From Pelomyxa schiedti (Eukaryota; Protista; Evosea), in contig JAHLWZ010000910.1 in assembly GCA_020536535.1 (NCBI GenBank), forward strand, positions 1-50,641: a stretch of 50,641 nucleotides of DNA, given 5' to 3'. The notes beneath the pieces were generated by a model. That model worked only from the letters and a program-made list of their open reading frames with translations, had not been told where the DNA came from and did not search any database. The position numbers and the translations under genes were made by a program. This document shows positions 1 to 50,641 of the stretch, one piece after another (positions within the stretch are counted from its first letter, which is position 1; each line of letters begins with the position of its first letter).

Positions 1-91
1 CCTCCCCGCTGCTGCCCAGCCCCCCCAGAGCCGCCCCCTCGTCTCCGTCGCCGTCTCCATCGTAGTACCCCGCACCGTCAGAGTCACTCAT
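1..91 (-). CDS. 5' end of a gene running off the window start (MSDSDGAGYYDGDGDGDEGAALGGLGSSGE...)
   Basis: ATG at 91 on the minus strand in an A-rich context (AAAATAA-ATG), open to the window edge. It encodes an acidic Gly-rich low-complexity N-terminus like other first exons in this window. No family assignment is possible. Confidence 0.5.
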   Translation of the reverse strand, partial: MSDSDGAGYYDGDGDGDEGAALGGLGSSGE

Positions 92-140
92 TTATTTTCC
101 TTTTTTTTGCTTCCCTCGGGCAGCATTCGCATAAAACCAA

Positions 141-2131
141 ATGGCGTGGGCTTCGGCACTGAGACGGTACAGCGAGGAACACGCGGCGCGGCCACGCGAC
201 GAGGAGCGAGACGAAGAGGACATACGGCGCCAGATGAGGGCGATGCTGTCGAGCGGTACATCGGTCTGCACGGTTCCCACAACGAGTGACCGTGGCGACC
301 CCGGGCCAACATCAACCACCACTTTCAACGCAACAACTTCATCAACAAGACCTGGAACTGCCACTACGGGGGGGATGCCCATGGACGGCGGGGCGAAACC
401 AATAAAGGGCCCCGCGCCGATTCCACGGTTCTACTTTGGGAAAAAACCACCTGCACGTATCTCTTGCACTCATGGGACATGATGGGGGAGGTCTTTTTTT
501 GAGCAAGTACCTTTCTGTGACGTTGGATGACAGGCAAAATCTGATTCTGAGGGGACATCTCTGGAGCGAAATGTCAGAGAACTCATGGACTTCCATATGA
601 GAAATCTGGCTAGCGAATTCGTAGCCAATTGGTGTGCACTATCTCCAAGTGATGTGGACTCCATGATGGATTTGCTAATGAAGAGATCTGACACCTATGA
701 GGGCGAGTCATGTGTGAGTTTTTTCTCCCCCTTCTTCATCTCTATTGCCAGGCACAGTAAAACTTTAATTGCTTTATCATGAATTCTCCATTCACTAGTT
801 ATCATTTCTTAGTTGGACTACGATACTTTTAAGCAAGTTGGGGCAGAGCTGGGTCATCGTTACCAGCCATACTTTACAGCATCTGTATTTGCATCTCTGC
901 CTCACGATCACTATGCTCGCATTTCTCTTAAACAGTTCCACGAGTTTGTGACCGAGTCAGGTAATCTCATCTCCCCCTTTCTTACTGTACTTAAATTTCT
1001 TTCACAGAGAAAGCTGTCTCCATTCTTTCAGAACTTATCAGATTCGATTCAACTGGTTCAGGTTTTCTTCAGGAGCAGGTATGAGCTCCTTTCTCCCAGT
1101 GTAACATCGTATGAGAGCTCACACCTTCTAGGACCTTCAACGATGCATTCAATCCTTACTTCCTTCCATCTCTGGACTTTCAAACATTCTCACCATGGAA
1201 CGAGAAGAATACTCTATGTATGCTGCTCGTCATTTCTTCTTTTTAGAGAAAACTTTTGGGGATGGTAAGTGTTCTTGGGATTGCTCCTACCCGTCAACTT
1301 CACTCAGGTAAACTCCCGCTGGTTCAAGCTGCATCTTGTGACTCCATGACAAGTCTGCATCTTCTACGTAACTATGTCCCTAGCTTCGATCAAGCATTTC
1401 TCGATTCCTCCAACAATTGGTTTACATTACAAAACTTCAGGCGACGTAGAGGTAATTGTTCCCCAAACAACTTTTCCTTGGCCTTACAATTGTGGCAGAG
1501 CTGTTCAAAAGACTGGATACAAACAGAAATGGTACCCTCAGTCAGTCCGAATTGCTAGGATACAGTACGGGGATAACAAAAGAGTTTGTTCAACAACTCT
1601 TCCAGAACATTCCCCTATCTCGTAACAGGGAAATGGTACTACCATCCCTTCATCCCTGGCTCTTCTTCAATTGACCTTTTCTATCAGACATACTCTTCAT
1701 TTCTGGACTTTGTGCTGGCAATGGAAAATAAGAAAAATCCACAGGCACTTTCCTATTTTTTCCGGGTTCTTGATTTAAACAAAGTCGGATTCTTGAGCAG
1801 CTTCAATCTCAACGTATTTTATAAGGTATGAACGTTGATTCCATTAAAATGCTTTTTTTCAGTTGTTCTTACGCAAACACAAAACAACAAACTATGTACA
1901 TAACAGGGTGTGTACAATAAATTAGAAATACGACGGTATGAAACACAAGGCAATGATCCAACACCATGGTTTGATGACGTGAGAGACGAGTTATTTGACA
2001 TGGTGAAGCCGAAGGATCCTTTGCATATCACAATGCAGGACTTATTGAATTGTGGGATGTGTGACGTGTTTGTGGGGGTGCTTATTGATGCCGATGTTTT
2101 CACTGTTTATGACCAGAGGTTTTGCTCGTAA
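141..2131 (+). CDS. PPP2R3C: Protein phosphatase 2A regulatory subunit B''-gamma (PPP2R3C / TON2-FASS-like), multi-exon
   Basis: Exon translations: IPRFYF, EF-hand FKRLDTNRNGTLSQSEL, FLDFVLAMENKKNPQALSYFFRVLDL, and FDDVRDELFDMVKPKDPLHITMQDLLN...VLIDADVFTVYDQR. These match the remembered B''-gamma consensus (YLDFVLALENRKEPAALQYIFKLLD; VKDEIFDMVKPKDPLKISLQDLIN). TAA at 2129-2131. The start ATG is a best guess. Confidence 0.88.
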
Positions 2132-2244
2132 AAAGAGAAAGAAAAAGAAAAAATGAAGCGATTTGAAACCCCTTGTATTTTAGTGTTTCTTCTTTCCCCT
2201 GAAGTTTGTGTGAGTAAACCAGATAAAAATTCACATGGATTATT

Positions 2245-5200
2245 AGCTACCTTCCCTTCCTCTTTTGGCTGGAGGACTCGGGCTTTTCAGGCTTCTCTTT
2301 GTTGCTGTTGCTTTTTGCATCCACTTTCTCCTCAGGTTTTGCAGCAACTTGGGGCTCTGTGTGACTCGTATGTTCCTCCCTGGGTTTTGAGTCTGAGTGT
2401 GAATCACCACTAGAATCAGGGTCTCTGCGTGGCGGGGGTGCCGCGGCTGATTGTGCAGGGGGGCTTATAAGCCCTTTTGGTGTCTGCAGGGTGGCTATAA
2501 CGATAGTAGTGTTGGAATTAGTGCCGGCATACAGTTTTCTCGATTATCATATCCAAAAATGCGGACCACGATATTTTGGTACAAGTGATGTCTGGATCCG
2601 GCTTGGATGTATCTATAACGAGTGCTAGCTCGGCTTGCTTGACGTTTTCCACTATGTTCATGCGGCACAGCTGTAACAAATCAGTCATGACCCATAGTGA
2701 GCAAGTGTTCGTTTCGTACCTTCATGAGAGTGGCAGCATGGGAAAACTTTTCTCTATCACGTTTGAACATGTCTGAAACCCATACGTTTTTTCCAACATT
2801 GACGGTGGGGCTCCTGATGCCGAAACCTTCTTCAGATAGCCAGTGACCAGCTGCAATGCTTTCATCAACCCACTCCTTTTTGATTACCCTAAGGGTTGAA
2901 TGTTACTTTGTTATGGTTTTGCTTTTTTGGAAATGTGAGAACCATCTTTTCAGAAGCCTAGCAGCCATTGCCTTCATTGTCTTGATTCCCACGTCGGGCA
3001 CAACGACATGCGTTATTGAATTGTCCCATTGTGGTGTATCTCGGACTTCTCCACCAAGTTTCTGAACTTTACCTGTAAGGTCCTTCTTTGGAATATCGTC
3101 CTTGAACCCAGAGAAGTTGACAACCACTGTTTTTGTGAAAACACGGCTAAAGGCTTAATGGAGGTAACCTCTGGGACTTTTGTTAACAGGTGCTATTGCG
3201 ATTTTTTCTGTGTGAGGCCTCTCAATTTCGGATGACGATAGCTTCTATGAAATTCTCAGTAGAGGGCAGGGAGTGCCATAAATACATACCTCGGAAGAGT
3301 GTTCTGTTCGTTTCCCATCAGGTGATTGTGATGAAGACCTGTCTGTTTCGCCAGGCTGTGGTGATGCCGGTTTTGGTTCGGTTCGTGGTTTTTTGGGTGG
3401 TGGTGCTACAGGCTTTTCAGAAAGATCTGTTGTCCCAGGCAATTGAGAGGGTGAGACAGGCAAAGGTACTTCTCGATTGCCTCTGTTGTAAGTATTAGAG
3501 GTCACCTGGTAGTTTGGCACTCACGGTGGAGGTCGTTTTGGCGAGGAGGGCTCAACAGCAACTGCTACAGCGGGAGAAACATGTGGTAAACGTCGTTTTT
3601 GATCTGGCTGTGGTAATGGAGAAGCCTCGGTATGCACCAACTTCTTCTGCATAACAGAAAGTGCCACATTTTTGGACTCCAACTCTACGTTCTGAAGCTA
3701 CGTAAGGAATTCCCGATTCAAAAGTGCAAAAGAAATACTTTAAGTTCCAATGCTCTTGTTTGTGTCTGTAATCTACTTTGGAGCTCATGCAACTGCGTTT
3801 CTCTTTCATCTAAACTATCCTTCATGGTCTCGTTATCATGAGCCAGATGCTTCATTTTTTCTTTGAGCGTCGCCAACTCTCCATCTTTATCCCTTGGAGA
3901 AAGTGAACGAAAAACCTCTTTGGGTTCCAGTCTTTTTACACTGTACAACACTTACTTGATCTTCAGCTCAAGTTCGTCCACTGCGGTTGAAGTACGTTGT
4001 TGCCCTTCTACTTCCGATAGTTTTTGTAATGTACGGTCATGTGTTTTTTTCATGCAAGTTAGTTCTACTTCTTGGAGTCGGTTCTTCACTAGGTCAGAAA
4101 GTTGTAATAAGGTTGTGCAATTAGTAACTCGTTCTTGTAGCTGCTCCTTTTCCGATGTTATTTGTTGCAGGGTCTTCTCTGATTTTTCGAAATCAGTCTT
4201 AAGTCTGGATAGTTCCATTTCATGAGATGATATTTGGAGTTTCATTGTCTGTGGCTATGAGATCGTTGACTGTAAATTGGAGAAAAACCTGAGTCTCTCC
4301 TTGGAGTGATTCAATTGTCTTTTGGGAAGTAGCGAGATCAATTTCACGTTGTTGCAGGGCTTCTGTCAAATTTTGAATCTAGAGATATATAAGTAACAAA
4401 GGTGATAAGCAGTGGAGCAACTTTATGGGATTGCAAAGGATCCTCCCTTGTGTCGATGAGATTGAAATTTTTTGAAGCAAAGGAAGGAAATACTTTGGGT
4501 TGGTCTCGAGTCTCTCCACTTTTTCATGGTAACTCTTGCACGAGTCCTTTAGAGAAGATATCTCAGACTCAAGTGCTAACAACTGCGATGAAGCCTTCTT
4601 ATAATCGTCAGACAGGCTGAAAAGAATGAATGTTGACATAATCGAGGTACATTGAATACCTTCTCTTCTGTGCAGTCAAGAGAGTGATACTTTGAACGTG
4701 TTCTTCATTTGCACACTTTAATGTCTGGATTTCAGCTTCCTAAAAAAACCTCAGATTGCCAATAATTTGTAAGATACCTGTTGCCTCTGAGCATCCGCAA
4801 GTTGATCGTTCTCACGTTTCATTTGGTTCACAACTTTGGAAAGTTCTTCTTGTGTAGCAGTGGAAAGGTTGAGTTCCTCCTGGTGGATGTCACAATACCT
4901 TTGAATGAAAGAGGTCGTTCACCTTCAATGCTGCTTCACTCTGTTTGAGCTGGAAATTCACCTTTTTCTCCTGTTTAAGTTCAGCTTTGATAGTAGCAGT
5001 TTCTTGCTCAAGGCTGTCAATTTTTATCTATTTGTAAACATGAATCATGATATTTAGGCTTCGAATCATAGGTTCCTTATATTCTTTGATGCTTGTTTCT
5101 AATTCTGCTTTAAATGTATCTGCCTTGGTTAATTTCCTTGGAGAAGTCAGTAGTTCATGAGGTTCATAATAATGTGCCTTTTCAACATATCGATTTCTTG

Positions 5201-8200
5201 CTGGGCAGGTGCAAACTGCTGTTCAGCTTGGTGCGTTTTAGAAATGAATTCCTCCAACTGGGAGCGTAATCCCTGTTCACGGTTTGCGGCATGAAGATTT
5301 TCTGCTTTTGCTTCAGCGACTTGTTTTTCGGTATCCTTTTTTTCCCCAAAGAAGCTGTCATCAAAGAAGGCAATCATCTCTTACCTTCAGAGAGCATTTC
5401 AAGTGCTCAGTCATTGTCTCTTTTTGTTGCAGAAGCAAAGTCAACTCTTCAATGTGCTTGGTGCGTATTTCTATCTGTTCTCTGGATTTCTTAACATAAA
5501 ATGAAAAACAAGCAATAACCAACAGGCTACTCCTACCTCCATTTGGGAAGTAATCTGGGCAATTTCATTCTGGAGATGTAGCAGTTTAGATTCTTGTGCA
5601 GATATCTCCTCTAGGGAACTCCTCTATACGGATTTAATATATTAACCAGGTAACAATCACCCTTACCTCCTTTTCCTTCATTTGGTCCTGAAGAACGGAC
5701 AGCCTGTCCGTTAGCATTGCGTTTGTATTGTGCAGGGCTTCTTTTTCATTTTTAAGGGTAGTTACAGCTTCTTCTTGTGAAGAGATTACAGAGAGCCTCT
5801 ACCTCAATATTAAACAGGGGAAGGGGAAAAAACCCATGACACCACACCTGGGTACACTTATTTTCAACTTCAGTCAATTGCTTTGTTAGTTTGTGCACAG
5901 TGGCTTCACTGTCCAACAATTTTCCTTCTGAAACACTTGAAGCCTCAGATTGCTTCTCCAGTTTCTCTTGCAACAGACGGTACTCTGCCTGGAGTTGGGC
6001 ATATTTACTGTTTTCTTCCTGCAATGTGTATTCGTGTTCCTTTTGGCTGGTGACAGCACCATCTCTAATTATGGATATCTTGTACTCCAACTCACTACAA
6101 TACTTCTGCTTTTCCATCAAATTATGTTCTAGCTCCTCGACTTTCGTTTCAGCCTCCATTAACTTTTGCCTCAGTTGTACTAAAGATTCCTCTTGCTTTT
6201 GGGTAAGCTCCACCACACAACGCTCTTCCCGACTGAGCTTTGCTTGTAAATTGTCCTTTTCTTCTCGTACTTGTCGGACCTCTTCTTGTGCTCGCTGCAG
6301 TTGTAGATGACTATTTTGTTGTTCTTCTGTCAGCAAATTTTGTAGCCGGGAGATTTCTTCTTGCATTCCGGCAGCCTCTAACTTGTGCCGCTCACCCTCT
6401 GAGGTATATCTGATTTCCATATCCAGAGTTTTTTGTGTGAGATGCTTGACCTGTTCATCAAGCTCCTGTGCTTTTGTTTGGGCTTTTACTGTCAAAACAT
6501 CAAGATGGGTCTTCTCATTGCTGAATTCAGTTCTCATGGAAGAGAGTTTCTCCTGTTTACAAGTGTGAAAAGAAAAGTAGTGGCAGACACTCAAAACGGT
6601 ACCTTCATCTCTTCCAGTTGTTTTTGGAGCTCCACAATTTCCTTTTTGTGCTCTTCTTCTGTCTTATGAAGAGCTTGTAACTGGGCTGAAATTAATTAGA
6701 TCAAATTATGTTAAGGAATTCCTTACAATCTCTCTCTGCCACATTATCAGAAAGAGATTTAATGCTACTTAGTAGTTCAGTGTTTTCCGTGGTGGCATTC
6801 TGTAGAGAAATCCTGGAAAGAAGATCACTTTGTGCCCCAAAAAAGAGTGTTATCCTACTTTAGGTTCTCATTTGTTGTATTCACGACTCCCAAGTGAGCT
6901 TTGGTAGATGTCAGTTCCTCACATAACTTTTCTTTCTCAGATATGGTATCTTGAGTTCTAGACAATTGTTGTAAGGAAAAAACCAACCTGACAAGCTGAA
7001 GTTAAAATACTTGGAGTTTTGATAGTAGTCCAACTCAGTTTGGAGCCTTGAGATTTCTCTTCTTAGCCCTGTGATGTCAGAAGTCCTTCCTTCCTTCTCA
7101 GCCAAAGCTAACTTGGTCACTGCTTCCTCCTTCTCTTGTTGGGCTTGACAGAGAGCTTTTTGTTCCCCAAAGAAAAAATAATCTTTAGTGGATTATAAAA
7201 AATAATCAAGCCTACAGGTCCCAAGATTTTGATTTGCCTGTTGCAGATTAAGCATACTCTGTTCCAAAGCAAGTTTGGAGTCAGTATTTTCTTGGTAGAA
7301 TGTCAAATCGAAGAAAGAATTGATAGTACAACCCTTGGCAGTCTCTTTTAGTGCTAATATTTCCCTCTGAAGCTGCTCTATTGCTCTCCTGTGATCCTCT
7401 TGTATTCTTATTGAATCTTATTTTTATTGAGACCACATAATGCAAGGGAGGAATAACCTTCTTTTTCTCTTTGCAGTTCATTCTTTAAATCTAGCAATTG
7501 ACAATGCGAATTTTGAAGATCTTATCAAAGTAATCAACCCATTTTACATAAAAGAAAAAGGATACTGGATTGTAATGTTTCTCTTTCAAGACATATATCC
7601 TCTTTTATGTGTACAGTGTTATGGAGTTGCTGTCTTAGCTCTTGTGCCAAATTGAATTATATACGAAATGGCGTCAAATCACTTACCTTGAATTTCTTTT
7701 TCTTTTGCCTCCAGATGAAGGAAAGATTCTTGCTGTAACTTAGTATATTCTGGAAATGTAAGATTAAGCTACTAAAGAGGAACAACCTGCTAATACTGTT
7801 TCCTTTTCCTGCAACTCATTGCTTTGGAGTGTTGTGCCACCATTCACCTGGGATTTCAGTAGGGTATTTTCCTTCATATTGTTGATAAATTTCCACTGGA
7901 ACTTTAAAAATACTTGATGCAGAGACTCTATTTCTCTTTCTAGTTGTGTCATTTGTTCCCTATGAACCAAGAACTTCTAAGGGGAAAAAAAAACAACAAC
8001 ACAAGAGGAGTTCTTGCCTCATACTATCATCTGATTGCAGATGGGCTTGTGCTTGCTCCAGCTTCTCAACCTGGGTAACAAGCTCTGAGATTTGTTGTCT
8101 TTGCTGTTCCAGAACTTTTGCTTGTGCGTTGCATTTTGCATAATTCATTTCTGAATGAAAATAAACAAAGAGTTCAGGTAGATGAGAACTTACCTTCATC

Positions 8201-9989
8201 TCTCCCCAACAAGCGCATCTGGTAATCTTTGGAGAATCAAATAAATGTAAAGTGAGCTCAGTAGTGATTTACCATTGCATTTAGTTTGAAGTGCCTCAAT
8301 TTCTTGTTGCATTGCACTCACCTGTTCCTGTAGAATTCGAATTTGGGTTTTTTCGGCATTCTCCACAGAAGAGGGACTATTTGCTGCTGGATCACACAAA
8401 TGTGCTAGGGGGGAAATGGCTGGGGGGCTTCTGGATATTGTTTGATGGGTGTATGGAGTTCTTCTCGCCAAGAGTGTTGGTGGTGTCTGAGATTGGGAGA
8501 AGGAGCGGAATGGGTGCACTGGAGTGCGTCCTGGGGACAACTGGGGAGGTAAAGGAGAAAAGGGTAACAGGGGGGACTGTGGTGGGGTGGAAAGTGACAG
8601 GGTTGTTGTGGGTGAGGCTGGGGGTGTATGATGCCTTATTGTTGGAGAGTCTGGAGGTGTAAGGTGCCGAGGAGTCTCCTTGGCAGAGGTTGTTCGTGTC
8701 AGAAGAGTACTCATTACCAACCCACTGGTCTTTCCCTGTGGAGATAGTGGTGGTGTGTAACACGAGGTGCGGTCATCTGTAGGTTGTTCTGAAGCGCCTG
8801 TCTTCACCACCACAGTTCCAACAGCAGCAGTGTCGACAGCAGTGGGTTCCAGTTTCTTTGCCAGTGGTGTGCAGTCATCCATTGGCACATCCCCTGCCTC
8901 CATTGTCACATCCACTGCTGTGCTAGCAATTGCTGATGATGAGGAGGCTGCCGCAGTATCTGCTGCCACTGTGGGAGTCTCTGTTACTGTATCTGATTTT
9001 GTATCCATTTCCTTATCTGCCAGTGCCACTGCCGAAGTGTCCTCTGTTCCTGTAGAACTAGTGATGCATGATGGTGTTGTTGTTGCAGTGGGGACAACCT
9101 CAGCCACAGGTGTGTTGGCACTGGCAGCATCGTCTGTGATGGCGGGCGTGGTGGTTTCGCTACTGGCCAAAGGCACCAGCGGCTGTTGTTGTTGTTGCTG
9201 CTGCTGTTGTGACGTGGTCTCCCTCTGTGACGAGCCCCCCTCCTCGTCTTGGTTGCACTGCTGTGTGTTGGTGGTGGTGGTGGTAGCGACGTGGCTGTCC
9301 TGCTGGTGGTCTACAGGTTCCCCTTGTTGCTGCTGTTGTGGCTGCTGCTCCGGCTCAGTTGCTGCGGGGAGTGGCTCGGGTTGAACAGGAGGCGAGGGCT
9401 GGGGGGCGGGGGTAAGGTCGGTGCTGCAATGGTCGGGAGTGTCGGCCACGATAGTCGTGGCCTCGGCGGCGGTGGTCGTGGTTGTGTTTGTTGCTGTTGC
9501 TGCTGTTGTTGCCGTCTCGTCGATCTGCTGCTGCTGCTGCTCTTGTTGTGCTGTTTCTGGTTTGGCGGGGGGTTCGTCGTGGGTGCGGGGGCTGTCGACG
9601 AGGAATGGCACATCCGGTGCATCGATCGGGGCAGCTGTCGGAGTGTCGCTGGGGGTGGCTGCTGCTGAGCCGGTAGCGGTGGTGGGAAGTGCATCGCCGT
9701 CGCCGGGCTCCAACGGAGGAGGCGCTGCGGCGTGCAAGGACGGTGGGGGCGATGATGACAGGACCCCGGGTTCCGTTGTGTTGTCGCCTGTTGGCAGAGA
9801 ACTCGCGGGGGTGGTTGTTGTTGAGGTAACAGCCCCCTGCTCCTCCTGCCCCACATCCTGTGGTGGTTGAGGTTGAGGTTGTGCGTTGGGGGTTGGTGTC
9901 TCTTGTTGCTTCTCGGGTTCCAAGTCTGTCATGGTGTCTTTCGGTTCCTCCGACGGCTGCTGCTGCGCGTCGTCCTTGTTGTCGCACAT
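2245..9989 (-). CDS. Very large protein: intronless P/T/Q/A-rich N-terminus, long coiled coil, C-terminal BRCT domain(s); multi-exon
   Basis: ATG at 9989 (MCDNKDDAQQQ). Heptad E/K/Q/L-rich exons span ~3550-8270. BRCT signature VVNFSGF...VQKLGGEV...ITHVVVP...KTMKAMAARLLKRW and EWVDESIAAGHWLSEEGFG lies at ~2820-3127. A probable second degenerate BRCT ends in WSAFLDMII. The last exon frame is ambiguous, with the stop at ~2243-2249. Confidence 0.75.
2530..3127 (-). other. BRCT domain region (one clear, one probable)
   Basis: FSG/LGG/THVV/W..ES...G.W.E pattern in translated exons. Confidence 0.75.
9180..9550 (-). repeat. CAG/CAA trinucleotide runs encoding poly-Gln, plus poly-Thr tracts
   Basis: (TGT/TGC)n runs on + at ~9183-9210, ~9265-9280 and ~9490-9550. 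They translate to QQQQQQQQ and TTTT tracts in the 634-aa ORF. Confidence 0.85.
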
Positions 9990-10079
9990 GTTGCCTACAG
10001 ATCTTGATAGCGCGATATTGATTTTTTTTTTTGTCTTTTCCAACGGTCTGTTGCGATCCCAAAGGCGCCAAGAAGAGGA
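9990..10079. promoter_or_regulatory. Putative 90-bp bidirectional promoter with a poly(T) tract
   Basis: Lies between divergent ATGs at 9989 (-) and 10080 (+) and contains a T-tract of about 11 nt at ~10022-10032. Confidence 0.55.
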
Positions 10080-12538
10080 ATGCTGCGCTGGCTGTCGCAC
10101 AAAACTACGTCTGCGGCGCCGCCGTCCCCCCCAAGCACCTCTGCGGTGACTACAACAACCACGGTGACACCCGCCGGCGGTGCCCGCACGGCGCCGCAGA
10201 CCACCGGCAGTGGTACCACCAACACATCTCCCACGCCCACCATAGACGACGGGGCGTGGACGAACATCGACTCCAGTTCTCGCGCTTCGCCGTCGTCCCT
10301 CGCGTCGTGCGTTGCCCCCCCCACACCACCACCAGGAACAGGAACAACAGCATGGTCTGGAATGGGAACAGGAATGGGGGTGGGAATGGGAATGGGAATG
10401 GGAATGGGAATGGCAAGTGGAATGGGGGGTGGTGTTAGCGCGATGATGACTGCGTCGGGGTCCCCCGTGGCATCCAACATGCTTATGACTATGTCGGCCA
10501 CTACGCAGCGCCGCATGGACCAGCTACGGCTCCAGCCGACCCCCTTGGCCCCCGCCACTGACGGCCGCGACCCCGTCGTCACCAGCACAGGGTGTGTTAA
10601 CAGCAATATCGATGCATTCAATACCACCATCAACAGCTGCAGCAGTACATGTGGACTATCGCACCAAACTGTTCAGCCGGGTACAGTGTTCGTTGATGAC
10701 CAGAATGACATTTACACGTTGAGTGATGACGAGGGGGACATTGGCACGGGTGTTGGTTCCGGTTCTGGTGCTTTCTCTGGTGCAGTCCCTTCATCCGTGC
10801 CAGGTCGCGATTCTGCTATTCTGTCGGGTGAACCTTGTTCCATGCCGCAGCCTCCACCCCCTGCCAGTGCCTTGTTCAGCTCCTCGACGGCAAGCTTTGT
10901 GAATCCTGGTGTAAGTGAGGGGGAGGGGGAAGAAGGCCGGGACACCAACCCGGTCCGCGATTCCGCTGAGCCAGAGCCACGGGATGAGGGTTCTGCTGCC
11001 AATGCGGCTGATCAAACGTTCACTTCTAGGCCAATGGCGCCTGTCGTAGAACAGTCGGAGGCCGTCGTGCAATTTCGCCCTTCCTTGAGCCCTGATCACA
11101 CGTGCTTTGCTCTACCAACCAAGACTGGGTACCTTATCTTTTTTTTCCCCCTCGACCAACATACTGATTTCGGTACACAGCTATAAATTATTCAGATGTG
11201 AGCCCTTTGGCCTTATCAATGAATACAGTACGACATCATTTCTTCTTACCATCAAATCAACAGCACAGCTTTAGCAACCAGTCATTCTTGTTTGACTGCA
11301 AATTAGATTTTGGTGAGCGTATTGGAATAGTGGAAATGCAATGTGGGTGCGCCGTAATATAGCCCTACACCTCCCTACGAACCAACGCACAACAGGGCTG
11401 ATTATGTAGCACTTGTTGGAGCTTGTTACCAGCCCACCTTCCCTCAGCACAAAGTAACTCCCTCCTCCCATCAGATCAGAATCATTGGCCAATAATAAGC
11501 AGTTAGTTTTCTGGGACTACAAACGGCAAGAATTCCTTGCTACAGTCGAGTTTCCACATGCAATAAACTCTGTCAAGTTGAGAGAAAAAAGGTATGCACT
11601 TTCCCCAACAATTCTCCCCACAAGTTACTCCACAGAGCATTTGTAGTTGTGGTACCGTTTCTTTGCGTCTATTCCTTGTATGATTTCCAGCTCCGCCGAT
11701 TTACAATTTCGGAAGAAGGTAAATGCATTTGCCACTTTGGTCACTCCTTACGAACCATGTAGGTCTCTTTGCTGCAAGTACTGGAGAAGAAACCACTGTT
11801 GCCTTTGCTGGTCCTACGGTACGTAATTTGCGTTGTTATTAAACTTCACTTTCTACAGAAAGGACAAGTTTGTATCCAAAACCTCTCCATTTCATCTCCT
11901 CTGTGTGTCATTCAAGCCCATGCACACGCCTTACAAGCCATTGCAATCTCAATGGATGGACAAAAGATTGCCACCGCCTCAATCCAAGTAAATAAGGTCA
12001 TTTGCTATATTTCAGCATAACAAAATAAAAAAAAGGGAACAAGGATATGCATTTGGAGCTCTGAAGGAATGGTTCTCAATAAATTGAAGAGGGGGATCGA
12101 TGTTGCTGATATCGCCTGCCTGAACTTCAAACCGGACCCTCTGGAACTTGTTGTATCCTCCAACAAGCACACAATACATATTTTCAGTACCGTGTAAGTA
12201 TCTTTCTGCACCTGAGTAAAAGCACTCATCTATCAAACAGTGCACAAACGGACTTGAAATCATGGTAAAGAGCAAACTATGCCAAGGTTTTTTCCTTATC
12301 CTATTAGGGCAATGGGATATCTGTCCATTGGGAACAGCAGTGTGAGACAATTTCCAGTAACAACCACAAGCTCTCTTGTGTGGTTTGGTCTGCAAAGCAA
12401 CTTCTATCGTATGGCCCACACAACTTAACATCCCACAAACTCATTCTTTTGGAATTCACAGAACTCACCAAAGACGCATTACTAGAGTTTAATACCCAAA
12501 ACCCCACGGCCAATCCCACCGAACACCCTCTCACGTGA
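10080..12538 (+). CDS. PROPPIN / WIPI-ATG18-family WD40 protein with ~340-aa low-complexity N-terminal extension
   Basis: Propeller segments SPDHTCFALPTKTGYKLFRCEPF, LVFWDYKRQEFLATVEFPHAINSVKL, IQAHAHALQAIAISMDGQKIATASIQ|GTRICIW, NKLKRGIDVADIACLNF and VSSNKHTIHIF align to WIPI3/4-type consensus. TGA at 12536-12538. Confidence 0.85.
10359..10425 (+). repeat. (GGGAAT)n hexamer repeat encoding Gly-Met dipeptides
   Basis: About five perfect copies at 10382-10412 plus degenerate flanks; translation MGTGMGVGMGMGMGMGMASGMG. Confidence 0.85.
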
Positions 12539-12619
12539 TTACCTTTAGATACTCCCACTTGTACTAAACAGTTCTTTCTATTCCGAAGTTTTGCTTTCTA
12601 AAAAAACAAAAACCGTTGA

Positions 12620-15600
12620 ATGAGTGGTGCGGAGGATAAAGGGGCAGGGTGTGTGGGCAAGTCCATTACGGATTGTGGTACTGCCGTCTCTACACGAGTG
12701 CCTTTGACTTTCGACGTCAAACCCCGGTTCATTACACTGGAAAATGGACTCACTGCCTGTTTGTTTTCTGACCCAACTGCTGATAAGGTTGGTTGGTTTG
12801 TTAGTGCATGAATTGTGGGCGAACTGTGTGTTTGCTTGCGTATTTCCTGATTGGGTTTTGGTTGGTCCTTCTCTAAGTTTTTGTTGCTTACTGTATTTGG
12901 GTTGTTCTTATTTCAGGCTGCCGCCTCAATGTCTGTGAGGATAGGCTCTGATCAAGATCCAGCTAATATCCCTGGGCTAGCTCATTTTCTTGGTAGCACC
13001 AGGTTGATCTATTGGTGGTTCTAATATTTTTTTTTTTGTTTTTTTTCTCTTTGTTTATCAGAGCACATGTTATTCCTCGGGACTGAGAAGTATCCTGATG
13101 AGACCTCCTACAAGGATTTCATGCAAAAACATGGTATATGAGATATTTTAAGTCTCGTTCTTTAACTTTGACCTACAGGTGGTACTAACAATGCCTACAC
13201 TGCTGGCCAGGTTTGTCCTTGTTTTCCGTGTGTGAAAGCACATCTATGCTCAGGAAACAAACTACCACTTTGATATCACTGCCCCTTTCCTTCAAGGAGC
13301 TCTGGACTTGTTTGCCCAATTCTTCATAGCTCCACTTTTTACTGAGAGGTGGAGTGTTTCCTCTTTCGGCTATCACTTAGCTCATTTTTAGTGCGACAGA
13401 CAGAGAAATTAATGCCGTCGATTCAGAGCATGCTAGAAATCTTCAAGATGAAGGCCGCCGCCGAGCGCAAGTTAGTGGCATTATTATTTACTGCTCATCT
13501 CTAAATTGGTGGCAGCTTATTTATATGTGTTGCACTACTGGTCACCCACTTGCAAGATTCAAAACAGGCTGCAAGGAAACGCTAATGGCCCAAGGCTTAC
13601 AGGCTACACGCGAAGCACTAATAAGTTTTTATCAAAAATTCTATGACCCATCTCTGATGAAGTTGTCTGTTCTTGGAAGGTTGTCTGCATGCAATTTTCA
13701 AAGTAGTACTCATGTCTCACAGGGAATCACTGGATGAATTGGAGGCACTGGTAAGAGAACTATTCTCAGGAATAAAGAAGCGTCCACAGGCTCCTGATAT
13801 CACTTCCCCAGTACCTGTGTTTTCATCAGAAAAAGCTGGTTCTGTGTTTCACGTAGTTCCTGTCAAAGAGGTATCTGTTCTCAAAGAATTATCAAAGTTG
13901 TTCACTTCTACAGGGAAACCAAGTCTCTATTTTCTGGCCAATGCCCCCAACTGATATTTTCTACAAAGAAAAGCCAACTCACTATTTAGGGCACCTACTT
14001 GGGCATGAATCAAAGGGCTCTCTTTTGTATCCATTTTGAACTTTCTCATCACCCTTGCTTATTTGACCGTTTCTTTCCAAGTCACACCTTAACAATCCCT
14101 ATATATTACATGAAATCAATTGGATGGGCTACTTCCCTTGTTGCCGGTACTTGGCGTTCACGAACAGATTCTACTGTATTCATGTGTGACATAACCGTTA
14201 CCGAGGCTGGTTTGGAGCACAAGTAGCAACTGCAAGCCTGTTTCTTTTTTGACTTCCTTCAGAGAGGATATAGTTTCTCTTGTTTTTCAGTACATCAAAA
14301 TGTTAAAGTCAGTTGGAGTTCAACCGTGGATATTTGAGGAACTGAAAAACCATTCTGAAGTAACTTTCAGTTTCATGTCAAAGATGCAGCCTTCGTCCCT
14401 TACGCAAATGACTGCCTCTTGTACTACTTTTCAATGCACATGATATGCCATGGATAACCTTGTTTCCCAGCAATGCATCTATACCCTACACACGACGTTT
14501 TCTGTGGTCCTGAACTGATGGAAGTGTACAACCCTGACCGAATCAGCCACTTCCTGAACTTTCTAGTTCCTGAGGCTGCCATTATCCTTTACTCTTCCAA
14601 GTCTTTTTCCGATATTGCCTCGGAGACGGAGAAGTGGAATGGTGCCTGCTATAAGTAACCGCCAATATGTGCTCAAATACTTTTAATCATTCCATATCAG
14701 CGTGACGAACCTATCAAAAGAGTTAATAGCCAAGTGGAATACGGATGCTGTTACTTCCAGTCTTCACTTACCCGCAAGAAATGAATTTCTCTCAAGCATG
14801 GCCTCACTTACTCAGAAAGTCGTACATAAACGCTCTTACTGTAGCTAATTCCATGGTAGGTTCTTCCAGAAGTTCCCCAGAAATTTCCCTCTCTACTTCT
14901 AAAAAATGATAGAGTTACTTGTTACCATTGGCAAGACTTCATATACCAAGTATTTTACTTCTCATGTCCAAGTATTAACTCCTTTAGGTACCAAAAATCG
15001 TGGCTTGTTTTAGATTATACTCTCCAATGGTTTTTTTTCCGCAATAGTCAATAAGGAGTCAAAAATTTGCTAGATGTATGGTACCCCGCAACTGAGTACC
15101 CTCACAAGAATGTTTGTTGCACTTTGCCTTGACATCATGAACCAATGGATCTACATGTCCGAAATTGCAGGCCATAGTGCTGGTTTTGTTGTCAATTCCC
15201 TCGGAATTCAAGTAAGCTAAACATACACTCTCAAATATAACGCAAGTACAGGTTATTTCTTATGGCTACTCAGATAAACTTCATATCCTTCTACAAAAAG
15301 TCTTCCACTTGCTAGCTTCTTGCGCACCCCTGTTTGAGGAACAACGATTTGCCATGATAAAACAACGAATGATTGACAGAAGGGCTTCCATAAGTACCAT
15401 GCAGCCAACCATCCAGTGCTCAAAAAAATTCCACGTATGCCTCAATCGTGATAATTAATCGGCCTCAAACGAACCCAGGATCTTATGTGCGATTTTCATT
15501 GGACAGTGGAAGAAAAACTTGCAGCTTTGAAAGAGGTTGTGCCATGTAACTCTATTTCAGCTAAACAGTCTAGATCACCTTCGAGGATATCAAATGGTTT

Positions 15601-16835
15601 GCCTCGCGGCTTTTTACATCTCCTGTGTGCGTAACAGGCCTGATAATGGGAAACATATCTCAAGAAGAATCCATGGAAATCATCAAGTATCATTTACGGG
15701 GAGTGAAGAGTGACTTCTAACTTTTTACAAGAAATGTGGAAATGAATGTCTGCCCCACTCTGCGACCTCCAGTAGAACTATGTAGGAGACATGTTGCCCT
15801 CTCGGCTGGAACGGAGTATGTTTTCCAGAGTTTGTTTCTTACTAAGTCGACAAAAGGTTGTGTTACCCATTTGTGCATCCCAATCCTGCAGGTTCCTTTT
15901 CAACCCCGCAATAACTATTGAGTTTGGGTAGATGTAAATTCGGCCGTACTTGTGTACTTTCAAATTGGGGAAGAGGCTTTGCTAACAAATATTCTAACGG
16001 TGAGTACTTAAAATGGGTTTTTGTCTTTGTTTTATCGAACAACAGGATTTTGTATGCCATCTTATTTATGAGCAGTGTTACTTTGAATTACGTCAGAGGC
16101 AGCAGCTCGGTTATGTGGGTATAGTGAAGAATCTGTCTCTCAACAATTGACTTCTCCAGTTCACAGCGGGTTGAAGGTCGTTCGCGGCATTCAGGGGTTT
16201 TACATTTCTGTCCAGTCATCAAAATATGATCCAAACATACTGCACCAAAGGGTGGAGCAATTTGTGGTGGACTTCTTTGAAATAATGAAAGGAATTTCTG
16301 ACGAGGACTTCAACACATACAGAGACAGCCTCATCGCAAAGAAGTTGCAGAAAGATCTTAGTTTATTGCGGTTAAATGATAAGCACTGGAATGAAGTGGT
16401 GGGTTACCTTCCAGTCTCTTCAAAGCAATTAAAGACAACCCCGTAGATAAGAAAAAGATACCAATTTGATAAATTACAAAAAGAAGCAGCAGAACTCACA
16501 AAAGGTTTCCATCCTAAGTAATCAATCACTCTTCATTCACTCAACTTCCTTCCAGTCACAAAGGATATGGTCATCGAGTTCTACTCCCAACATATTGTTG
16601 ACAAAACCAAACGCAGGAAATTAGTTGTTCAGGTACAATCAGACCCACATCATCCATGCATGTTAACATTTTGCAGTGTTTTTCCGCTAAGCACAAAGCA
16701 GCTGAAGCTCCATCACCTGATTCCACTTCCACACCATTACCGCCTGGTACTATTATTGCTGATCCAATTCACTTCAAAAACACCATGCCCCTGTTCCCCT
16801 TGTCGTGGTGCAAGACCCCCAATAATCAACCATGA
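12620..16835 (+). CDS. IDE: Insulysin (insulin-degrading enzyme)-like M16A zinc metallopeptidase, multi-exon
   Basis: Motifs seen: LENGLTACLFSDPTADK, GLAHFL|EHMLFLGTEKYP (inverted HxxEH split by intron 12993-13061), NAVDSEHARN (third Zn ligand), FELRQRQQLGYV (C-terminal Arg/Tyr motif), and terminal DPIHFKNTMPLFP. TGA at 16833-16835. Confidence 0.92.
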
Positions 16836-16927
16836 AAAAAAAAAGACGATGTCCCACAAAAGAAAGAATGAGGAAAACCGTTATCTTATAACTTAGATGA
16901 GGCAGCAATAACACAAAAAATCACTGG

Positions 16928-17878
16928 CTACTCAGTGACAAATAGATACACTGCATACAGATACTGCTTGAATGTGAGTGTGTGGCTTTTTTGCTGAGGT
17001 GCAGCCCTCCTAACCAGAGACTGAACTCTCTGCTTGGATATATCCGGGTTCGTACTAGTGGTAGAAGAACTGGAAGCTGCTAACGCAGAAGCGGAGGATG
17101 TTGAACTTGCACTGGTTGTGGTTATCATCGTTGCTGTTGGAGGAGGTGTGGCGCGGGTGTGTGTGGGCGTTACTGCGCTTCCGGGGTGTTTGGTCATAAC
17201 TAACTGTTTCAGGCACTGGGCGAATTCGTTGGCTGTGATGGCTCCGTCGCGGTTGCCGTCGAGCCGCTGGAAAAGTGTTTTTAGAAGCTGGAAGGCATCG
17301 TCGACCTCGTCTTTCTCCTCGGTTTCGGCTTCATTCTGTGTTGTTTGTTGGTGCACTGGAAAAAAATGTGGTAGTGGAGGAGTTGAAGAGAGTTACAAGA
17401 GAATCAGGGAAACAGCAATGAGGCACCACAAGTTGGGAAGGAAGGGAGAGACAGAACGAAAAAAAAACGAAAGAGGGGGTTTTGTTTACGGGAGAAGAGT
17501 AGTCGTCGTCTGCGAACCACAGGAACAAAGCGTAGAGGAATTCGTCAAATTCCACAGTGCCACTGTTGTTGTAGTCAACTTTGTTTATAAACACAGCCCA
17601 TTCATCATCAGGGCAGGGCTCCCCAACCATCCCCTCCACCACAGCACGAAATTCTGCTATCGTTATGACTCCATCTGCTTATGTTGAGTACTGTTTTAAA
17701 ATTTGGCGGTTTTGGTGGCAAATGTGAACGCGTGGGTGCATGCTCCGGGGACATGGGTATAATAAACGTTTTTTTCTCCGTCCGTCAAAAACCCAAACTA
17801 CAAACCATTGTTGAGGTCAAATGCCCTGTACTTGTCATGCAAGCCAGAGAAAAGAACTTTGAGAACTTCATATGACAT
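16928..17878 (-). CDS. EF-hand Ca2+-binding protein (three canonical loops, one degenerate)
   Basis: ATG at 17878 (MSYEVLKVLF). Loops are DLNND|GVITIAE (joined across intron 17675-17805), DYNNSGTVEFDE and DGNRDGAITANE, followed by a Ser/Thr-rich insert and a degenerate fourth loop. Stop at 16928. Confidence 0.8.
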
Positions 17879-18127
17879 TTTATGCCCCAACAAGCACAAC
17901 AGAAAACCTCACTGACTCAACCCCACCCTTTTCCACAACAACTCGGGTGTGACCTCTTTGGTGTGGGTTTTGGTTATTTTGGTTTCACCGCTTCACCAAC
18001 GGAAGCCGAAAATGAACCCCGAAGTACTTTAGGGGAATTTGATCACTGAAAACCGTAGTATTGTATTGTACAACTATATCGTATATAAGGACAATTGGGG
18101 TGGCAAGCTTTTGGGTGTTGTGGGAGT

Positions 18128-21100
18128 CTAACTTTCGGTTGGAGACTGGTAGAGCTGGTTTGTTGACATTCCAACCCCTGTCTCGTCGTAAATGGGGTTC
18201 TCTGTGATGCCTGCACTCGTACCATCAAGCAGCGAGTTTGGAATGTACCAATTGGCTCCGTACCGAATGTGCTTTTTTTTTTTTTTTTTTTTGTTAGATC
18301 TTCGGCCTTACCAGTTATAGTTATATTTTATTATTAGTTTACTATCGTTGGTATTGGAATGAGGAATTCACCTTGTACAGGAAAAAGCCAGCAACACCGG
18401 CAGCACAGCAACCAATTACGAGGCCAATAAAGGTGCCTGAAGCTATCAGAGAGTTTTGTTTTATCTCTGCATTGCACTTGCTAGCGTCCGTTGTTGTTCC
18501 GCCACACCGTCCACACACGTCGTTTGTCAGATTGCTATACTGCTTCCCGTCACAGCCGAGACAAGTTGAATTGCCATTGCACACTCCGCAGTAGTCATAC
18601 AAAAGGCCAGATCCAGGTACACCTAAAAAGTGGGGAAAATGAGCCTAATGAGGAAAGGTTCATGTGGAATCGGTTCTCACCATCACATCCCATGCAAGTC
18701 TGGTTATCCCCTCCACATACACCACAAGCATCCCAGTGCTTGCCACTCCACAGGCGCGCGTCGCACCCAATGCAAGTTGTGCCGTCTCCACCACATATTC
18801 CGCAAGTGTCATATAAAAGGAATGACCAAGGTACACCATCACACCCGACACAAAAGTTGGACCCGCCGCAGACATCACACCTAGGGAAATTTAGAGAAAA
18901 CATTGCAAACAACCTCCATACTTGTCGTAAACTGCTCCAGACCATGCAATATAATCACACCCAAAGCACGCGTTGCTCTCTGAAGCATTTGTAACGCAGG
19001 CACCACACATGTCATATTGCAGGTTCCCTGGTTTGCCATCGCACCCAATGCAATCATCTTTCCCTCCACAGACACCGCATTTATCAATCTGCTGCTCAGA
19101 CCACGGAACGTGGTCACAACCCAAGCACGTATTGTTTCCCTCACAGACTCCACAATAGTCATATGTGGATCCAGACCAGGGGATTCCATCACACCCAAGA
19201 CAGTCATTAGTTCCGCCGCAAACGCCGCAACTGTGCAAATCAATAAGGCGGTTTTCACGTTGCGAAATGAGTGGCTTACCTATCTTCCACTGTCCCAGAC
19301 CACGGCACATAGTCGCACCCAAAACAAAGATTCATCATCGATGTATTCGATGTGCATTCCCCGCAGGAATCATATTGCATGTACCCAGGAAGCCCATCAC
19401 AACCAATGCACTCATTAGAGCCACCACAAATTCCACATTTGTCAAGTACCTGTGCTTCCGTTAATGGTATAATGGAAACGTAAAACATACTGCCCCAGAG
19501 AAGGGAACGTAGTCACAACCCAGACAGGTGTCATTGCCTTGGCAGACACCACATGAGTCATATCCGACACCTGACCACGCAACTCCATCACATCCAAGGC
19601 AGTTGTCGTTTCCACCACATATTTCACACCTTGTTTTTTTGTTGGAATTACATATGTGGAACGGGAATACTTGTCAACAACAGCCCCAGACCACGGTACG
19701 TAATCGCAACCACAACATAAATTTTGTTTGGTTGGATCCGATGTACACTCGCCGCAATTGTCATACTGCAAGTTTCCAGGGAGTCCATCACACCCAATGC
19801 ATTCGTTTGATCCACCACATATTCCACACTTATCGACTATCTGAGATAGGTGAGACTTCTACACAAAAAAGAAAAACATCCTCACAGATTTTGACCAGGG
19901 AATATAGTCGCACCCAAGGCAGGTATCATTCCCAAGGCATTCCCCACAACTATCATACTGTGAACCAGACCATGCAACACCATCACATCCAAGACATGCG
20001 TTTGACCCTCCACAAGTCTCGCAACTGTGCAGATACAATGTTATGAAAAATGAGAGTGCAAAATAACAACCTGTCTTCGACCTTTCCTGACCATGGGATA
20101 TAGTCACATCCAAGGCATTGATTGATTTTAGTACTGTCTGAAGTGCATTCGCCACATAAGTCGTAAAGAAGGTTCCCAGGAAGTCCATCACAACCAATGC
20201 ACTCATTGTGGCCTCCACAAATTCCACAGTCATCAAAATCCTGGACAAACACCTTAGACACCATGCAAAGCACCGAAGAGGTAAACTGCATACAGTTTTT
20301 GACCAGGGTATATAGTCGCACCCAAGGCATGTGTCATTCCCCATGCAGACGCCACAGGCATCATATTGCGACCCTGACCAGGGCTCTCCATCACACCCAA
20401 GGCATGCATTTGTTCCGCCGCAAATGTCGCATCTGAAACAAGTAATTATTATTGGGAAAATGGTACTGGGGGCAACTTGTCTGGTACTGCTCCAGACCAA
20501 GGGACATAATCGCATCCAAGACATAGATTCATCATCTCTGGATCCGAAGTACATGCTCCACACATGTCATATTGCAGATAGCCAACATTCCCATCGCACC
20601 CAAGACACTCGTTAGAGCCACCACATATTCCACATTTATCTACAACCTACAAGGACTGAGCAAGAGGTAACTAAGAATAGGCATACGGCATATGACCATG
20701 GCTCATAATCACAACCAAGACATGTGTCATTTCCGGAGCATGCGCCACAGTTATCATACTGTGCGCCTGACCATGGCTCATCGTCACACCCAAGGCAGCC
20801 ATTGGATCCACCGCAGATATCACATCTGTGTAATTTAAATCGCCCAGACAGTATAACACCCACACGGATTACCTGTCTACAGTGGTGCCGGACCAAGCAA
20901 CATAGTCACAACCAAGACAAAGATTTGCCAGAGTAATATTGGAAGTGCATTCCCCACATAAATCATACGGCAAGTTCCCTGGAAGCCCGTCACATCCAAG
21001 GCACTCATTACTACCTCCACAGATTCCACAGTCATCTACCTCCTATTTTTTATCATTATGAAATCCCACCATTTGATGTGGTACCGCATTTGACCATGGC

Positions 21101-24100
21101 ACATAGTCGCAACCCAGACAAGTATCATTCCCTAAACAAACCCCACACGAATCGTATTGAGAGCCTGACCATGGGTCACCATCACATCCAAGGCAAGCAT
21201 TAGTTCCTCCACAGATTTCGCACCTAGGGTAAGATTACATGAAACGAAGTTAAACACTATCCCACTTACTCGTCTGGCACAGAGCCTGACCACGGAACAA
21301 AGTCACAACCCAAACACAGGTTCATTTCGGAAGTATTAGTGGTACATTCACCACACAAGTCGTATTGAAGGTTACCAGGTTTCCCATCACACCCCAGGCA
21401 TTCGTTATTTCCATCACAAATACCACATTCATCAAATTCCTTTTCTACGATTACCAAAAAAAAAAAAAAAAGGTTCCACATACCGTTTTTGACCACGGGA
21501 CATAGTCGCAGCCGAGGCATGTATCATTCCCTAGGCACACGCCACATGAATCATATTGTGAACCTGACCAAGCAACATCGTCACATCCAAAGCAACTATT
21601 TGTTCCTCCGCATATATCACAACTACAAAGAGTTAGTAAGCCATTGCACAAGAGGCGCAAAAACCTATCAACTTCTTTATTTGACCAAGCAACAAAATCA
21701 CATCCAAGGCAGAGATTCATCAATGAAGTGTTGGTTGTACAGATGCCGCAGAGATCATATTGGAGGTTACCTGGTTCTCCATTACATCCTATGCACTCAT
21801 TGGTGCCTCCACATATGCCGCATTTATCTACCGTCTATCTGGCTTCAGAACTAAATTAAGTTGAAGAGATAATCTTACAGTATTTGACCAAGGAACATAA
21901 TCACACCCAAGACATGTCCCATTACCCAGGCATACTCCACAAGGGTCGTACTGCGCGCCTGTCCAGGGGATACCGTCACATCCGAGGCAGGTGTTAGAGC
22001 CTCCACAAATATCACAGCTTTTAGGAATTTTCAGTGGAAGTCAAGGCGATTCAAGGTTTAACTTATCAGGTTTCATCTCTGACCAGGGGACAGCGTCACA
22101 CCCAAAGCAGAGGTTCATCTCATCAGGATCAGAAGTACATTCACCACACATGTCGTACTGCATGTAACCCGGCTTTCCATCACACCCGAGGCAATCATCG
22201 CTACCACCACATATACCACATTGGTCAGGTACCTAAAAGCAGTCAAATCCTCACCACGAAGACCACAGTCAGACCGTTTTAGACCAAGGAACGAAATCAC
22301 ATCCCAAGCACGTGTCGTTTCCAAAGCACACTCCACACGAATCATATTGTTCTCCAGACCAAGCCACATCATCACAACCAAGGCAGCTATCAGAGCCTCC
22401 ACATATATCGCATCTGCAAACAAGTCAGAGAGCGCCATGAAATATTAAAGAAACCGGTCCAATTTCAGCCCGGACCATGGGATCGAGTCACATCCCAAGC
22501 ATAGGTTCATCTTTGTGGTGTTCGATGTGCACTCTCCGCACTGATCGTATTGAAGATTTCCAGGGAGACCATCACACCCAATGCACTCATCCTTGCCTCC
22601 ACAAACATCACATTTGTCCACCTCCTATTGGAATCAGACGGTTGTTACTCTGGTGGAAGCAGCACCGTTTTTGACCAAGGGATATAGTCACACCCCAGGC
22701 AGGTATTATTTCCCAGGCAAATCCCACAAGCATCGTACTGTGCGCCTGACCAGGGAACTCCGTCACACCCAAGACAGCTATCAGTGCCTCCGCAGATATC
22801 ACACCTAAAAGAGTTAAATAACAATTTGTTACAAAGAATCAGACTTGTCAGGTTCTGTGCCAGACCAAGGGACGTAATCGCAACCAAGACACAAGTTAAT
22901 CATGCTACTATTCGAAGTACATTCGCCACATAAATCGTAAGGAAGATTCCCTGGCTCCCCATCGCACCCAATGCATTCATTGTTGCCTGCACATATATCA
23001 CATTTGTCAACAACCTGAGCTAAGTTACAAAAGCAATTCTTTATGTGCATATGCTTGTGCAAACCGCGTTTGACCACGGCACGAAATCACAACCAAGACA
23101 TGTATCATTCCCGGCACAAACGCCACAGTTATCATACTGGGCGCCTGACCATGGCGCATTGTCACACCCAAGGCATTCGTCCGTTCCACCACAAATATCA
23201 CAGCTATATCCCGTTATTTGAGGTTTGTTAGGGTGGAAAAGAACTTGTCAGGCTTCTTGTTTGAAAACGGAACGTCATCACATCCCAGACACGAGTTGAC
23301 ACTATCAGGATCAGATGTGCATTCTCCACACAAGTCATAGGGAAGATTGCCAGGGAGCCCATCACAGCCGATGCAATCATCCGAGCCTCCGCATATTCCA
23401 CACTTATCAACAATCTAGCCCAAAGTGAGCTTTCTAAAAAAAAAGTTACTTACTGTATTTGACCATGCAATGTAGTCACAACCAAGACATGAACTGTTTC
23501 CACCACACACACCACAAGCATCATACTCAGTGCCAGACCATGCGATGTCATTGCAGCCAAGACACTCGTTTGTGCCACCACAAACATCACAGCTGACCAT
23601 ACACGGTTAGAATTCTAGTGATTCTGGATGTTTGTCATACAGGTCATTCTTTTTGTTAGACCATGGGACATGATCACAGCCCAAGCACAAGTTCAGATCC
23701 TCAGTTACATTGGTGCACACTCCACACTGATCATATTGACGGTTTCCTGGGAGTCCATCGCAGCCGATACATTCATCTGCTCCACCACAAACCCCACATT
23801 TATCAATTTCCTGCAAATGAAAGAATTAACTGCCAGTGACAAAGCCAACACAAAGAAAACGCACTGCTTTTGACCAGGGTACGTAATCGCAACCAAGGCA
23901 GGTATTGTTGCCCATGCAAACACCACAGAAGTCATAAGTATTGTAAGACCAAGCCTTACCATCGCAACCAAGGCAGCTATCAGAACCACCACAAACACCG
24001 CATCTGGAGAATCCATTAGTGAAAATGTGAGATACATTTTGGGTACTACTGATCCTCATGCTTATTGGACCAAGCAACATAATCACAGCCCAAGCATAAG

Positions 24101-27100
24101 TTCATGAGGTCTGGGTCTGATGTGCATGCTCCACATTCATCATATGGAAGGTTTCCTGGATTTCCGTCGCAACCGATGCACTCATCGGAGCCGCCACAAA
24201 TGCTGCACTTGTCAACCTCCTGCATCGAATTAGTCTTTCCACCTATCACTCACATGCATACCATATTCGACCAAGGGACATTGTCGCACCCAAGGCAGGT
24301 GTTGTTTCCATCACACTCACCACATTGATCGTAAGATAAACTACTGGGCTTGTCATCACAACCAAAGCATGAATTATGGCCACCACATTCGCCACAGTCA
24401 TCTTCCTCCATTCCGGACCAAGCATGTCCATCACAGCCAACACATAAATCACCTCCAGCGCAAATACCACACTAGGAGATTTAAGTTTGGATTGGAAAGT
24501 TAGTCTGAATATACCTGGTCATACACTTTCCCACTGAAGCACACTCTGTCACAGCCCATTGCTCTGTTGAGTCCTCCACAAATGCCACAGTCATCCACAC
24601 CTTATGAGATATTAAAGGTATGATAGAGGTATTTATGAGCGTCAAGGTACTTGTATTACTCCAGGGTTCCTTGTCGCAACCGAAACAGCCATTGGACCCA
24701 TCACACTCTCCGCACTATTAATGTAAGGATGGCCAAAAAAAATATGCAATACCTCATCATACTCCAAGTAAGAGAACAGAACTCCATCGCATCCAGTGCA
24801 GGAACTGGTTATCAAATAAATAGTAAAAAGAACAGGAGAGGCCGGTACGAATTGTCGCCACCGCAGACTCCACAATCATCAAAGGCAATGGTATCCCATT
24901 GCACACCATTGCATCCAAAGCATTCCCTATTTCCACCACAAACACCACAGGCATCGTAGCGGAATCCACTGTAGACTAGCCCATCACATCCTACACCTAT
25001 GGAACTTAGACCAGAACACGCATTAAATATACTCACAGGCATTATCCCCCATGCAGACACCACAGGCATCCACTTGTGCAGTACTCCATGGGAGACCATC
25101 ACAACCCACGCACGTCATGGCAATAGGATTATTTGTGCAAATTCCACAACTACTAGCATTAGATTCCAAAGGTGATTGGAAGCACCTGCCTGTCATAGAA
25201 CCACCCAGAATTCGGAACATTATCACACCCAACGCAGTCTGGAAACCAATTTAAAAAAAAACTTCCAATTCAGTCTGGGACTACCTGCTTTTCCTTTGCA
25301 AACACCACAAACATCGAGGTCAGCCTTGGACCAAGGCACTCCTGTCAATAGTGCTTATTAGAAAACTACAGTGGAAATTTCGTCTACCATCACAGCCAAC
25401 GCAAGAGGTTCCATCACCACCACATAGGCCGCATTGATCATATTGCTTCCCAGAATAAGCCACACCATCACACCCATGACATTCATTCTAAATACACCCC
25501 GTTAGGGAGCTACATGTTCATTTTGGCAGTATACCGTGCCCTTGCAGACTAGACAGTCATCAAGTTCGGCTTTACTCCAGGCCTTATCATCACAACCTGT
25601 GCAATTATCCATTGCGAGATCTCCAGGCAGTAGGCATTGACCACACAAGTCATATGTATGCGATCCAAATGCCTCTCCATTGCAGTCAAAACAGGAATTT
25701 GTGCCTTGGCACACTCCTATATTCCAGGGACATTTACTTCATGAGTACCGTTTCATTGTATAAAGGCCCTCATACCACATTGATCGTCCTTTGCCTTGGA
25801 CCATAGAATTCCATCGCAGCCTCGACACGATGTCGTGGTTGCCGAACAGCGTCCGCACTCATCATATTGCAGGGGTGGTACAGTGGCGAGACCATCACAC
25901 CCAATGCACCTATGAACAGTTAGTGAGACTTGATCAAGGTAATATAAATGACTTACTTGTTTGTTCCATTGCAGACACCACACAAGTCGTATTCGGCTGT
26001 ACCCCATTTCAGGCCAAAGCAGTCTATACAGCTAGAGCCGTTTCCCCCACAAATTCCACATTGATCATACTACACCTCCGTTAAACCTTACTCGATGGGA
26101 AAAAATTCAATACCCCAGCAGGCGGAACAGTAAACAGGTAATCACATCTAACATCGAGGACATAAGAGTCCAATGAATTGAATTGAAGTGAAGTGAAGAC
26201 AACAAACCCCATGCAAGCATCAGAGCCATCACACACGCCACAGTTGTCCAGGTCCTTATTTCCATAGGGAACCTGCTGACAGTCAAGACCTGAAAAATTC
26301 ATCAGGAAAGAGAAAGGGGGTGGCAGAAGTACAGGCGTTTGATCCATTGCAGACCCCACAGAGATCATACCTATAGGCATAAATGTAAACACTTGATTTT
26401 TGGAGATATCTTACATAAGTTTGGAAGGTGTCCCATCGCAACCAAAGCAGGTGGAGTTATCTCCACCACAAACGTTACATGCATCTACTGTGGCATGACC
26501 GCCCAGCTGGCCAAAACAATCTAAGCAACTTGTGCCATCCCCCCCACATACGCCACATATATCCACCACACTGTGGTGAGGGATTAATTATACATTGGGC
26601 AATGTAGAGGGAAAAAGAACATACGCAATTCCATAGGGGATATTTTTACAGTCAAAGCAAGAGTTAGCATTGGCTAAGGTCACACAGAGCTGACATTGAT
26701 CATAGATCTTCCCAGAGTTGCTCACATGGTCACACCCTAAGAAATAAGTGTCACAGAAAGCATTATCTGGCAGCTGGACAAACCGAAGCAAGGAAATACA
26801 GAATAAACCACTATTGATGCAGCTCCCCATCCAAGAACATTCAGGGTTATAGTACAATTATTTACTGTACTACAAGCAACTGAATACATTTGCAACACGT
26901 GTAAAAGAAATACCTTGCGAGAAGAGAGACATTAAAGGCATATGTATGGAATGGAGACACCCCAGAATATGATGCTGGTGTTACTGATGTAACGTAGGAA
27001 TACTGGTCTGAGGAAACAACCATCTTCAGGATGTTTGTAAGAATAAATACCATTCTCAGAGATTACCTTCAAGTTAGATGTCAGGTACGTCAACCCCGCC

Positions 27101-28536
27101 AAAATGGCAGGAACTACATTGGAGCTATCAGAGGCCAGCTCAAATGATGAGCCAAAACTAGGAGTCAATTAGTCATTCCCGATTTGCTCTTAATAAAGCG
27201 CATACCCAAGTGTGGTTATGAGGCTATTGTACGTTGTCATAACAGTAGGGAAGGTGGATGCGTCGTTGTTAATAACCGCAAATAGAGGCACGACATTCTT
27301 ATTGGTCAGGTGAGTTTTCAACCCAGATGCGGAAGGATAGTCCTCTCCTATGGAAAAGTTAATTTCTGCTTCTAATGTTGTAAGGAACCTGTTCCATAAT
27401 ATCTACAAGAAGTTAGGGAGGTTCCTGCAGAATCAAGAAGAGTTCCAACTGGATAACAAGGAGGCGTGTAACAGTCATCCACACAATCATAGTTATTGAG
27501 CACAGTCGAATATTTATTGTTCCAACATGAAGAAAACTTCATTTCGCGCTCGTAATGGTAATTAATATCAGTTATGGTAACAATCATCTATTAGGAGTGA
27601 GGTACGGTGATGTGACTCGCGACCCAACCTTGAGGGAAGTTGATCTCCAGCCATAGTTAGTGCAAGTTGCCTGTACAATACCAACTAACTGTGATTCAGG
27701 GTCGTCGTAACCCCAGCCAATAACAGTTTCCTAGATATTTTCCATGTAAGCAAACCAACTTCCAGCAAGCACCTTCTGAACATACCGCTACTTTTGCTTG
27801 TAAACTATTATAGTTGCTGGACAAGGTAGAAAGTGGCCAAAATCCATTATCTACAGCATAGGTTCCTGCATCACCAGCAGGATTCAGAGGCTTATCTCCA
27901 AATGTAGAGTATGCAAAGTTCGTCTCTGGCCGAGAGCTTCGCACAGAGGATATAATTCGAGGAATTAGCATGGCCACCATCTGCACATCTGGCGTCATAC
28001 TTCCAGTAATATCCTAAATGGCATGTTTGAAGTACTTCTCACTTAAGGAGAAAAATACTTGACTGAGCCAAAGATCCAACGGCTGAAGTTCTGAGGGAGG
28101 AACATGGACTAAAATGGGCACCACGAGTTTTTGATTCGGCATCAAGAAGACTTCCGTGATAATAGGGTCAATCTTGGCAGTTCAAGTGTGAGGGGAAGAA
28201 AAACAATTTGCTATTGCGTACTACGGAACCAGCAGTTGTCCACACAATCTGACTGTGACTGTGGAACCAGGTCCCGTTAGTGCAAGATCCCACAGAGGGG
28301 CCTGTGGTGTAGTTAGAACCCAGAACGAAACCAAACCCATACGTTTTTTTTTACGATGGGAAATGTGTGCACTTACCAGAAGCAGTTCCTGCCATGCATT
28401 GTGCGGTGCCAGTACACCAACCACATGAAGTACTTTGTACACAAGTTGTGCATATCGTAGACGTGCAAGCAGTGGCTGCGTAACCACAGAAACATAGCAG
28501 TGTGCACAGAAACAGATACGGTACTGTTGGGGACAT
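18128..28536 (-). CDS. Giant integrin-beta-like type I membrane protein (SP-PSI-hybrid-betaI/vWA-hybrid-Cys repeat stalk-TM-NPxY tail), multi-exon
   Basis: Signal peptide MSPTVPYLFLCTLLCFCGYAATA; PSI CTSTICTTCVQSTSCGWCTGTAQC...C...W; IDPIITEVFLMPNQKLVVPILVHV; PLDLWLSQ|DITGSM; FAYSTFGDKPLNP; GYDDPESQLVGIVQATCTNYGWRSTSLK..MIVTITD; EDYPSASGLKTHLTNKNVVPLFAV; ELASDSSNVV. These are colinear with the remembered integrin beta consensus (PVDIYYLMDLSYSM, GFGAFVDKP, DAPEGGFDAIMQATVC...GWR...LLVFTTD, DYPS...L..KNINLIFAV, LSxDSSNV). Tail ...ENPIYDETGVGMSTNQLYQSPTES*; TAG at 18128-18130. Confidence 0.88.
18480..26730 (-). repeat. Protein-level Cys-rich tandem repeat stalk (GCDxxPWSxxxxDxCGVCGGxNxCL), ~75-85 units, with a ~400-bp four-unit higher-order period over ~18900-24430
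   Basis: Directly visible in the minus-strand ORF fragments. The same four-unit succession recurs about 14 times with introns at equivalent positions. Counts are by hand. Confidence 0.9.
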
Positions 28537-29061
28537 ACTTGACGGATTATGGGTGGGGCTCGTTGCTCCCCTCCTTACAATATACAGTATAGCTGGGTAC
28601 AACAGAAAGGAACCCAACAAAGGGTTAGGGTGATGTGTGGTTGCTGTGATTGTTTCTTTTTGGTTATTTTTTTTCACACTGGATGAAACGGAATGGTTTT
28701 CCTGCAAAAGAGGTTCTGCCTGTCAGTTTTCGAGTTTGGAACAGCATCTATAATCAACGCATCTGTTGATCATGCGAAGAATAGACACGGAAACGAACGG
28801 ACCTTCTTTGCAACGACTGTTACATCACAACCAAAACTGCTAACGCCAAAACATAAACATCCTTCAAACCAATCACACACAACTTCTGTACAAAACATAC
28901 ACCACCACCATCATGCCAAGCCGCGGCTCTAGGCCGTATCTACTCCTGAACTCTTTGTTGGTTTCAGGTTTGCCCATTCCTCGTTTCCATTTTTCGTTTC
29001 TTCGTAACCCAATACGGCGCACGAGTGGTGCACAACAATAACGACGGAGAATGATGAATGA
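28537..29061. promoter_or_regulatory. Divergent intergenic region shared by the two giant surface-protein genes
   Basis: 525 bp between ATG 28536 (-) and ATG 29062 (+). It contains T-rich and CA-rich tracts and no convincing ORF. Confidence 0.5.
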
Positions 29062-32000
29062 ATGAATGATGGTGGTGCAGGATGTACAGTGTGGATGCTA
29101 CTCGTTGTTGTGACTACTATGACAATGACGCGGCAATGCGGGGCTACCCTTCCTACGGTTTTTCTTGAGGCTGAATATTACACTACGGCGGGTAGTTGGA
29201 GCAAGGCATCGTCTTCTACCGAATGGGACTCGTGTGGTCAGTATGTCACGACATCCACTAGCACTGGTGGCACTGCTGTGACTTACTCTTTCTCTGTTTC
29301 CTCGTATGTGTTGGACTTATTTTTTTTTTTTTTCTTTTTCTTTCTTTCCTTTCAGTGGCTAACTAACTTGATTAGGGCGGGAACTTATTCTGTGTGGATA
29401 TTATCGAGGATTGCAAATAATCCTGCTGGTGCCTCTTTGTGGCTCAAATTTGACTCTGTGTGTACTTTGCCCTAGCCTGTTCCACTTACATTTCCTAGGG
29501 GTCAAACATAGCTTGGGATCTTGTTGTTTTTGGGAACTCATGGCGCTACGTGGCAGATGTGCCACTTACTTCCGGTTCACATACCTTATCCATCACAATG
29601 AGGTAGATTATTCACCCACTTTTTTTTTTGTTTACTTTACCCTATTAGGAAATACAAAACCAAATTATACATGGATAAAATAATGATTACGGATCCATCT
29701 ACACCAAAGATGGGCTACACAAATAAAGGGAAAGCTGCACAGAACATTCCCACAGGAAAATGTATCTCTTTACTCCCACTAGCACTGTTCTTACAAATTA
29801 CACAAAGGTCAACAGGTCTACTTCGAGGTATGCCTTTTATTGCTGTTAGATCTTACATTAGGCTATAGGCGGAATTTGCATCATCTCCAGGGTCTCCAGT
29901 TTCACTTCTTGCATCTTCTACAGCCTCAATGGAAGGGGCACTGTATAAGGCTGAGTCCAGTACAACATCTTGCAGTACAACTTCTCGCTATGCCAAAGTA
30001 AAGTGATTCTTCCTTCGCCAGCTTATATTTGCACAGTTCAATGTCACTTGGTCAGAGTCAGTTTATCGCCCTGTATGGGTCAGGGTGATTGCCCCCACTT
30101 CTTCATTGAATCAACTCTCCATTTCCGTATGGATCTCTTACCTCAATCAAGAACTCAACATGTTTAGTCCTCCTCTTGTGGGGCTCTTTCTTCATTAACA
30201 GTCTCCAATCCAAGTCAAGAGTTCCAATGGGTCCCAGTACCTCCTTTTTCAATCCTTACTTTTTTTTAATTCATTCTTCCCTAAGTTTCCTGACTTGGTT
30301 ACTGTACCAAATATCTTTTTAATAACCTTTGTTACTGGCTACACATATCTTGACAAAATTTATATTGGATGGGGGGTCCCTACAACCTCTGGAACTCCTG
30401 TAAACATTCCTAGTTCAAGTGCGCATTAATACATTCCCTTGTTTACTTTTGATACTCTTTCAAGGTACTAGTTGTTCAACATATAATGGTCTATGTGATC
30501 CTGTTACTTCCTGTAGTACCGGACCTGTATGCTCCAGTTGTCCAATTGGTTACACTGGATGTGGCAACATCCAATCTTGCAACAAACCCAATGGATGTGT
30601 GCGAACTGTTCCATATGGCTGCTTTTTTGATCGAAGCATTTCCTTATTTGCTTACACCGGAACAACTTCATTCCCAACAAGTTCTATTACTATAGAAATG
30701 TGGGCTTCAAGAGCTGTGTACGTTCCAACTTCAGATATTACCCTTTTGCACTATATTAGTGGTACTTCTGAGTTCCACATCCGTTATAATCCAACTATTG
30801 GATTGTATTTGTATGCGCACTGCTACCTTCCCATTGTATTCTCATTTCCATTCCAGGTACACTTCATTGGTATCTGTCAAGCCGACAACACCCATTCTTC
30901 TTACTCCTGATATCTGGACTCACATTGCTGTTAAGGGTAATTATTATCTTGGTAGGTTCTTATCTTCTTTTAGATTTCATATGATAGAACCACTGCCAAG
31001 TTCTATATAAATGGGGCTTTAGTGGCAACTGTTACAGCCTCTTCTCCTGTTATTACGTCTCCTGGAGTTATTTCTATAGGGAAAAAAGTGGGTAAGTGCA
31101 AATTTCCTTGATTCTTCTTGTACTCATTGTTGTAGTTGATTTCACGAAGGATTTGACACTTCCGGCCTTTGGGGTTGATGAATTGAGAGTGTGGTCAACA
31201 GTTCTAACCCAAGCAACGATTCAGAGCCTCATGGGTGCAACACTGACGACTTCACAGCCCAATCTTCTTCGTACCAAGTTTTTTTCGTTTTCTTTGAGTT
31301 CCTAATGTTTCATGAAGATGTGTGGAGTTTTGGTCCTGACACAGGATCCTGCAGTCCTGTAACAACTGAGACTTTTGGTTTGGTAACAATGACAACATCC
31401 CTGACTGAATGTATGAAAACTTTTTTTTTCAAGCTTACGGTCTCAGGGTATGCCCTCTATCAACTATATTGGGCAACTGGCGGTCCCGATTGGTATTCTC
31501 AGACAAGTTGGCTCACAGGTCAGCCTTGCTCAGGAACAAACCTCTCAAGCCCAGTGTGGTACGGGCTGGATTGTGACAATTCAGGAAGTGGTAGAATTGC
31601 TACCATGTGAGAATAACTGCACATTAGCTCTTTCTCACTTTTACTAGAAATTTGGCCTTTAATAACCTTGTTGGAACGCTACCTTCATCCCTTTTTGCAC
31701 CTTTTTCCAAGCTTTCTATTTTGTAATTAGCACATTACTAATGATCGTCCCTTACACTTCTCAAGAATGGTTGATCACAACACATTAAGTGGTGCGATAC
31801 CAATAGATATAGGTTTCCTTACAAGTGCTGTTACAATGTTTCTTTCTCTCATTGTGAAACTCAACTAACCTTGCCTTGCAGATTGATGCAAAACAATCTT
31901 CTTCAATCTATGCCAACAACAATATCAACTCTAACTTCATTGCAAAAGCTGTGAGTTTGTGCAATTCTAGCTATGCGTTAATATTCATGTAGATATTTGC

Positions 32001-35000
32001 AGAACAACAATCTTACAGGAACAATACCTGATGTATTTAATTCAATGACATCACTGGTTTTCTTGTACATGCAATATAACTCCTTGTCAGGAAATCTTCC
32101 TTCTTCTCTTAGCAGCCTCTCAGCCTTAAAATATCTGTACCTCCCTTGCATAAAGAATCCGTAATTTAATTTCTCAACAGGGATTTGAGTTACAACAAGC
32201 TTTCAGGACTATTTCCTTCCACTATTATTAACAGCCTGATTTCCTATATGTAACACATTGACTGGAATCTTCTTTTGGTTAACATTATTAGGGATGTTTC
32301 TGGCAACTCCTTCTATGGCCAAATGCCAAACCGAGTGACAACAAGCAACTCAAACATGATACTGATGTAAAACAAATTCCTCTTTTCTCCCTTTTCACAA
32401 TCCAAAAAGGAATTTCACAGGCAACAAGTTTATATGTCAAGTGCCACCATTTATGAAATCTTCAACACTTACATTCCCAATTGATGTACATGGCAGTATT
32501 TTCTTTTGCCCTCTGAATAGTTTAGTAAAAACCGTTGAAGGAGCCTCCTGTGGTAAGATTCTTTATCGTTCTGGCTCTGTCCTAACTTGCTGTAGCACCT
32601 GTGACATTACTCTCCATTACACCCAATTCTTTCAACCTCTCCAACAGCTTTTCTGGTCAGACAGCCGTTATAAATGCCACAGGCCTAAATAGCTGTGCCG
32701 GGATACAAGTATATGTTCCTGGTGCTGGATATATTGCTCCTGTTTCCCTAACCGAATCCCTACTCACCTTCGTTATCCCTGCTCATTCATATGGCATTGT
32801 TCCAATACGGCTTATGTGGATTGGTTCCTACAATAATAACTCTGTTGTTTCATCAAATTCCCTCAACTTCAAATACTACTACCCATGCTCCCCACGGTGT
32901 GTGTCTCCATATGGGACTTGTGCTGGTTTGAGTGGTGTATGCATTTGCAATGGCACACATGGCGGTATGTCCAGGCCTTAAAATAAAATTTCAACCTCCA
33001 TTGCAGGCCCTGATTGCAGGTTGTATTCCTGCCCGGCTAATTGCAATGGCCGTGGTATTTGCAACTATACATCTGGTGTTTGCATTTGCAATGCACCATA
33101 TTTTGGGAAGTCTTGCAGTGCAGCCTCCATTTCATGTCCAAATAGCTGTTCCAGGTATTACCCCGTTTTATGCAATTTCAGTCTCATGAAATGCAGTCAC
33201 GGGCAATGTGATCTCTTCACAGGAAAATGTTCATGCTACCTCGGATATTGGGGTGCCAATTGTTCAAGCAAGACCTGCCCACCATACAATTACCCCTACT
33301 GCTCAACACCAAATGGGCAGTGCAATGGGACATCAGGCAAATGTGTATGTGCTCCAGGATGGATTGGAGATTCCTGTTCCATTCCTATCAAGACTTGCCC
33401 TGCTAATTGCACAAGTACAAACTATGGCCAATGCAACCAAGCAACTGGTGCCTCCTTTTTTTTTCACCCATCAAAATAGTCTAACCTCGAAAAGGTGTAT
33501 GCACATGTTTTACATATAAGGGACTTATTCATAGTGGGCCTAATTGCAGTGAAATAATCTGTAGTCCATCTTGCAAAAATGGAGGCGTGTGCAATACTTC
33601 CAGCAGCACCTGTGTTTGTCCAAAAAATTACTATGGCAAGGACTGTTCAACTCCAAGATTTAACTGCCCCGGGAACTGCACTGGCCCTAGTAATGGAGAT
33701 TGTAACACTCTTACTGGGAATTGCTCCTGTCGATCTGGCTTTTCTGTAGTTTCTCCATAGCGTTCCAATCTCAACTCTTGTAGGGTAGCAATTGCTCTTT
33801 GCGTATCTGTCCAGGCACCCCCCAGTGTAACTATCCCAATGGCACATGCGATACCTCCACAGGGCAGTGCTTGTGTAAGAACGACACGACTGCTGGCTAT
33901 TATCATACTGGTTACATGTGTCAGTATCTGAACCACTACTGTCCAGGGAATCCGGAATGCAGTGGTGCACATGGTCACTGCAACCCCCAGACAGGTGTTT
34001 GCATGTGCAATTATCCTTGGGTCCTTAATAACAATTGTTCTGCTGCTAAGTGTCCCAATGATTGTTGGGGGCATGGTACATTGTATGGATTATTTCATTC
34101 ATTTGAACTCGCCATAGGGGACTGTGATATTACACAAGGGAACTGCAAGTGCTGGGCCCAGTATAATACATCTGTTGATTGCCAATTCCTCTACAGTACA
34201 ATTTTTCGACTCTCCTCTCTTTCTCATTCTCATCAGTTGCTTGTCCATCTTCATGTAATCATGGCTACTGTGATACACGCAGTGGTGACTGTATATGCAC
34301 CTCACCTTGGACCAATACTGCCACTGAAAATTGTGCCACAAAATCCTGCCCAGGTGACTGTAACGCTGGGCTTACAGGAACGTGTGTCAATGGCACTTGT
34401 GTATGCAACGCAGGTTTGAGTCAGTCGTTTTGTAGACAGTTTTACATATTCTTGCAGGTTGGACTGGGAGCCAATGCACTGTTGTAAATAAGACTTGTAC
34501 AAGCAATTGCAATACTCCTAATGGCCGGTTAAATCTTTTTTCCCTTTTTCTTTATTAGTAACTAGATCTAGCTGTGACACGACAACTGGAGAATGCTTGT
34601 GTTATGGTTTGTATTATGGAGATAAATGCCAGTCTAGTGTGTCCCGTCCCTGCCGTATCACAACGGTCTCATCATTCAATAGAGTCATGCCTCAATAATT
34701 GTTCTATGCATGGAATTTGCAATACCACCTTGGGTTTGTGCACGTGTGGTAGTGGATGGGAACCACCAGATTGCTATGTAAACCTTTGTTCACTTGAAGA
34801 CTTCTGCACATCAAGCTTTCGGGGTACTTGCAATACCACAGGTGGGAATTGCATATGCAACTACCCATACTATGGAAGCAAGTGTCAGTACAAGATGTGT
34901 CCTTCGAATTGCAGTGGAAATGGCCTGTGCAATAACATTACGTACGTTGAATTTTTTTTTCATCTCTCAACTTAACTTATGATTCACTTAGTGGTGTTTG

Positions 35001-38000
35001 CACATGCCTGAGTGACTGGATAGGAACGGTATTCTATTTCCATCTTTTTTTTTTTTTGCTTTTCATCTTTTCCCCAGACATGCAGTACGTTTTCCGCTAT
35101 GTGCCCACCGACACGGGATAATGGGTGCTATGGGAATGGAGTGTGCAACCACACAAGTGGTTTATGCACTTGCTATACTGGTTACTTTGGTTCTGATTGC
35201 CATCAAAGTATGAACCCACCATATTACCACTTCTGATGAACAACAGAGTTGTGTCCAAATAACTGTTCTTCTCATGGACTGTGCAATTACACCACGGGAA
35301 CTTGCTCTTGTGCGCAGAACTATTCAGATCCAACAGATGTTGCTTGCAGTACCCCTTACTATTCTTGCATGTACTGTTTCATTCTGTGGTTTTTCTCTAT
35401 TTACCTCTATAGTGACAATTTATGTTCGGGAAATGGTTACTGTAACCATCTCGAAGGCAAGTAGAAACCAATTCATTCCAATTCTAAATGACCTCTTGTC
35501 AGGCAATTGTTTCTGCTATTATGGCTTCTATGGAAACGTTTGTCAGTACAAGTACTGCCCTTCTAAATGCGAAGAGCATGGCACATGCAATACGGTATGA
35601 CTTTTGAAACCAAAATATCCTAATTTGCTACTTCAGACAACTGGGATTTGCAAGTGTAACCCTCATTGGTTAGGCGACTCGTGTTTAGAGGCCAACTGTA
35701 TGCCACTGATGTAAACACTACCATTTTTGAATTTTTCCATAGATTCCTGCCCAAAGAATTGTTCTGGGCCACATGGGCATTGTGACAAAACTACAGGCCT
35801 TTGTACCTGTTTTTCTCCATACTCACAGCCAGATTGTTACTATGGTGCGTCTCCCCATCTCCCACTTCACTTTTCACTCATTCTTCTAGCCTCTTGTCTT
35901 CTGAACTGTTCTTTCCCACATGGTGTCTGTGACAAGTTTACCTCATTCCTGAGTCTTTTACATCTCAACCATCTTTTAGCTTGACTGGATCTTGTTCTTG
36001 CAATGAATCTTTTACAGGAAAAGGGTGTCAGGTTGCTAATTTTACTTGTAAGCCAAGCTGCAAGAGTGGAATGTGTAATACAATGTATGCTTCCCCTTGT
36101 TTTTTGCCCTGAAGTCACCTTCAAAACCAGGAATGGCCAGTGCATATGCAACTCAGGCTATTATGGCACCTCGTGTGAATATAAAGAATGTGGTGGCAAA
36201 ACCCCCTGTTCGGGTCATGGTGTCTGTGATAATACAACAGGAATTTGCACTTGCTCCACAAATTTCACAGGGCCTTCCTGTGAAGTACCCAATTGTATAT
36301 TGTTTTACTTTCCATTAATGGAACTAAAAAAAACCTATTGCACAGATCCCTGCCCAAATAACTGCACAGGGTCACATGGACACTGTGACCCAAATCGTGG
36401 ACAATGTGCATGCTTCTCTCCCTGGCTACTCCCTGATTGCCACTATGGTTATTACCTTTGTACTACCTTCCTCCTAAAATTCAGAAAGGCCAATGCCAAC
36501 TGAACTGTTCATATCCTCATGGAAATTGTGATAAGTAGGTCCCCGTATCACAAGCCAGGCTCACCTTTTTAGGTTGACAGCAACATGCTCTTGCAAAACG
36601 TTCTACACTGGGAAAAGTTGTCAAATTGCAAATTTTACATGTTCCCCTACATGCAAAAATGGAACATGCAATACCCAGTATGCCTTTCACACGTAACTTC
36701 TAAGTCTTATCAAAGTGTAGGAATGGGGATTGTGTTTGTTATGGGGGGTATTGGGGGATATCATGCGAGTATAAATCGTGTCCCACAAAGTGCGAACTGC
36801 ATGGCATATGCAACAATGTGTGTTATTTTTTCCCCCTTTTTTTACCTAACATTCCTTGGTTCAGAATACTGGTATTTGTATGTGTTATCAAAACTGGACC
36901 GGCTCAAACTGTCTAGAGGCTGATTGTAAAGTTCCACTTAAAAGCCCTAAACACCAACAATTCTAGATACTTGTCCTAATAACTGTTCTGGCTCCCATGG
37001 CAATTGTGATCAAACCAGTGGTCATTGCGCCTGCTACTCTCCTTGGACACTACCAGATTGCTATTATGGTAGCACTCCATATTGATGCTCTTTATTAACT
37101 CAACATAGCCCAATGCTCTCTCAACTGTTCATATCCACACGGCCAGTGCAATAAGTTTGTAATAGAAACACCACCCACAAGAAATAACTTTTTTTAGACT
37201 CACTGGCGTGTGTGCATGTCAGACAGGATACACAGGAAAAGGGTGCCAGATTGCCAATTTCACTTGCAGTCCTCCATGTGAAAGTGGATCCTGCAACTCA
37301 CAGTACTCTTGAAGCATAGTTCTGTTTTGCTCATGACATTTCAGGGATGGTAAGTGTGTCTGCCTTGCTGGGTACTATGGGAGCTCTTGCCAGTACAAAT
37401 CCTGTCCTTCAAAATGTGAAATACATGGCACTTGTAATAATGTATGCTGGAATTTGGGAACTTTTATATGACAGAATCTAGCTAACTGGTGTTTGTACCT
37501 GTGCGCAAAACTGGACTGGCTCGAGTTGCATGGAGGCTAATTGTAAACTTATTCTGCATTCTGCTGTTTTGTATTGATTTTAGACAGATAAATGCCCGAT
37601 GAATTGCTCAGGCACACATGGCAACTGTGACAAAACAACTGGAAAATGTGCTTGCTACTATCCCTGGAACCTTCCAGACTGTTACTATGGTTATAATCTA
37701 CTTAGGTAAATTCGCGCTAACAATCAATAGCACAATGTTCCCTTAATTGCTCTTATCCACATGGGTCTTGTGACAAGTATCGTGCCTGCTTGTAACTTTT
37801 TGTACCTTAAAAATACCAGGACAACAGGAGTATGTAATTGTCAGAAGTTTTACACAGGCAAGGGTTGTCAGATAGCGAATTTTACTTGTACACCTTCCTG
37901 CCAAAATGGGAGTTGCAATGCACAGTACTCTTCCTATTAATTCACGGAATTTCTTATATTTGCAGAACGGGACATTGTGTGTGCTTTGGTGGGTACTGGG

Positions 38001-41000
38001 GCCCGTCTTGCGAGTACAAATATTGCCCTACAAAATGTGAACAGCATGGCATTTGTAATAATGTGCATAAACTTTGTTTGTTTCTCCTGTTCTCAACAAC
38101 AAAACAATCCTTCAGGTTAGTGGCATCTGTATGTGTAATCAAAACTGGACTGGTGTGAACTGTCTAGAGCCTGATTGTACTTCTTCTTTCGTCTCCTCTG
38201 GGGATTAATTGTAATCATTGCAGATCCCTGTCCCCATAACTGTACAGGCTCCCATGGTCACTGTGATAAAACCACTGGAACATGCGCTTGTTACACACCC
38301 TGGATCCTACCAGATTGCTATTATGGTTGAATAACTTTCTTCTTGCTTGTTTAATGGCGTAATCAGCTAAATGTGCTCTTAACTGCTCATATCCACATGG
38401 CACTTGTTCTATGTAATGCTTCCGGTTTTTTTTTTCTTGGTAAATGGACAAAAGACTGAATGGTACATGCGCATGCCAGAAGTATTACACTGGACAAAGT
38501 TGCCAGATTGCCAATTTCACCTGCACGCCCTCTTGTTTGCATGGCTCATGCAATTCCCAGTAGATTTCCTCCCCCCCCGGGTTTATATTCACTGGCTTTC
38601 AGGAATGGTCAGTGTGTTTGCACTGGAGAATACTATGGACCTGGTTGTGCCTATAAACACTGTCCCTCGAAATGTGAGGTTCATGGTGTCTGTAACAATG
38701 TAAGTATGATGGCACTCTTGACAAATAAATAAAATATCTCTTTTTTTACAAAGATAACTGGAGTTTGTACGTGTGCACAAAATTGGACTGGCTCCAACTG
38801 CTTGGAACCTCATTGTATCTCCCCTTTCTTTACACAACCAATTAAACACCGTTAGATCCTTGCAGCCGAAACTGTTCAGGGTCCCATGGAAACTGTGATT
38901 CGACCATTGGCAAGTGCGCCTGCTATTCCCCATGGACCCTGCCTGACTGTTACTATGGTAACTCCATTATACAATTTCGACTTACTGCTTTTAGCAACAT
39001 GCCCTCTAAACTGCTCTTATCCTCATGGGACCTGTGATAGGTTACAAAAAAACTTCTCCTTTTCATTCTTATTTTTTCCAGTCTTACTGGGAAATGTACC
39101 TGTAAGACATATTATTCTGGTAGTAGTTGCCAGATTGCAAACTTTTCGTGTGTCCCAGCCTGCAAGCATGGCTCCTGCAATTCCTTGTCTGCTAAAGTTC
39201 CTTTAATATTTCTGACATACTTTAGGACTGGAGAGTGTATTTGCTTCGGCGGATTTTATGGTACATTATGTGAATACCAGTACTGCCCTACCAAGTGCGA
39301 ATTACATGGTGTCTGCAATGCGGTAACTCTCTAGTAACGATTCTTTTTTCTATGTTTTGATTATCAACAGACAACTGGCATTTGTGGTTGCAGTCAAAAC
39401 TGGACCGGGGCGTCATGCATGCAAGCTAACTGTATTTCTTATTGTACATTGAAGGGAAAATTCTGAACACAAATAGTTCCGTGTCCAAACAATTGCACTG
39501 GTGGCCATGGTCATTGCAATCACGTAACTGGTACATGCTCCTGCTTTTCTCCTTGGATGGCACCTGATTGCCTTATGGGTATGTTTTTCTTGGTCTAAAT
39601 TATAGATTCTAACCTTAAACTAGCCCAATGCAGTCTTAACTGTTCATATCCAAATGGAGTTTGCAATAAGTTACCAATCAACCAAGTTTTACTTTTTCTC
39701 AGTACACCTAGGACAACTGGAGTATGCCATTGCAAAGCAGAGTACACAGGGAAAACTTGCCAAGTAGCCAACTTTTCTTGTCACCCTTCATGCATCAATG
39801 GAGGCGCATGCAACACACAGTATGTGAGAACTACAAATTCCAAAATTAAATATATTTGTACAGAAATGGTAAATGTGTATGCTATGGTGGTTACTATGGG
39901 AACTCCTGTGAATACAAATCTTGCCCTGCGAAATGTGATGTTCACGGGTTCTGCCACAATGTATGCTCAAATAGGACATTTGGGAAAATCCCTCATACTT
40001 CTCTCAGGATACCGGTTTATGCACCTGCCTACAAAATTGGACAGGAACAAGTTGCATGGAGGCAGATTGTATCGATTACTCTTTCCCGCGCATATCTCAT
40101 ATCTTTTTTCCACCCTCAGATTCCTGCCCAAACAATTGCACTGGGGTACATGGCCACTGTGATCACACGGTTGGAAAATGTGCCTGCTATTCTCCCTGGA
40201 TTCTTCCTGATTGCTATTATGGTTGAAAAGGAATTTTAAATTTAGTGCTCATATCACATAGCTTATTGTCCTTTGAACTGCTCGTATCCCAAGGGTGATT
40301 GTAATGTGTATGTCATAGGCTATCTGTTCTTCACTAACCTCTCCAGTTTGACTGGAATATGCTCTTGCAAAGATCACTACACTGGAAAGAATTGTCAAAC
40401 TGCCAATTTCTCGTGTTCACCAGCTTGTAAAAATGGAGACTGTAACACACAGTTTGATTCATTCCTTTTTGGTTTTTGCTATTCTTACTTGCGTTTTTTT
40501 TAGAAACGGCAAATGTGTTTGTCTTGGGGGGTACTATGGTTCTTCTTGTGAATACAAGTACTGCCCCTCAAAATGTGAACAGCATGGTATTTGTAATAAT
40601 GTAAGCTTTCTTTCTGTTTTTTAAACCCTTTGACTTTGTTTAGAACACTGGAATTTGTGTGTGCAATGGAAATTGGACTGGGAACTCTTGCATGGAAGCA
40701 AATTGTATGAGTTTTTTCCTTTATTGTTTCTTACAAGTTATACTAGATGAGTGCCCCAAGAACTGTTCAGGGAGCCATGGACATTGTGATGCCACGACCG
40801 GTGTTTGTTCTTGCTTCTCCCCCTGGACCCCCACTGATTGCAGCCTTGGTAATTAGATTAATGTAATGCGCCTAGGACTAACATCGATTTAGCAACATGC
40901 GCACTGAATTGCTCTTATCCTCATGGTGTTTGTGATAAGTGTGTAATAGCAACTTTTACTCTTCCGTTCAATTTCCATAGGTTGAGTGGGCTGTGCAATT

Positions 41001-43127
41001 GCGTCGCCGGATATACTGGGAAAGGTTGTCAAATTGCTAATTTCACGTGCTCTCCTCCTTGTAAGAATGGCAACTGTAACTCCCAGTGTGTCACCCTATT
41101 CGTTCCTCAACCACTAATCCAAGAAGAACAGGGAAATGTGCTTGCACTGGGGGATATTATGGGACCGCCTGTGAATATAAACTGTGCCCAACCAAATGCG
41201 AAGAGCATGGTTCATGCAACAATGTACAGATCCTTCCCCCCCTGCAAAGTTCTCTGGATAAACTTTTATAGATAACTGGAATTTGTTCTTGCATGTATAA
41301 TTGGACTGGATCCAGCTGCAGTGAGCCCGACTGTATGTGCTTTGCTGCTAGAACCTGTTTTTCCCCTCATTATCCCATGGCGCAGATTCCTGCCTGAATA
41401 ACTGCACCGGATCTCATGGCCACTGTGACCGCACCGTTGGTAAATGTGTGTGCTACTCTCCATGGCTGACACCAGATTGCTATTATGGTTGCTTTTTTGG
41501 TTTTATTTGTTTCATTAACCTTTTTAGCTCAATGTCCGTTGAATTGTTCTTACCCAAAGGGAATATGTGACACGTAAGTATTTGGGTTTTTTTATGTGTA
41601 AGATTGCATTAGTCTTACGGGACTCTGTCACTGTAAATCCCCCTATACGGGTAAAAACTGTCAGACAGCAAATTTCACCTGTTCTCCGCCTTGCCAAAAT
41701 GGAAATTGCAATTCTCAGTAAGAGCTAATTCAACCTCACAACACTAACATTGATGTAGAACTGGCCAGTGTGTCTGTGTTGGCGGGTTTTATGGTACATC
41801 GTGTGAGTACAAGTACTGCCCTTCGAAATGTGAACAACACGGCACGTGCAATACAGTATAACACTGCAAATGAAATTTCTTGCAGAATAACCATATTAAG
41901 ACAACCGGCCTTTGCAGCTGTTCCCAAAACTGGACAGGCACTTCTTGCATGGAAGCCAACTGTAATTTCCTGTGTATTTCCTCAAAATCTCACCATTTTT
42001 GAAAAAGATCAATGCCCAAATAATTGTTCGGGGCTGCATGGGCATTGTGATACCACCACCGGTTTATGTGCTTGTTTCACTCCGTGGGTTCTTCCAGATT
42101 GTTTACTTGGTATTCACCCCGGAAAATTGTTTTATCCTTAATTCTTTTCAGCTACCTGCTCCCTCAACTGTTCGTACCCGCACGGCGTTTGCAACATGTT
42201 TGCACCTCCACCTCATTTGCCTTTTCCGCTAACTCGTTTCAGAATGACAGGGCTGTGCAATTGTAGTTTTGGTTATACTGGAAAGAGTTGTCAGATAGCA
42301 AATTTCTCATGCTCTCCGCCTTGTCAGAATGGGAGCTGCAACTCTCAGTCAGATTTCCTTTTTTTTTTTTTTTTTTTTGTAAGAGTTCTTACATCTCTAG
42401 GACTGGTCTGTGTGCTTGTAATGGTGGCTATTATGGAAATGCCTGTGAATACAAGAAATGTCCCTCCAAGTGTGAGATCAATGGAATTTGCAACAATGTA
42501 TACTCTTTTATAAACTTTAGTTTTTCACACCACCAAAGCAAACTGGAGTGTGCACTTGTTCACAGAACTGGACAGGCACCAATTGCATGGAATCTTTCTG
42601 TAGAAACAACTTCCTCCAACACAAGTAATCGCCATTATAGATTCTTGCCCAAATAATTGCAGTGGCGCCAATGGACACTGTGATCACACCACTGGTAAAT
42701 GTGTGTGCTATTCCCCGTGGGTTCTCCCTGATTGCTATTTTGGTACAATTTTTTCCCCTTTCTTTTTCAATAAACTTCATTCAAGCGCAATGCCCTCTGA
42801 ATTGCTCCTATCCCAACGGCGATTGCGATCGGTATGTGTACAGCTCCATCAATCCTACTGATATTCCTCAGCTTAACTGGAGCTTGTCACTGCCGGGCCC
42901 ACTTTTCGGGGCAGAATTGCCAGATCTCCAACTTCACTTGTTCACCCCCTTGCCAGAATGGGCAGTGCAATTCACAGTAAGTGCTACTTATTGCCAGGAG
43001 CCATAACAACAAATAAAGGAATGGAAAGTGTGTTTGCCCTGGAGGATATTACGGAACGGCGTGCGAATATCGAAATTGCCCATCAAAATGTGAGCAGCAT
43101 GGCATATGCAACACAGTATGTGTTTCT

Positions 43128-43162
<35 letters not shown>

Positions 43163-45979
43163 CCCCTAACAAAATTTCAAGACAACTGGAATTTGTAAAT
43201 GTGCACAAAATTGGACTGGGAGTTCTTGCATGGAAGCAAATTGTAACTATTTATCCCTTAACTTCCCTTATTCTCTTTAGACCAATGCCCCAATAACTGC
43301 TCTGGAGTTCATGGACATTGTGATGCTACCACTGGGTTGTGTGCTTGTTTCTCTCCCTGGACACTTCCCGATTGCCTTTACGGTAGAAAGAGAAGTTAAA
43401 GAAGTTAACACTAACCTTTAGTAGCTCAATGTAACTTGAATTGTTCCTTCCCTCATGGAGTTTGTGACAAGTATGGTTAAATACTTCCCTTCTGATCTTT
43501 TGCCTTACAACAATAAGGCTCACTGGAGTTTGCAACTGTGTAACAGGGTACACGGGTAAAGGCTGTCAAATTGCAAATTTCACTTGTTCTCCCCCTTGTC
43601 AAAACGGAAATTGCAACTCTCAGTATAACTCATTGCCCAATATCAAATCTAACTGTTTAAAGAATGGGAAAGTGTGTCTGCCTGGCTAACGCATATGGTA
43701 ATGCTTGTGAGTACAAATATTGCCCACCCAAGTGCGAAGAACATGGCGTTTGCAACACTGTACAAACCCTCACAAAAGTTACCACCTTACCTAATGCCTT
43801 TGGCAGACCACTGGTGTATGCAAGTGCAGCCAATATTGGAAAGGAGACTCTTGTATGGAAGCTGATTGTATGAATTCTCTTCTCTTTCACTTCTTCTTAT
43901 CATTTCAGATACCTGCCCCAATAATTGCACCGGGTCCCACGGTCACTGTGACAAGACTACAGGCAAATGTGCGTGCTATGCCCCCTGGAGTCCTACTGAT
44001 TGCAAACTGGGTATGAAGTGAGAAATGCTTCCTCCACTCTAACCTAGGACAGCTACCTGCACTCTAAATTGCTCCTATCCCAATGGGCAGTGTGACCCGT
44101 AAGCTTTTTTTTCCTCTGAATTACTAGTAATAGTCTCACCAGGTATACTGGAACGTGCCACTGCAAATCAACATATACTGGAAATGGATGCCAGATTGCT
44201 AACTTTACATGTTCACCTCCGTGTAAACATGGCAATTGCAACCCCTCGTTGTTTCGAAATATGAAAGTGCTCTCTAACCAATATCCAGATCTGGTGAATG
44301 TGTCTGTTATGGTGGATACTATGGTCCCAGATGTCAGTATAAGCAAGTACGTAAATTTTTTTCACACAAAAACGACGTTGAATGATTTGCAAATCTAGTG
44401 TGGTGGCAAAACCCCATGTTCTTCTCATGGAGTTTGCCATAACATGACTGGCAATTGCACGTGTTCTGCCAACTATACTGGAAGTTACTGCGAGATTCCA
44501 AACTGTAAGTATTATCTTATCTCATTCTCTTTTGGACCTCATTTCGTAAGACCCCTGCCCAAAGAACTGCACAAATTCAAGCCGTGGAATCTGCAACACA
44601 CAAACAGTTTTTAATCAAATACATGACTATTTCTCACATTTACTTCAGGGTGCATGCATGTGTATCTATCCCTATACAGGCACAGATTGCTCTCTCAGTT
44701 GGTACCTCAAAGTTCACGCTTTTACTAATCCATTTCAGTGCAATGCCCATACAAATGCAGGGGGCATGGAAAATGTAATGAGACAACTGGGAAGTGCTCA
44801 TGCAATTACCCATATCTTCCCCCAGACTGCTACTTCAGTTGACCTTCACATCCTATTTTAATAACTGACGTTTTTTCAAGTGGGATGTCCATTAAACTGC
44901 TCAGGCCATGGAATATGTAACCCATTTAAGGGCACTTGCAGTTGCCAACCAATAACAGATTGGGCTGGAGTCAACTGCTCTCAAAGTATCTACATCTTGT
45001 TATCTTGTATTACTCAACTCACTGATTTCCCCTCGAAAAAGGGCTATGTCCAAATTCATGTTCCAATGCTGGGAACTGTAAAAATGATGGCACCTGCAAA
45101 TGCAAGTTTGGGGCAAAAGGCAAGGACTGTTCTGGAGAAAATTGGTGGATAATTGTAGTCTGTGCTGGTGCTGGAAGCCTTACTGTTGTAGGAGGGGCAA
45201 CTGCCGGGTTCGTTGCCGTAAGACAGTTCCGTATTCACCAAACGGCTAAGCGCTCTCGGTCTCGAACAAGCAAGTATATTGACATGGAGCCTCTAGGAGC
45301 TGCAACCGTTGGCGGCAGCTCATTTTCGTCTGTTTTTGACACCCTTGATACTGCCGGCGTCAAGTCCAACAAGAATGCTGACGCTGGTGATGGAGGCATT
45401 GAAATGGATACTATGGATAAGCACAACAAGAACCCCGAAAATGTGGAGACTGCCGCAGAAGCCGAAAGCAAGAGTGGTGAGAAGAGTGCTAGTGGCAGCC
45501 CAAGTGGGAGTAACCACAGTGCGGCTCCCAGTGGCAGTGCAAGTGCAAGCGGAAGCGGTAGCAATAAGGGCAGTGCAAGCGCCAGTGGCAGTGGCAGTGG
45601 CAGCAATCATGGCAGTGGAAGCGGAAGCGGAAGCGGAAGCGGAAGTGGAAGTGGAAATGGAAGCAACAAGGGCAGTGGAAGCGGAAGCGGAAGTGGAAAT
45701 GGAAGCAACAAGGGCAGTGGAAGCGGAAGCGGAAGCAACAACGGCAGTGGCAGTGGCAGTGGAAGTGGAAGCGGAAGTGGCAGCAACAAAGGAAGTGGAA
45801 GCGGAAGCAACAACGGCAGTGCAAGTGGAAGTGGAAGTGGCAATGGCAGTGGCAGTGGAAGCGGGAGCAACAAAGGAAGCGGGAGCGGAAGTGGCAGCAA
45901 CAAGGGCAGTGCAAGTGGAAGTGGGAGCAACAATGGAAGTGGCAGTGGAAGAAGTAGAAGCGGGAGTGGTAGCAGCTAA
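29062..45979 (+). CDS. Giant type I membrane protein: SP, 2x CBM6/35-like, LamG/ConA-like, plant-type LRR, IPT/TIG, ~80 tenascin-type EGF repeats, TM, Gly/Ser-rich tail; multi-exon
   Basis: FLEAEYY...GTYSVWILSR...MDKIMIT and LYKAES...PVWVRV...LDKIYIG (CBM-like); SITIEMW, WTHIAV, VDELRVWSTVLT (LamG); ALYQLYWATGGPDW...WYGLDC cap, then NNLVGTLP, NNLTGTIP, NSLSGNLP, NKLSGLFP (LRR); LLSITPNS...SNSLNFKY (IPT); CPxNCSxHGxCxxxTGxCxC repeats; TM WWIIVVCAGAGSLTVVGGATAGFVAV followed by RQFRIHQTAKRSRSR. TAA at 45977-45979. The start could also be the Met at ~29095. Confidence 0.85.
32880..45135 (+). repeat. EGF-like (tenascin-type) repeat array; ~35550-44520 is a ~620-640-bp higher-order repeat of four EGFs and five introns, ~15 copies
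   Basis: Recurring exon succession CPxKCExHG.C | TG.C.C..NWTG.SC | CP.NC.G.HG.CD..TG.C.C..PW..PDC | C.LNCSYP.G.CD | TG.C.C...YTGK.CQ.ANF.C.P.C.NG.CN. Unit starts at about 35554, 36170, 36780, 37400, 38025, 38660, 39280, 39925, 40560, 41185, 41815, 42455, 43075, 43725 and 44400. Confidence 0.9.
45530..45976 (+). repeat. Degenerate hexamer repeat (GGAAGT/GGCAGT/GGAAGC) encoding a cytoplasmic (GS)n tail punctuated by NK/NN
   Basis: ORF 45284-45979 translates to GSGSGSNKGSGSGS... Confidence 0.9.
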
Positions 45980-46209
45980 ATAACTGGAGTTAACCACGCC
46001 CACCCACAACCCTGTAATCTACATGTATTAAGATTTCAAAAACATGTTCCCCTCACATCAAACGAAGGTAACTTGCCCTAGAAAGTAATAGTTCGTTTCC
46101 TCCGATCGGTCTGAACATTTTTAGACCCATTTTCCAAGAAAGTCAGTTTCTTGGCCCAACCAGACCCTTTTCGTGCCTGTTGCCCTCTAGTAAAGCACAA
46201 CAACAACAA

Positions 46210-49200
46210 ATGCAACAGCAACACCATCACTCCATGCCTACGTCCACGAGGACGTCGACCCGCGGCACCAGCGACGTAGTGGATATTGACGACGAAGCTT
46301 TGCACCCCACCACCAACACCAACCACCACATTACGAACTCCAGTATCAGGCCCCAGTCCGTCCGTAAGTACCAACAGCAACAGAAACAAAAGCGGCGGCC
46401 GGCCACTGGGGTGGATATTGATTACAGTGACTCGGACACAACCCCCCGGACGCCACCCCCTTACGGCGCCAGCAACGACGGGGGGGCAGGAGCGGCGCAG
46501 GACGAGATGGACGAGGACTACGGGTATGGGGCAGGGGACGCGGACGGCGAAGGGGTGGAGGGGGAAGGAGACGGAGAAGGAGAGGCGGGAGGGAGCAAAG
46601 CGGGATGGGGATGGGGGTGGGCGGGGGGGATGGGGGTGGCCACGTGGAAGTGGTACGAGGTGTTGACCATCGTGGCCTTCTCCTGTTGTGCCTGCGTCAT
46701 TGTGGCCGCCGTATGCGTCGTGCCCCTCTACACTACCTCGATGTATGACTCCTTAGGTTGGTTGGCCATGCTTACCCCCTTTTTTTTTTTTGTCCCCGTG
46801 TTGTGGTTGATCGTTATGAATTCTCCTCGTTCCTTCAACCTTGCATTTGTTTACACTTCGTTTTTATACCAGTCAGCCGAACCAGGGCTACACTGAGTGG
46901 AACAGCCACTGACGCAGCTCAACAAATTGGTGAGAGGCTGGATAGCTATAGGTTGATGCTGGAAATGTACACCGAAGCTGTAGTTAGTGTATGCATGTGC
47001 AATAAAGCTTCGGAAGTAGTAACCTTTTTCCTTTAATTAGGAAATGTACCGCAATGTTTCTGTGGAAAAAAGAGCAAGTCCAAGCTGCTTTGGTTATGGG
47101 TCTTTGCTAGGTGTACGGCCAGTATACTACGAGAATTCTTCCGAGTGCAACTTGGGTTTGAGCTGTTTTGGGACTGAGCACCTTCAACCAGGGGATGACG
47201 GTTATGAGAAGATGATGAGCAAAATAACTTTGCTTATGTGGGGACAAACGCCATATCCAAACGAAATGGCTACCTCTTTTATGAACAAGTATCTCATCAG
47301 TGGTCTTGCTGTGATCATTGGAGGTTTTGCACGGATGTCACCTTGGTTTGATTTGCGCAATGTCTCTCAAGCAATTATTGATACTTTTATGGGAATGCAG
47401 AAATATATGGGACTTACAGAGCCAACTTGGACTCCCCCACTTTTTGACCCATTTGTTGGCCGTGGTGGCTGGAAAACAAGGTTCTATGCTCCAGTTTATA
47501 ATGCTGGAAATTTGTCTGGGCTTTCTGCACTTCAACTTTACATTGGGTATGATGTTCTTTTCTCCAACGTACTTCTAAGTATTTCAGTGAAACAGTTGCT
47601 TATATGGACACTGTCAGCAATTTGATGCCCTATGATGGGTACGCTCTTATTACTTCTAATGATGGCACCTTGCTTGCCATACCAGAGAGAGGCTGGTCTG
47701 ATTGGTCCTTGGGAAATGAGAATTTTAATTTCACAAGAGAAATGGAGCAGAACTCATTTGACCCCCAGTTTTGGAATATCTTCACAGTAAGAGCACAAGC
47801 AATCTTTTTTCCCATGCTTATCACCATAGAATGAACAGTTCGCTTCAATTGGGATCCCTGTCAACAATTCCATCATCCAATCAGGAGGATCCAACGCAAC
47901 TGGCTGTTGTGAGGTGATGTTGAATGGTAAGGACACAATCATATCGTGGTCTCAGATACCCACTGCAAACTGGATTGTGATAGCCGTGCTTGATAAAGAT
48001 GAAGCTCTTAGTGCACAGCAGGCCGCATTGACTAGAATTATTACCATCTCTGTCATTATGGCCTGTATTGTGCTGATTGTTTCTGTATCAATTGCTATTT
48101 ACATTGGTGTCAAGAGGCAGTACAGTCACCTCTCCAACAAGGTATGTTGCTGTGAAAAAGTTCTCTTCCTAACTGTGAAAAAAAAAAGGTTGCAGATCTT
48201 CATATGAAACTCGAAGAAGCCGAACAACAACTCACTAAATTGAAAGTAACTGGAGATGATGTAGCTGTGACAGCACTGAGCTCTGGTCTTGACAAAGTTG
48301 TTCCAACATTGTTTCTGAACCTCCTTCTTTTGACTAATTGGATAATAAAGGTCACAACTGTGATATCAAGGCTTACATTGCATCCGGACCAAGGCTTAAA
48401 TCCAGATGATATTGAAGTCCTAAAACTGGCGAATATGCTTTTAATGACCCGAAACTTCGCCACCATTAAACCCCAGTCCGAGCTCACAGAGAACCAGCAC
48501 CAGTTCATTCTTGACTGTGGAATGCAAGTCGACGAGAGAACCTCCGAGTTCAAGAAGATACATACTAAGCAATCAACCAGACATCACTTGCGCAGCAATG
48601 GCAGGAGTGCCAATACTAGTTTTAGTGGAATTTCATTTACCAGATCACTGGAAGAGTCTGATATTTATACACATGTCATGGATGATATACCCTCTCTCCA
48701 TGATTGGAGTTTTGATGTCTTCTCTGTATGACTCCGAATTTTTTTTTTTTTTGAAAATAGGATACCAATTTCAGTTTATAGGTTGACAAACAAGTTTTAG
48801 CGAACAAACAAAATCTTCTCAGTGCAGTAGGGTTAAACCTTCTTTCTGAACACCGTCTTCTTCCGCATCACTCCCCTAGTCTCCACCTAGATGTGGCCAA
48901 ATTTCTATCCTTCACAGAAAAACTAAAAGAAGGCTATACTGAACACACAAATCCCTTCCACAACTACCTTCATGCTGCTGATGTGACGCAGGCAATGAAT
49001 GTTCTTTTACAGATGGCCATTCAGTCATCAGCTGAGTTTGAGGCATGCCTCTCTCCCCTAGATAAGCTGGCTTGCATTATTGCAACATTATCTCATGACT
49101 ACAAGGTTGGCCGCTAATACATCATAAAATATAGACACCCTAACTCACCTTTTAGCACCCTGGCGTTAATAATAACTTCTTGAAAGCAACAGTCAACCCC

Positions 49201-49925
49201 ATTTACATTCACTATGGAGATGCAGTTCTCGAACGGATGCATGCCGCCTCAGCACTAGAAGTTCTATTCTTTCAGCCAGAGTGCCGGGCCCTGCACAAGC
49301 TTGGTGTTGATGACCAGCTACAAGTTCATTCAACAGTTATGAGTCTTATCCTGGCAACTGACATGGCCAAACACATTGACATAATGGAGACAATGAAGAG
49401 CCTGGGGGTGGGCACTAGAACCACAACCGCTGCTCTTTTCACATCCAAAGCGGACCCTCAGTTTGTTAAATCAAATAAGATGCTGGTTCTGCAAGTACTC
49501 ATGAAGATATCTGACCTCTCCAATGTCATCCGGGACTGGCCAGGTTTTTACATTATAGTCCAAATTTCACTCTAATCACTGATGTAGTATGCAAGCAGTG
49601 GACATTCAACCTTGTGAAGTAATAAAATCGCTTTCCCATATCACACTAAAAAGAAAATACAGTGAATTCAAAGGGCAAGGAGAAGAAGAAAAACGGCAAG
49701 GAATTCCCACCAGTAAATTCATGGATGGCTCCACTACACCCCAGGAGATGCAAAACACGTAACTATCCAGTTACCAAAATTCTGACTAACATTGATAACA
49801 ACAGATTCATACCACTTATTGTTATACCACTTCTCAAGACGATCACCACACTCTTTCCCAACTTTGACATTCTGGAAAAAAGAGCCTGGGAAAATCTGGA
49901 GAACTGGCGAACAATGGCATCATAA
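46210..49925 (+). CDS. Membrane-anchored class I cyclic-nucleotide phosphodiesterase with extracellular dCache sensor domain, multi-exon
   Basis: TM1 WYEVLTIVAFSCCACVIVAAVCVVPLY; dCache-like EPTWTPPLFDPF...FYAPVYNAG...GYALITSNDGTLLA...IISWSQIPTANWIVIAV; TM2 IITISVIMACIVLIVSVSIAIYIGV. PDEase_I motifs WSFDVF, NPFHNYLHAADV, SHDYK|HPGVNNNFL, VLERMH, ATDMAKH, MKISDLSN, EMQNT|FIPLIVIPL. TAA at 49923-49925. Confidence 0.9.
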
Positions 49926-50189
49926 CAAACCAACCCATGGGACACATAACCAAACTGTAAAGTAATTTACTGTAGGAAATAAAAGAAAAAAGAGTACCAC
50001 ACAACCCACTAAACACACCATGTGAAGGTACAAAGATAAAAAAAAGGGAAAAAGGGTAACCACCGAAACACACAACGCGTTGTGTGTTTCGGTGGAGAAG
50101 GAGTTGGGTAGGCTCTGGTGCCAGTACATCAGTGGGGGAAGGGCACACAAGAAACTGATGACTGAATAGAGAGTAAATATAGTGCAACT

Positions 50190-50641
50190 TGGTTAAGAAC
50201 CTAAATCAGTCAGAATCACTTTGGCCCCAGCACAAAATGGATGCACACACTGTGGTCTGTTGCCAGAATGTCAGTTACTTTGGAAGTGGTTCAAGGCAAT
50301 TTAGGCATTGAAGTTTTTGGATGGAGTAATTGACAATATACATTGAACGAAGTCAAGGCTGAATTTTGTCTCATTTTTCGAAAATTTTTTGGAACTTGCT
50401 GGACTGGATCCTAACACTTCTGTGTCGGCAGTCGACTGCCCTACGGCTATGCAACGTGGCTTAAAAGGGTCTTGGAAATAAAAAATACCAAGAACGAAAT
50501 GATGAACAAAAGCAACGCTAGCACCAATTGTTTTGGTTACGGCCATATTAGTTGGTAAACTCCACTTCCCGTCCGATCAGTGAAGATAAACCAACTGAAG
50601 CACTGCTAGTACTAGGGTAAGGGATTACCTGGGAGCGCTGT
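50190..50641 (-). CDS. Possible 3' exons of a gene entering from beyond the window
   Basis: Splice-like GT/AG boundaries and an open stretch DPFKPRCIAVGQSTADTEVLGSSPASSKKFSKNETKFSLDF; no recognisable domain. Confidence 0.25.

Follow-up and report, generated by a model that had tools for sequence, protein, structure and literature searches.

An integrin-beta-type gene with a very long four-cysteine stalk and a divergently transcribed neighbour in Pelomyxa schiedti

Introduction

Does an intron-dense locus of the anaerobic amoeba Pelomyxa schiedti encode an integrin beta chain on a giant stalk, and with what would such a chain work? The question was raised by a sequence-only reading of the window, the whole analysed stretch of 50,641 nucleotides (GCA_020536535.1 JAHLWZ010000910.1:1-50641). 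That reading had cited integrin subunits in Amoebozoa (Kang et al. 2021), and this was confirmed: ITGB is described in 19 taxa of Amoebozoa, one of them the archamoeba Mastigamoeba balamuthi, with a standard stalk motif DXCGXCGGX(3-6)CXGC and sizes of 595-3296 aa (Kang et al., 10.1101/2020.04.29.069435). P. schiedti is absent from the main text of that preprint. The amoebozoan type I ITGB class, with the same stalk motif and NPXY, was already known; the stalk length and the pairing with a neighbouring gene are new.

Gene structure

The integrin-beta-like gene occupied 18128..28536 on the minus strand, with the ATG at 28536 and the TAG at 18130-18128 (coding span 28536..18131), as the sequence-only reading had placed it. 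All features of this gene given below lie on the minus strand. Head exons were spliced manually with GT-AG introns of 41-75 nt, stalk exons were taken from a splice-aware dynamic programme, and both models were then adjusted to the paralog P0001 (KAH3744682.1), with which the gene is colinear. The predicted splicing gave 56 exons and a product of 2602 aa in one open frame. The 55 introns were 38-100 nt long (median 45), and the spliced frame of 7.8 kb contained no in-frame stop. The domain order was signal peptide, PSI-like Cys knot, hybrid half, betaI, hybrid half, about 80 four-Cys modules, transmembrane (TM) helix and a 47-aa tail. As read from the sequence, this is the layout of a type I membrane protein, with hydrophobic residues 1-23 and a single TM segment at residues 2530-2554.

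A search of database proteins 258-3840 aa long yielded no annotated product bearing the window head, a result that would suit an artefact of the gene model, whether separate head and stalk genes, a pseudogene or a mis-assembled repeat. We give such an artefact almost no weight. The long frame was free of stops, the lengths and phases of the tandem cassette exons in the stalk were strict, and the same head-stalk-TM-tail order was shared by P0001, P0021 and P0016, which are annotated or predicted proteins, the last from M. balamuthi. Furthermore, the cassette copies were just 62% identical, so an assembler could neither collapse nor inflate the array. The locus is a genuine gene for an integrin-beta-type adhesion receptor, and head and stalk belong to it jointly, as had been claimed.

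Architecture of the head

The signal peptide (residues 1-23; 28468..28536) was a hydrophobic N-terminus ending in AATA, and its position matched those in P0001, P0021 and P0016. It was followed by a Cys knot with seven Cys (residues 24-59; 28285..28467), interrupted by an intron at 28376-28302. The Pfam PSI model scored 15.7 bits here (E 0.02), below its cut-off of 23.1. The seven Cys columns aligned with the PSI domain of panda ITGB4, another Cys was present after the hybrid domain in FPCFGC, and the AlphaFold2 model of P0001 had low pLDDT in this region. The sub-threshold score and the Cys pattern together suggest a PSI-like domain.

The first half of the hybrid domain (residues ~63-110; 28080..28275) aligned through P0001 to residues 77-110 of beta-2, and the model of P0001 placed beta strands at 71-104. 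The betaI (vWA) domain spanned residues 111-365 in five exons (27085..28079) and was recognized by the Integrin_beta match of exon 7 and by alignments to ITGB4 and P0001. Its motifs were the MIDAS DITGS (28013-27999), FGDKP (27902-27888), YDDPE (27709-27695), TITD (27578-27567), DYPS (27342-27331) and DSSNV (27129-27115). The second hybrid half (residues 372-438; 26732..27023), ending in FPCFGC, aligned via P0001 to beta-2 residues 357-425, with predicted strands at 362-427. The peptides quoted earlier as this half, VVSSDQYSYVTSVTP..., YAFNVSLLA and CTITLNVLGWGAASIVVY, were located at residues 372-430, directly after betaI, and aligned with the second hybrid half of the paralogs and of animal beta chains.

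The order of PSI-like knot, hybrid, betaI and hybrid is that of animal beta-2, beta-1 and beta-3 (5e6r_B, 4wk4_B, 3fcs_B), and the DxSxS-type MIDAS, FxDK, D-x-P-E, GWR, TD, DYPS and SSN(I/V)V motifs are common to both. The alignments with ITGB4 and, through P0001, with beta-2 showed a complete MIDAS (D118, T120, S122, E205 of DDPE and D234 of TITD). Its first Ser was replaced by Thr (D118-I-T120-G-S122). In contrast to the animal chains, the ADMIDAS had P-D in place of D-D; the SyMBS kept D (in FGDK), D, P and E and had Gly for Asn. The ADMIDAS is variable among amoebae (Kang et al.). A Cys-rich insertion with five Cys (residues 246-292; 27393..27533) occupied the position of the specificity-determining loop. 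It was kept in P0001 and P0021, absent from the bacterial homologs in the alignment, and of low pLDDT in the model of P0001. The head would bind its ligand through the MIDAS cation.

Family assignment

P. schiedti has at least three beta paralogs, including the window copy. The window head was 61% identical to P0001, 47% to P0021, 36% to P0016 (EukProt EP00727 P004613) and, over 401 columns, 24% to panda ITGB4; every signature motif was in register in these alignments. Both other P. schiedti paralogs carry the GenBank name "exocyst complex subunit 4", which is a misnomer for integrin beta paralogs.

Among the window exons, exon 7 alone reached Pfam Integrin_beta (PF00362; 19.7 bits, E 7.6e-4), and exon-by-exon searches of PDB sequences gave no matches; single exons score weakly because they are too short. 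The strongest profile, PDB and fold tests were made on P0001, as a stand-in for the window protein. P0001 scored 76 bits against Integrin_beta, with positions 3-246 of the 248-position profile covered. Its head matched 57 PDB chains (best, 5.4e-10), all of them integrin beta and spanning hybrid-betaI-hybrid. With the predicted model of this head, the best 50 Foldseek matches were likewise all integrin beta (E ~1e-25, ~400 columns). The sequence-only reading had described a full PSI, a split hybrid domain and an inserted betaI. In light of these results, betaI within the hybrid domain held up, and the PSI part stayed below threshold.

Sib proteins have Cys-rich repeats and carry N-terminal bacterial-type repeats; to our knowledge, they lack both a PSI and a hybrid insertion. 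As an alternative, the window protein could be a Sib-type or generic vWA adhesin with a mere resemblance to integrin beta. Dictyostelium SibA-E (Pfam PF24909; Cornillon et al. 2006) are likewise amoebozoan single-pass adhesion proteins, in which a vWA domain is combined with a pair of NPxY motifs that engage talin. The vWA_SIBA-E model did match P0001 (38.9 bits) and P0016 (39.2 bits), and matched none of the window exons. Its match was partial, whereas Integrin_beta covered the full profile and scored higher, at twice the value in P0001 and 52 bits in P0016. The vWA domain was also inserted in a hybrid domain behind a PSI-like knot, and there was no non-integrin vWA chain among the PDB matches of the P0001 head. 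A Sib-type or generic origin, which the sequence-only reading had named as the finding that would overturn it, is thus very improbable.

Outside the Archamoebae, the window head was most similar to bacterial Integrin_beta-type vWA proteins (Pfam Integrin_beta 231-276 bits). In raw phmmer searches, the metagenomic protein P0003 (72+64 bits, counted by domain copy, with partial coverage of the hybrid halves) and Methylobacterium sp. Leaf118 WP_269780293.1 (55+38 bits) were closer than panda ITGB4 (36.6 bits). These scores speak for a head gained from bacteria by gene transfer, to which a eukaryotic stalk and tail were added, and the beta tree left the deep order of animals and bacteria unsettled. 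Against such a transfer, the ITGB4 branch was very long (3.47 changes per column), and the archamoebal clade was monophyletic and intron-rich. In the bacterial proteins, RTX, cadherin-like or Ig-like repeats flank tandem vWA copies, and the matches examined had no PSI-like knot, Cys-rich loop, four-Cys stalk, or TM helix with NPxY tail. A matching architecture is found across Amoebozoa and in Rigifila (Kang et al.). Gene transfer is therefore improbable, if less so than a Sib-type origin. Within the tree, which covered archamoebal, animal and bacterial heads, the window copy grouped with the copy at locus L001, and then with that at L002.

Taken as a whole, the gene is very probably an amoebozoan type I ITGB in the terms of Kang et al. 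It shares with that class the IPR002369-type vWA betaI with MIDAS, the stalk motif, TM helix and NPXY, and the lack of the HDRKE clasp, and its PSI-like knot corresponds to the PSI described there. The published class is thereby extended to P. schiedti, and the misleading paralog name is corrected.

Stalk and cassette array

The stalk (residues ~436-2520; 18477..26787) was recognized by its Cys pattern and consisted of about 80 four-Cys modules of the form GCDG-x-S-x-D-x-CG-x-CGG-x3-C. By pattern, 78 CxxCx(3-9)CxxC modules were counted, and the 327 Cys correspond to ~82 four-Cys units. DxCGxCx(3-7)CxGC, which is close to the published motif and does not require GG, matched 41 times. Animal beta chains have four I-EGF and a beta-tail domain instead of these modules, and no Pfam EGF, I-EGF or Integrin_B_tail match was obtained with the stalk exons or P0001.

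The sole Pfam match of the stalk was to the last 26 positions of ADAMTS_CR_3, with the motif GCDG...D.CGVCGG. In the ADAMTS cysteine-rich region (ADAMTS5 chain 9rwm_A), the last 26 residues were near-identical to a stalk module (GCDG-x3-S-x4-D-x-CGVCGGD-x-S-x-C). However, ADAMTS has this motif once within a larger domain, whereas in the window it is the whole repeat unit, used about 80 times.

A giant non-canonical stalk had been proposed from the sequence. It is indeed very long and not of the EGF kind, but it is not novel in kind, being built on the standard motif of Kang et al.; its degree alone is unusual. The length was about 2.6 times that of relatives (~80 modules against ~25-33). P0016 had ~28-31 modules, and the motif count of Kang et al. 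is 3-7.

Much of the stalk was arranged as 12 tandem two-exon cassettes (19450..24219), each 390-409 nt long with four modules and consisting of a 170-nt exon, an intron, a 139-nt exon and an intron. Exon lengths were strictly 170/139, and lengths and phases were kept over all 24 cassette exons, while the introns were saturated. Exons of different copies were 67% identical and introns 38%, which indicates an old array whose reading frame has been conserved. The extra stalk length arose by twelve-fold tandem duplication of this four-module cassette, in copies that are now old. The stalk may serve as a long, semi-rigid spacer, keeping the head at a great distance from the membrane.

Transmembrane helix, cytoplasmic tail and candidate partners

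The TM helix (residues 2530-2554; 18375..18449), with GxxxG-type small residues and ending in GFFLY, was conserved in P0001, P0021 and P0016. The last intron (18272..18371) was 100 nt long with a 21-A tract before its AG, and its junction, FFLYK followed by HIRYGANWY, was the same as in annotated P0001. The tail exon of 47 aa (18131..18271) contained GANWYIPN (18259-18236), NPIY (18199-18188) and NQLY (18160-18149), and the region reads ...GFFLYK, the junction, then HIRYGANWYIPN...ENPIY...NQLY.... The dual NxxY tail noted earlier was therefore found, with the two motifs nine residues apart.

NP[IV]Y was common to P0001 and P0021, and the second motif differed (STLY in P0001, NPNF in P0021). 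P0016 shared the juxtamembrane GFFLYK...GANWYIPN; its tail, as read here, lacked NPxY, whereas that of the window has NPIY. Animal beta tails are likewise ~47 aa long and carry an NPxY near the membrane and an NxxY farther from it. By analogy with animal integrins and Dictyostelium SibA, the tail would recruit talin-type FERM/PTB adaptors to actin. The Pfam families for the integrin beta cytoplasmic region (Integrin_b_cyt), I-EGF and the beta tail gave no match with the window exons or P0001, and the window tail had no HDR(R/K)E clasp motif, which is present in animal beta chains.

In animals, the alpha and beta genes are not linked to each other, which counts for an ordinary alpha/beta heterodimer whose alpha chain is encoded elsewhere in P. 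schiedti, with the long stalk as a mere spacer and the neighbouring gene irrelevant. Furthermore, the nearest relative sampled, M. balamuthi, carries two ITGA genes along with an almost complete adhesome (Kang et al.). This reading is possible, though well short of even odds. The missing HDR(R/K)E is the membrane-proximal motif that clasps alpha, and it is absent in Amoebozoa; the ITGAs of M. balamuthi have no signal peptides (both Kang et al.). No known alpha leg matches a stalk of ~2090 aa. In agreement with the sequence-only reading, a six-frame scan of the window found no alpha gene and no FG-GAP calcium-loop motif. This says little, because alpha/beta linkage is not expected and the two ITGA genes of M. 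balamuthi lie elsewhere. A GFFKR-like string, GFFRK, was rejected as a chance occurrence in a 10-residue ORF piece.

Alternatively, the beta chain may act by itself or form homo-oligomers, a mode that Kang et al. proposed for one-chain amoebae. Many amoebozoans have ITGA alone or ITGB alone (Kang et al.), and the TM helix was rich in GxxxG-type motifs. We hold this to be about as plausible as the heterodimer; it leaves unexplained both the conserved pairing with the gene described below and the way in which the two lengths track each other.

The divergent neighbour gene

A spacer of 525 bp (28537..29061), a putative shared promoter, separated the start codon of the beta gene from that of a gene on the plus strand (29062..45976). 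The equivalent spacers were 467 bp at L001 and 443 bp at L002, and no conserved DNA motif was detected among the three. From Pfam matches on ORF pieces and a programmed gene model, the neighbour was predicted to have ~114 exons and ~3915 aa, with a signal peptide, LamG_3, LRR, ~79 teneurin/tenascin-type EGF modules, a TM segment (NWWIIVVCAGAG...) and a Ser/Gly-rich tail. Its counterparts beside P0001 and P0021 were colinear with it. All three P. schiedti loci had a beta gene head-to-head with such a LamG-LRR-EGF giant, and their flanks had nothing in common beyond this pair. In M. balamuthi a 'tenascin' ORF adjoins ITGB; Kang et al. (10.1101/2020.04.29.069435) used it solely as a contamination control and reported neither pairing nor length tracking.

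The neighbour contained 13-14 tandem five-exon cassettes (35748..44540, plus strand) of ~630 nt, with exons of 102/46/105/97/61 nt and four EGF modules each. The motif spacing was 593-646 nt. Overall identity among copies was 57%; exons reached 65% and introns 40%. Cassette exon divergence was alike in both genes (67% in beta, 65% in the neighbour). Module counts for beta and neighbour were 81.8/78.8 in the window and 33.5/31.5 and 29.2/28.0 at the paralog loci; splice-independent counts were 71/74, 25/27 and 21/26. Across the loci, the number of EGF modules in the neighbour followed that of the beta modules at about 1:1. However, the three loci are duplicates within one lineage, so they amount to effectively one independent length contrast.

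These data raise the tentative proposal that the beta chain and the divergently transcribed giant work together, as membrane partners side by side or as receptor and ligand; we judge this no more and no less possible than either the heterodimer or the homo-oligomer. Somewhat more doubtful is the wider form, that in Archamoebae beta may pair with the LamG-LRR-EGF giant rather than, or not only, with alpha, the two stalks being kept equal module by module. If true, equal stalks would mean a height-matched heterodimer in one membrane or a receptor-ligand pair. The pairing would then be a previously unknown class of integrin partner, and would suggest non-alpha partners of beta chains early in Amorphea (animals, fungi, amoebae). 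For the many amoebae whose beta chains have no matching alpha, the locus offers a specific candidate mode of action.

The genomic context is of specialist interest in itself: there are three old paralogs, each with the same divergent partner gene, and one pair gained ~48 modules in both stalks through independent tandem cassettes of similar age. The similarity ranking of the loci agreed in both genes, with the window copy nearest to the L001 copy.

Gene model and splicing

The integrin-beta-like gene on the minus strand was resolved into 56 exons and 55 introns encoding 2602 aa, with zero in-frame stops in the final splice model. Its ATG lies at 28536 and its TAG at 18130-18128, exactly where the sequence-only reading had placed the ends of the gene. 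The introns were short (38-100 nt, median 45). The head was spliced manually over 28760..26400 by linking open pieces through GT-AG introns of 41-75 nt and was checked against P0001, a P. schiedti paralog. Manual splicing was used here because the codon training of the dynamic programme was dominated by the Cys repeats. Stalk exons were taken from the splice-aware dynamic programme and corrected against a paralog. Colinearity of P0001 (1368 aa) with the window model begins at residue 13 and extends through the C-terminus, which validates the splice model. A search of database proteins with lengths of 258-3840 aa found no annotated product that carries the window head.

The last intron (18371-18272) connects ...GFFLYK with HIRYGANWYIPN...ENPIY...NQLY.... 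A run of 21 A lies immediately 5' of its AG acceptor (18272-18300, minus strand), which is unusual compared to the other 54 introns, whose acceptors are pyrimidine-richer.

Integrin beta identity of the head

The N-terminal part opens with a hydrophobic signal peptide, which precedes a knot of seven Cys and a beta-rich segment ending in ...QPLDLWLSQ. This is followed by D-I-T-G-S-M, FGDKP, GYDDPES, YGWR and TITD, and then by a Cys-rich loop, EDYPS, NVVPLFAV and DSSNVV. The peptides quoted in the sequence-only reading as the second hybrid half were indeed located after DSSNVV.

When exon 4 was used as the query, a full HMMER scan retrieved P0001 (KAH3744682.1, GCA_020536535.1); identity was 71% over this exon and 61% over the head. 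Searches were moved from the window exons to paralogs because single exons were too short; PDB sequence searches with exons 4, 5 and 7, all short, gave nothing useful. Thus, P0001 served as a stand-in for the window protein in the profile, PDB and structure tests. The Pfam Integrin_beta comparison suggested by the earlier reading gave 76 bits for P0001 (positions 3-246 of 248), while exon-wise analysis of the window gene gave a single Integrin_beta match, exon 7, at 19.7 bits. A Sib-type vWA domain was weighed against this assignment: vWA_SIBA-E matched P0001 partially at 38.9 bits, below the Integrin_beta score, and P0016, the ITGB of Mastigamoeba balamuthi, scored 52 bits for Integrin_beta versus 39 bits for vWA_SIBA-E.

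In the PDB search with the P0001 head, all 57 of 57 distinct sequences were integrin beta chains; the top match, beta-2 (5.4e-10), aligned over the first hybrid half, betaI and the second hybrid half. The AlphaFold2 model of P0001 residues 1-470 had a mean pLDDT of 67. The hybrid and betaI cores were modelled with high confidence; confidence was low for the PSI region and for the Cys-rich loop. Strands flanked the vWA core on both sides. The top 50 Foldseek matches of this model were again all integrin beta chains (E about 1e-25, about 400 columns). For the spliced window head itself, blastp against panda ITGB4 gave 79.7 bits, and the two were 24% identical across 401 aligned columns.

The MIDAS cation site is complete in the window head (D118, T120 replacing Ser, S122, E205 and D234). 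ADMIDAS shows P-D where D-D is expected, and SyMBS retains Asp, Asp, Pro and Glu, with Asn replaced by Gly. The evidence for a PSI domain consists of a sub-threshold Pfam match (15.7 bits) and the Cys pattern, in which the seven N-terminal Cys align with the PSI of ITGB4 and one further Cys follows the hybrid domain. Animal integrin beta chains carry the same 7+1 Cys pattern. Together, the hybrid-betaI-hybrid order, the complete MIDAS and the integrin beta matches of P0001 in Pfam, PDB and Foldseek bear out the proposed integrin beta head. With high confidence, the gene encodes a paralog in the published class of amoebozoan type I integrin beta proteins, and its stalk is extreme.

Paralogs and their annotation

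The second P. schiedti paralog, P0021, was 47% identical to the window copy in the head. P0016 of M. balamuthi was 36% identical and contained the head, stalk, TM helix and juxtamembrane block as in the window protein. The topology of the beta-chain tree was ((window, P0001), P0021), with M. balamuthi outside.

P0001 and P0021 (L001 10001-15382 and L002 10001-19296) carry the GenBank name 'exocyst complex subunit 4'; Pfam found Integrin_beta and no exocyst domain in either. The annotated P0021 model continues into a phosphodiesterase domain (PDEase_I) and is probably two merged genes.

Stalk modules and cassettes

The stalk (residues about 436-2520) contains 327 Cys and 78 matches to CxxCx(3-9)CxxC, equivalent to about 80 modules, each with four Cys and a length of about 25 aa. 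No EGF, I-EGF or beta-tail domain matched in the stalk, and its single Pfam/PDB similarity was to the C-terminal 26 residues of the cysteine-rich domain of ADAMTS. Amoebozoan type I ITGB proteins of 595-3296 aa, with the stalk motif DXCGXCGGX(3-6)CXGC and NPXY tails, have been described, and ITGB was reported from 19 of the 113 amoebozoan data sets, one of them the M. balamuthi genome (Kang et al., 10.1101/2020.04.29.069435), which agrees with the statement in the sequence-only reading that integrin subunits have been reported in Amoebozoa. Its description of a giant non-canonical stalk therefore holds for the extreme length and for the missing EGF, I-EGF and beta-tail domains, but the kind of stalk had already been published. 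The stalk is known in kind, and its unusual feature is the number of modules.

The window stalk has about 80 modules versus 33 in P0001, 29 in P0021 and 31 in P0016. The excess comes from 12 tandem cassettes on the minus strand (24219..19450), each encoding four modules on two exons, of 170 nt and 139 nt, with an intron after each exon. Cassette copies were 62% identical overall (exons 67%; introns 38%, at saturation), with invariant exon lengths and phases. Thus, the array is old and under selection rather than an assembly artefact. The AlphaFold2 model of a four-module stalk exon (pLDDT 56) was too poor to support conclusions on fold or length per module; the repeat alignment was out of register and left half of the query uncovered.

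Divergent neighbour gene and length tracking

A plus-strand gene (29062-45976; programmed model: about 3915 aa in about 114 exons) lies head-to-head with the integrin-beta-like gene across a 525-bp spacer. It encodes a signal peptide, Laminin_G_3, LRR, about 79 teneurin/tenascin-type EGF modules, a TM helix and a Ser/Gly-rich tail. The tail is a long (G/S/N/K)-rich low-complexity stretch at about 45300-45976. Directly upstream of P0001 and P0021, a divergent gene was again of the Laminin_G_3/LRR/EGF_TEN type (2075 and 2037 aa), with spacers of 467 bp at L001 and 443 bp at L002. The head of the window neighbour was colinear with those of the L001 and L002 neighbours at 50-80% and 37-47% identity, a ranking that matches that of the beta heads. 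No significant motif was shared among the three spacers. Outside the gene pair, the window flanks, with the phosphodiesterase at 46-50 kb among them, had no counterpart at L001 or L002. On an M. balamuthi scaffold, a "tenascin" ORF adjoins ITGB, reported only as a contamination control (Kang et al., 10.1101/2020.04.29.069435); among the papers searched, tenascin and Mastigamoeba occurred together in this preprint and in one unrelated paper.

The two stalks track each other in length. Beta modules (Cys/4) and neighbour EGF modules (Cys/6) numbered 81.8 and 78.8 at the window locus, 33.5 and 31.5 at L001, and 29.2 and 28.0 at L002; the EGF counts at L001 and L002 may be slightly low, as these neighbour models fall short of the annotated products by 105 and 295 aa. 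Splice-independent motif counts (beta/neighbour) were 71/74, 25/27 and 21/26, respectively. The neighbour excess is also a tandem array, with 13-14 five-exon cassettes of about 630 nt and four EGF modules each. Cassette exon lengths are near-invariant (102/46/105/97/61 nt), and the copies (exons 65% identical, introns 40%) have diverged to the same degree as the beta cassettes. Both genes of the window pair gained about 48 modules after the window/L001 duplication, through independent cassette amplifications of similar age. The tracking is suggestive and short of proof because it represents effectively one independent contrast.

Cytoplasmic tail and candidate partners

Among the three P. schiedti paralogs, the TM helix and the GFFLYK-HIRYGANWYIPN block hardly vary, and both can still be recognised in M. 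balamuthi. NPIY and NQLY were both read in the spliced tail, consistent with the dual NxxY motif proposed from the sequence. NP(I/V)Y was conserved in all three P. schiedti copies, while the second motif was NQLY in the window copy, STLY in P0001 and NPNF in P0021. Unlike animal integrin beta, the window protein lacks the HDR(R/K)E clasp, which is absent in Amoebozoa (Kang et al., 10.1101/2020.04.29.069435). By analogy with animal integrins and SibA-talin coupling in Dictyostelium, the tail may recruit talin.

Linkage of alpha and beta integrin genes is not expected. As previously proposed, no alpha gene was seen nearby, although by a weak test: all frames of the window were free of FG-GAP calcium-loop motifs, and the single GFFKR-like string, GFFRK, lay inside a 10-residue ORF piece. 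An unlinked alpha subunit, the protein itself and the neighbour product are candidate partners, all three about equally probable and each, taken singly, less likely than not. Among the papers searched, none linked Pelomyxa with integrins: two contain both words, each in passing, and the paper on the P. schiedti genome is not one of the two. Pelomyxa may be listed in the printed version of Kang et al. (2021) or its supplementary tables.

Ancestry and other features of the window

By raw score, bacterial Integrin_beta-domain proteins, among them Methylobacterium WP_269780293.1 and metagenomic P0003, resembled the window head more than panda ITGB4 did. However, ITGB4 formed a very long branch in the betaI tree, and the window protein has eukaryote-type features, namely a PSI-like knot, a Cys-rich loop, a TM helix and an NPxY tail, that were not seen in these bacterial and metagenomic matches. 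The tree of available betaI domains, a small one built without Sib sequences, resolved an archamoebal clade and left its placement relative to animals and bacteria unordered.

Just downstream of the integrin gene (16928-17642, minus strand), ORF pieces resemble EF-hand loops (DGNRDGAITANEF, VDYNNSGTVEFDEF), and this region is probably a gene for a small calcium-binding protein. G+C content was 0.53-0.61 at 9000-11000 and 45000-47000 compared to a background of about 0.42; the latter stretch overlaps the low-complexity tail of the neighbour.

Five bacterial or metagenomic surface proteins (P0003, P0004 (WP_269780293.1), P0006, P0008 and P0012) have Integrin_beta vWA domains that match very strongly (up to 276 bits), one or two per protein, amid RTX, cadherin-like and Ig-like repeats, and resemble the archamoebal head more than panda ITGB4 does. 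For P0003 and P0014, the alignment extends over parts of the hybrid halves. The metagenomic P0025 (L003 2529-7769; 1746 aa), with an intronless coding region on a 10-kb contig, has an Integrin_beta domain together with Kelch beta-propellers and with EGF and GCC2_GCC3-type repeats.

Follow-up and report, generated by a model that had tools for sequence, protein, structure and literature searches.

From a comparative point of view, the minus strand upstream of position 18,128 of the window (the whole stretch of DNA that was analysed, 50,641 nt from the amoeba Pelomyxa schiedti) raises a simple question: does it encode the membrane anchor and cytoplasmic tail of an integrin beta chain, and which of the motifs in that tail are likely to matter? 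The initial annotation had joined two segments across an intron and read the product as an integrin-beta-type transmembrane (TM) helix followed by a tail with a Trp, a proximal NPIY and a distal NQLY, an arrangement that was said to be the one binding talin and kindlin in animals. In substance this reading is right, but it claims too much for the distal motif, the Trp and kindlin. The segment is probably the genuine C-terminus of a protein with type I membrane topology that belongs, as a further paralogue, to the type I amoebozoan integrin betas; an exon of its own encodes the tail of 47 residues.

An integrin beta homologue with a long cysteine-rich stalk

The tail lies at the 3' end of a large, much interrupted gene; the GC content is about 45%.

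18128 to 28536, minus strand: whole gene of the integrin beta homologue, with 55 exons and 2,609 aa in our model

Ten head exons of this model were placed by hand with the protein P0001 as a guide, and the repeat stalk was taken from a splice dynamic-programming model. P0001 (KAH3744682.1, 1,368 residues) is itself a P. schiedti protein and came up when one head exon was used in an exhaustive profile search. The close homologues all come from the P. schiedti assembly GCA_020536535.1, in which the window gene is at least the fourth integrin beta paralogue, alongside the genes at three other loci (L001, L002 and L003). Whole-protein searches with P0001 and with P0020, another of the paralogues, returned only Pelomyxa paralogues and distant matches; a homologue search with the tail region of P0020 found nothing except P0020, and the 47-residue tail of the window gene matched no PDB sequence, even at an E value of 10.

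The modelled protein begins with a hydrophobic N-terminus, the signal peptide (Kyte-Doolittle 1.68), and continues with a PSI domain, a betaI/hybrid head, approximately 77 Cys-rich repeats, the TM helix and the tail. Exon 1 matches the Pfam PSI family below its cut-off (17.3 bits, E 0.0064), and the C..C..C....CGWC pattern of this region aligns with both P0001 and integrin beta-4. The metal site (MIDAS) of the head reads D-I-T-G-S, Thr replacing the first Ser of DxSxS. The repeats, counted with the regular expression D.C[GDES].C, follow the consensus D.CG.CGG...C.GC, so that the stalk is of the amoebozoan Cys-rich type, the animal I-EGF type being absent.

The integrin-beta-type identity proposed at the outset is borne out by the head, which after splicing is 60.7% identical to P0001 over 435 aa, and P0001 scores 76 bits on Pfam Integrin_beta (PF00362) against a cut-off of 24.8, covering profile positions 3-246 of 248. 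Identity falls to 47% with P0020, to 35% with P0014, the homologue of Mastigamoeba balamuthi, and to 25.7% over 307 residues with panda integrin beta-4. A PDB sequence search with P0001 gave 55 matches, all of them integrin beta chains. One window exon matches Integrin_beta on its own with 20.2 bits (E 5.5e-4), under the cut-off of 24.8 because the exon is a fragment only. Judged by these sequence comparisons, the protein is an integrin beta homologue and not a convergent look-alike, and Kang et al. have described its family as the type I amoebozoan integrin beta.

The reading as a Sib-type adhesin was rejected: a PSI domain, a MIDAS-like site and a Cys-rich stalk are present, and P0001 scores lower on Pfam vWA_SIBA-E (38.9 bits) than on Integrin_beta.

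Several database entries deserve comment at this point. P0001, P0020 and P0023 carry the product name 'exocyst complex subunit 4' in GenBank, a mis-annotation of what are integrin beta paralogues. The deposited model of P0020 (2,194 aa) is a chimera, in which the integrin beta is fused to a downstream PDEase_I gene; the genomic tail exon at L002:7933-8070 (JAHLWZ010000693.1) reads ..NPVYEGKSAFTDNPNFTNPTE and then a stop, which the P0020 model skips. Finally, four bacterial-looking proteins (P0003, P0005, P0008 and P0004) contain one or two integrin-beta-like vWA domains with flanking RTX-type GGxGxD repeats; their vWA pattern, DLTGSF..FRDKP..PEAQLEA..EDYP..IPIFAVT, comes with about 30% identity to the window head.

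The terminal intron and the last coding exon

The membrane anchor and the tail are encoded by two different exons.

18372 to 18622, minus strand: penultimate exon, with the last Cys-rich repeats, the extracellular linker, the TM helix and the stop-transfer Lys (tblastn with P0001)
18272 to 18371, minus strand: terminal intron, phase 0, GTGAAT...AG, 100 nt (from the sequence; same position in L001, L002 and L003)
18131 to 18271, minus strand: last coding exon, the cytoplasmic tail of 47 residues (stop codon 18130-18128; homology to P0001)

The penultimate exon ends with GGC TTT TTC CTG TAC AAG at 18372 (..GFFLYK); the intron has its GT at 18371-18370 and its AG at 18273-18272; and the last exon opens with CAC ATT CGG TAC GGA GCC AAT TGG at 18271 and stays in frame for 47 codons up to the TAG at 18130-18128. 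These borders coincide with those given by homology. In tblastn, residues 1233-1318 of P0001 align to 18623-18372 with 59% identity, stopping exactly at 18372, and residues 1319-1360 align to 18271-18149, P0001 thus being contiguous across the proposed borders. P0020 gives identical borders with its residues 1144-1219 and 1220-1248. At the identical codon boundary, a phase-0 GT..AG intron is found in L001 (46 nt), L002 (56 nt) and L003 (145 nt), the intron sequences being unrelated; those of L001 and the window cannot be aligned. The junction of the initial annotation is therefore upheld by the tblastn borders of two proteins and by an intron position common to three paralogues.

The exon beyond the intron is 74% identical to the tail of P0001, and a comparison of its codons 1-32 with L001 yields 15 identical, 13 synonymous and 4 replacement codons; by these counts it is under purifying selection. 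Also correct was the remark that the list of open reading frames misses the real frame: nothing in that list ends at 18128, because Met35 of the tail is the first start codon in the frame.

The intron itself is less typical. The gene has 54 introns with a median length of 45 nt, and at 100 nt this one exceeds all the others. A run of 20 A at 18274-18293 directly precedes its acceptor AG, where a pyrimidine tract would be expected; the run may be genuine, or it may have arisen during whole-genome amplification or assembly. The donor and acceptor scores (2.3 and 3.2) lie inside the range of the other introns of the gene. A CTRAY branch-point motif occurs in 18 of the 54 introns, compared with 14% by chance, and its use as evidence for the intron was discarded, the motif not being reliable in the introns of this gene. 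When splice sites were scored ab initio by a dynamic programme combining codon usage and splice-site scores, the terminal intron was not singled out, several alternatives lying within 2 units. Because this modelling could not choose the terminal intron, the junction is placed by homology alone.

These peculiarities of length and 3' end, and the fact that the first-pass splice model put both endings level, are what speaks for an mRNA that stays unspliced here, so that the tail exon is unused and the protein stops nine residues past the membrane (..LYKVNSSFQYQR, stop at 18344-18342). Such an ending is, however, extremely improbable: the frame downstream is the one that matches the P0001 tail with mostly synonymous changes, the three paralogues sharing the intron position have transcript-refined models, and the six best solutions of the second-pass model all finish at the 18130 stop. 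For the P. schiedti annotation, its authors drew on transcript data to improve the gene models (PMC8887013). On the homology described, the spliced tail exon is almost certainly the real C-terminus of the protein.

The transmembrane helix and its exit from the membrane

The hydrophobic part of the penultimate exon was delimited by hydropathy and by an alignment with homologues (A2, five sequences).

18375 to 18449, minus strand: TM helix, 25 residues (LIASG..GFFLY), from hydropathy and alignment A2
18411 to 18437, minus strand: GxxxGxxxG (GTFIGLVIG), from alignment A2

Nowhere else in the protein is hydropathy as high as in this stretch (Kyte-Doolittle 19-mer mean 2.18, compared with the 1.68 of the signal peptide), and the K-H-I-R that directly follows it fits the positive-inside rule. 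The protein has type I topology, with a single TM helix and a cytoplasmic tail. Across the five homologues, the invariant residues of the helix are G13, I16, G17, A28, F30, F31 and Y33. The GxxxGxxxG that had been noted is present where it was placed, and its first half (G13..G17) is invariant, while the third Gly is found in only two of the five, which restricts the conserved element to a single GxxxG.

The exit from the membrane reads AGFFLYK (18372-18389), and AGFF[LI]YK is present in four of the five homologues. The GFFLYK of this exit is closer to the hinge of animal integrin alpha chains (GFFKR) than to that of the beta chains.

Motifs of the cytoplasmic tail and their conservation

Three elements of the tail can be distinguished, of which the first two are the better conserved.

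18236 to 18259, minus strand: juxtamembrane box GANWYIPN, containing the Trp; invariant in all five homologues including Mastigamoeba (alignment A1)
18188 to 18199, minus strand: proximal NPIY (alignment A1; chance estimate)
18149 to 18160, minus strand: distal NQLY (alignment A1; chance estimate)

In the five sequences of alignment A1, the invariant tail residues are G5-A-N-W-Y-I-P-N12, L14 and Y28. The last of these is the Tyr of NPIY, which the initial annotation had located exactly, and it is invariant within an otherwise variable region. The proximal motif reads NPIY, NPIY, NPVY, NVLY (P0023) and SGMY (Mastigamoeba), with Asn in four and Pro in three of the five sequences, always followed by D or E. 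Since neither Asn nor Pro is invariant, as NVLY and SGMY demonstrate, the conservation may concern a Tyr-acidic site and not an NPxY turn.

How often such motifs arise by chance was estimated from 200,000 shuffles or random 47-mers. NPx[YF] is expected in 1.3-2.1% of tails, any Nxx[YF] in 20-30%, and both motifs together in 0.2-0.4%. The low figure for NPx[YF], together with the invariant Tyr, makes the proximal motif significant and constrained. The distal motif, with a chance expectation as high as that of any Nxx[YF], is not significant by itself. NQLY is indeed present at 18160-18149, as had been noted, and its position is loosely kept: across the five sequences it reads NQLY, STLY (in the closest paralogue, which lacks the Asn), NPNF, NEAW and NNPL, an aromatic residue being usual and Asn being found in four; in Pelomyxa it is followed by xxP[TK][DE]. 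On these comparisons, the distal NQLY is suggestive at best as a functional motif. Its proposed binding to kindlin has to be given up: premetazoans are reported to lack kindlin though their beta tails have a distal NXXY/F (Meller et al., PMC4325847), and the distal motif cannot, for this reason, be a kindlin site.

The Trp of the tail, which had been listed with the integrin-beta-type features, stands 17 residues before the Asn of NPIY, within the invariant GANWYIPN. In animal beta1 the Trp is 5 residues before the Asn of NPIY, and the animal Trp at that position packs against talin. At a distance of 17 residues, the amoebal Trp is therefore not the positional equivalent of the talin-packing one; its presence stands and its correspondence to the animal residue does not.

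One could go further and take only GANWYIPN and GxxxG as functional, with NPIY and NQLY as lineage-specific drift in a disordered tail that resembles the animal motifs. Between Pelomyxa and Mastigamoeba no stretch other than GANWYIPN is fully invariant, SGMY and NNPL occupy the two motif positions in the Mastigamoeba homologue, and a second Nxx[YF] is not a rare event by the above estimate. Drift alone is, however, distinctly improbable as an account of the proximal motif, whose Tyr never varies and is always followed by D or E in a region that otherwise varies; moreover, NPx[YF], with its chance of 1-2% per tail, is seen in three paralogues, and most amoebozoan integrin betas have NPXY according to Kang et al. 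(10.1101/2020.04.29.069435).

A possible mechanism of the tail

In the mechanism that we favour, that of a talin-linked integrin beta tail, the invariant GxxxG would mediate helix-helix packing, with a partner subunit or with itself, and the invariant Tyr in N[PV]xY[DE] would form a beta-turn to which talin docks with its PTB-like F3 lobe. Docking of talin would connect the receptor with actin, as happens with the beta tails of animal integrins and with SibA of Dictyostelium. The GANWYIPN box may stand in for the membrane-proximal HDR(K/R)E helix of animals and would probably be the element on which regulation or binding chiefly depends in this lineage, with the distal NQLY serving as an accessory site at most. 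By analogy, talin docking on NPIY is plausible: the proximal NXXY/F site of SibA binds talin (PMC4325847), the force carried by SibA, a protein with two NPXY motifs, depends on talin (PMC12686525), and talin is present throughout Amoebozoa, with a near-complete adhesome in M. balamuthi, according to Kang et al. (10.1101/2020.04.29.069435).

The main rival explanation takes the Tyr motifs as trafficking signals, through which endocytic or recycling adaptors (PTB-domain or sorting-nexin FERM proteins) would set the level of the receptor at the surface; it is compatible with a role of talin, the two not being mutually exclusive, and we regard it as unlikely. The NPxY motif was originally described as a signal for internalisation, recycling is among the functions of integrin NxxY motifs, and the acidic residues that follow the motif in all five homologues, unlike in animal integrin tails, would suit such a role as well. 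The distal NXXY/F of premetazoan beta tails must, according to Meller et al. (PMC4325847), do something other than bind kindlin. However, a signal of the LDL-receptor type requires an aromatic residue at -5 from the Tyr, a position occupied here by Thr, the tail contains neither a YxxPhi nor an acidic dileucine signal, and it is talin binding to an NPxY tail that has a direct amoebozoan precedent (PMC4325847, PMC12686525).

The gene neighbourhood and the question of a partner

Head-to-head with the integrin beta gene lies a gene for a LamG-LRR-EGF giant (29139-31391 on the plus strand of the window; L001:1-2533; L002:1-2557). The arrangement recurs at two of the three paralogous loci, where the neighbour is colinear with that of the window and shares 50-65% amino-acid identity with it; the pair looks like a duplicated two-gene cassette. 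No integrin-alpha-like gene adjoins the integrin beta gene.

Elsewhere in the window, a GC-rich island (8200-11200, GC 0.60 compared with about 0.42 around it) contains long open reading frames on both strands, namely one of 634 aa on the minus strand and one of 368 aa on the plus strand, the product of the latter being without an exact match on record. A 5S rRNA gene (50535-50641, plus strand, 71 bits) is cut by the end of the window.

Taken jointly, the parts of the molecule and its neighbour can be read as an 'alpha-less' integrin run by Archamoebae, an idea to which we assign a low probability. The beta-like subunit would self-associate via the invariant GxxxG; the alpha-like GFF.YK hinge and the lineage-specific GANWYIPN switch box would be united in one chain; talin would be coupled via N[PV]xY[DE]; and the extracellular partner would be the LamG-LRR-EGF giant, head-to-head in three paralogous cassettes. 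If true, inside-out regulation would have been solved differently here from the alpha/beta clasp of animals.

What the Pelomyxa gene adds

Amoeba integrin betas with NPxY tails were already reported in 2020-21, and the window gene is therefore a further member of a known family. The preprint by Kang et al. reportedly appeared later in Current Biology (2021). A literature search found no paper linking Pelomyxa to integrins, Pelomyxa is not named in the sections of Kang et al. that were consulted, and what is added is thus, in the first place, a lineage, that of an anaerobic archamoeba with at least four paralogues. Further additions are a far longer stalk than has been reported, a conserved intron parting the TM helix from the tail, and, as the best-conserved cytoplasmic features, GANWYIPN and the alpha-like GFF.YK exit. 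Present views of how integrins evolved are left unchanged: the gene is an intron-verified genomic example in support of the view that integrin beta tails with NPxY sites predate animals. On the practical side, the constrained residues of the tail (GANWYIPN and a single Tyr) are named for the design of mutants, and attention is drawn to a chimeric gene model and to three GenBank proteins with wrong names.

Comparison with animal integrins, Sib proteins and type I amoebozoan integrin betas

When compared with the tails of animal beta1 and beta3, the Pelomyxa tail is alike in its length of about 47 residues, in NPIY beginning 26 residues after the stop-transfer Lys, in having a second NxxY, and in the Ser/Thr residues ahead of the distal motif. 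The tyrosines of the two motifs are 13 residues apart here and 12 residues apart in the beta1 tail. In contrast, there is no HDR(K/R)E hinge, the tail opening instead with K-H-I-R-Y-GANWYIPN; the membrane-proximal talin-binding helix is absent, as is a Trp at -8 from the Tyr; and the residue after the Tyr is acidic, whereas it is basic in animals. Outside the tail, the I-EGF stalk of animals is lacking, and kindlin is absent from the lineage (PMC4325847).

The Sib proteins of Dictyostelium (SibA-E) are likewise amoebozoan single-pass adhesion proteins with a vWA domain, and P0001 also matches Pfam vWA_SIBA-E. The statement of the initial annotation that they carry GxxxG in the TM helix and two NPxY-type motifs agrees with Kang et al. 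and with PMC12686525; it is the proximal of these motifs that binds talin and bears force (PMC4325847, PMC12686525). The difference lies in the extracellular part: according to Kang et al. (10.1101/2020.04.29.069435), Sib proteins occur in dictyostelids only and have neither the three cation sites nor the Cys-rich stalk, whereas the window protein has a PSI domain, a MIDAS-like site and a Cys-rich stalk.

The closest known counterpart is the type I amoebozoan integrin beta, for which Kang et al. (10.1101/2020.04.29.069435) give PSI and vWA domains, a stalk motif DXCGXCGGX3-6CXGC, NPXY/F in the tails of nearly all members, GXXXG in three, lack of LLxxxHDRKE in all amoebozoan integrin betas, and introns in the M. 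balamuthi genes. Two differences can be named: the approximately 77 stalk repeats of the window protein compare with 3-7 counted in that work, and the window protein is without a charged membrane-proximal motif. Shared with the family as described there are the signal peptide, the PSI domain, the betaI vWA head with MIDAS, the stalk motif, the single TM helix, the cytoplasmic NPXY/F and the lack of LLxxxHDRKE, and the M. balamuthi homologue P0014 shares GANWYIPN in addition to its 35% head identity. In every feature tested, the window protein agrees with the description of this family.

What the first reader, a model, noticed from the sequence alone, without database searches (positions are those of the whole stretch)
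26990..28190. betaI domain keeps the MIDAS but remodels ADMIDAS and SyMBS
Manual alignment to beta3 numbering: D119 is kept, S121 becomes T (DITGS, 27999-28013), S123, E220 (DDPE, 27695-27706), D251 (ITD), D158 (GDKP) and D217 are kept. The ADMIDAS D126 becomes P (MTPD) and SyMBS N215 becomes G. This predicts metal-dependent ligand binding with different allosteric Ca2+ regulation.
Basis: partly seen in the sequence, partly recalled or inferred. Interest (0 to 1): 0.7.

Follow-up and report, generated by a model that had tools for sequence, protein, structure and literature searches.

The report
Amoeba integrin-beta head, one calcium site degraded
This stretch encodes the metal-binding head of an integrin-beta adhesion receptor in an anaerobic amoeba (probably Pelomyxa schiedti); the main ligand-binding metal site is intact and one regulatory calcium site looks degraded, a pattern already reported for amoebae.

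Summary
On the minus strand, seven GT-AG exons (28172 down to 26914) encode an integrin-beta betaI domain. Five of these introns, and two further downstream, are confirmed by spliced RNA contigs. The register is confirmed exon by exon through a 62%-identical Pelomyxa schiedti paralog and through a profile that matches only solved integrin-beta chains.

- **MIDAS:** complete (D-x-T-x-S, E220, D251). Thr at the second position also occurs in bacterial relatives.
- **ADMIDAS:** D126 is Pro and D127 is kept. Among the 17 aligned domains, Pro occurs here only in this protein and in the Mastigamoeba integrin beta. Only these two also replace the near-invariant beta5-alpha6 Thr with Ile. Human beta8, which has no ADMIDAS ion, replaces the same Thr.
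- **SyMBS:** Gly at the N215 position is the usual state outside animals (13 of 17 domains). It is therefore not a special remodelling. The other four positions are kept.

A 2020 preprint already reported variable ADMIDAS in amoebozoan integrin betas, so this is a new member of a known kind. Altered Ca2+ regulation is plausible but untested.

The joined spliced model was not sent to any search or folding tool. Earlier notes of this scan cover this same window, not other DNA.

The parts
18128..28536 (-). Whole integrin-beta gene: signal peptide, PSI, hybrid/betaI head, long CGxCGG..CxGC repeat stalk, TM helix, NPIY/NQLY tail.
Evidence: ATG at 28534-28536. Stop-free segments list the repeats, TM and tail. 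Only the head was modelled exon by exon here.
28059..28172 (-). Exon E3: last hybrid-domain strand and betaI strand beta1 (ends ..QPLDLWLSQ).
   Evidence: 63% identical to P0001. Profile positions 2-24. No RNA contig cover.
27786..28013 (-). Exon E4: beta-MIDAS motif DITGSMTPD, alpha1 helix and the D158 position.
   Evidence: 70% identical to P0001. Profile positions 25-95, 73.7 bits. The intron on its 3' side is confirmed by RNA.
27987..28013 (-). beta-MIDAS motif D1-x-T3-x-S5-x-x-P8-D9 (beta3 positions 119-127).
   Evidence: Translation. Ungapped alignment to the DLSYSMLDD motif of beta-2 via P0001.
27990..27992 (-). Pro codon at the ADMIDAS D126 (D8) position.
   Evidence: Pro occurs at this column only here and in Mastigamoeba P0016, among 17 domains.
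27894..27896 (-). Asp at the SyMBS D158 position (FGDKP).
   Evidence: Invariant D-K-P in alignment A3.
27629..27730 (-). Exon E5: SyMBS/MIDAS loop and alpha2 helix.
   Evidence: 65% identical to P0001. Profile positions 98-132. Both flanking introns are confirmed by RNA.
27695..27718 (-). Loop GWGYDDPE, aligned to beta3 positions 213-220: G215 (animals have N), Y216, D217, P219, E220.
27389..27587 (-). Exon E6: strand with the MIDAS D251 position (ITD, Asp at 27567-27569) and a Cys-rich insertion shared by the Pelomyxa paralogs.
   Evidence: Flanking introns confirmed by RNA.
27206..27347 (-). Exon E7: EDYPS..FAVIN, with Ile (27271-27273) in place of the conserved beta5-alpha6 Thr.
   Evidence: Pfam Integrin_beta E 7.6e-4 for this exon alone. 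Profile positions 172-209. Site table.
27067..27157 (-). Exon E8: beta6 strand, beta6-alpha7 loop SDSSN (27118-27132) and alpha7 helix.
   Evidence: Flanking introns confirmed by RNA.
26914..27023 (-). Exon E9: return into the hybrid domain.
   Evidence: RNA-confirmed introns at 27024-27066 and 26870-26913. Collinear with P0001.

Best explanation
The stretch encodes the betaI (VWA-type) domain of a type I amoebozoan integrin beta subunit. It is one of at least three paralogs in the Pelomyxa schiedti lineage. Shown: the gene is spliced and transcribed. Its head is collinear with paralogs whose head matches solved integrin-beta hybrid+betaI headpieces. All five MIDAS positions carry metal-coordinating residues (D, T, S, E, D). 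Inferred: the domain binds Mg2+/Mn2+ at the MIDAS and uses it to bind an acidic ligand residue, as integrins do. Inferred: the neighbouring inhibitory Ca2+ site (ADMIDAS) is weakened or lost. One of its only two side-chain ligands is Pro, and the nearby beta5-alpha6 Thr is Ile. The alpha1 helix would then be less restrained by Ca2+, and the receptor would respond little to Ca2+ inhibition or Mn2+ activation, as in human beta8. Inferred: the SyMBS is in the ordinary non-animal form (G-x-D-x-P-E plus D158), not specially remodelled.
For: Gene model and expression: GT-AG introns and spliced RNA contigs. Family: window exons tile P0001 at 43-70% identity. P0001 scores Pfam Integrin_beta E 4.9e-21, and its phmmer hits in the PDB are all integrin-beta chains or one beta-2-like protein. 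Profile A3 against the PDB gives E 4.6e-50. The AlphaFold model of the P0001 head aligns to beta6, beta3 and beta8 headpieces at Z 28-30, rmsd about 3 A over about 310 residues. Site table: MIDAS is kept. Pro at D126 and Ile at the beta5-alpha6 Thr occur only in the window protein and in Mastigamoeba P0016. Gly at the N215 position occurs in 13 of 17 domains. Literature: beta8 has Asn at D8 and D9 and Gln at the same Thr, and has no ADMIDAS ion. Changing D8D9 to NN in beta6 raised affinity in Mg2+ 6-fold and reduced the Mn2+ response (PMC6889490). ADMIDAS is variable in Amoebozoa, and the stalk motif DxCGxCGGx(3-6)CxGC is theirs (10.1101/2020.04.29.069435).
Against: No metal binding or ligand binding was measured. 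D127, the S123 carbonyl position and the D-S-S beta6-alpha7 loop are all kept, so a weaker ADMIDAS may persist. The window protein itself could not be folded, because its joined model has no reference. The fold evidence comes from a 62%-identical paralog that has Asp at 126. The structure tools return no coordinates, so site geometry was not inspected. No alpha subunit was identified. The comparison set is small (17 domains, only 5 of them eukaryotic).
Confidence: 0.72

Rival explanations
1. The ADMIDAS still works. D127, the S123 backbone carbonyl, the beta6-alpha7 carbonyl and water hold a Ca2+ ion, so regulation is essentially that of a typical integrin and the Pro is a neutral change at the start of the alpha1 helix.
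For: D127 is kept and the beta6-alpha7 loop keeps D-S-S. According to PMC6889490 this loop orients the carbonyl that coordinates the ADMIDAS ion.
Against: D8 and D9 are the only side chains that coordinate the ADMIDAS ion in typical integrins, and one of them is lost here. The near-invariant beta5-alpha6 Thr is replaced in the same two proteins that have Pro at D126. In Mastigamoeba D127 is also lost, replaced by Asn.
Confidence: 0.2
2. This paralog is drifting or has taken on a new role, and its metal sites no longer matter. It acts as a Sib-like adhesin or scaffold, without an alpha subunit and without MIDAS-mediated ligand binding.
For: It is the most derived of three paralogs at these sites. 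No alpha subunit was found in the window. The Pfam family vWA_SIBA-E also hits the paralogs.
Against: The reading frame is open across all head exons, and the spliced transcript is present in two RNA runs. All five MIDAS positions and four of five SyMBS positions are kept. The PSI and hybrid architecture and the NPIY tail are retained. Integrin_beta scores far better than vWA_SIBA-E.
Confidence: 0.07
3. The register is shifted, so the Pro and Gly do not sit at the D126 and N215 positions.
For: Single exons alone gave no PDB hit and mostly sub-threshold Pfam hits.
Against: The alignment is ungapped from D119 to D158 and from D217 to E220, through the paralog, HMMER and an independent profile. 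For position 215 the only open point is whether the Asn at 216 in many relatives is the structural equivalent. In either case the window protein has no Asn there.
Confidence: 0.01

Closest known systems
Type I amoebozoan integrin beta (Kang et al. preprint 10.1101/2020.04.29.069435), in particular the Mastigamoeba balamuthi protein EukProt EP00727 P004613 (P0016)
   Same: Signal peptide, PSI, betaI in hybrid, stalk motif DxCGxCGGx(3-6)CxGC and TM helix. MIDAS is conserved and ADMIDAS is variable. Mastigamoeba shares Thr at S121, Pro at D126 and Ile at the beta5-alpha6 Thr.
   Different: The window protein keeps D127, where Mastigamoeba has Asn. It has NPIY and NQLY in its tail, where the Mastigamoeba tail has no NPxY. 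It has dozens of stalk repeats, against the three to seven quoted in the preprint. On the tree it groups with the Pelomyxa paralogs, but a clade with Mastigamoeba is not rejected (p-AU 0.15).
Pelomyxa schiedti paralogs KAH3744682.1 (P0001) and KAH3759353.1 (P0020), both named 'exocyst complex subunit 4' in NCBI
   Same: Collinear head, 62% (P0001) and about 45% (P0020) identical, with the same Cys-rich insertion after D251 and the same type of stalk and tail. Each lies head-to-head with a LamG/LRR/EGF_TEN gene.
   Different: P0001 has D126-D127 and the beta5-alpha6 Thr. P0020 has a fully animal-like set (DSSAS, DD, N-x-D-x-P-E). The window copy is the only one of the three with Pro at 126 and Ile at the Thr.
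Human integrin beta8 (PDB 6OM1/6OM2; PMC6889490)
   Same: A natural integrin beta with an intact MIDAS but changed ADMIDAS side chains and a replaced beta5-alpha6 Thr. It has no ADMIDAS ion, responds weakly to Mn2+ and does not open its headpiece.
   Different: beta8 has Asn-Asn and Gln, whereas here it is Pro-Asp and Ile. beta8 also has a changed beta6-alpha7 loop, which is kept here as D-S-S. beta8 lacks the talin-type tail, whereas here NPIY is present. The resemblance is functional, not by descent.
Bacterial integrin-beta-like VWA domains (RTX and FG-GAP proteins P0003-P0017)
   Same: They match the Pfam Integrin_beta domain and share the DxS/TxSxxDD motif, D-K-P, G-x-D-x-P-E, the D251 position and the beta6-alpha7 (D/N)-S-S motif.
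   Different: They have no PSI, hybrid, stalk, TM or tail architecture. All of them keep an acidic residue at D126 and Asp at D127.

Membership tests
Integrin beta subunit (Pfam PF00362 betaI domain) | Significant match of the betaI domain to the Integrin_beta profile. | tested here: met
   The window was tested exon by exon only. E7 alone gives E 7.6e-4. Exons tile the paralog P0001, which scores E 4.9e-21 over profile positions 3-246 of 248. Exons tile profile A3, which hits integrin beta chains at E 1e-45 to 1e-50. The joined model was not scanned.
Integrin beta subunit | MIDAS: D119-x-S121-x-S123, E220, D251. | tested here: met
   The window has D-I-T-G-S, E and D. Thr replaces S121, as it does in P0001, Mastigamoeba and three of the aligned bacterial domains.
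Integrin beta subunit | ADMIDAS: acidic side chains at D126 and D127. | tested here: not met
   The window has Pro-Asp. This feature is also not met by human beta8 and is variable in Amoebozoa, so it does not exclude membership.
Integrin beta subunit | SyMBS: D158, N215, D217, P219, E220. | tested here: inconclusive
   Four of the five positions are kept. N215 is Gly, as in 13 of 17 domains compared. Whether the site binds Ca2+ cannot be told from sequence.
Integrin beta subunit | betaI domain inserted in a hybrid domain, preceded by a PSI domain. | tested here: met
   The model of the P0001 head aligns to hybrid+betaI of beta3 (1jv2_B residues 61-426) at Z 28.5. The window is collinear with P0001 from the signal peptide to the hybrid domain. 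PSI gives only a weak Pfam hit (E 0.02), and the PSI region of the model has low confidence.
Type I amoebozoan ITGB (Kang et al.) | Stalk repeats DxCGxCGGx(3-6)CxGC, a TM helix and a cytoplasmic NPxY/F motif. | tested here: met
   Dozens of such repeats lie between about 26700 and 18500. They are followed by a TM helix and a tail with NPIY and NQLY. The motif is as defined.
Integrin beta subunit | Heterodimer with an FG-GAP propeller alpha subunit. | not testable with these tools
   The tools include no eukaryotic genome search. No alpha-like gene was noted in this genome by earlier findings.
Dictyostelium Sib proteins (PF24909 vWA_SIBA-E) | The best family match is to the Sib-type VWA, with no PSI or hybrid domain. 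| tested here: not met
   For P0001, Integrin_beta (E 4.9e-21) scores better than vWA_SIBA-E (E 8.7e-10). A hybrid domain is present.

The most novel reading that the evidence does not exclude
Pro at D126 together with Ile at the beta5-alpha6 Thr marks a naturally ADMIDAS-less, beta8-like class of amoebal integrin beta. It either arose twice in Archamoebae (Pelomyxa and Mastigamoeba) or is an old orthologous lineage. It works in a conserved two-gene module with the divergently transcribed LamG/LRR/EGF_TEN surface protein, which lies next to all three Pelomyxa integrin-beta paralogs and may act as partner or ligand in place of, or beside, an alpha subunit.
Probability: 0.2. Interest if true: 0.55.

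Novelty: new member of a known kind. Interest (0 to 1): 0.3.

Why it matters
Integrin betas outside animals are known only from sequence surveys, and none has been studied biochemically. This locus is one end of a natural series within one genome. P0020 has all three metal sites in the animal-like form, P0001 is intermediate, and the window copy has a degraded ADMIDAS. That series could be used to ask whether Ca2+-dependent allosteric control of integrins predates animals. It also shows that Gly at the N215 position is ordinary outside animals, which corrects a tempting over-reading. In NCBI the two paralogs found here are named 'exocyst complex subunit 4', so this family is hidden from keyword searches.

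Tried and rejected
- **Single exons against the PDB:** phmmer with E4 and E7 found nothing.
- **Pfam exon by exon:** only E7 hit Integrin_beta, below its gathering score. The register was therefore established through the paralog and a profile.
- **Window's own protein:** three word-index protein searches returned only the two Pelomyxa paralogs and a few distant proteins. The window's own full-length protein was not retrieved, so it has no protein id.
- **Joined spliced head model:** it has no reference and was sent to no search, family-scan or folding tool. It was built only inside local scripts, for alignment and tree building with proteins already fetched.
- **Convergence or shared descent of Pro126/Ile311:** the ML tree implies two gains, but a window+Mastigamoeba clade is not rejected (p-AU 0.148).
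- **Metal-site geometry:** it could not be inspected, because the structure tools return no coordinates.
- **Pseudogene reading:** rejected. The frame is open and the transcript is spliced.
Full report
**What is at the coordinates**

The window is intron-rich eukaryotic DNA. On the minus strand a gene starts at the ATG at 28534-28536. It runs through a signal peptide and a Cys-rich PSI-like exon, then the exons covered by the finding. After these come dozens of CGxCGG..CxGC repeats, a TM helix and a tail ending ..NPIY..NQLY.. near 18131.

I modelled the head as nine exons:
- E1 28536-28377
- E2 28301-28225
- E3 28172-28059
- E4 28013-27786
- E5 27730-27629
- E6 27587-27389
- E7 27347-27206
- E8 27157-27067
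- E9 27023-26914

All eight introns are GT..AG and 41-75 nt long. Spliced contigs from two single-cell RNA runs, of the same study as the DNA source, skip exactly the introns between E4 and E9 and two further introns downstream. They show no sequence differences. E1-E3 and the E3/E4 junction have no RNA cover. They rest on gap-free collinearity with a paralog.

**The observation**

- DITGS at 27999-28013, with the full motif DITGSMTPD at 27987-28013
- the Asp of FGDKP at 27894-27896
- GWGYDDPE at 27695-27718, with DDPE at 27695-27706
- the Asp of ITD at 27567-27569

**Register**

The joined model was sent to no search, family-scan or folding tool. It was built only inside local scripts, to align it and build trees with proteins already fetched.

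Single exons are too short for distant searches. Pfam found only E7 (Integrin_beta, E 7.6e-4), and PDB phmmer found nothing. An exhaustive phmmer search with E4 found a 1368-residue protein, P0001, that is 71% identical over that exon. P0001 is KAH3744682.1 of Pelomyxa schiedti, named 'exocyst complex subunit 4'.

Four results fix the register:
- The window exons E3-E8 tile P0001 end to end at 43-70% identity.
- P0001 scores Pfam Integrin_beta E 4.9e-21 over profile positions 3-246 of 248.
- The PDB sequence hits of P0001 are all integrin-beta chains or one beta-2-like protein. HMMER aligns its motifs without gaps to DLSYSMLDD, FVDK, GNLDAPE and ATDD of beta-2.
- A profile of 15 non-metazoan betaI domains (A3) hits beta-2 at E 4.6e-50 and beta-3 (3fcs_B residues 102-358) at E 2.3e-45. 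The window exons tile that profile in order, at positions 2-24, 25-95, 98-132, 133-170, 172-209 and 212-240.

**Fold**

The window protein could not be folded, because the joined model has no reference. This step is left out. An AlphaFold model of the P0001 head (residues 20-440, alignment A4) has pLDDT 80-95 in the betaI core. It matches only integrin-beta headpieces in Foldseek's top 50. VIA-align gives Z 28-30 and rmsd about 3 A over about 310 residues. For example, model residues 58-407 align to 1jv2_B residues 61-426, which is hybrid plus betaI.

**Metal sites in family context**

I aligned 17 betaI domains and tabulated the site columns. The set was the window protein, three Archamoebae proteins, one other eukaryote-like protein, panda beta4 and eleven bacterial domains.

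MIDAS:
- It is complete in the window protein.
- Thr at S121 also occurs in P0001, Mastigamoeba and several bacterial relatives. It is an ordinary variant, and its hydroxyl can coordinate the metal.

ADMIDAS:
- Position 126 is Asp or Glu in 15 of 17 domains. It is Pro only in the window protein and in the Mastigamoeba balamuthi integrin beta (P0016, EukProt EP00727 P004613, motif DVTGSMQPN).
- D127 is kept in the window protein.
- The same two proteins, and only they, have Ile where the beta5-alpha6 loop Thr stands (FAVIN, Ile at 27271-27273). That position is Thr in 12 of the other 15 domains.
- Wang et al. 2019 (PMC6889490) report that this Thr is present in all human integrins except beta8. 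In beta8, Asn-Asn at D8/D9 and Gln at the Thr go with the absence of an ADMIDAS ion. D8 and D9 are the only side chains that hold that ion. Changing DD to NN in beta6 raised affinity in Mg2+ 6-fold and reduced the Mn2+ response.
- The window protein keeps the D-S-S beta6-alpha7 loop (27118-27132), so a weakened site cannot be excluded.

SyMBS:
- D158, D217, P219 and E220 are kept.
- Gly at the N215 position is the common state, in 13 of 17 domains, and it is the profile consensus g-g-n-D-t-p-E.
- Asn at 215 occurs only in panda beta4 and in paralog P0020.
- Many relatives have Asn one position later, at 216, where the window protein has Tyr.
- 'N215 becomes G' is therefore correct as an alignment statement. 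It does not mark a special remodelling of this protein.

**Paralogs and history**

A second Pelomyxa paralog is P0020 (KAH3759353.1). Its set is fully animal-like: DSSAS, DD and N-x-D-x-P-E.

The maximum-likelihood tree gives (Mastigamoeba,(P0020,(window,P0001))) with supports 94/88, 95/89 and 98/97. That topology implies two independent gains of Pro126 and Ile311. A tree that joins the window protein with Mastigamoeba is not rejected (p-AU 0.148). Shared descent, with later homogenisation among the Pelomyxa copies, therefore remains possible.

**Comparison with what is known**

Kang et al. (preprint 10.1101/2020.04.29.069435) described type I amoebozoan integrin betas, including one in the Mastigamoeba genome. 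These have the stalk motif DxCGxCGGx(3-6)CxGC, NPxY tails, conserved MIDAS and SyMBS, and a 'quite variable' ADMIDAS.

The window gene fits that family in every feature I could test. The variable ADMIDAS, which is the core of the finding, is already on record for the group. No paper in the searchable library mentions integrins in Pelomyxa.

The paralogs' source names, the assembly GCA_020536535.1 and the duplicated neighbourhoods agree with that. I did not match the window itself to a named record.

**Verdict**

- MIDAS-dependent binding is a sound inference.
- ADMIDAS degradation is real at the sequence level. It is strengthened by the correlated Thr-to-Ile change and by the beta8 precedent.
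- The SyMBS point is over-read.
- All functional consequences are untested.

This is a new member of a known kind, of modest interest.

Noticed in passing
window 29062-45000 (+), L001 738-9533, L002 1480-9557: All three Pelomyxa integrin-beta paralogs lie head-to-head with a roughly 2000-residue Laminin_G_3/LRR/EGF_TEN gene. The neighbour of P0001 is collinear with the window's plus-strand gene and 60-75% identical to it. The preprint also reports a 'tenascin' ORF beside the Mastigamoeba integrin beta. This looks like a conserved, duplicated two-gene module.
   Followed up: partly
P0001 (KAH3744682.1), P0020 (KAH3759353.1): NCBI names both Pelomyxa integrin-beta paralogs 'exocyst complex subunit 4', which looks like a wrong annotation.
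   Followed up: partly
P0020 residues 1940-2170; L002 10001-19296: The annotated P0020 model carries a PDEase_I domain after the integrin tail (the tail matches at about residues 1220-1248). It is probably a fusion with a downstream phosphodiesterase gene model. This window also holds a PDE gene, at 46210-49925, but on the other side of the pair.
   Followed up: no
window 27389-27545 (exon E6): After the D251 strand lies a Cys-rich insertion about 25 residues longer than in animal or bacterial betaI domains (..SSCW..YDC..DC..PPC..SC..). It is shared by the three Pelomyxa paralogs and is partly present in Mastigamoeba. In animal integrins this loop region faces the alpha subunit (the last point is from my own knowledge).
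   Followed up: no
P0001 beta6-alpha7 loop (alignment): Paralog P0001 keeps Asp-Asp at the ADMIDAS but has Ser in place of the conserved Asp/Asn of the beta6-alpha7 (D/N)-S-S motif. The window copy shows the reverse pattern. The two paralogs thus differ at different ADMIDAS-linked elements.
   Followed up: no
window 18185-18307: The cytoplasmic tail starts with a run of Lys (KKKKKKK) encoded by a poly-A tract, followed by HIRYGANWYIPN. The segment after the Lys run is nearly identical in P0001 and similar in Mastigamoeba.
   Followed up: no

Follow-up and report, generated by a model that had tools for sequence, protein, structure and literature searches.

Each integrin-beta gene of Pelomyxa schiedti adjoins a gene for a lectin/LamG/LRR/IPT/EGF surface protein with a matching number of stalk modules

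Results

Layout of the locus

The window, that is, the whole stretch of 50,641 nucleotides of Pelomyxa schiedti DNA that was analysed, holds an integrin-beta gene on the minus strand and, on the plus strand, a giant gene for a protein with lectin, LamG, LRR, IPT and EGF modules (hereafter the partner). The two genes are transcribed divergently. Their features are as follows.

18128..28536, minus strand: integrin-beta gene (splice-aware model, Pfam PF00362 exon matches, stop/tail exon)
18128..18271, minus strand: beta tail exon with GANWYIP, NPIY, NQLY and the stop codon (18128-18130), supported by five genome copies
18376..18446 (approximate), minus strand: beta membrane helix, GxxxGxxxG with an AGFFLYK border
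18399..26740, minus strand: beta stalk, 80-82 modules of ~26 aa (CxGCD...DxCGxCxG; gene model, module count)
27786..28013, minus strand: beta MIDAS exon, DITGS (stop-free frame; paralogues)
28377..28536, minus strand: beta exon 1 with the ATG, signal peptide and PSI-type Cys motif (sequence, model and paralogues)
28537..28912, no strand: shared upstream spacer, 376 bp (525 bp with the partner start at 29062)
28913..28967, plus strand: candidate partner exon 1, ATG right after the A/C-rich leader (analogy with three paralogues and P0001)
29062..45979, plus strand: partner gene as first delimited, >100 exons, ~4,000 aa (model and Pfam)
30552..32523, plus strand: partner stretch covered by RNA (spliced contig L023, run SRR23919876)
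32900..45142, plus strand: partner EGF array, 80-81 EGFs (Pfam EGF_TEN, EGF_2, EGF_Teneurin)
45143..45220, plus strand: partner membrane helix, NWWIIVVCAG...VGG..AGF, with conserved RQFRI and Y-I-D-M-E motifs after it
45300..45976, plus strand: Gly/Ser-rich low-complexity tail extension, in the window copy only

The divergent arrangement given in the preliminary description was confirmed, with the ATG of the minus-strand gene at 28536 and the plus-strand gene running to a stop codon at 45977-45979; the spans stated there (~10 kb and ~17 kb) agree with 10.4 kb for the beta gene and about 17 kb for the partner gene. The shared upstream region of 525 bp corresponds to the distance from 28536 to an ATG at 29062, and shrinks to 376 bp with an alternative ATG at 28913. 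In three paralogues the lectin exon is devoid of an in-frame ATG and the start lies in a tiny upstream exon directly after an A/C-rich leader, with which the public model P0001 agrees. By analogy, the window partner gene may start at 28913, giving the 376-bp spacer; the reading frame is kept across the join formed by removal of the candidate intron (28968-29080).

The spacer consists of a T/G-rich tract toward the beta gene and an A/C-rich tract toward the partner gene, the A/C-rich leader being a generic feature across the P. schiedti genome. No conserved motif was found when the spacers of the paralogous loci were compared (repeats occurred at chance level only), and the window spacer matched no Rfam family. 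Short intergenic regions are normal in this genome; at the window locus the next gene is 231 bp away.

The integrin-beta gene

The beta gene has ~55 exons and encodes ~2,600 aa arranged as a signal peptide, PSI, betaI head, stalk, membrane helix and a tail with NPIY and NQLY. As read from the sequence and the model, the signal peptide and PSI-type Cys motif of exon 1 are conserved in four paralogues. The betaI (VWA) domain carries a MIDAS (DxSxS), in an exon 71-75% and 43% identical to those of the paralogues. PF00362 matched a single exon of the window gene (E 5.5e-4); since introns divide the domain, this fell short of the cut-off. On the C693 paralogue the same profile reached 43.6 bits, above the cut-off. 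A weaker PF00362 match (C146, E 0.15) was dropped as a further beta gene, having no tblastn support. A homologue search with the 178-aa stop-free beta frame returned no matches, and hence no Mastigamoeba locus.

The stalk includes 13 two-exon cassettes (exons of 170 and 139 nt) of four modules each, with four Cys per module. No EGF family in Pfam matched the stalk exons, and these four-Cys modules stand in place of the four I-EGF domains and the beta-tail domain of integrin betas. The stalk is followed by a single membrane helix and by the cytoplasmic NPxY motifs.

The partner gene

The partner protein comprises, in order, two CBM6/35-like modules, a Cys-rich segment, a LamG (ConA-like) domain, plant-type LRRs, IPT, ~80 teneurin-type EGFs, a membrane helix and a tail. 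Pfam searches of the window exons and of the models P0001 and P0002 recovered Laminin_G_3, LRR and EGF families, with a score of 357 bits for EGF_TEN in the paralogue P0001. The EGF array includes 14 five-exon cassettes (exons of 102, 46, 105, 97 and 61 nt) of four EGFs each, so that the preliminary description, which had given ~80 repeats in four-repeat cassettes, was correct for both genes. The tails of the paralogues are ~30 aa long (three of the four head-to-head copies). A predicted intron at 45218-45274 was judged spurious.

The partner gene is expressed and spliced. The RNA contig matched it in 12 exon blocks at 100% identity, with 11 introns (36-46 nt) spliced out; it retains a further predicted intron, and one 36-nt intron was absent from the gene model.

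A profile of the LamG exon, run against 1.84 billion representative proteins, gave full-length matches in Pelomyxa only, all other matches being limited to a short Cys-rich motif. With P0001 residues 1-600 the homologue search returned the query itself only, and with residues 1-900 it was swamped by LRR proteins. The resemblance of the partner to teneurins and tenascins (EGFs matching EGF_TEN, EGF_Teneurin and EGF_2) and to plant LRR receptors (an LRR part closest to the ectodomains of GSO1, FLS2 and SERK) is at the level of domains only; the partner has no YD-shell, FN3, fibrinogen or kinase domains.

Five pairs and their duplication

Searches of the P. schiedti assembly with head exons and C-terminal exons recovered five beta genes and five partner-family genes, paired one to one; no unpaired member of either family was found by either kind of exon. 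A further contig, C2406, carries part of the C906 partner a second time, at 95.6% identity. The head-to-head layout is seen in four pairs, whose spacers measure 376, 312, 468 and 444 bp from ATG to ATG; the members of the fifth pair lie in tandem within 3.5 kb, separated by a CXC gene. The preliminary description had counted an absence of conserved linkage against a functional pair; all five beta genes adjoin a partner-family gene, four of them head-to-head, so that this check speaks for a real pair.

Head trees of the two families, built with FastTree, have the same topology, ((C910,C351),C906,(C693,C394)), where C910 is the window; the alignments were anchored on the window sequence, which artificially shortens the C910 branch. 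No paralogy was detected among the four head-to-head loci in flanks of 4.6-18 kb. From the shared topology and the unrelated flanks, the pair is therefore the unit of duplication. The heads have diverged (42-47% identity between C910 and C693, and down to 36-47% among paralogues); in both proteins, conservation of the membrane helix and the residues next to it far exceeds that of the head. The small-residue motifs reported earlier for the two helices are present in both proteins and conserved in the paralogues.

Stalk module numbers

New here is that the number of stalk modules is equal within every pair, the repeat types being unrelated: beta modules and EGFs number 80/80, 36.5/36, 32.5/31, 28/28 and 29/30, and the observed pairing gives the smallest mismatch among all 120 permutations. 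Varying the intron penalty left the counts stable, and the public model P0001, with 28 EGFs, is in agreement; a crude six-frame Cys count, which overcounts by ~17%, served as a cross-check only. The window copy gained ~44 modules per gene relative to its sister pair; in C351 the gain was ~7 per gene. The cassettes of the window expansion are old (59-65% nucleotide identity).

In effect only two or three independent changes, the window expansion foremost, carry the argument from equal stalks. Since the pairs were duplicated as units, they inherited their adjacency and some of the stalk correlation. AlphaFold2 modelling of four beta stalk modules gave no usable fold (mean pLDDT 43) and thus no rise per module, so that equal module numbers need not mean equal lengths.

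Discussion

Because each beta gene adjoins its own partner gene and the stalk numbers match, the two proteins probably work together. As judged from the genes, we put at about even the chance that the two genes encode a receptor module whose parts are functionally coupled, probably acting next to each other in a single membrane. Each Pelomyxa beta gene was duplicated together with its own gene for a single-pass lectin/LamG/LRR/IPT/EGF protein, and in four of the five pairs a divergent upstream region of 0.3-0.5 kb is shared. Both proteins would be made together and would share a membrane, their heads at equal height and their unrelated stalks kept at equal module number; recognition of carbohydrate or protein may fall to the partner, and the metal-dependent site and, through NPxY, a link to the cytoskeleton to the beta chain. 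Among the possibilities raised by the preliminary description was a surrogate partner for the beta subunit. Same-membrane association fits the matched stalks best of the three readings, which favours that suggestion, but the features that define an integrin alpha are all absent from the partner.

The genes could instead be neighbours by descent only, within a duplicated segment that was never broken up, the proteins being independent and their equal stalks due to chance or to a common need for height, for instance above a surface coat. Co-duplication explains adjacency without function, the spacer sequences are not conserved, intergenic regions are short throughout the genome, the fifth pair is no longer head-to-head, and the five data points share ancestry. 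Yet the duplications are old, as the 36-47% identity of the heads indicates, and the flanks have been fully replaced while no pair was split and neither family retains an unpaired member. Moreover, the unrelated arrays flanking the spacer each expanded, by ~44 modules in the window and ~7 in C351, and in both proteins conservation of the membrane helix is unusually high. We regard descent without coupling as somewhat unlikely, but as an explanation to be taken seriously. Chance adjacency, which the preliminary description had called plausible, is refuted by the survey of paralogues. Divergent neighbours are indeed common in this compact genome, where 149,016 introns at 7.43 per gene imply about 20,000 genes in 52 Mb (PMC8887013). 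With five partner genes among ~20,000, however, adjacency is expected in ~5 in 10,000 cases per beta gene, and it was seen four times in one orientation, with the fifth case within 3.5 kb. Linkage of all beta genes, congruent trees and equal stalk numbers therefore exclude chance for practical purposes.

A third explanation is that the proteins bind between cells, as heterophilic receptor and ligand or as a self-recognition locus like tgrB1/tgrC1 of Dictyostelium. The partner carries LamG and EGF domains, which are classic integrin ligands in animals (10.1101/2020.04.29.069435). The tgrB1/tgrC1 genes diverge from a shared promoter; like the Pelomyxa pairs, they encode single-pass surface proteins and duplicate as pairs within the genome (10.1101/2025.08.01.668227). 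As to the promoter, the likeness extends to layout alone (gene divergence at four loci, across spacers of 312-525 bp). TgrB1 and TgrC1 are paralogues of the IPT/TIG type, show extreme polymorphism and bind between cells, whereas the two Pelomyxa proteins are mutually unrelated and the one diverged copy appears to be under purifying selection. Over 1.6 kb of the LamG-LRR part (291 codons), C2406 and C906 differ at 17 synonymous and 7 non-synonymous positions and the introns are more diverged than the exons, which in this single copy speaks for purifying selection and not hypervariability, and lends no support to self-recognition of the Dictyostelium type. Binding between cells also does not need equal stalk module numbers, and Pelomyxa is not known to have a multicellular stage. 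We consider this explanation improbable, distinctly more so than descent alone.

Compared with animal integrins, the Pelomyxa beta chain is a true relative, with PSI, a betaI domain with MIDAS, a Cys-rich stalk, a small-residue helix and an NPxY tail, although its leg is made of 26-aa four-Cys modules instead of four I-EGFs. Animal integrins are not known to have head-to-head alpha and beta genes. The Pelomyxa partner is no integrin alpha chain. Like an animal alpha chain it is single-pass with a short tail (~30 aa in all but one of the four head-to-head copies), shows Gly-Phe plus basic residues at the inner edge of the membrane, and has a leg that matches the beta leg in module number. It differs in having no FG-GAP propeller, thigh/calf domains or GFFKR, and in a head of two CBM6/35-like modules, LamG, LRR and IPT on a leg of 28-80 EGFs. 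Pfam found no FG-GAP in the partner (window exons, P0001 and P0002), while FG-GAP propeller genes are present on other contigs of the genome, among them C853 and C1269. PF08441 (thigh/calf) had no match genome-wide, in a weak search for which the control genomes were silent too. In place of GFFKR, the border in four paralogues reads GF-x-A-[VI]-RQFRI, alike in character and not in sequence.

Many amoebae possess integrin betas, and in some of them no alpha chain can be recognised (10.1101/2020.04.29.069435). In Mastigamoeba balamuthi a 'tenascin' ORF adjoins the integrin-beta gene, and the ITGB contigs also carry an adjacent PA14 ORF (Kang et al., 10.1101/2020.04.29.069435). There too, an archamoebal integrin-beta has EGF-array and carbohydrate-binding-type ORFs as neighbours; these were reported only as a contamination check, and the likeness is one of description. 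It is conceivable, and we propose it tentatively, that the Pelomyxa betas pair not with a propeller alpha but each with the lectin/LamG/LRR/IPT/EGF chain that was duplicated along with it. Such a pair would be a two-chain integrin of an alternative kind, its legs in register over 28 to 80 modules and perhaps reaching 100 nm or more, in a partnership that may date from a common ancestor with Mastigamoeba.

The proposed two-gene module offers a concrete candidate for how amoebal betas work, with five natural cognate pairs of different lengths. If true, two unrelated repeat arrays would have evolved in step, which is unusual; with coupling at the regulatory level only, the locus would still be a clear example of two adhesion genes that form a cassette and are duplicated together.

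Gene structures and transcription

Two very large genes, both dense in introns, diverge from the segment 28240-29700, where their 5' ends lie: an integrin-beta gene (18128-28536, minus strand) and a partner gene (plus strand, to 45979). Their introns are 36-72 nt long with weak GT...AG signals. The preliminary description of two divergent giant genes was confirmed by the gene structures and by the survey of five pairs described below. Database, family and structure queries were made exon by exon or with two public paralogue proteins (P0001, the model of the partner on contig C693, and P0002). Joined spliced models were used for module counts and for local tblastn and FastTree comparisons with the fetched loci. 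The main features are:

28536, minus: beta start (ATG), signal peptide and PSI-type Cys motif
27786-28013, minus: beta MIDAS exon (DITGS) within the betaI head; Pfam PF00362 exon match
18128-18130, minus: beta stop, preceded by a GxxxGxxxG membrane helix and by NPIY and NQLY
Partner (plus, more than 100 exons, about 4,000 residues), part 1: two modules opening with a FLEAEY-type motif, CBM6/CBM35/GH115_C-like (protein-language-model atlas, scores 0.90-0.92; a lead only)
Part 2: Cys-rich segment
Part 3: Laminin_G_3 (ConA-like) domain
Part 4: plant-type LRRs; best PDB sequence matches GSO1, FLS2 and SERK
Part 5: IPT/TIG, weak match
Part 6: teneurin-type EGF array
Part 7: one membrane helix, then the tail

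When 1.84 billion representative proteins were screened with a LamG-exon profile, full-length matches were limited to two proteins, both from Pelomyxa schiedti (KAH3759354.1, 'tenascin-X precursor', and KAH3763777.1). A third, short match led to a 1.5-kb RNA contig (L023) assembled from run SRR23919876. This contig aligns to window 30552-32523 as 12 blocks at 100% identity, and 11 introns have been spliced out of it, which shows that the partner gene is expressed as spliced RNA. One predicted intron (about 31271-31317) is kept in the contig and disrupts the reading frame; a 36-nt in-frame intron (about 31411-31447) missed by the gene model is absent from it.

Partner start and spacer

The 525-bp shared upstream region described earlier is a divergent spacer, and its length is the distance to a partner ATG at 29062. 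An in-frame ATG is missing from the first lectin exon of three paralogues; the start codon there sits in a very small exon further upstream, immediately behind an A/C-rich leader, a structure also present in the public model of one paralogue. By analogy, the candidate start of the window partner would be at 28913, with a frame-keeping intron at 28968-29080 and a 376-bp spacer. Judged by the length of the signal region, 29062 fits better than 28913. A 20-nt inverted repeat (28895-28914 and 29066-29085, 85% complementary) spans both candidate ATGs and may be due to chance.

The four head-to-head spacers were unalignable, with no 8-10 nt motif in at least three copies beyond simple-sequence words, and no Rfam family matched the window spacer. 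They share a T/G-rich tract at the beta start and an A/C-rich tract at the partner start, and nothing else. Since the next gene downstream, which starts 231 bp after the partner stop (window 45977-46213), also has a short A/C-rich leader and a short gap, these tracts are generic in the genome. The 231-bp gap also illustrates the compactness of the genome. Co-regulation of the two genes may reasonably be inferred from the layout.

Linkage and co-duplication

The whole assembly was searched exon by exon. C910 (the window), C906, C351 and C693 each carry head exons of both beta and partner; C-terminal exons of the two genes are present on these contigs and also on C394. Both proteins are colinear over their whole heads at each fetched locus by local comparison. 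Each family thus has five members, and every beta gene is paired with one partner gene. Linkage is conserved in all five pairs. Four have a head-to-head layout, in which the spacers between the two ATGs measure 376 (or 525), 312, 468 and 444 bp. The C394 pair (C394:4500-22200; L018-L020), the most divergent, lies on one strand with the genes about 3.5 kb apart and a Tesmin/TSO1-type CXC gene between them; its beta-like gene lacks NPxY and has DQSYF at the MIDAS position, and its partner-like gene is complete. The P. schiedti genome has 149,016 introns at 7.43 per gene, or about 20,000 genes (PMC8887013). One-to-one linkage of two five-member families among so many genes excludes chance adjacency, which had been thought plausible. 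A further contig, C2406 (L017, 1,587 bp), matches part of the C906 partner gene (C906:17618-19212) at 95.6% identity and is probably an uncollapsed or diverged allele or a very recent copy rather than a sixth locus.

Head trees of both genes have the same five-taxon topology, ((C910,C351),C906,(C693,C394)) (FastTree, local supports 0.83-0.99); the alignments were anchored on the window sequence, which makes the C910 branch artificially short. Divergence from the window copy runs in parallel, with identities of 61, 58, 47 and 36% for beta heads and 64, 56, 42 and 38% for partner heads. Flanks of 4.6-18 kb on each side of the four head-to-head loci had no detectable paralogy (tblastx, E below 1e-6); the pair was therefore the copied unit, or the only part kept. 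A 663-aa intron-less ORF lies beside the C351 beta 3' end (C351:15605-17596, L009:605-2596, minus). Four relatives of it, arranged in tandem, occur immediately upstream of the C394 beta-like gene (C394:22700-29900), and this is the sole paralogy seen in any flank.

Matched stalks

Equal stalks within pairs are the main new result. Modules (four-Cys in beta, EGF in the partner) from the head end to the membrane helix were counted by two independent signatures for each gene; the gene models used were splice-aware.

Stalk module numbers in the five pairs
Contig; beta CxxC/2; beta Cys/4; partner CxC; partner Cys/6
C910; 80; 81.8; 80; 81.3
C351; 36.5; 38; 36; 36.5
C906; 32.5; 33.5; 31; 31.5
C693; 28; 29.5; 28; 28.3
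C394; 29; 31; 30; 30.2

Counts were nearly constant with intron penalties from -6 to -12; for the partner on C693, the public model contains exactly 28 EGFs. Among the 120 possible pairings, the actual one has the lowest summed mismatch, and it is also the best of the 24 that involve only the four short pairs. In the window, the roughly 80 Cys-rich repeats in four-repeat cassettes noted earlier are borne out. The beta expansion comprises 13 cassettes (170+139-nt exons, four modules each) and the partner expansion 14 (102/46/105/97/61-nt exons, four EGFs each). Because cassette DNA identity has fallen to 63% (beta) and 59% (partner) while exon lengths are strictly kept, the expansions are old and maintained. 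Since pairs were copied as units, stalk agreement is partly inherited, and the independent evidence for matching comes from changes since duplication: the window copy has gained about 44 modules in each gene over its sister C351, and C351 about 7 in each gene over the shorter pairs. The arrays have unrelated sequences and are placed to either side of the spacer, so one recombination mechanism cannot account for the match.

Membrane helices and tails

Both helices are Gly/Ala-rich and conserved far better than the heads. The beta helix has G-x3-G-x3-G ... AGFF-x-YK; that of the partner has NWWIIVVCAGGG ... VGG-x3-GF, followed by [VI]RQFRI and a Y-x-D-M-[DE] motif. Such conservation would be expected from helix-helix packing, and beta-partner association and self-association would fit alike. 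Partner tails are about 30 residues long in three paralogues; only the window partner has an extra Gly/Ser-rich extension of about 250 residues. The region 45300-45976 (G+C 0.53) encodes this Gly/Ser/Asn/Lys low-complexity tail, not found in the paralogues. A similar G+C-rich low-complexity block is present at window 9000-11000.

Interpretation

Inheritance of linkage without contact between the proteins is a rather unlikely explanation that nevertheless carries some weight. A receptor-ligand pair acting between cells is improbable, as adhesion between cells supplies no reason for equal stalks. The proposed self-recognition locus found no support: C2406, the sole diverged copy available, differs from the C906 partner at 2.9% of exon and 5.4% of intron bases, with 17 synonymous and 7 non-synonymous changes in 291 codons. 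In this copy the pattern is that of ordinary purifying selection, unlike that of the tgr genes.

The suggestion of a surrogate beta partner stands in part. A second chain in the same membrane would be predicted to need just such features as matched legs, a short tail and a conserved helix; every defining feature of integrin alpha (propeller, Ig legs, GFFKR) is absent from the partner. Candidate integrin-alpha-like propeller genes, with several FG-GAP/VCBS-type repeats and DxDGDG-like calcium motifs, are present at C853:7800-12200 (L021) and C1269:6500-7400 (L022), linked to no beta gene, and a conventional beta partner may therefore exist. In Mastigamoeba balamuthi, the neighbours of integrin-beta on its contigs include a 'tenascin' ORF and a PA14 ORF, reported purely as a contamination check (10.1101/2020.04.29.069435); these neighbours are the sole literature lead outside Pelomyxa. 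In P. schiedti, the two genes make up a module that is conserved, was co-duplicated and has matched stalks, and its most likely reading, held with roughly even confidence, is a functionally coupled two-chain surface receptor in one membrane.

Follow-up and report, generated by a model that had tools for sequence, protein, structure and literature searches.

Receptors are known to control the synthesis of cyclic nucleotides, as GPCR-cyclase pairs and receptor guanylyl cyclases do, while the regulation of phosphodiesterases (PDEs) comes from within the cell. Enzymes joined to an extracellular sensor are familiar among the cyclases, as in the receptor guanylyl cyclases of animals and the receptor adenylyl cyclases of trypanosomes. 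To our knowledge, the only characterized receptor-type class I PDE is Rh-PDE. This protein of choanoflagellates is composed of a membrane sensor, a helical linker and a C-terminal PDE (PMC7644710, PMC8774190), an arrangement that we also recognize in a protein of the anaerobic amoeba Pelomyxa schiedti (Archamoebae). The two proteins differ in that Rh-PDE, which is found in Opisthokonta, senses light through a rhodopsin of eight transmembrane (TM) helices and has a linker of 76 residues, whereas the Pelomyxa protein, from Amoebozoa, has a predicted extracellular domain and a spacer of about 200 residues. No rhodopsin family matched the Pelomyxa protein in Pfam, and its TM helices number two. 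Amoebozoa also provide a cyclase with a PDC-related sensor, the Dictyostelium protein ACG (CHASE-TM-cyclase; PMC5447177), and in Mastigamoeba balamuthi the guanylate cyclases and PDEs are reported to have expanded (PMC8136499).

Gene structure and membrane topology

The gene lies within a 50,641-nucleotide stretch of P. schiedti DNA (GCA_020536535.1, JAHLWZ010000910.1), referred to here as the window. On the evidence of the sequence it holds up as a real, intact and single gene of 12 exons. The coding region (46234..49925, + strand) is interrupted by 11 introns, and the joined exons reproduce exactly a P. schiedti protein of 1032 amino acids (P0004) that NCBI labels only "cAMP-specific PDE 4". 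Exons 1-6 (46234-46756, 46873-46988, 47041-47546, 47588-47786, 47830-48141 and 48189-48296) and exons 7-12 (48351-48725, 48782-49105, 49156-49543, 49588-49618, 49663-49758 and 49805-49925) are all on the + strand. The introns, 41-116 nt long, have GT..AG borders in 11 of 11 cases and a GC content of 0.25-0.41 compared to 0.47 for the exons, and the joined exons translate without a frameshift or stop codon. An earlier note on this DNA had given the span of the gene as 46210-49925. The gene is indeed at that place, but the start can be read in two ways: the NCBI model uses the ATG at 46234, and the in-frame ATG at 46210, which would add 8 amino acids, is as possible. The 54-nt intron at 48297-48350 contains no stop codon and does not show when the open reading frame is read; the paralogues P0001 and P0005 and a homologue from the sister genus Mastigella (P0006) revealed it.

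Translation, hydropathy and profile searches confirmed the order TM1, ectodomain, TM2, coiled coil and PDEase_I that the note had proposed. The protein begins with an acidic, Gly-rich tail (aa 1-142; 46234..46659, + strand), read as cytosolic, in which we found neither a signal peptide nor a Pfam family above cut-off. TM1 follows (aa 143-165; 46660..46728, + strand; hydropathy peak 2.77), and a homologous exon is present upstream of one paralogue (L002:7552-7878). TM2 (aa 518-542; 48037..48111, + strand; hydropathy peak 2.91) has a Lys-Arg pair directly on its C-terminal side. These are the only two TM peaks in the hydropathy profile and they stand on either side of the ectodomain (aa 166-517; 46729..48036, + strand), a putative dCache-type double PDC of 352 residues encoded by 5 exons. 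Seven of the nine N-x-S/T sequons fall between TM1 and TM2. Among them, the FN(F/Y)T sequon is kept, together with the Cys of SCF, in every homologue covering those columns, Mastigella included, and the Cys of SSEC is invariant in four of four homologues. The two peaks, the seven sequons, the conserved cysteines and the Lys-Arg after TM2 predict an extracytoplasmic placement of the sensor between the two helices.

Coupling of the sensor to the phosphodiesterase

TM2 continues unbroken into a strictly conserved juxtamembrane heptad helix of 29 residues (aa 543-571; 48112..48245, + strand), which crosses the intron at 48142-48188. The hydrophobic residues of this helix are spaced 4-3-4-3-4-3, beginning inside TM2, and its QY.(H/R)LSNKVADL segment is invariant between Pelomyxa and Mastigella (alignment A2). 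The secondary structure modeled by AF2, at low confidence, also has the heptad region as a single continuous helix. The linker that follows (aa 572-725; 48246..48817, + strand) comprises in alignment A2 a conserved helical part (LLMTRNF..K, LTENQHQFILDCGMQV) and then some 40-50 variable amino acids, rich in Ser, Thr and Arg, with the common motif RS.N(T/S)S(F/L)S. No Pfam family covers the linker, and a word-indexed search retrieved as its relatives only three Pelomyxa proteins, P0004 and the paralogues P0001 and P0005. The AF2 model of TM2, linker and PDE had a mean pLDDT of 36.6, which makes it uninformative on linker packing.

We propose that the protein is probably a receptor enzyme (N-terminal tail, TM1, dCache-type sensor, TM2, heptad helix, linker and cytosolic PDE), in which a cue from outside controls cyclic-nucleotide breakdown through the sensor. 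By analogy with bacterial dCache receptors, the sensor, TM helices and coiled coil would mediate dimerization of the protein. A small molecule other than an alpha-amino acid, possibly one with a carboxylate, would bind the sensor and shift TM2 and the heptad helix; the shift would alter the restraint that the conserved helical linker places on the PDE dimer, and cyclic-nucleotide breakdown would come to track the outside cue through a transmembrane coupling whose sign, like the substrate, we infer. Such a mechanism would amount to direct ligand-gated breakdown of cAMP/cGMP, as the earlier note had suggested. The cue could alternatively be a lumenal one, such as a metabolite of prokaryotic symbionts. 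A narrower proposal, to which we give somewhat less than even credence, describes the protein as a pelomyxid chemoreceptor in which an extracellular small molecule directly switches breakdown through a bacterial-type dCache domain and a eukaryotic class I PDE, and which would be a second, independently invented receptor PDE after the light-gated Rh-PDE.

Alternatively, the ectodomain could anchor, localize or dimerize the protein or mediate adhesion, possibly on an internal membrane, without gating an enzyme that is constitutive or controlled from inside, where phosphorylation of the Ser/Thr/Arg-rich linker would be one means. We regard this as unlikely, though it has several points in its favor. 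The distance from TM2 to the catalytic domain is about 200 residues and includes the variable, probably disordered stretch, and a variable spacer of this length is a poor rigid transmitter and counts against transmembrane coupling. That the heptad helix and the PDE are joined by a long, partly variable linker with a common motif would also suit control from inside. Furthermore, Pfam searches revealed no HAMP or other recognized transmitter domain, and the canonical amino-acid pocket motif has been lost. TM segments with no known ligand also occur in other class I PDEs of protists, such as those of apicomplexans and Giardia. Against an ectodomain that does not gate, the helix next to TM2 is unchanged from one genus to the other, in contrast to its diverged flanks, and it is on this ground that we read it as a signaling element. 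The ectodomain, for its part, is intact in at least three Pelomyxa paralogues and in Mastigella, with R311 and P314 conserved in the distal module. dCache domains located between two TM helices are, moreover, sensors as far as known (PMC8915833).

The amino-acid-binding motif of dCache_1AA domains (AA_motif) consists of Y121, R126, W128 ... Y144 ... D173 in PctA numbering (PMC8915833). The earlier note had not found this motif intact and the HMMER alignment to Mlp37 agrees, since the Tyr and Asp positions (Tyr of APYAD and Asp of FYDVSL in Mlp37) are opposite a Leu and a Gln of the family. The Arg and Trp of the motif are present, but as R-x-x-P-W and with no Tyr five residues before the Arg. 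This segment, R311-M-S-P314-W of the membrane-distal module (47332..47346, + strand), is aligned with G-R-F-V-P-Y-W of the archaeal sensor 3lib, and all family members keep its Arg and Pro (A1 columns R147 and P150). R311 is a candidate for contacting an anionic ligand in the pocket, and the ligand may carry a carboxylate because Arg-x-x-Pro-Trp has been retained.

Fold of the ectodomain

The two Pfam families anticipated in the earlier note gave different results: PDEase_I matched well above its cut-off, but dCache_1 (PF02743) stayed under its gathering score of 45, with 19.8 bits (E 6.4e-4) for P0004 and 22 bits (E 1.3e-4) for P0001. The sub-threshold matches sit in both paralogues at the expected place, directly before TM2. 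The Mastigella protein had no dCache_1 match at E<0.1. Because dCache_1 was below cut-off, we based the Cache assignment on a family profile rather than on Pfam. The ectodomains of four family members were aligned (alignment A1) and the HMMER profile built from them was run against the PDB sequences. The best match was 3lib, the dCache domain of an M. mazei histidine kinase (E 2.9e-5), followed, in collinear alignments, by eight matches that are all dCache chemoreceptors, among them Mlp37 and Mlp24 (E 2.4e-3) and PctA, PctB and PctC (E 0.07-0.34). The alignment to 3lib extends over 133 columns, from the end of the distal module to the start of the proximal one, with another collinear segment located before TM2. 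That the best PDB matches of the family profile are all solved prokaryotic dCache domains supports the Cache fold proposed for the ectodomain, although the distal module was weakly modeled.

The structural predictions are consistent with this assignment. An AF2 model of the ectodomain, computed from a four-sequence alignment, had a mean pLDDT of 46.6 (below 50 in the distal half and 56-85 in the proximal module) and was used just for the order of secondary-structure elements and for the proximal module. That order, of low confidence, is dCache-like: a long helix, a beta/alpha/beta module, a connecting helix, a second module and a helix leading into TM2. The best 50 Foldseek matches of the model were all dCache domains, with TM-scores of only 0.27-0.38. 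Compared to PAS/PDC folds, the membrane-proximal module of the model gave a VIA-align Z of 9.1 (rmsd 2.7 A over 90 aa), a level (Z ~9) that photoactive yellow protein and other PAS domains also reach. The look-alikes in the ESM-Atlas were Cache, PDC or CHASE proteins. Searches of Pfam and PDB exon by exon, on the other hand, gave nothing significant for the ectodomain; matches came only from the complete proteins and from the family profile.

We consider it improbable that the ectodomain adopts another or a new extracellular fold, in which case the weak dCache signals would reflect a generic PAS-like alpha/beta module. The Pfam scores far from the cut-off, the low pLDDT of the distal half, the Z shared with PAS domains and the lack of any significant match when single ectodomain sequences were searched against the PDB would all fit such a fold. 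Against such a fold stand the profile match to 3lib, which bridges the distal and proximal modules, with its collinear segment before TM2, and the list of PDB matches at E<=10, in which 9 of 11, including the nine best, are dCache sensors; the order of secondary structure in the AF2 model agrees with dCache as well.

A complete class I phosphodiesterase domain

The catalytic domain (aa 772-1014; 48956..49868, + strand) is encoded by 5 exons, including a micro-exon of 31 nt (49588-49618). It matched PDEase_I (PF00233) with 206.2 bits (E 8.3e-61) against a cut-off of 24.8, over profile positions 1-232 of 238, and aligned from end to end with PDE4C (2.7e-33), PDE9A, PDE4D and PDE1B (E 2.7e-33 to 1e-30). 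The first metal-site His and the acid-base His are in H773-N-Y-L-H777 (48959..48973, + strand), aligned to YHNSLHAADV of PDE4C. The HD signature, H818-D819-Y-K and H822 (49094..49158, + strand), is split by the intron at 49106-49155 and aligned to HDVDHPG. D941-L-S-N944 (49513..49524, + strand), with the metal-binding Asp and the purine-contacting Asn, is aligned to ADLSN in PDE4C and DISN in PDE9A, and Q991, the invariant purine-clamping Gln in EMQNTFIPLIV (49751..49753, + strand), to sQvgFIdyI in PDE4C and aQigFI in PDE9A. Thus, the metal-binding His/Asp motifs and the invariant Gln are intact, as previously noted: H773, H777, H818, D819, H822, E847, H850, D941, N944 and Q991 all align with PDE4C and PDE9A, and none of the metal ligands, nor the acid-base His or the Gln, varies among four homologues. 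We conclude that, as far as its residues predict, the domain is a class I cAMP/cGMP phosphodiesterase with its catalytic equipment complete.

Two substitutions could nevertheless point to a dead or pseudogenized PDE, part of a receptor-like scaffold that binds cyclic nucleotides without hydrolyzing them: the usual ENHH reads ERMH, with Met for His at one position, and the Ala of the usual ADLSN is a Ser. Active mammalian PDEs with ERHH-type variants exist. The full set of catalytic residues, kept in all four homologues, and the undisturbed reading frame make a dead enzyme very improbable.

The suggestion that the Asn of DLSN leans toward cAMP or dual specificity could not be upheld, because this Asn is also present in PDE9A, which is specific for cGMP and no worse a match than PDE4; as PDE4 and PDE9A match equally, the substrate preference is not readable from sequence. 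Orthology to PDE4, which the NCBI name implies, was rejected: Pfam revealed no UCR1/UCR2, and PDE4C, PDE9A, PDE4D and PDE1B score within 8 bits of each other. The NCBI names "PDE 4" and "PDE 1C" are labels only, because the domain is equidistant from PDE4, PDE9A and PDE1B and has no PDE4-type modules. More broadly, no UCR, calmodulin-binding, GAF, PAS or REC regulatory domain was found with Pfam.

Continuity of the gene and its relatives

A single Logan contig of 3483 nt covers positions 46610-50092, so both halves of the gene are on one DNA molecule. All contigs from the Pelomyxa runs with the locus (four runs, one sample) were unspliced, and none had exon joints. That the Cache and PDE parts belong to one gene, as the earlier note held, is supported by a Trinity transcript of Mastigella eilhardi (P0006), whose open reading frame of 816 aa has the ectodomain, TM2, linker and PDE in one frame. 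The layout is the same in at least two Pelomyxa paralogues (P0001 and P0005), the missing upstream exons of which were found with tblastn. It is hardly credible that a neighboring Cache-receptor gene and PDE gene were mistakenly fused in the annotation, for although the contigs of the four Pelomyxa runs are unspliced and place no RNA read across the junctions, the Mastigella transcript spans the sensor and PDE halves, the order is identical in three paralogues on separate contigs, and the exon with TM2 and the one after it are just 47 nt of GT-AG intron apart, a gap in which a terminator and a promoter would not fit. A Mastigella isoform (P0003) diverges right after HDFK, at the same point as the intron at 49106-49155, as would be seen if an intron there had been retained.

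A phmmer search with exon 3 against 1.84 billion representatives returned 3 matches, a word-indexed search with the ectodomain returned Pelomyxa paralogues only, and a search of metagenome contigs for the family pattern gave 192 pattern matches, 0 of which were confirmed.

Comparison with known receptor enzymes and sensors

Receptor enzymes of cyclic-nucleotide metabolism are a known kind, and the combination of sensor and PDE in Pelomyxa is new in the literature searched, in which we found no paper joining Cache or CHASE to a class I PDE in eukaryotes. Should the proposed function be true, degradation of the messenger, and not only its synthesis, could serve as the primary sensory step, and a bacterial two-TM Cache sensor would here, as rarely elsewhere, control a eukaryotic enzyme. 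Because dCache sensors of known ligand could be exchanged in, the protein would also be a modular starting point for chemogenetic tools that lower cAMP or cGMP on demand. The Pelomyxa protein is in addition an entry point to the largely unexplored signaling of anaerobic Archamoebae. As its public label is "PDE 4", the sensor-PDE architecture is invisible to readers of the annotation.

The sensor half is most readily compared with the prokaryotic dCache_1 sensors (PctA/B/C, Mlp24, Mlp37 and 3LIB), which have the same succession of TM1, double PDC, TM2 and a helix into the cytoplasm. The profile similarity is collinear (E 2.9e-5 to 0.3) and neither they nor the Pelomyxa protein have a VWA insertion. 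Their outputs are MCPsignal, HATPase, GGDEF or EAL domains, whereas the Pelomyxa protein has a eukaryotic class I PDE and no HAMP; MCPsignal, HisKA/HATPase and HAMP had no Pfam match in it at E<0.1. The Pelomyxa ectodomain is also longer (about 350 aa compared to 220-300 aa for the matched solved sensors), glycosylation-ready and without the AA_motif, and its gene, unlike theirs, has 11 spliceosomal introns. Having only the sensor topology in common with chemoreceptors (MCP) and histidine kinases, the protein may work like them but is not a member of either group. The same superfamily is represented on the outside of eukaryotic cells by the alpha2delta calcium-channel subunits and CACHD1 (PMC8915833), but in these a VWA domain interrupts the dCache and the proteins serve as auxiliary subunits that carry no enzyme, and no alpha2delta chain was among the PDB matches of the A1 profile at E<=10.

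For the enzyme half, mammalian PDE4, PDE9 and PDE1 align over the full catalytic domain and have all catalytic residues in common with Pelomyxa. The nearest look-alike of the whole protein is a PDEase_I cluster of chlorophytes in the ESM-Atlas (151 members, ~1216 aa; language-model features 0.89), a minority of which combine CHASE, a PDC-superfamily extracellular sensor, with a class I PDE according to automatic annotation only. We found no paper on these CHASE-PDEase_I proteins. They have CHASE rather than dCache and come from an unrelated lineage, and the likeness is one of annotation and features. The receptor cyclases are built on the same principle, with a sensor outside the cell that is connected by one or two TM helices and a coiled coil to a cyclic-nucleotide enzyme; the messenger that is made there would be destroyed by the Pelomyxa protein.

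Gene structure and genomic context

An ORF listing and three-frame translation of positions 46100-50300 revealed a plus-strand gene split among many short reading frames, which we connected by hand via GT..AG introns into an initial gene model. A database search retrieved P0004, a 1032-aa NCBI protein named 'cAMP-specific 3',5'-cAMP phosphodiesterase 4 [Pelomyxa schiedti]', to which the joined translation of 12 exons is identical (exons 1-6: 46234-46756, 46873-46988, 47041-47546, 47588-47786, 47830-48141 and 48189-48296; exons 7-12: 48351-48725, 48782-49105, 49156-49543, 49588-49618, 49663-49758 and 49805-49925). The 11-intron structure is in keeping with the high intron density of the P. schiedti assembly, which has an N50 of 51.5 kb and averages 7.43 introns per gene (PMC8887013); all introns are GT-AG, 41-116 nt long and poorer in GC (0.25-0.41) than the exons (0.47). 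The hand-joined model differed from the annotation only in the choice between two in-frame start codons (46210 versus 46234), in one donor site (46983 versus 46989) and in a 54-nt, in-frame, stop-free intron (48297-48350, plus strand) revealed by the paralogues only. ORF-based reading through this intron adds 18 hydrophobic residues, VVPTLFLNLLLLTNWIIK, which generate a spurious third hydropathy peak (model residues 595-599). Within the PDE domain, a 31-nt micro-exon (49588-49618, plus strand; VCKQWTFNLV) is flanked on each side by a 44-nt intron, and its peptide, VC.(Q/K/R)W..NL, is kept in paralogue and Mastigella proteins.

Just upstream, an EGF-like Cys-rich exon (44880-45152, plus strand) is followed by a 231-aa ORF (45284-45979, plus strand) that closes with a long, low-complexity tail of (GSGSGS-N/K-GS)n; together (44880-45979) they probably represent the 3' end of an adjacent gene that encodes a surface protein. 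The gap from 45979 to the receptor-PDE gene is 230-255 nt, depending on the start codon. At the other end, contig depth rises from ~5-19 to 28-138 (50072-50300) in all four sequencing runs, each with a loose end at 50072 preceded by identical foreign sequence. The final ~570 nt of the window probably belong to a repetitive element, or to a repeat that was collapsed where the scaffold ends.

Sensor and PDE halves in one gene

The architecture itself is shown. The four runs, from one sample, contain the locus in contigs that are all unspliced and identical to the window, and one 3483-nt contig covers 46610-50092, so the sensor and PDE halves are contiguous in DNA. Among 1.84 billion representative proteins, phmmer with exon 3 returned only three matches, one of them a Mastigella eilhardi Trinity transcript ORF (EukProt). 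The earlier note had raised the case of transcripts that split the Cache part from the PDE; in the longer Mastigella isoform (P0006, 816 aa), a single frame encodes the ectodomain, TM2, the linker and PDEase_I (212 bits). The shorter isoform, P0003, departs from it right after HDFK, where the window has intron 49106-49155 between HDYK and HPG. The shared codon boundary suggests that the intron position is conserved and that P0003 retains the intron, which would truncate its PDE. Two paralogue loci belong to the same assembly, GCA_020536535.1: that of P0001 (JAHLWZ010000088) has TM1 and N-helix exons immediately upstream of the annotated start, and in that of P0005 (JAHLWZ010000257) the ectodomain exons extend into the contig end, which is why the protein begins within the Cache domain. 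A further copy is represented by P0002, an N-terminal fragment. From the Mastigella transcript and these loci, the architecture is conserved in a sister genus and in no fewer than three genes of Pelomyxa. The P0005 model (991 aa; locus L001, JAHLWZ010000257.1, gene 579-4128) looks chimeric, with ~460 aa of unrelated sequence, free of Pfam matches, beyond the normal PDE C-terminus (…WRTMAS).

Membrane topology and ectodomain

The hydropathy profile contains exactly two TM segments, aa 143-165 and 518-542. An acidic, Gly-rich N-terminal stretch of 142 aa without a signal peptide precedes TM1, Lys-Arg comes next after TM2, and seven of the nine N-x-S/T sequons fall within the 352-aa loop between the segments. 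In an alignment of four family members (A1), an FN(F/Y)T sequon and an SCF cysteine are kept in all homologues covering those columns, including Mastigella, and an SSEC cysteine is invariant (4/4). These features predict an extracellular or lumenal loop and a cytosolic PDE. The proposed order of TM1, ectodomain, TM2, helix and PDE was recovered, with two TM peaks flanking the loop and the heptad helix then PDEase_I on the C-terminal side.

The ectodomain is very probably of the dCache type, a reading for which profile evidence is a better basis than the three-dimensional model. Searched exon by exon, it matched only dCache_1 in Pfam (15.9 bits); full proteins matched at E values of 6.4e-4 (P0004) and 1.3e-4 (P0001), far under the 45-bit gathering score, both directly ahead of TM2, the expected place. 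Single-sequence PDB searches with the ectodomain exons returned no significant match. A profile of A1 searched against all PDB sequences had its best match in 3lib, the ectodomain of histidine kinase mmHK1S-Z3 from Methanosarcina mazei (E 2.9e-5), followed by Vibrio Mlp37 and Mlp24 (2.4e-3 to 0.06) and Pseudomonas PctA/B/C (0.07-0.34). The best nine matches were all dCache sensors, aligned collinearly, and no alpha2delta chain was among the profile's PDB matches. The profile matches to solved sensors support the dCache assignment of the earlier note; its Pfam support stays below the gathering score. AF2, run on this shallow alignment, gave a poor model (mean pLDDT 46.6) with a dCache-like order of elements: a long helix, a beta/alpha/beta module, a connecting helix, a second module and a helix into TM2. 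Its best 50 Foldseek matches were all dCache (E down to 3e-8, with TM-scores of merely 0.27-0.38). VIA-align matched the better-modelled proximal module (model residues 216-343) to PAS/PDC folds (Z 9.1, rmsd 2.7 Å, 90 aa) and to the dCache sensors McpH, PctD, KinD and PscC (Z 8-9). Language-model look-alikes agreed with this assignment: an HK sensor, an MCP-like PDC, CHASE and dCache_1.

As the earlier note had stated in leaving the ligand unnamed, the dCache amino-acid motif of Gumerov et al. (Y121, R126, W128, Y144, D173; PMC8915833) is not intact: it is absent from the ectodomain aligned to Mlp37, whose APYAD Tyr and FYDVSL Asp pair with Leu and Gln of the family in the profile alignment. 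R311-M-S-P314-W pairs with G-R-F-V-P-Y-W of 3lib, and its Arg and Pro are invariant in A1. From this candidate element we infer compatibility with a carboxylate-bearing, non-amino-acid ligand.

Catalytic half and TM2-to-PDE connection

Pfam placed PDEase_I at aa 772-1014 of P0004 (206 bits, E 8.3e-61), and the catalytic domain matched PDB sequences end-to-end (PDE4C, 2.7e-33; PDE9A, 2.3e-32; PDE4D and PDE1B, ~6e-31). Alignment to PDB PDEs bore out the claim of intact metal-binding motifs and invariant Gln, since all align with PDE4C and PDE9A. The full set of class I required residues is present: H773 and H777 (HNYLHAADV), H818, D819 and H822 (HDYK and HPG, interrupted by an intron), E847 and H850 (LERMH where ENHH is usual), the conserved ATDMAKH motif, D941 and N944 (SDLSN) and Q991 (EMQNTFIPLIV). 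The set is invariant across four homologues in A2, the alignment of the TM2-linker-PDE part. The lean towards cAMP drawn from the DLSN Asn has no basis, because the domain is as close to cAMP-specific PDE4 as to cGMP-specific PDE9A, and PDE9A carries the identical Asn. Pfam found no UCR, GAF, PAS, REC or calmodulin-related family in P0004, so the names 'PDE 4' and, for paralogues, 'PDE 1C' are mere labels; with PDE4 and PDE9A equidistant, we rejected the orthology that they suggest. The close paralogues P0004, P0001 and P0005 (54-56% identity in searched regions, 66-67% over TM2-PDE) bear the names 'PDE 4' and 'calcium/calmodulin-dependent PDE 1C', neither of which mentions a membrane sensor.

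Beginning within TM2, hydrophobic residues (V, Y, L, V, L, L, A, L, L) are spaced 4-3-4-3-4-3-4-3 over 29 residues. Pelomyxa and Mastigella share QY(S/A)(H/R)LSNKVADL as an invariant motif, with diverged sequence on either side (A2). Stripe and motif together look as a signalling helix would be expected to look. A conserved helical segment follows (LLMTRNF..K, LTENQHQFILDCGMQV), then a variable Ser/Thr/Arg-rich stretch of ~40-50 aa with a common RS.N(T/S)S(F/L)S motif before the PDE. P0004 has no HAMP domain in Pfam, and AF2 of TM2, linker and PDE gave a mean pLDDT of 36.6.

Proposed mechanism and relation to known systems

The proposed mechanism is modelled on bacterial dCache receptors: a dimer would take up a small ligand in the dCache sensor, binding would move TM2 and the heptad helix, and the conserved helical linker would then restrain the PDE dimer differently. 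Feedback by phosphorylation may be added through the Ser/Thr-rich stretch. We infer ligand gating, its sign and the substrate alike, and regard this mechanism as reasonably probable. Its weakest step is the passage of the signal over a partly variable linker to the catalytic domain. The main rival, in which the PDE is constitutive or regulated from within and the ectodomain serves another purpose, appears unlikely. Ligand gating through the dCache sensor remains our preferred reading.

Literature searches found no description of a Cache-PDE or CHASE-PDE receptor, and the Mastigamoeba genome paper reports an expansion of guanylate cyclases and PDEs, with nothing further noted (PMC8136499). The architecture was not found elsewhere by phmmer on 1.84 billion representatives or by ectodomain, linker and metagenome-contig searches. 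The best whole-protein look-alike was an ESM-Atlas cluster of chlorophyte PDEs, 17% with a CHASE domain; pairings of PDC-type sensors with PDEs probably exist elsewhere, unannotated. A VWA domain is inserted in the eukaryotic dCache_1 proteins reported to date, namely alpha2delta, CACHD1 and their relatives (PMC8915833); P0004 lacks this insertion and resembles prokaryotic dCache forms. The nearest characterised system is Rh-PDE (PMC7644710), a light-gated rhodopsin to which a PDE is attached through a linker of 76 residues. In logic, the closest systems are the receptor cyclases, among them ACG, a CHASE-cyclase of Amoebozoa (noted in PMC5447177).
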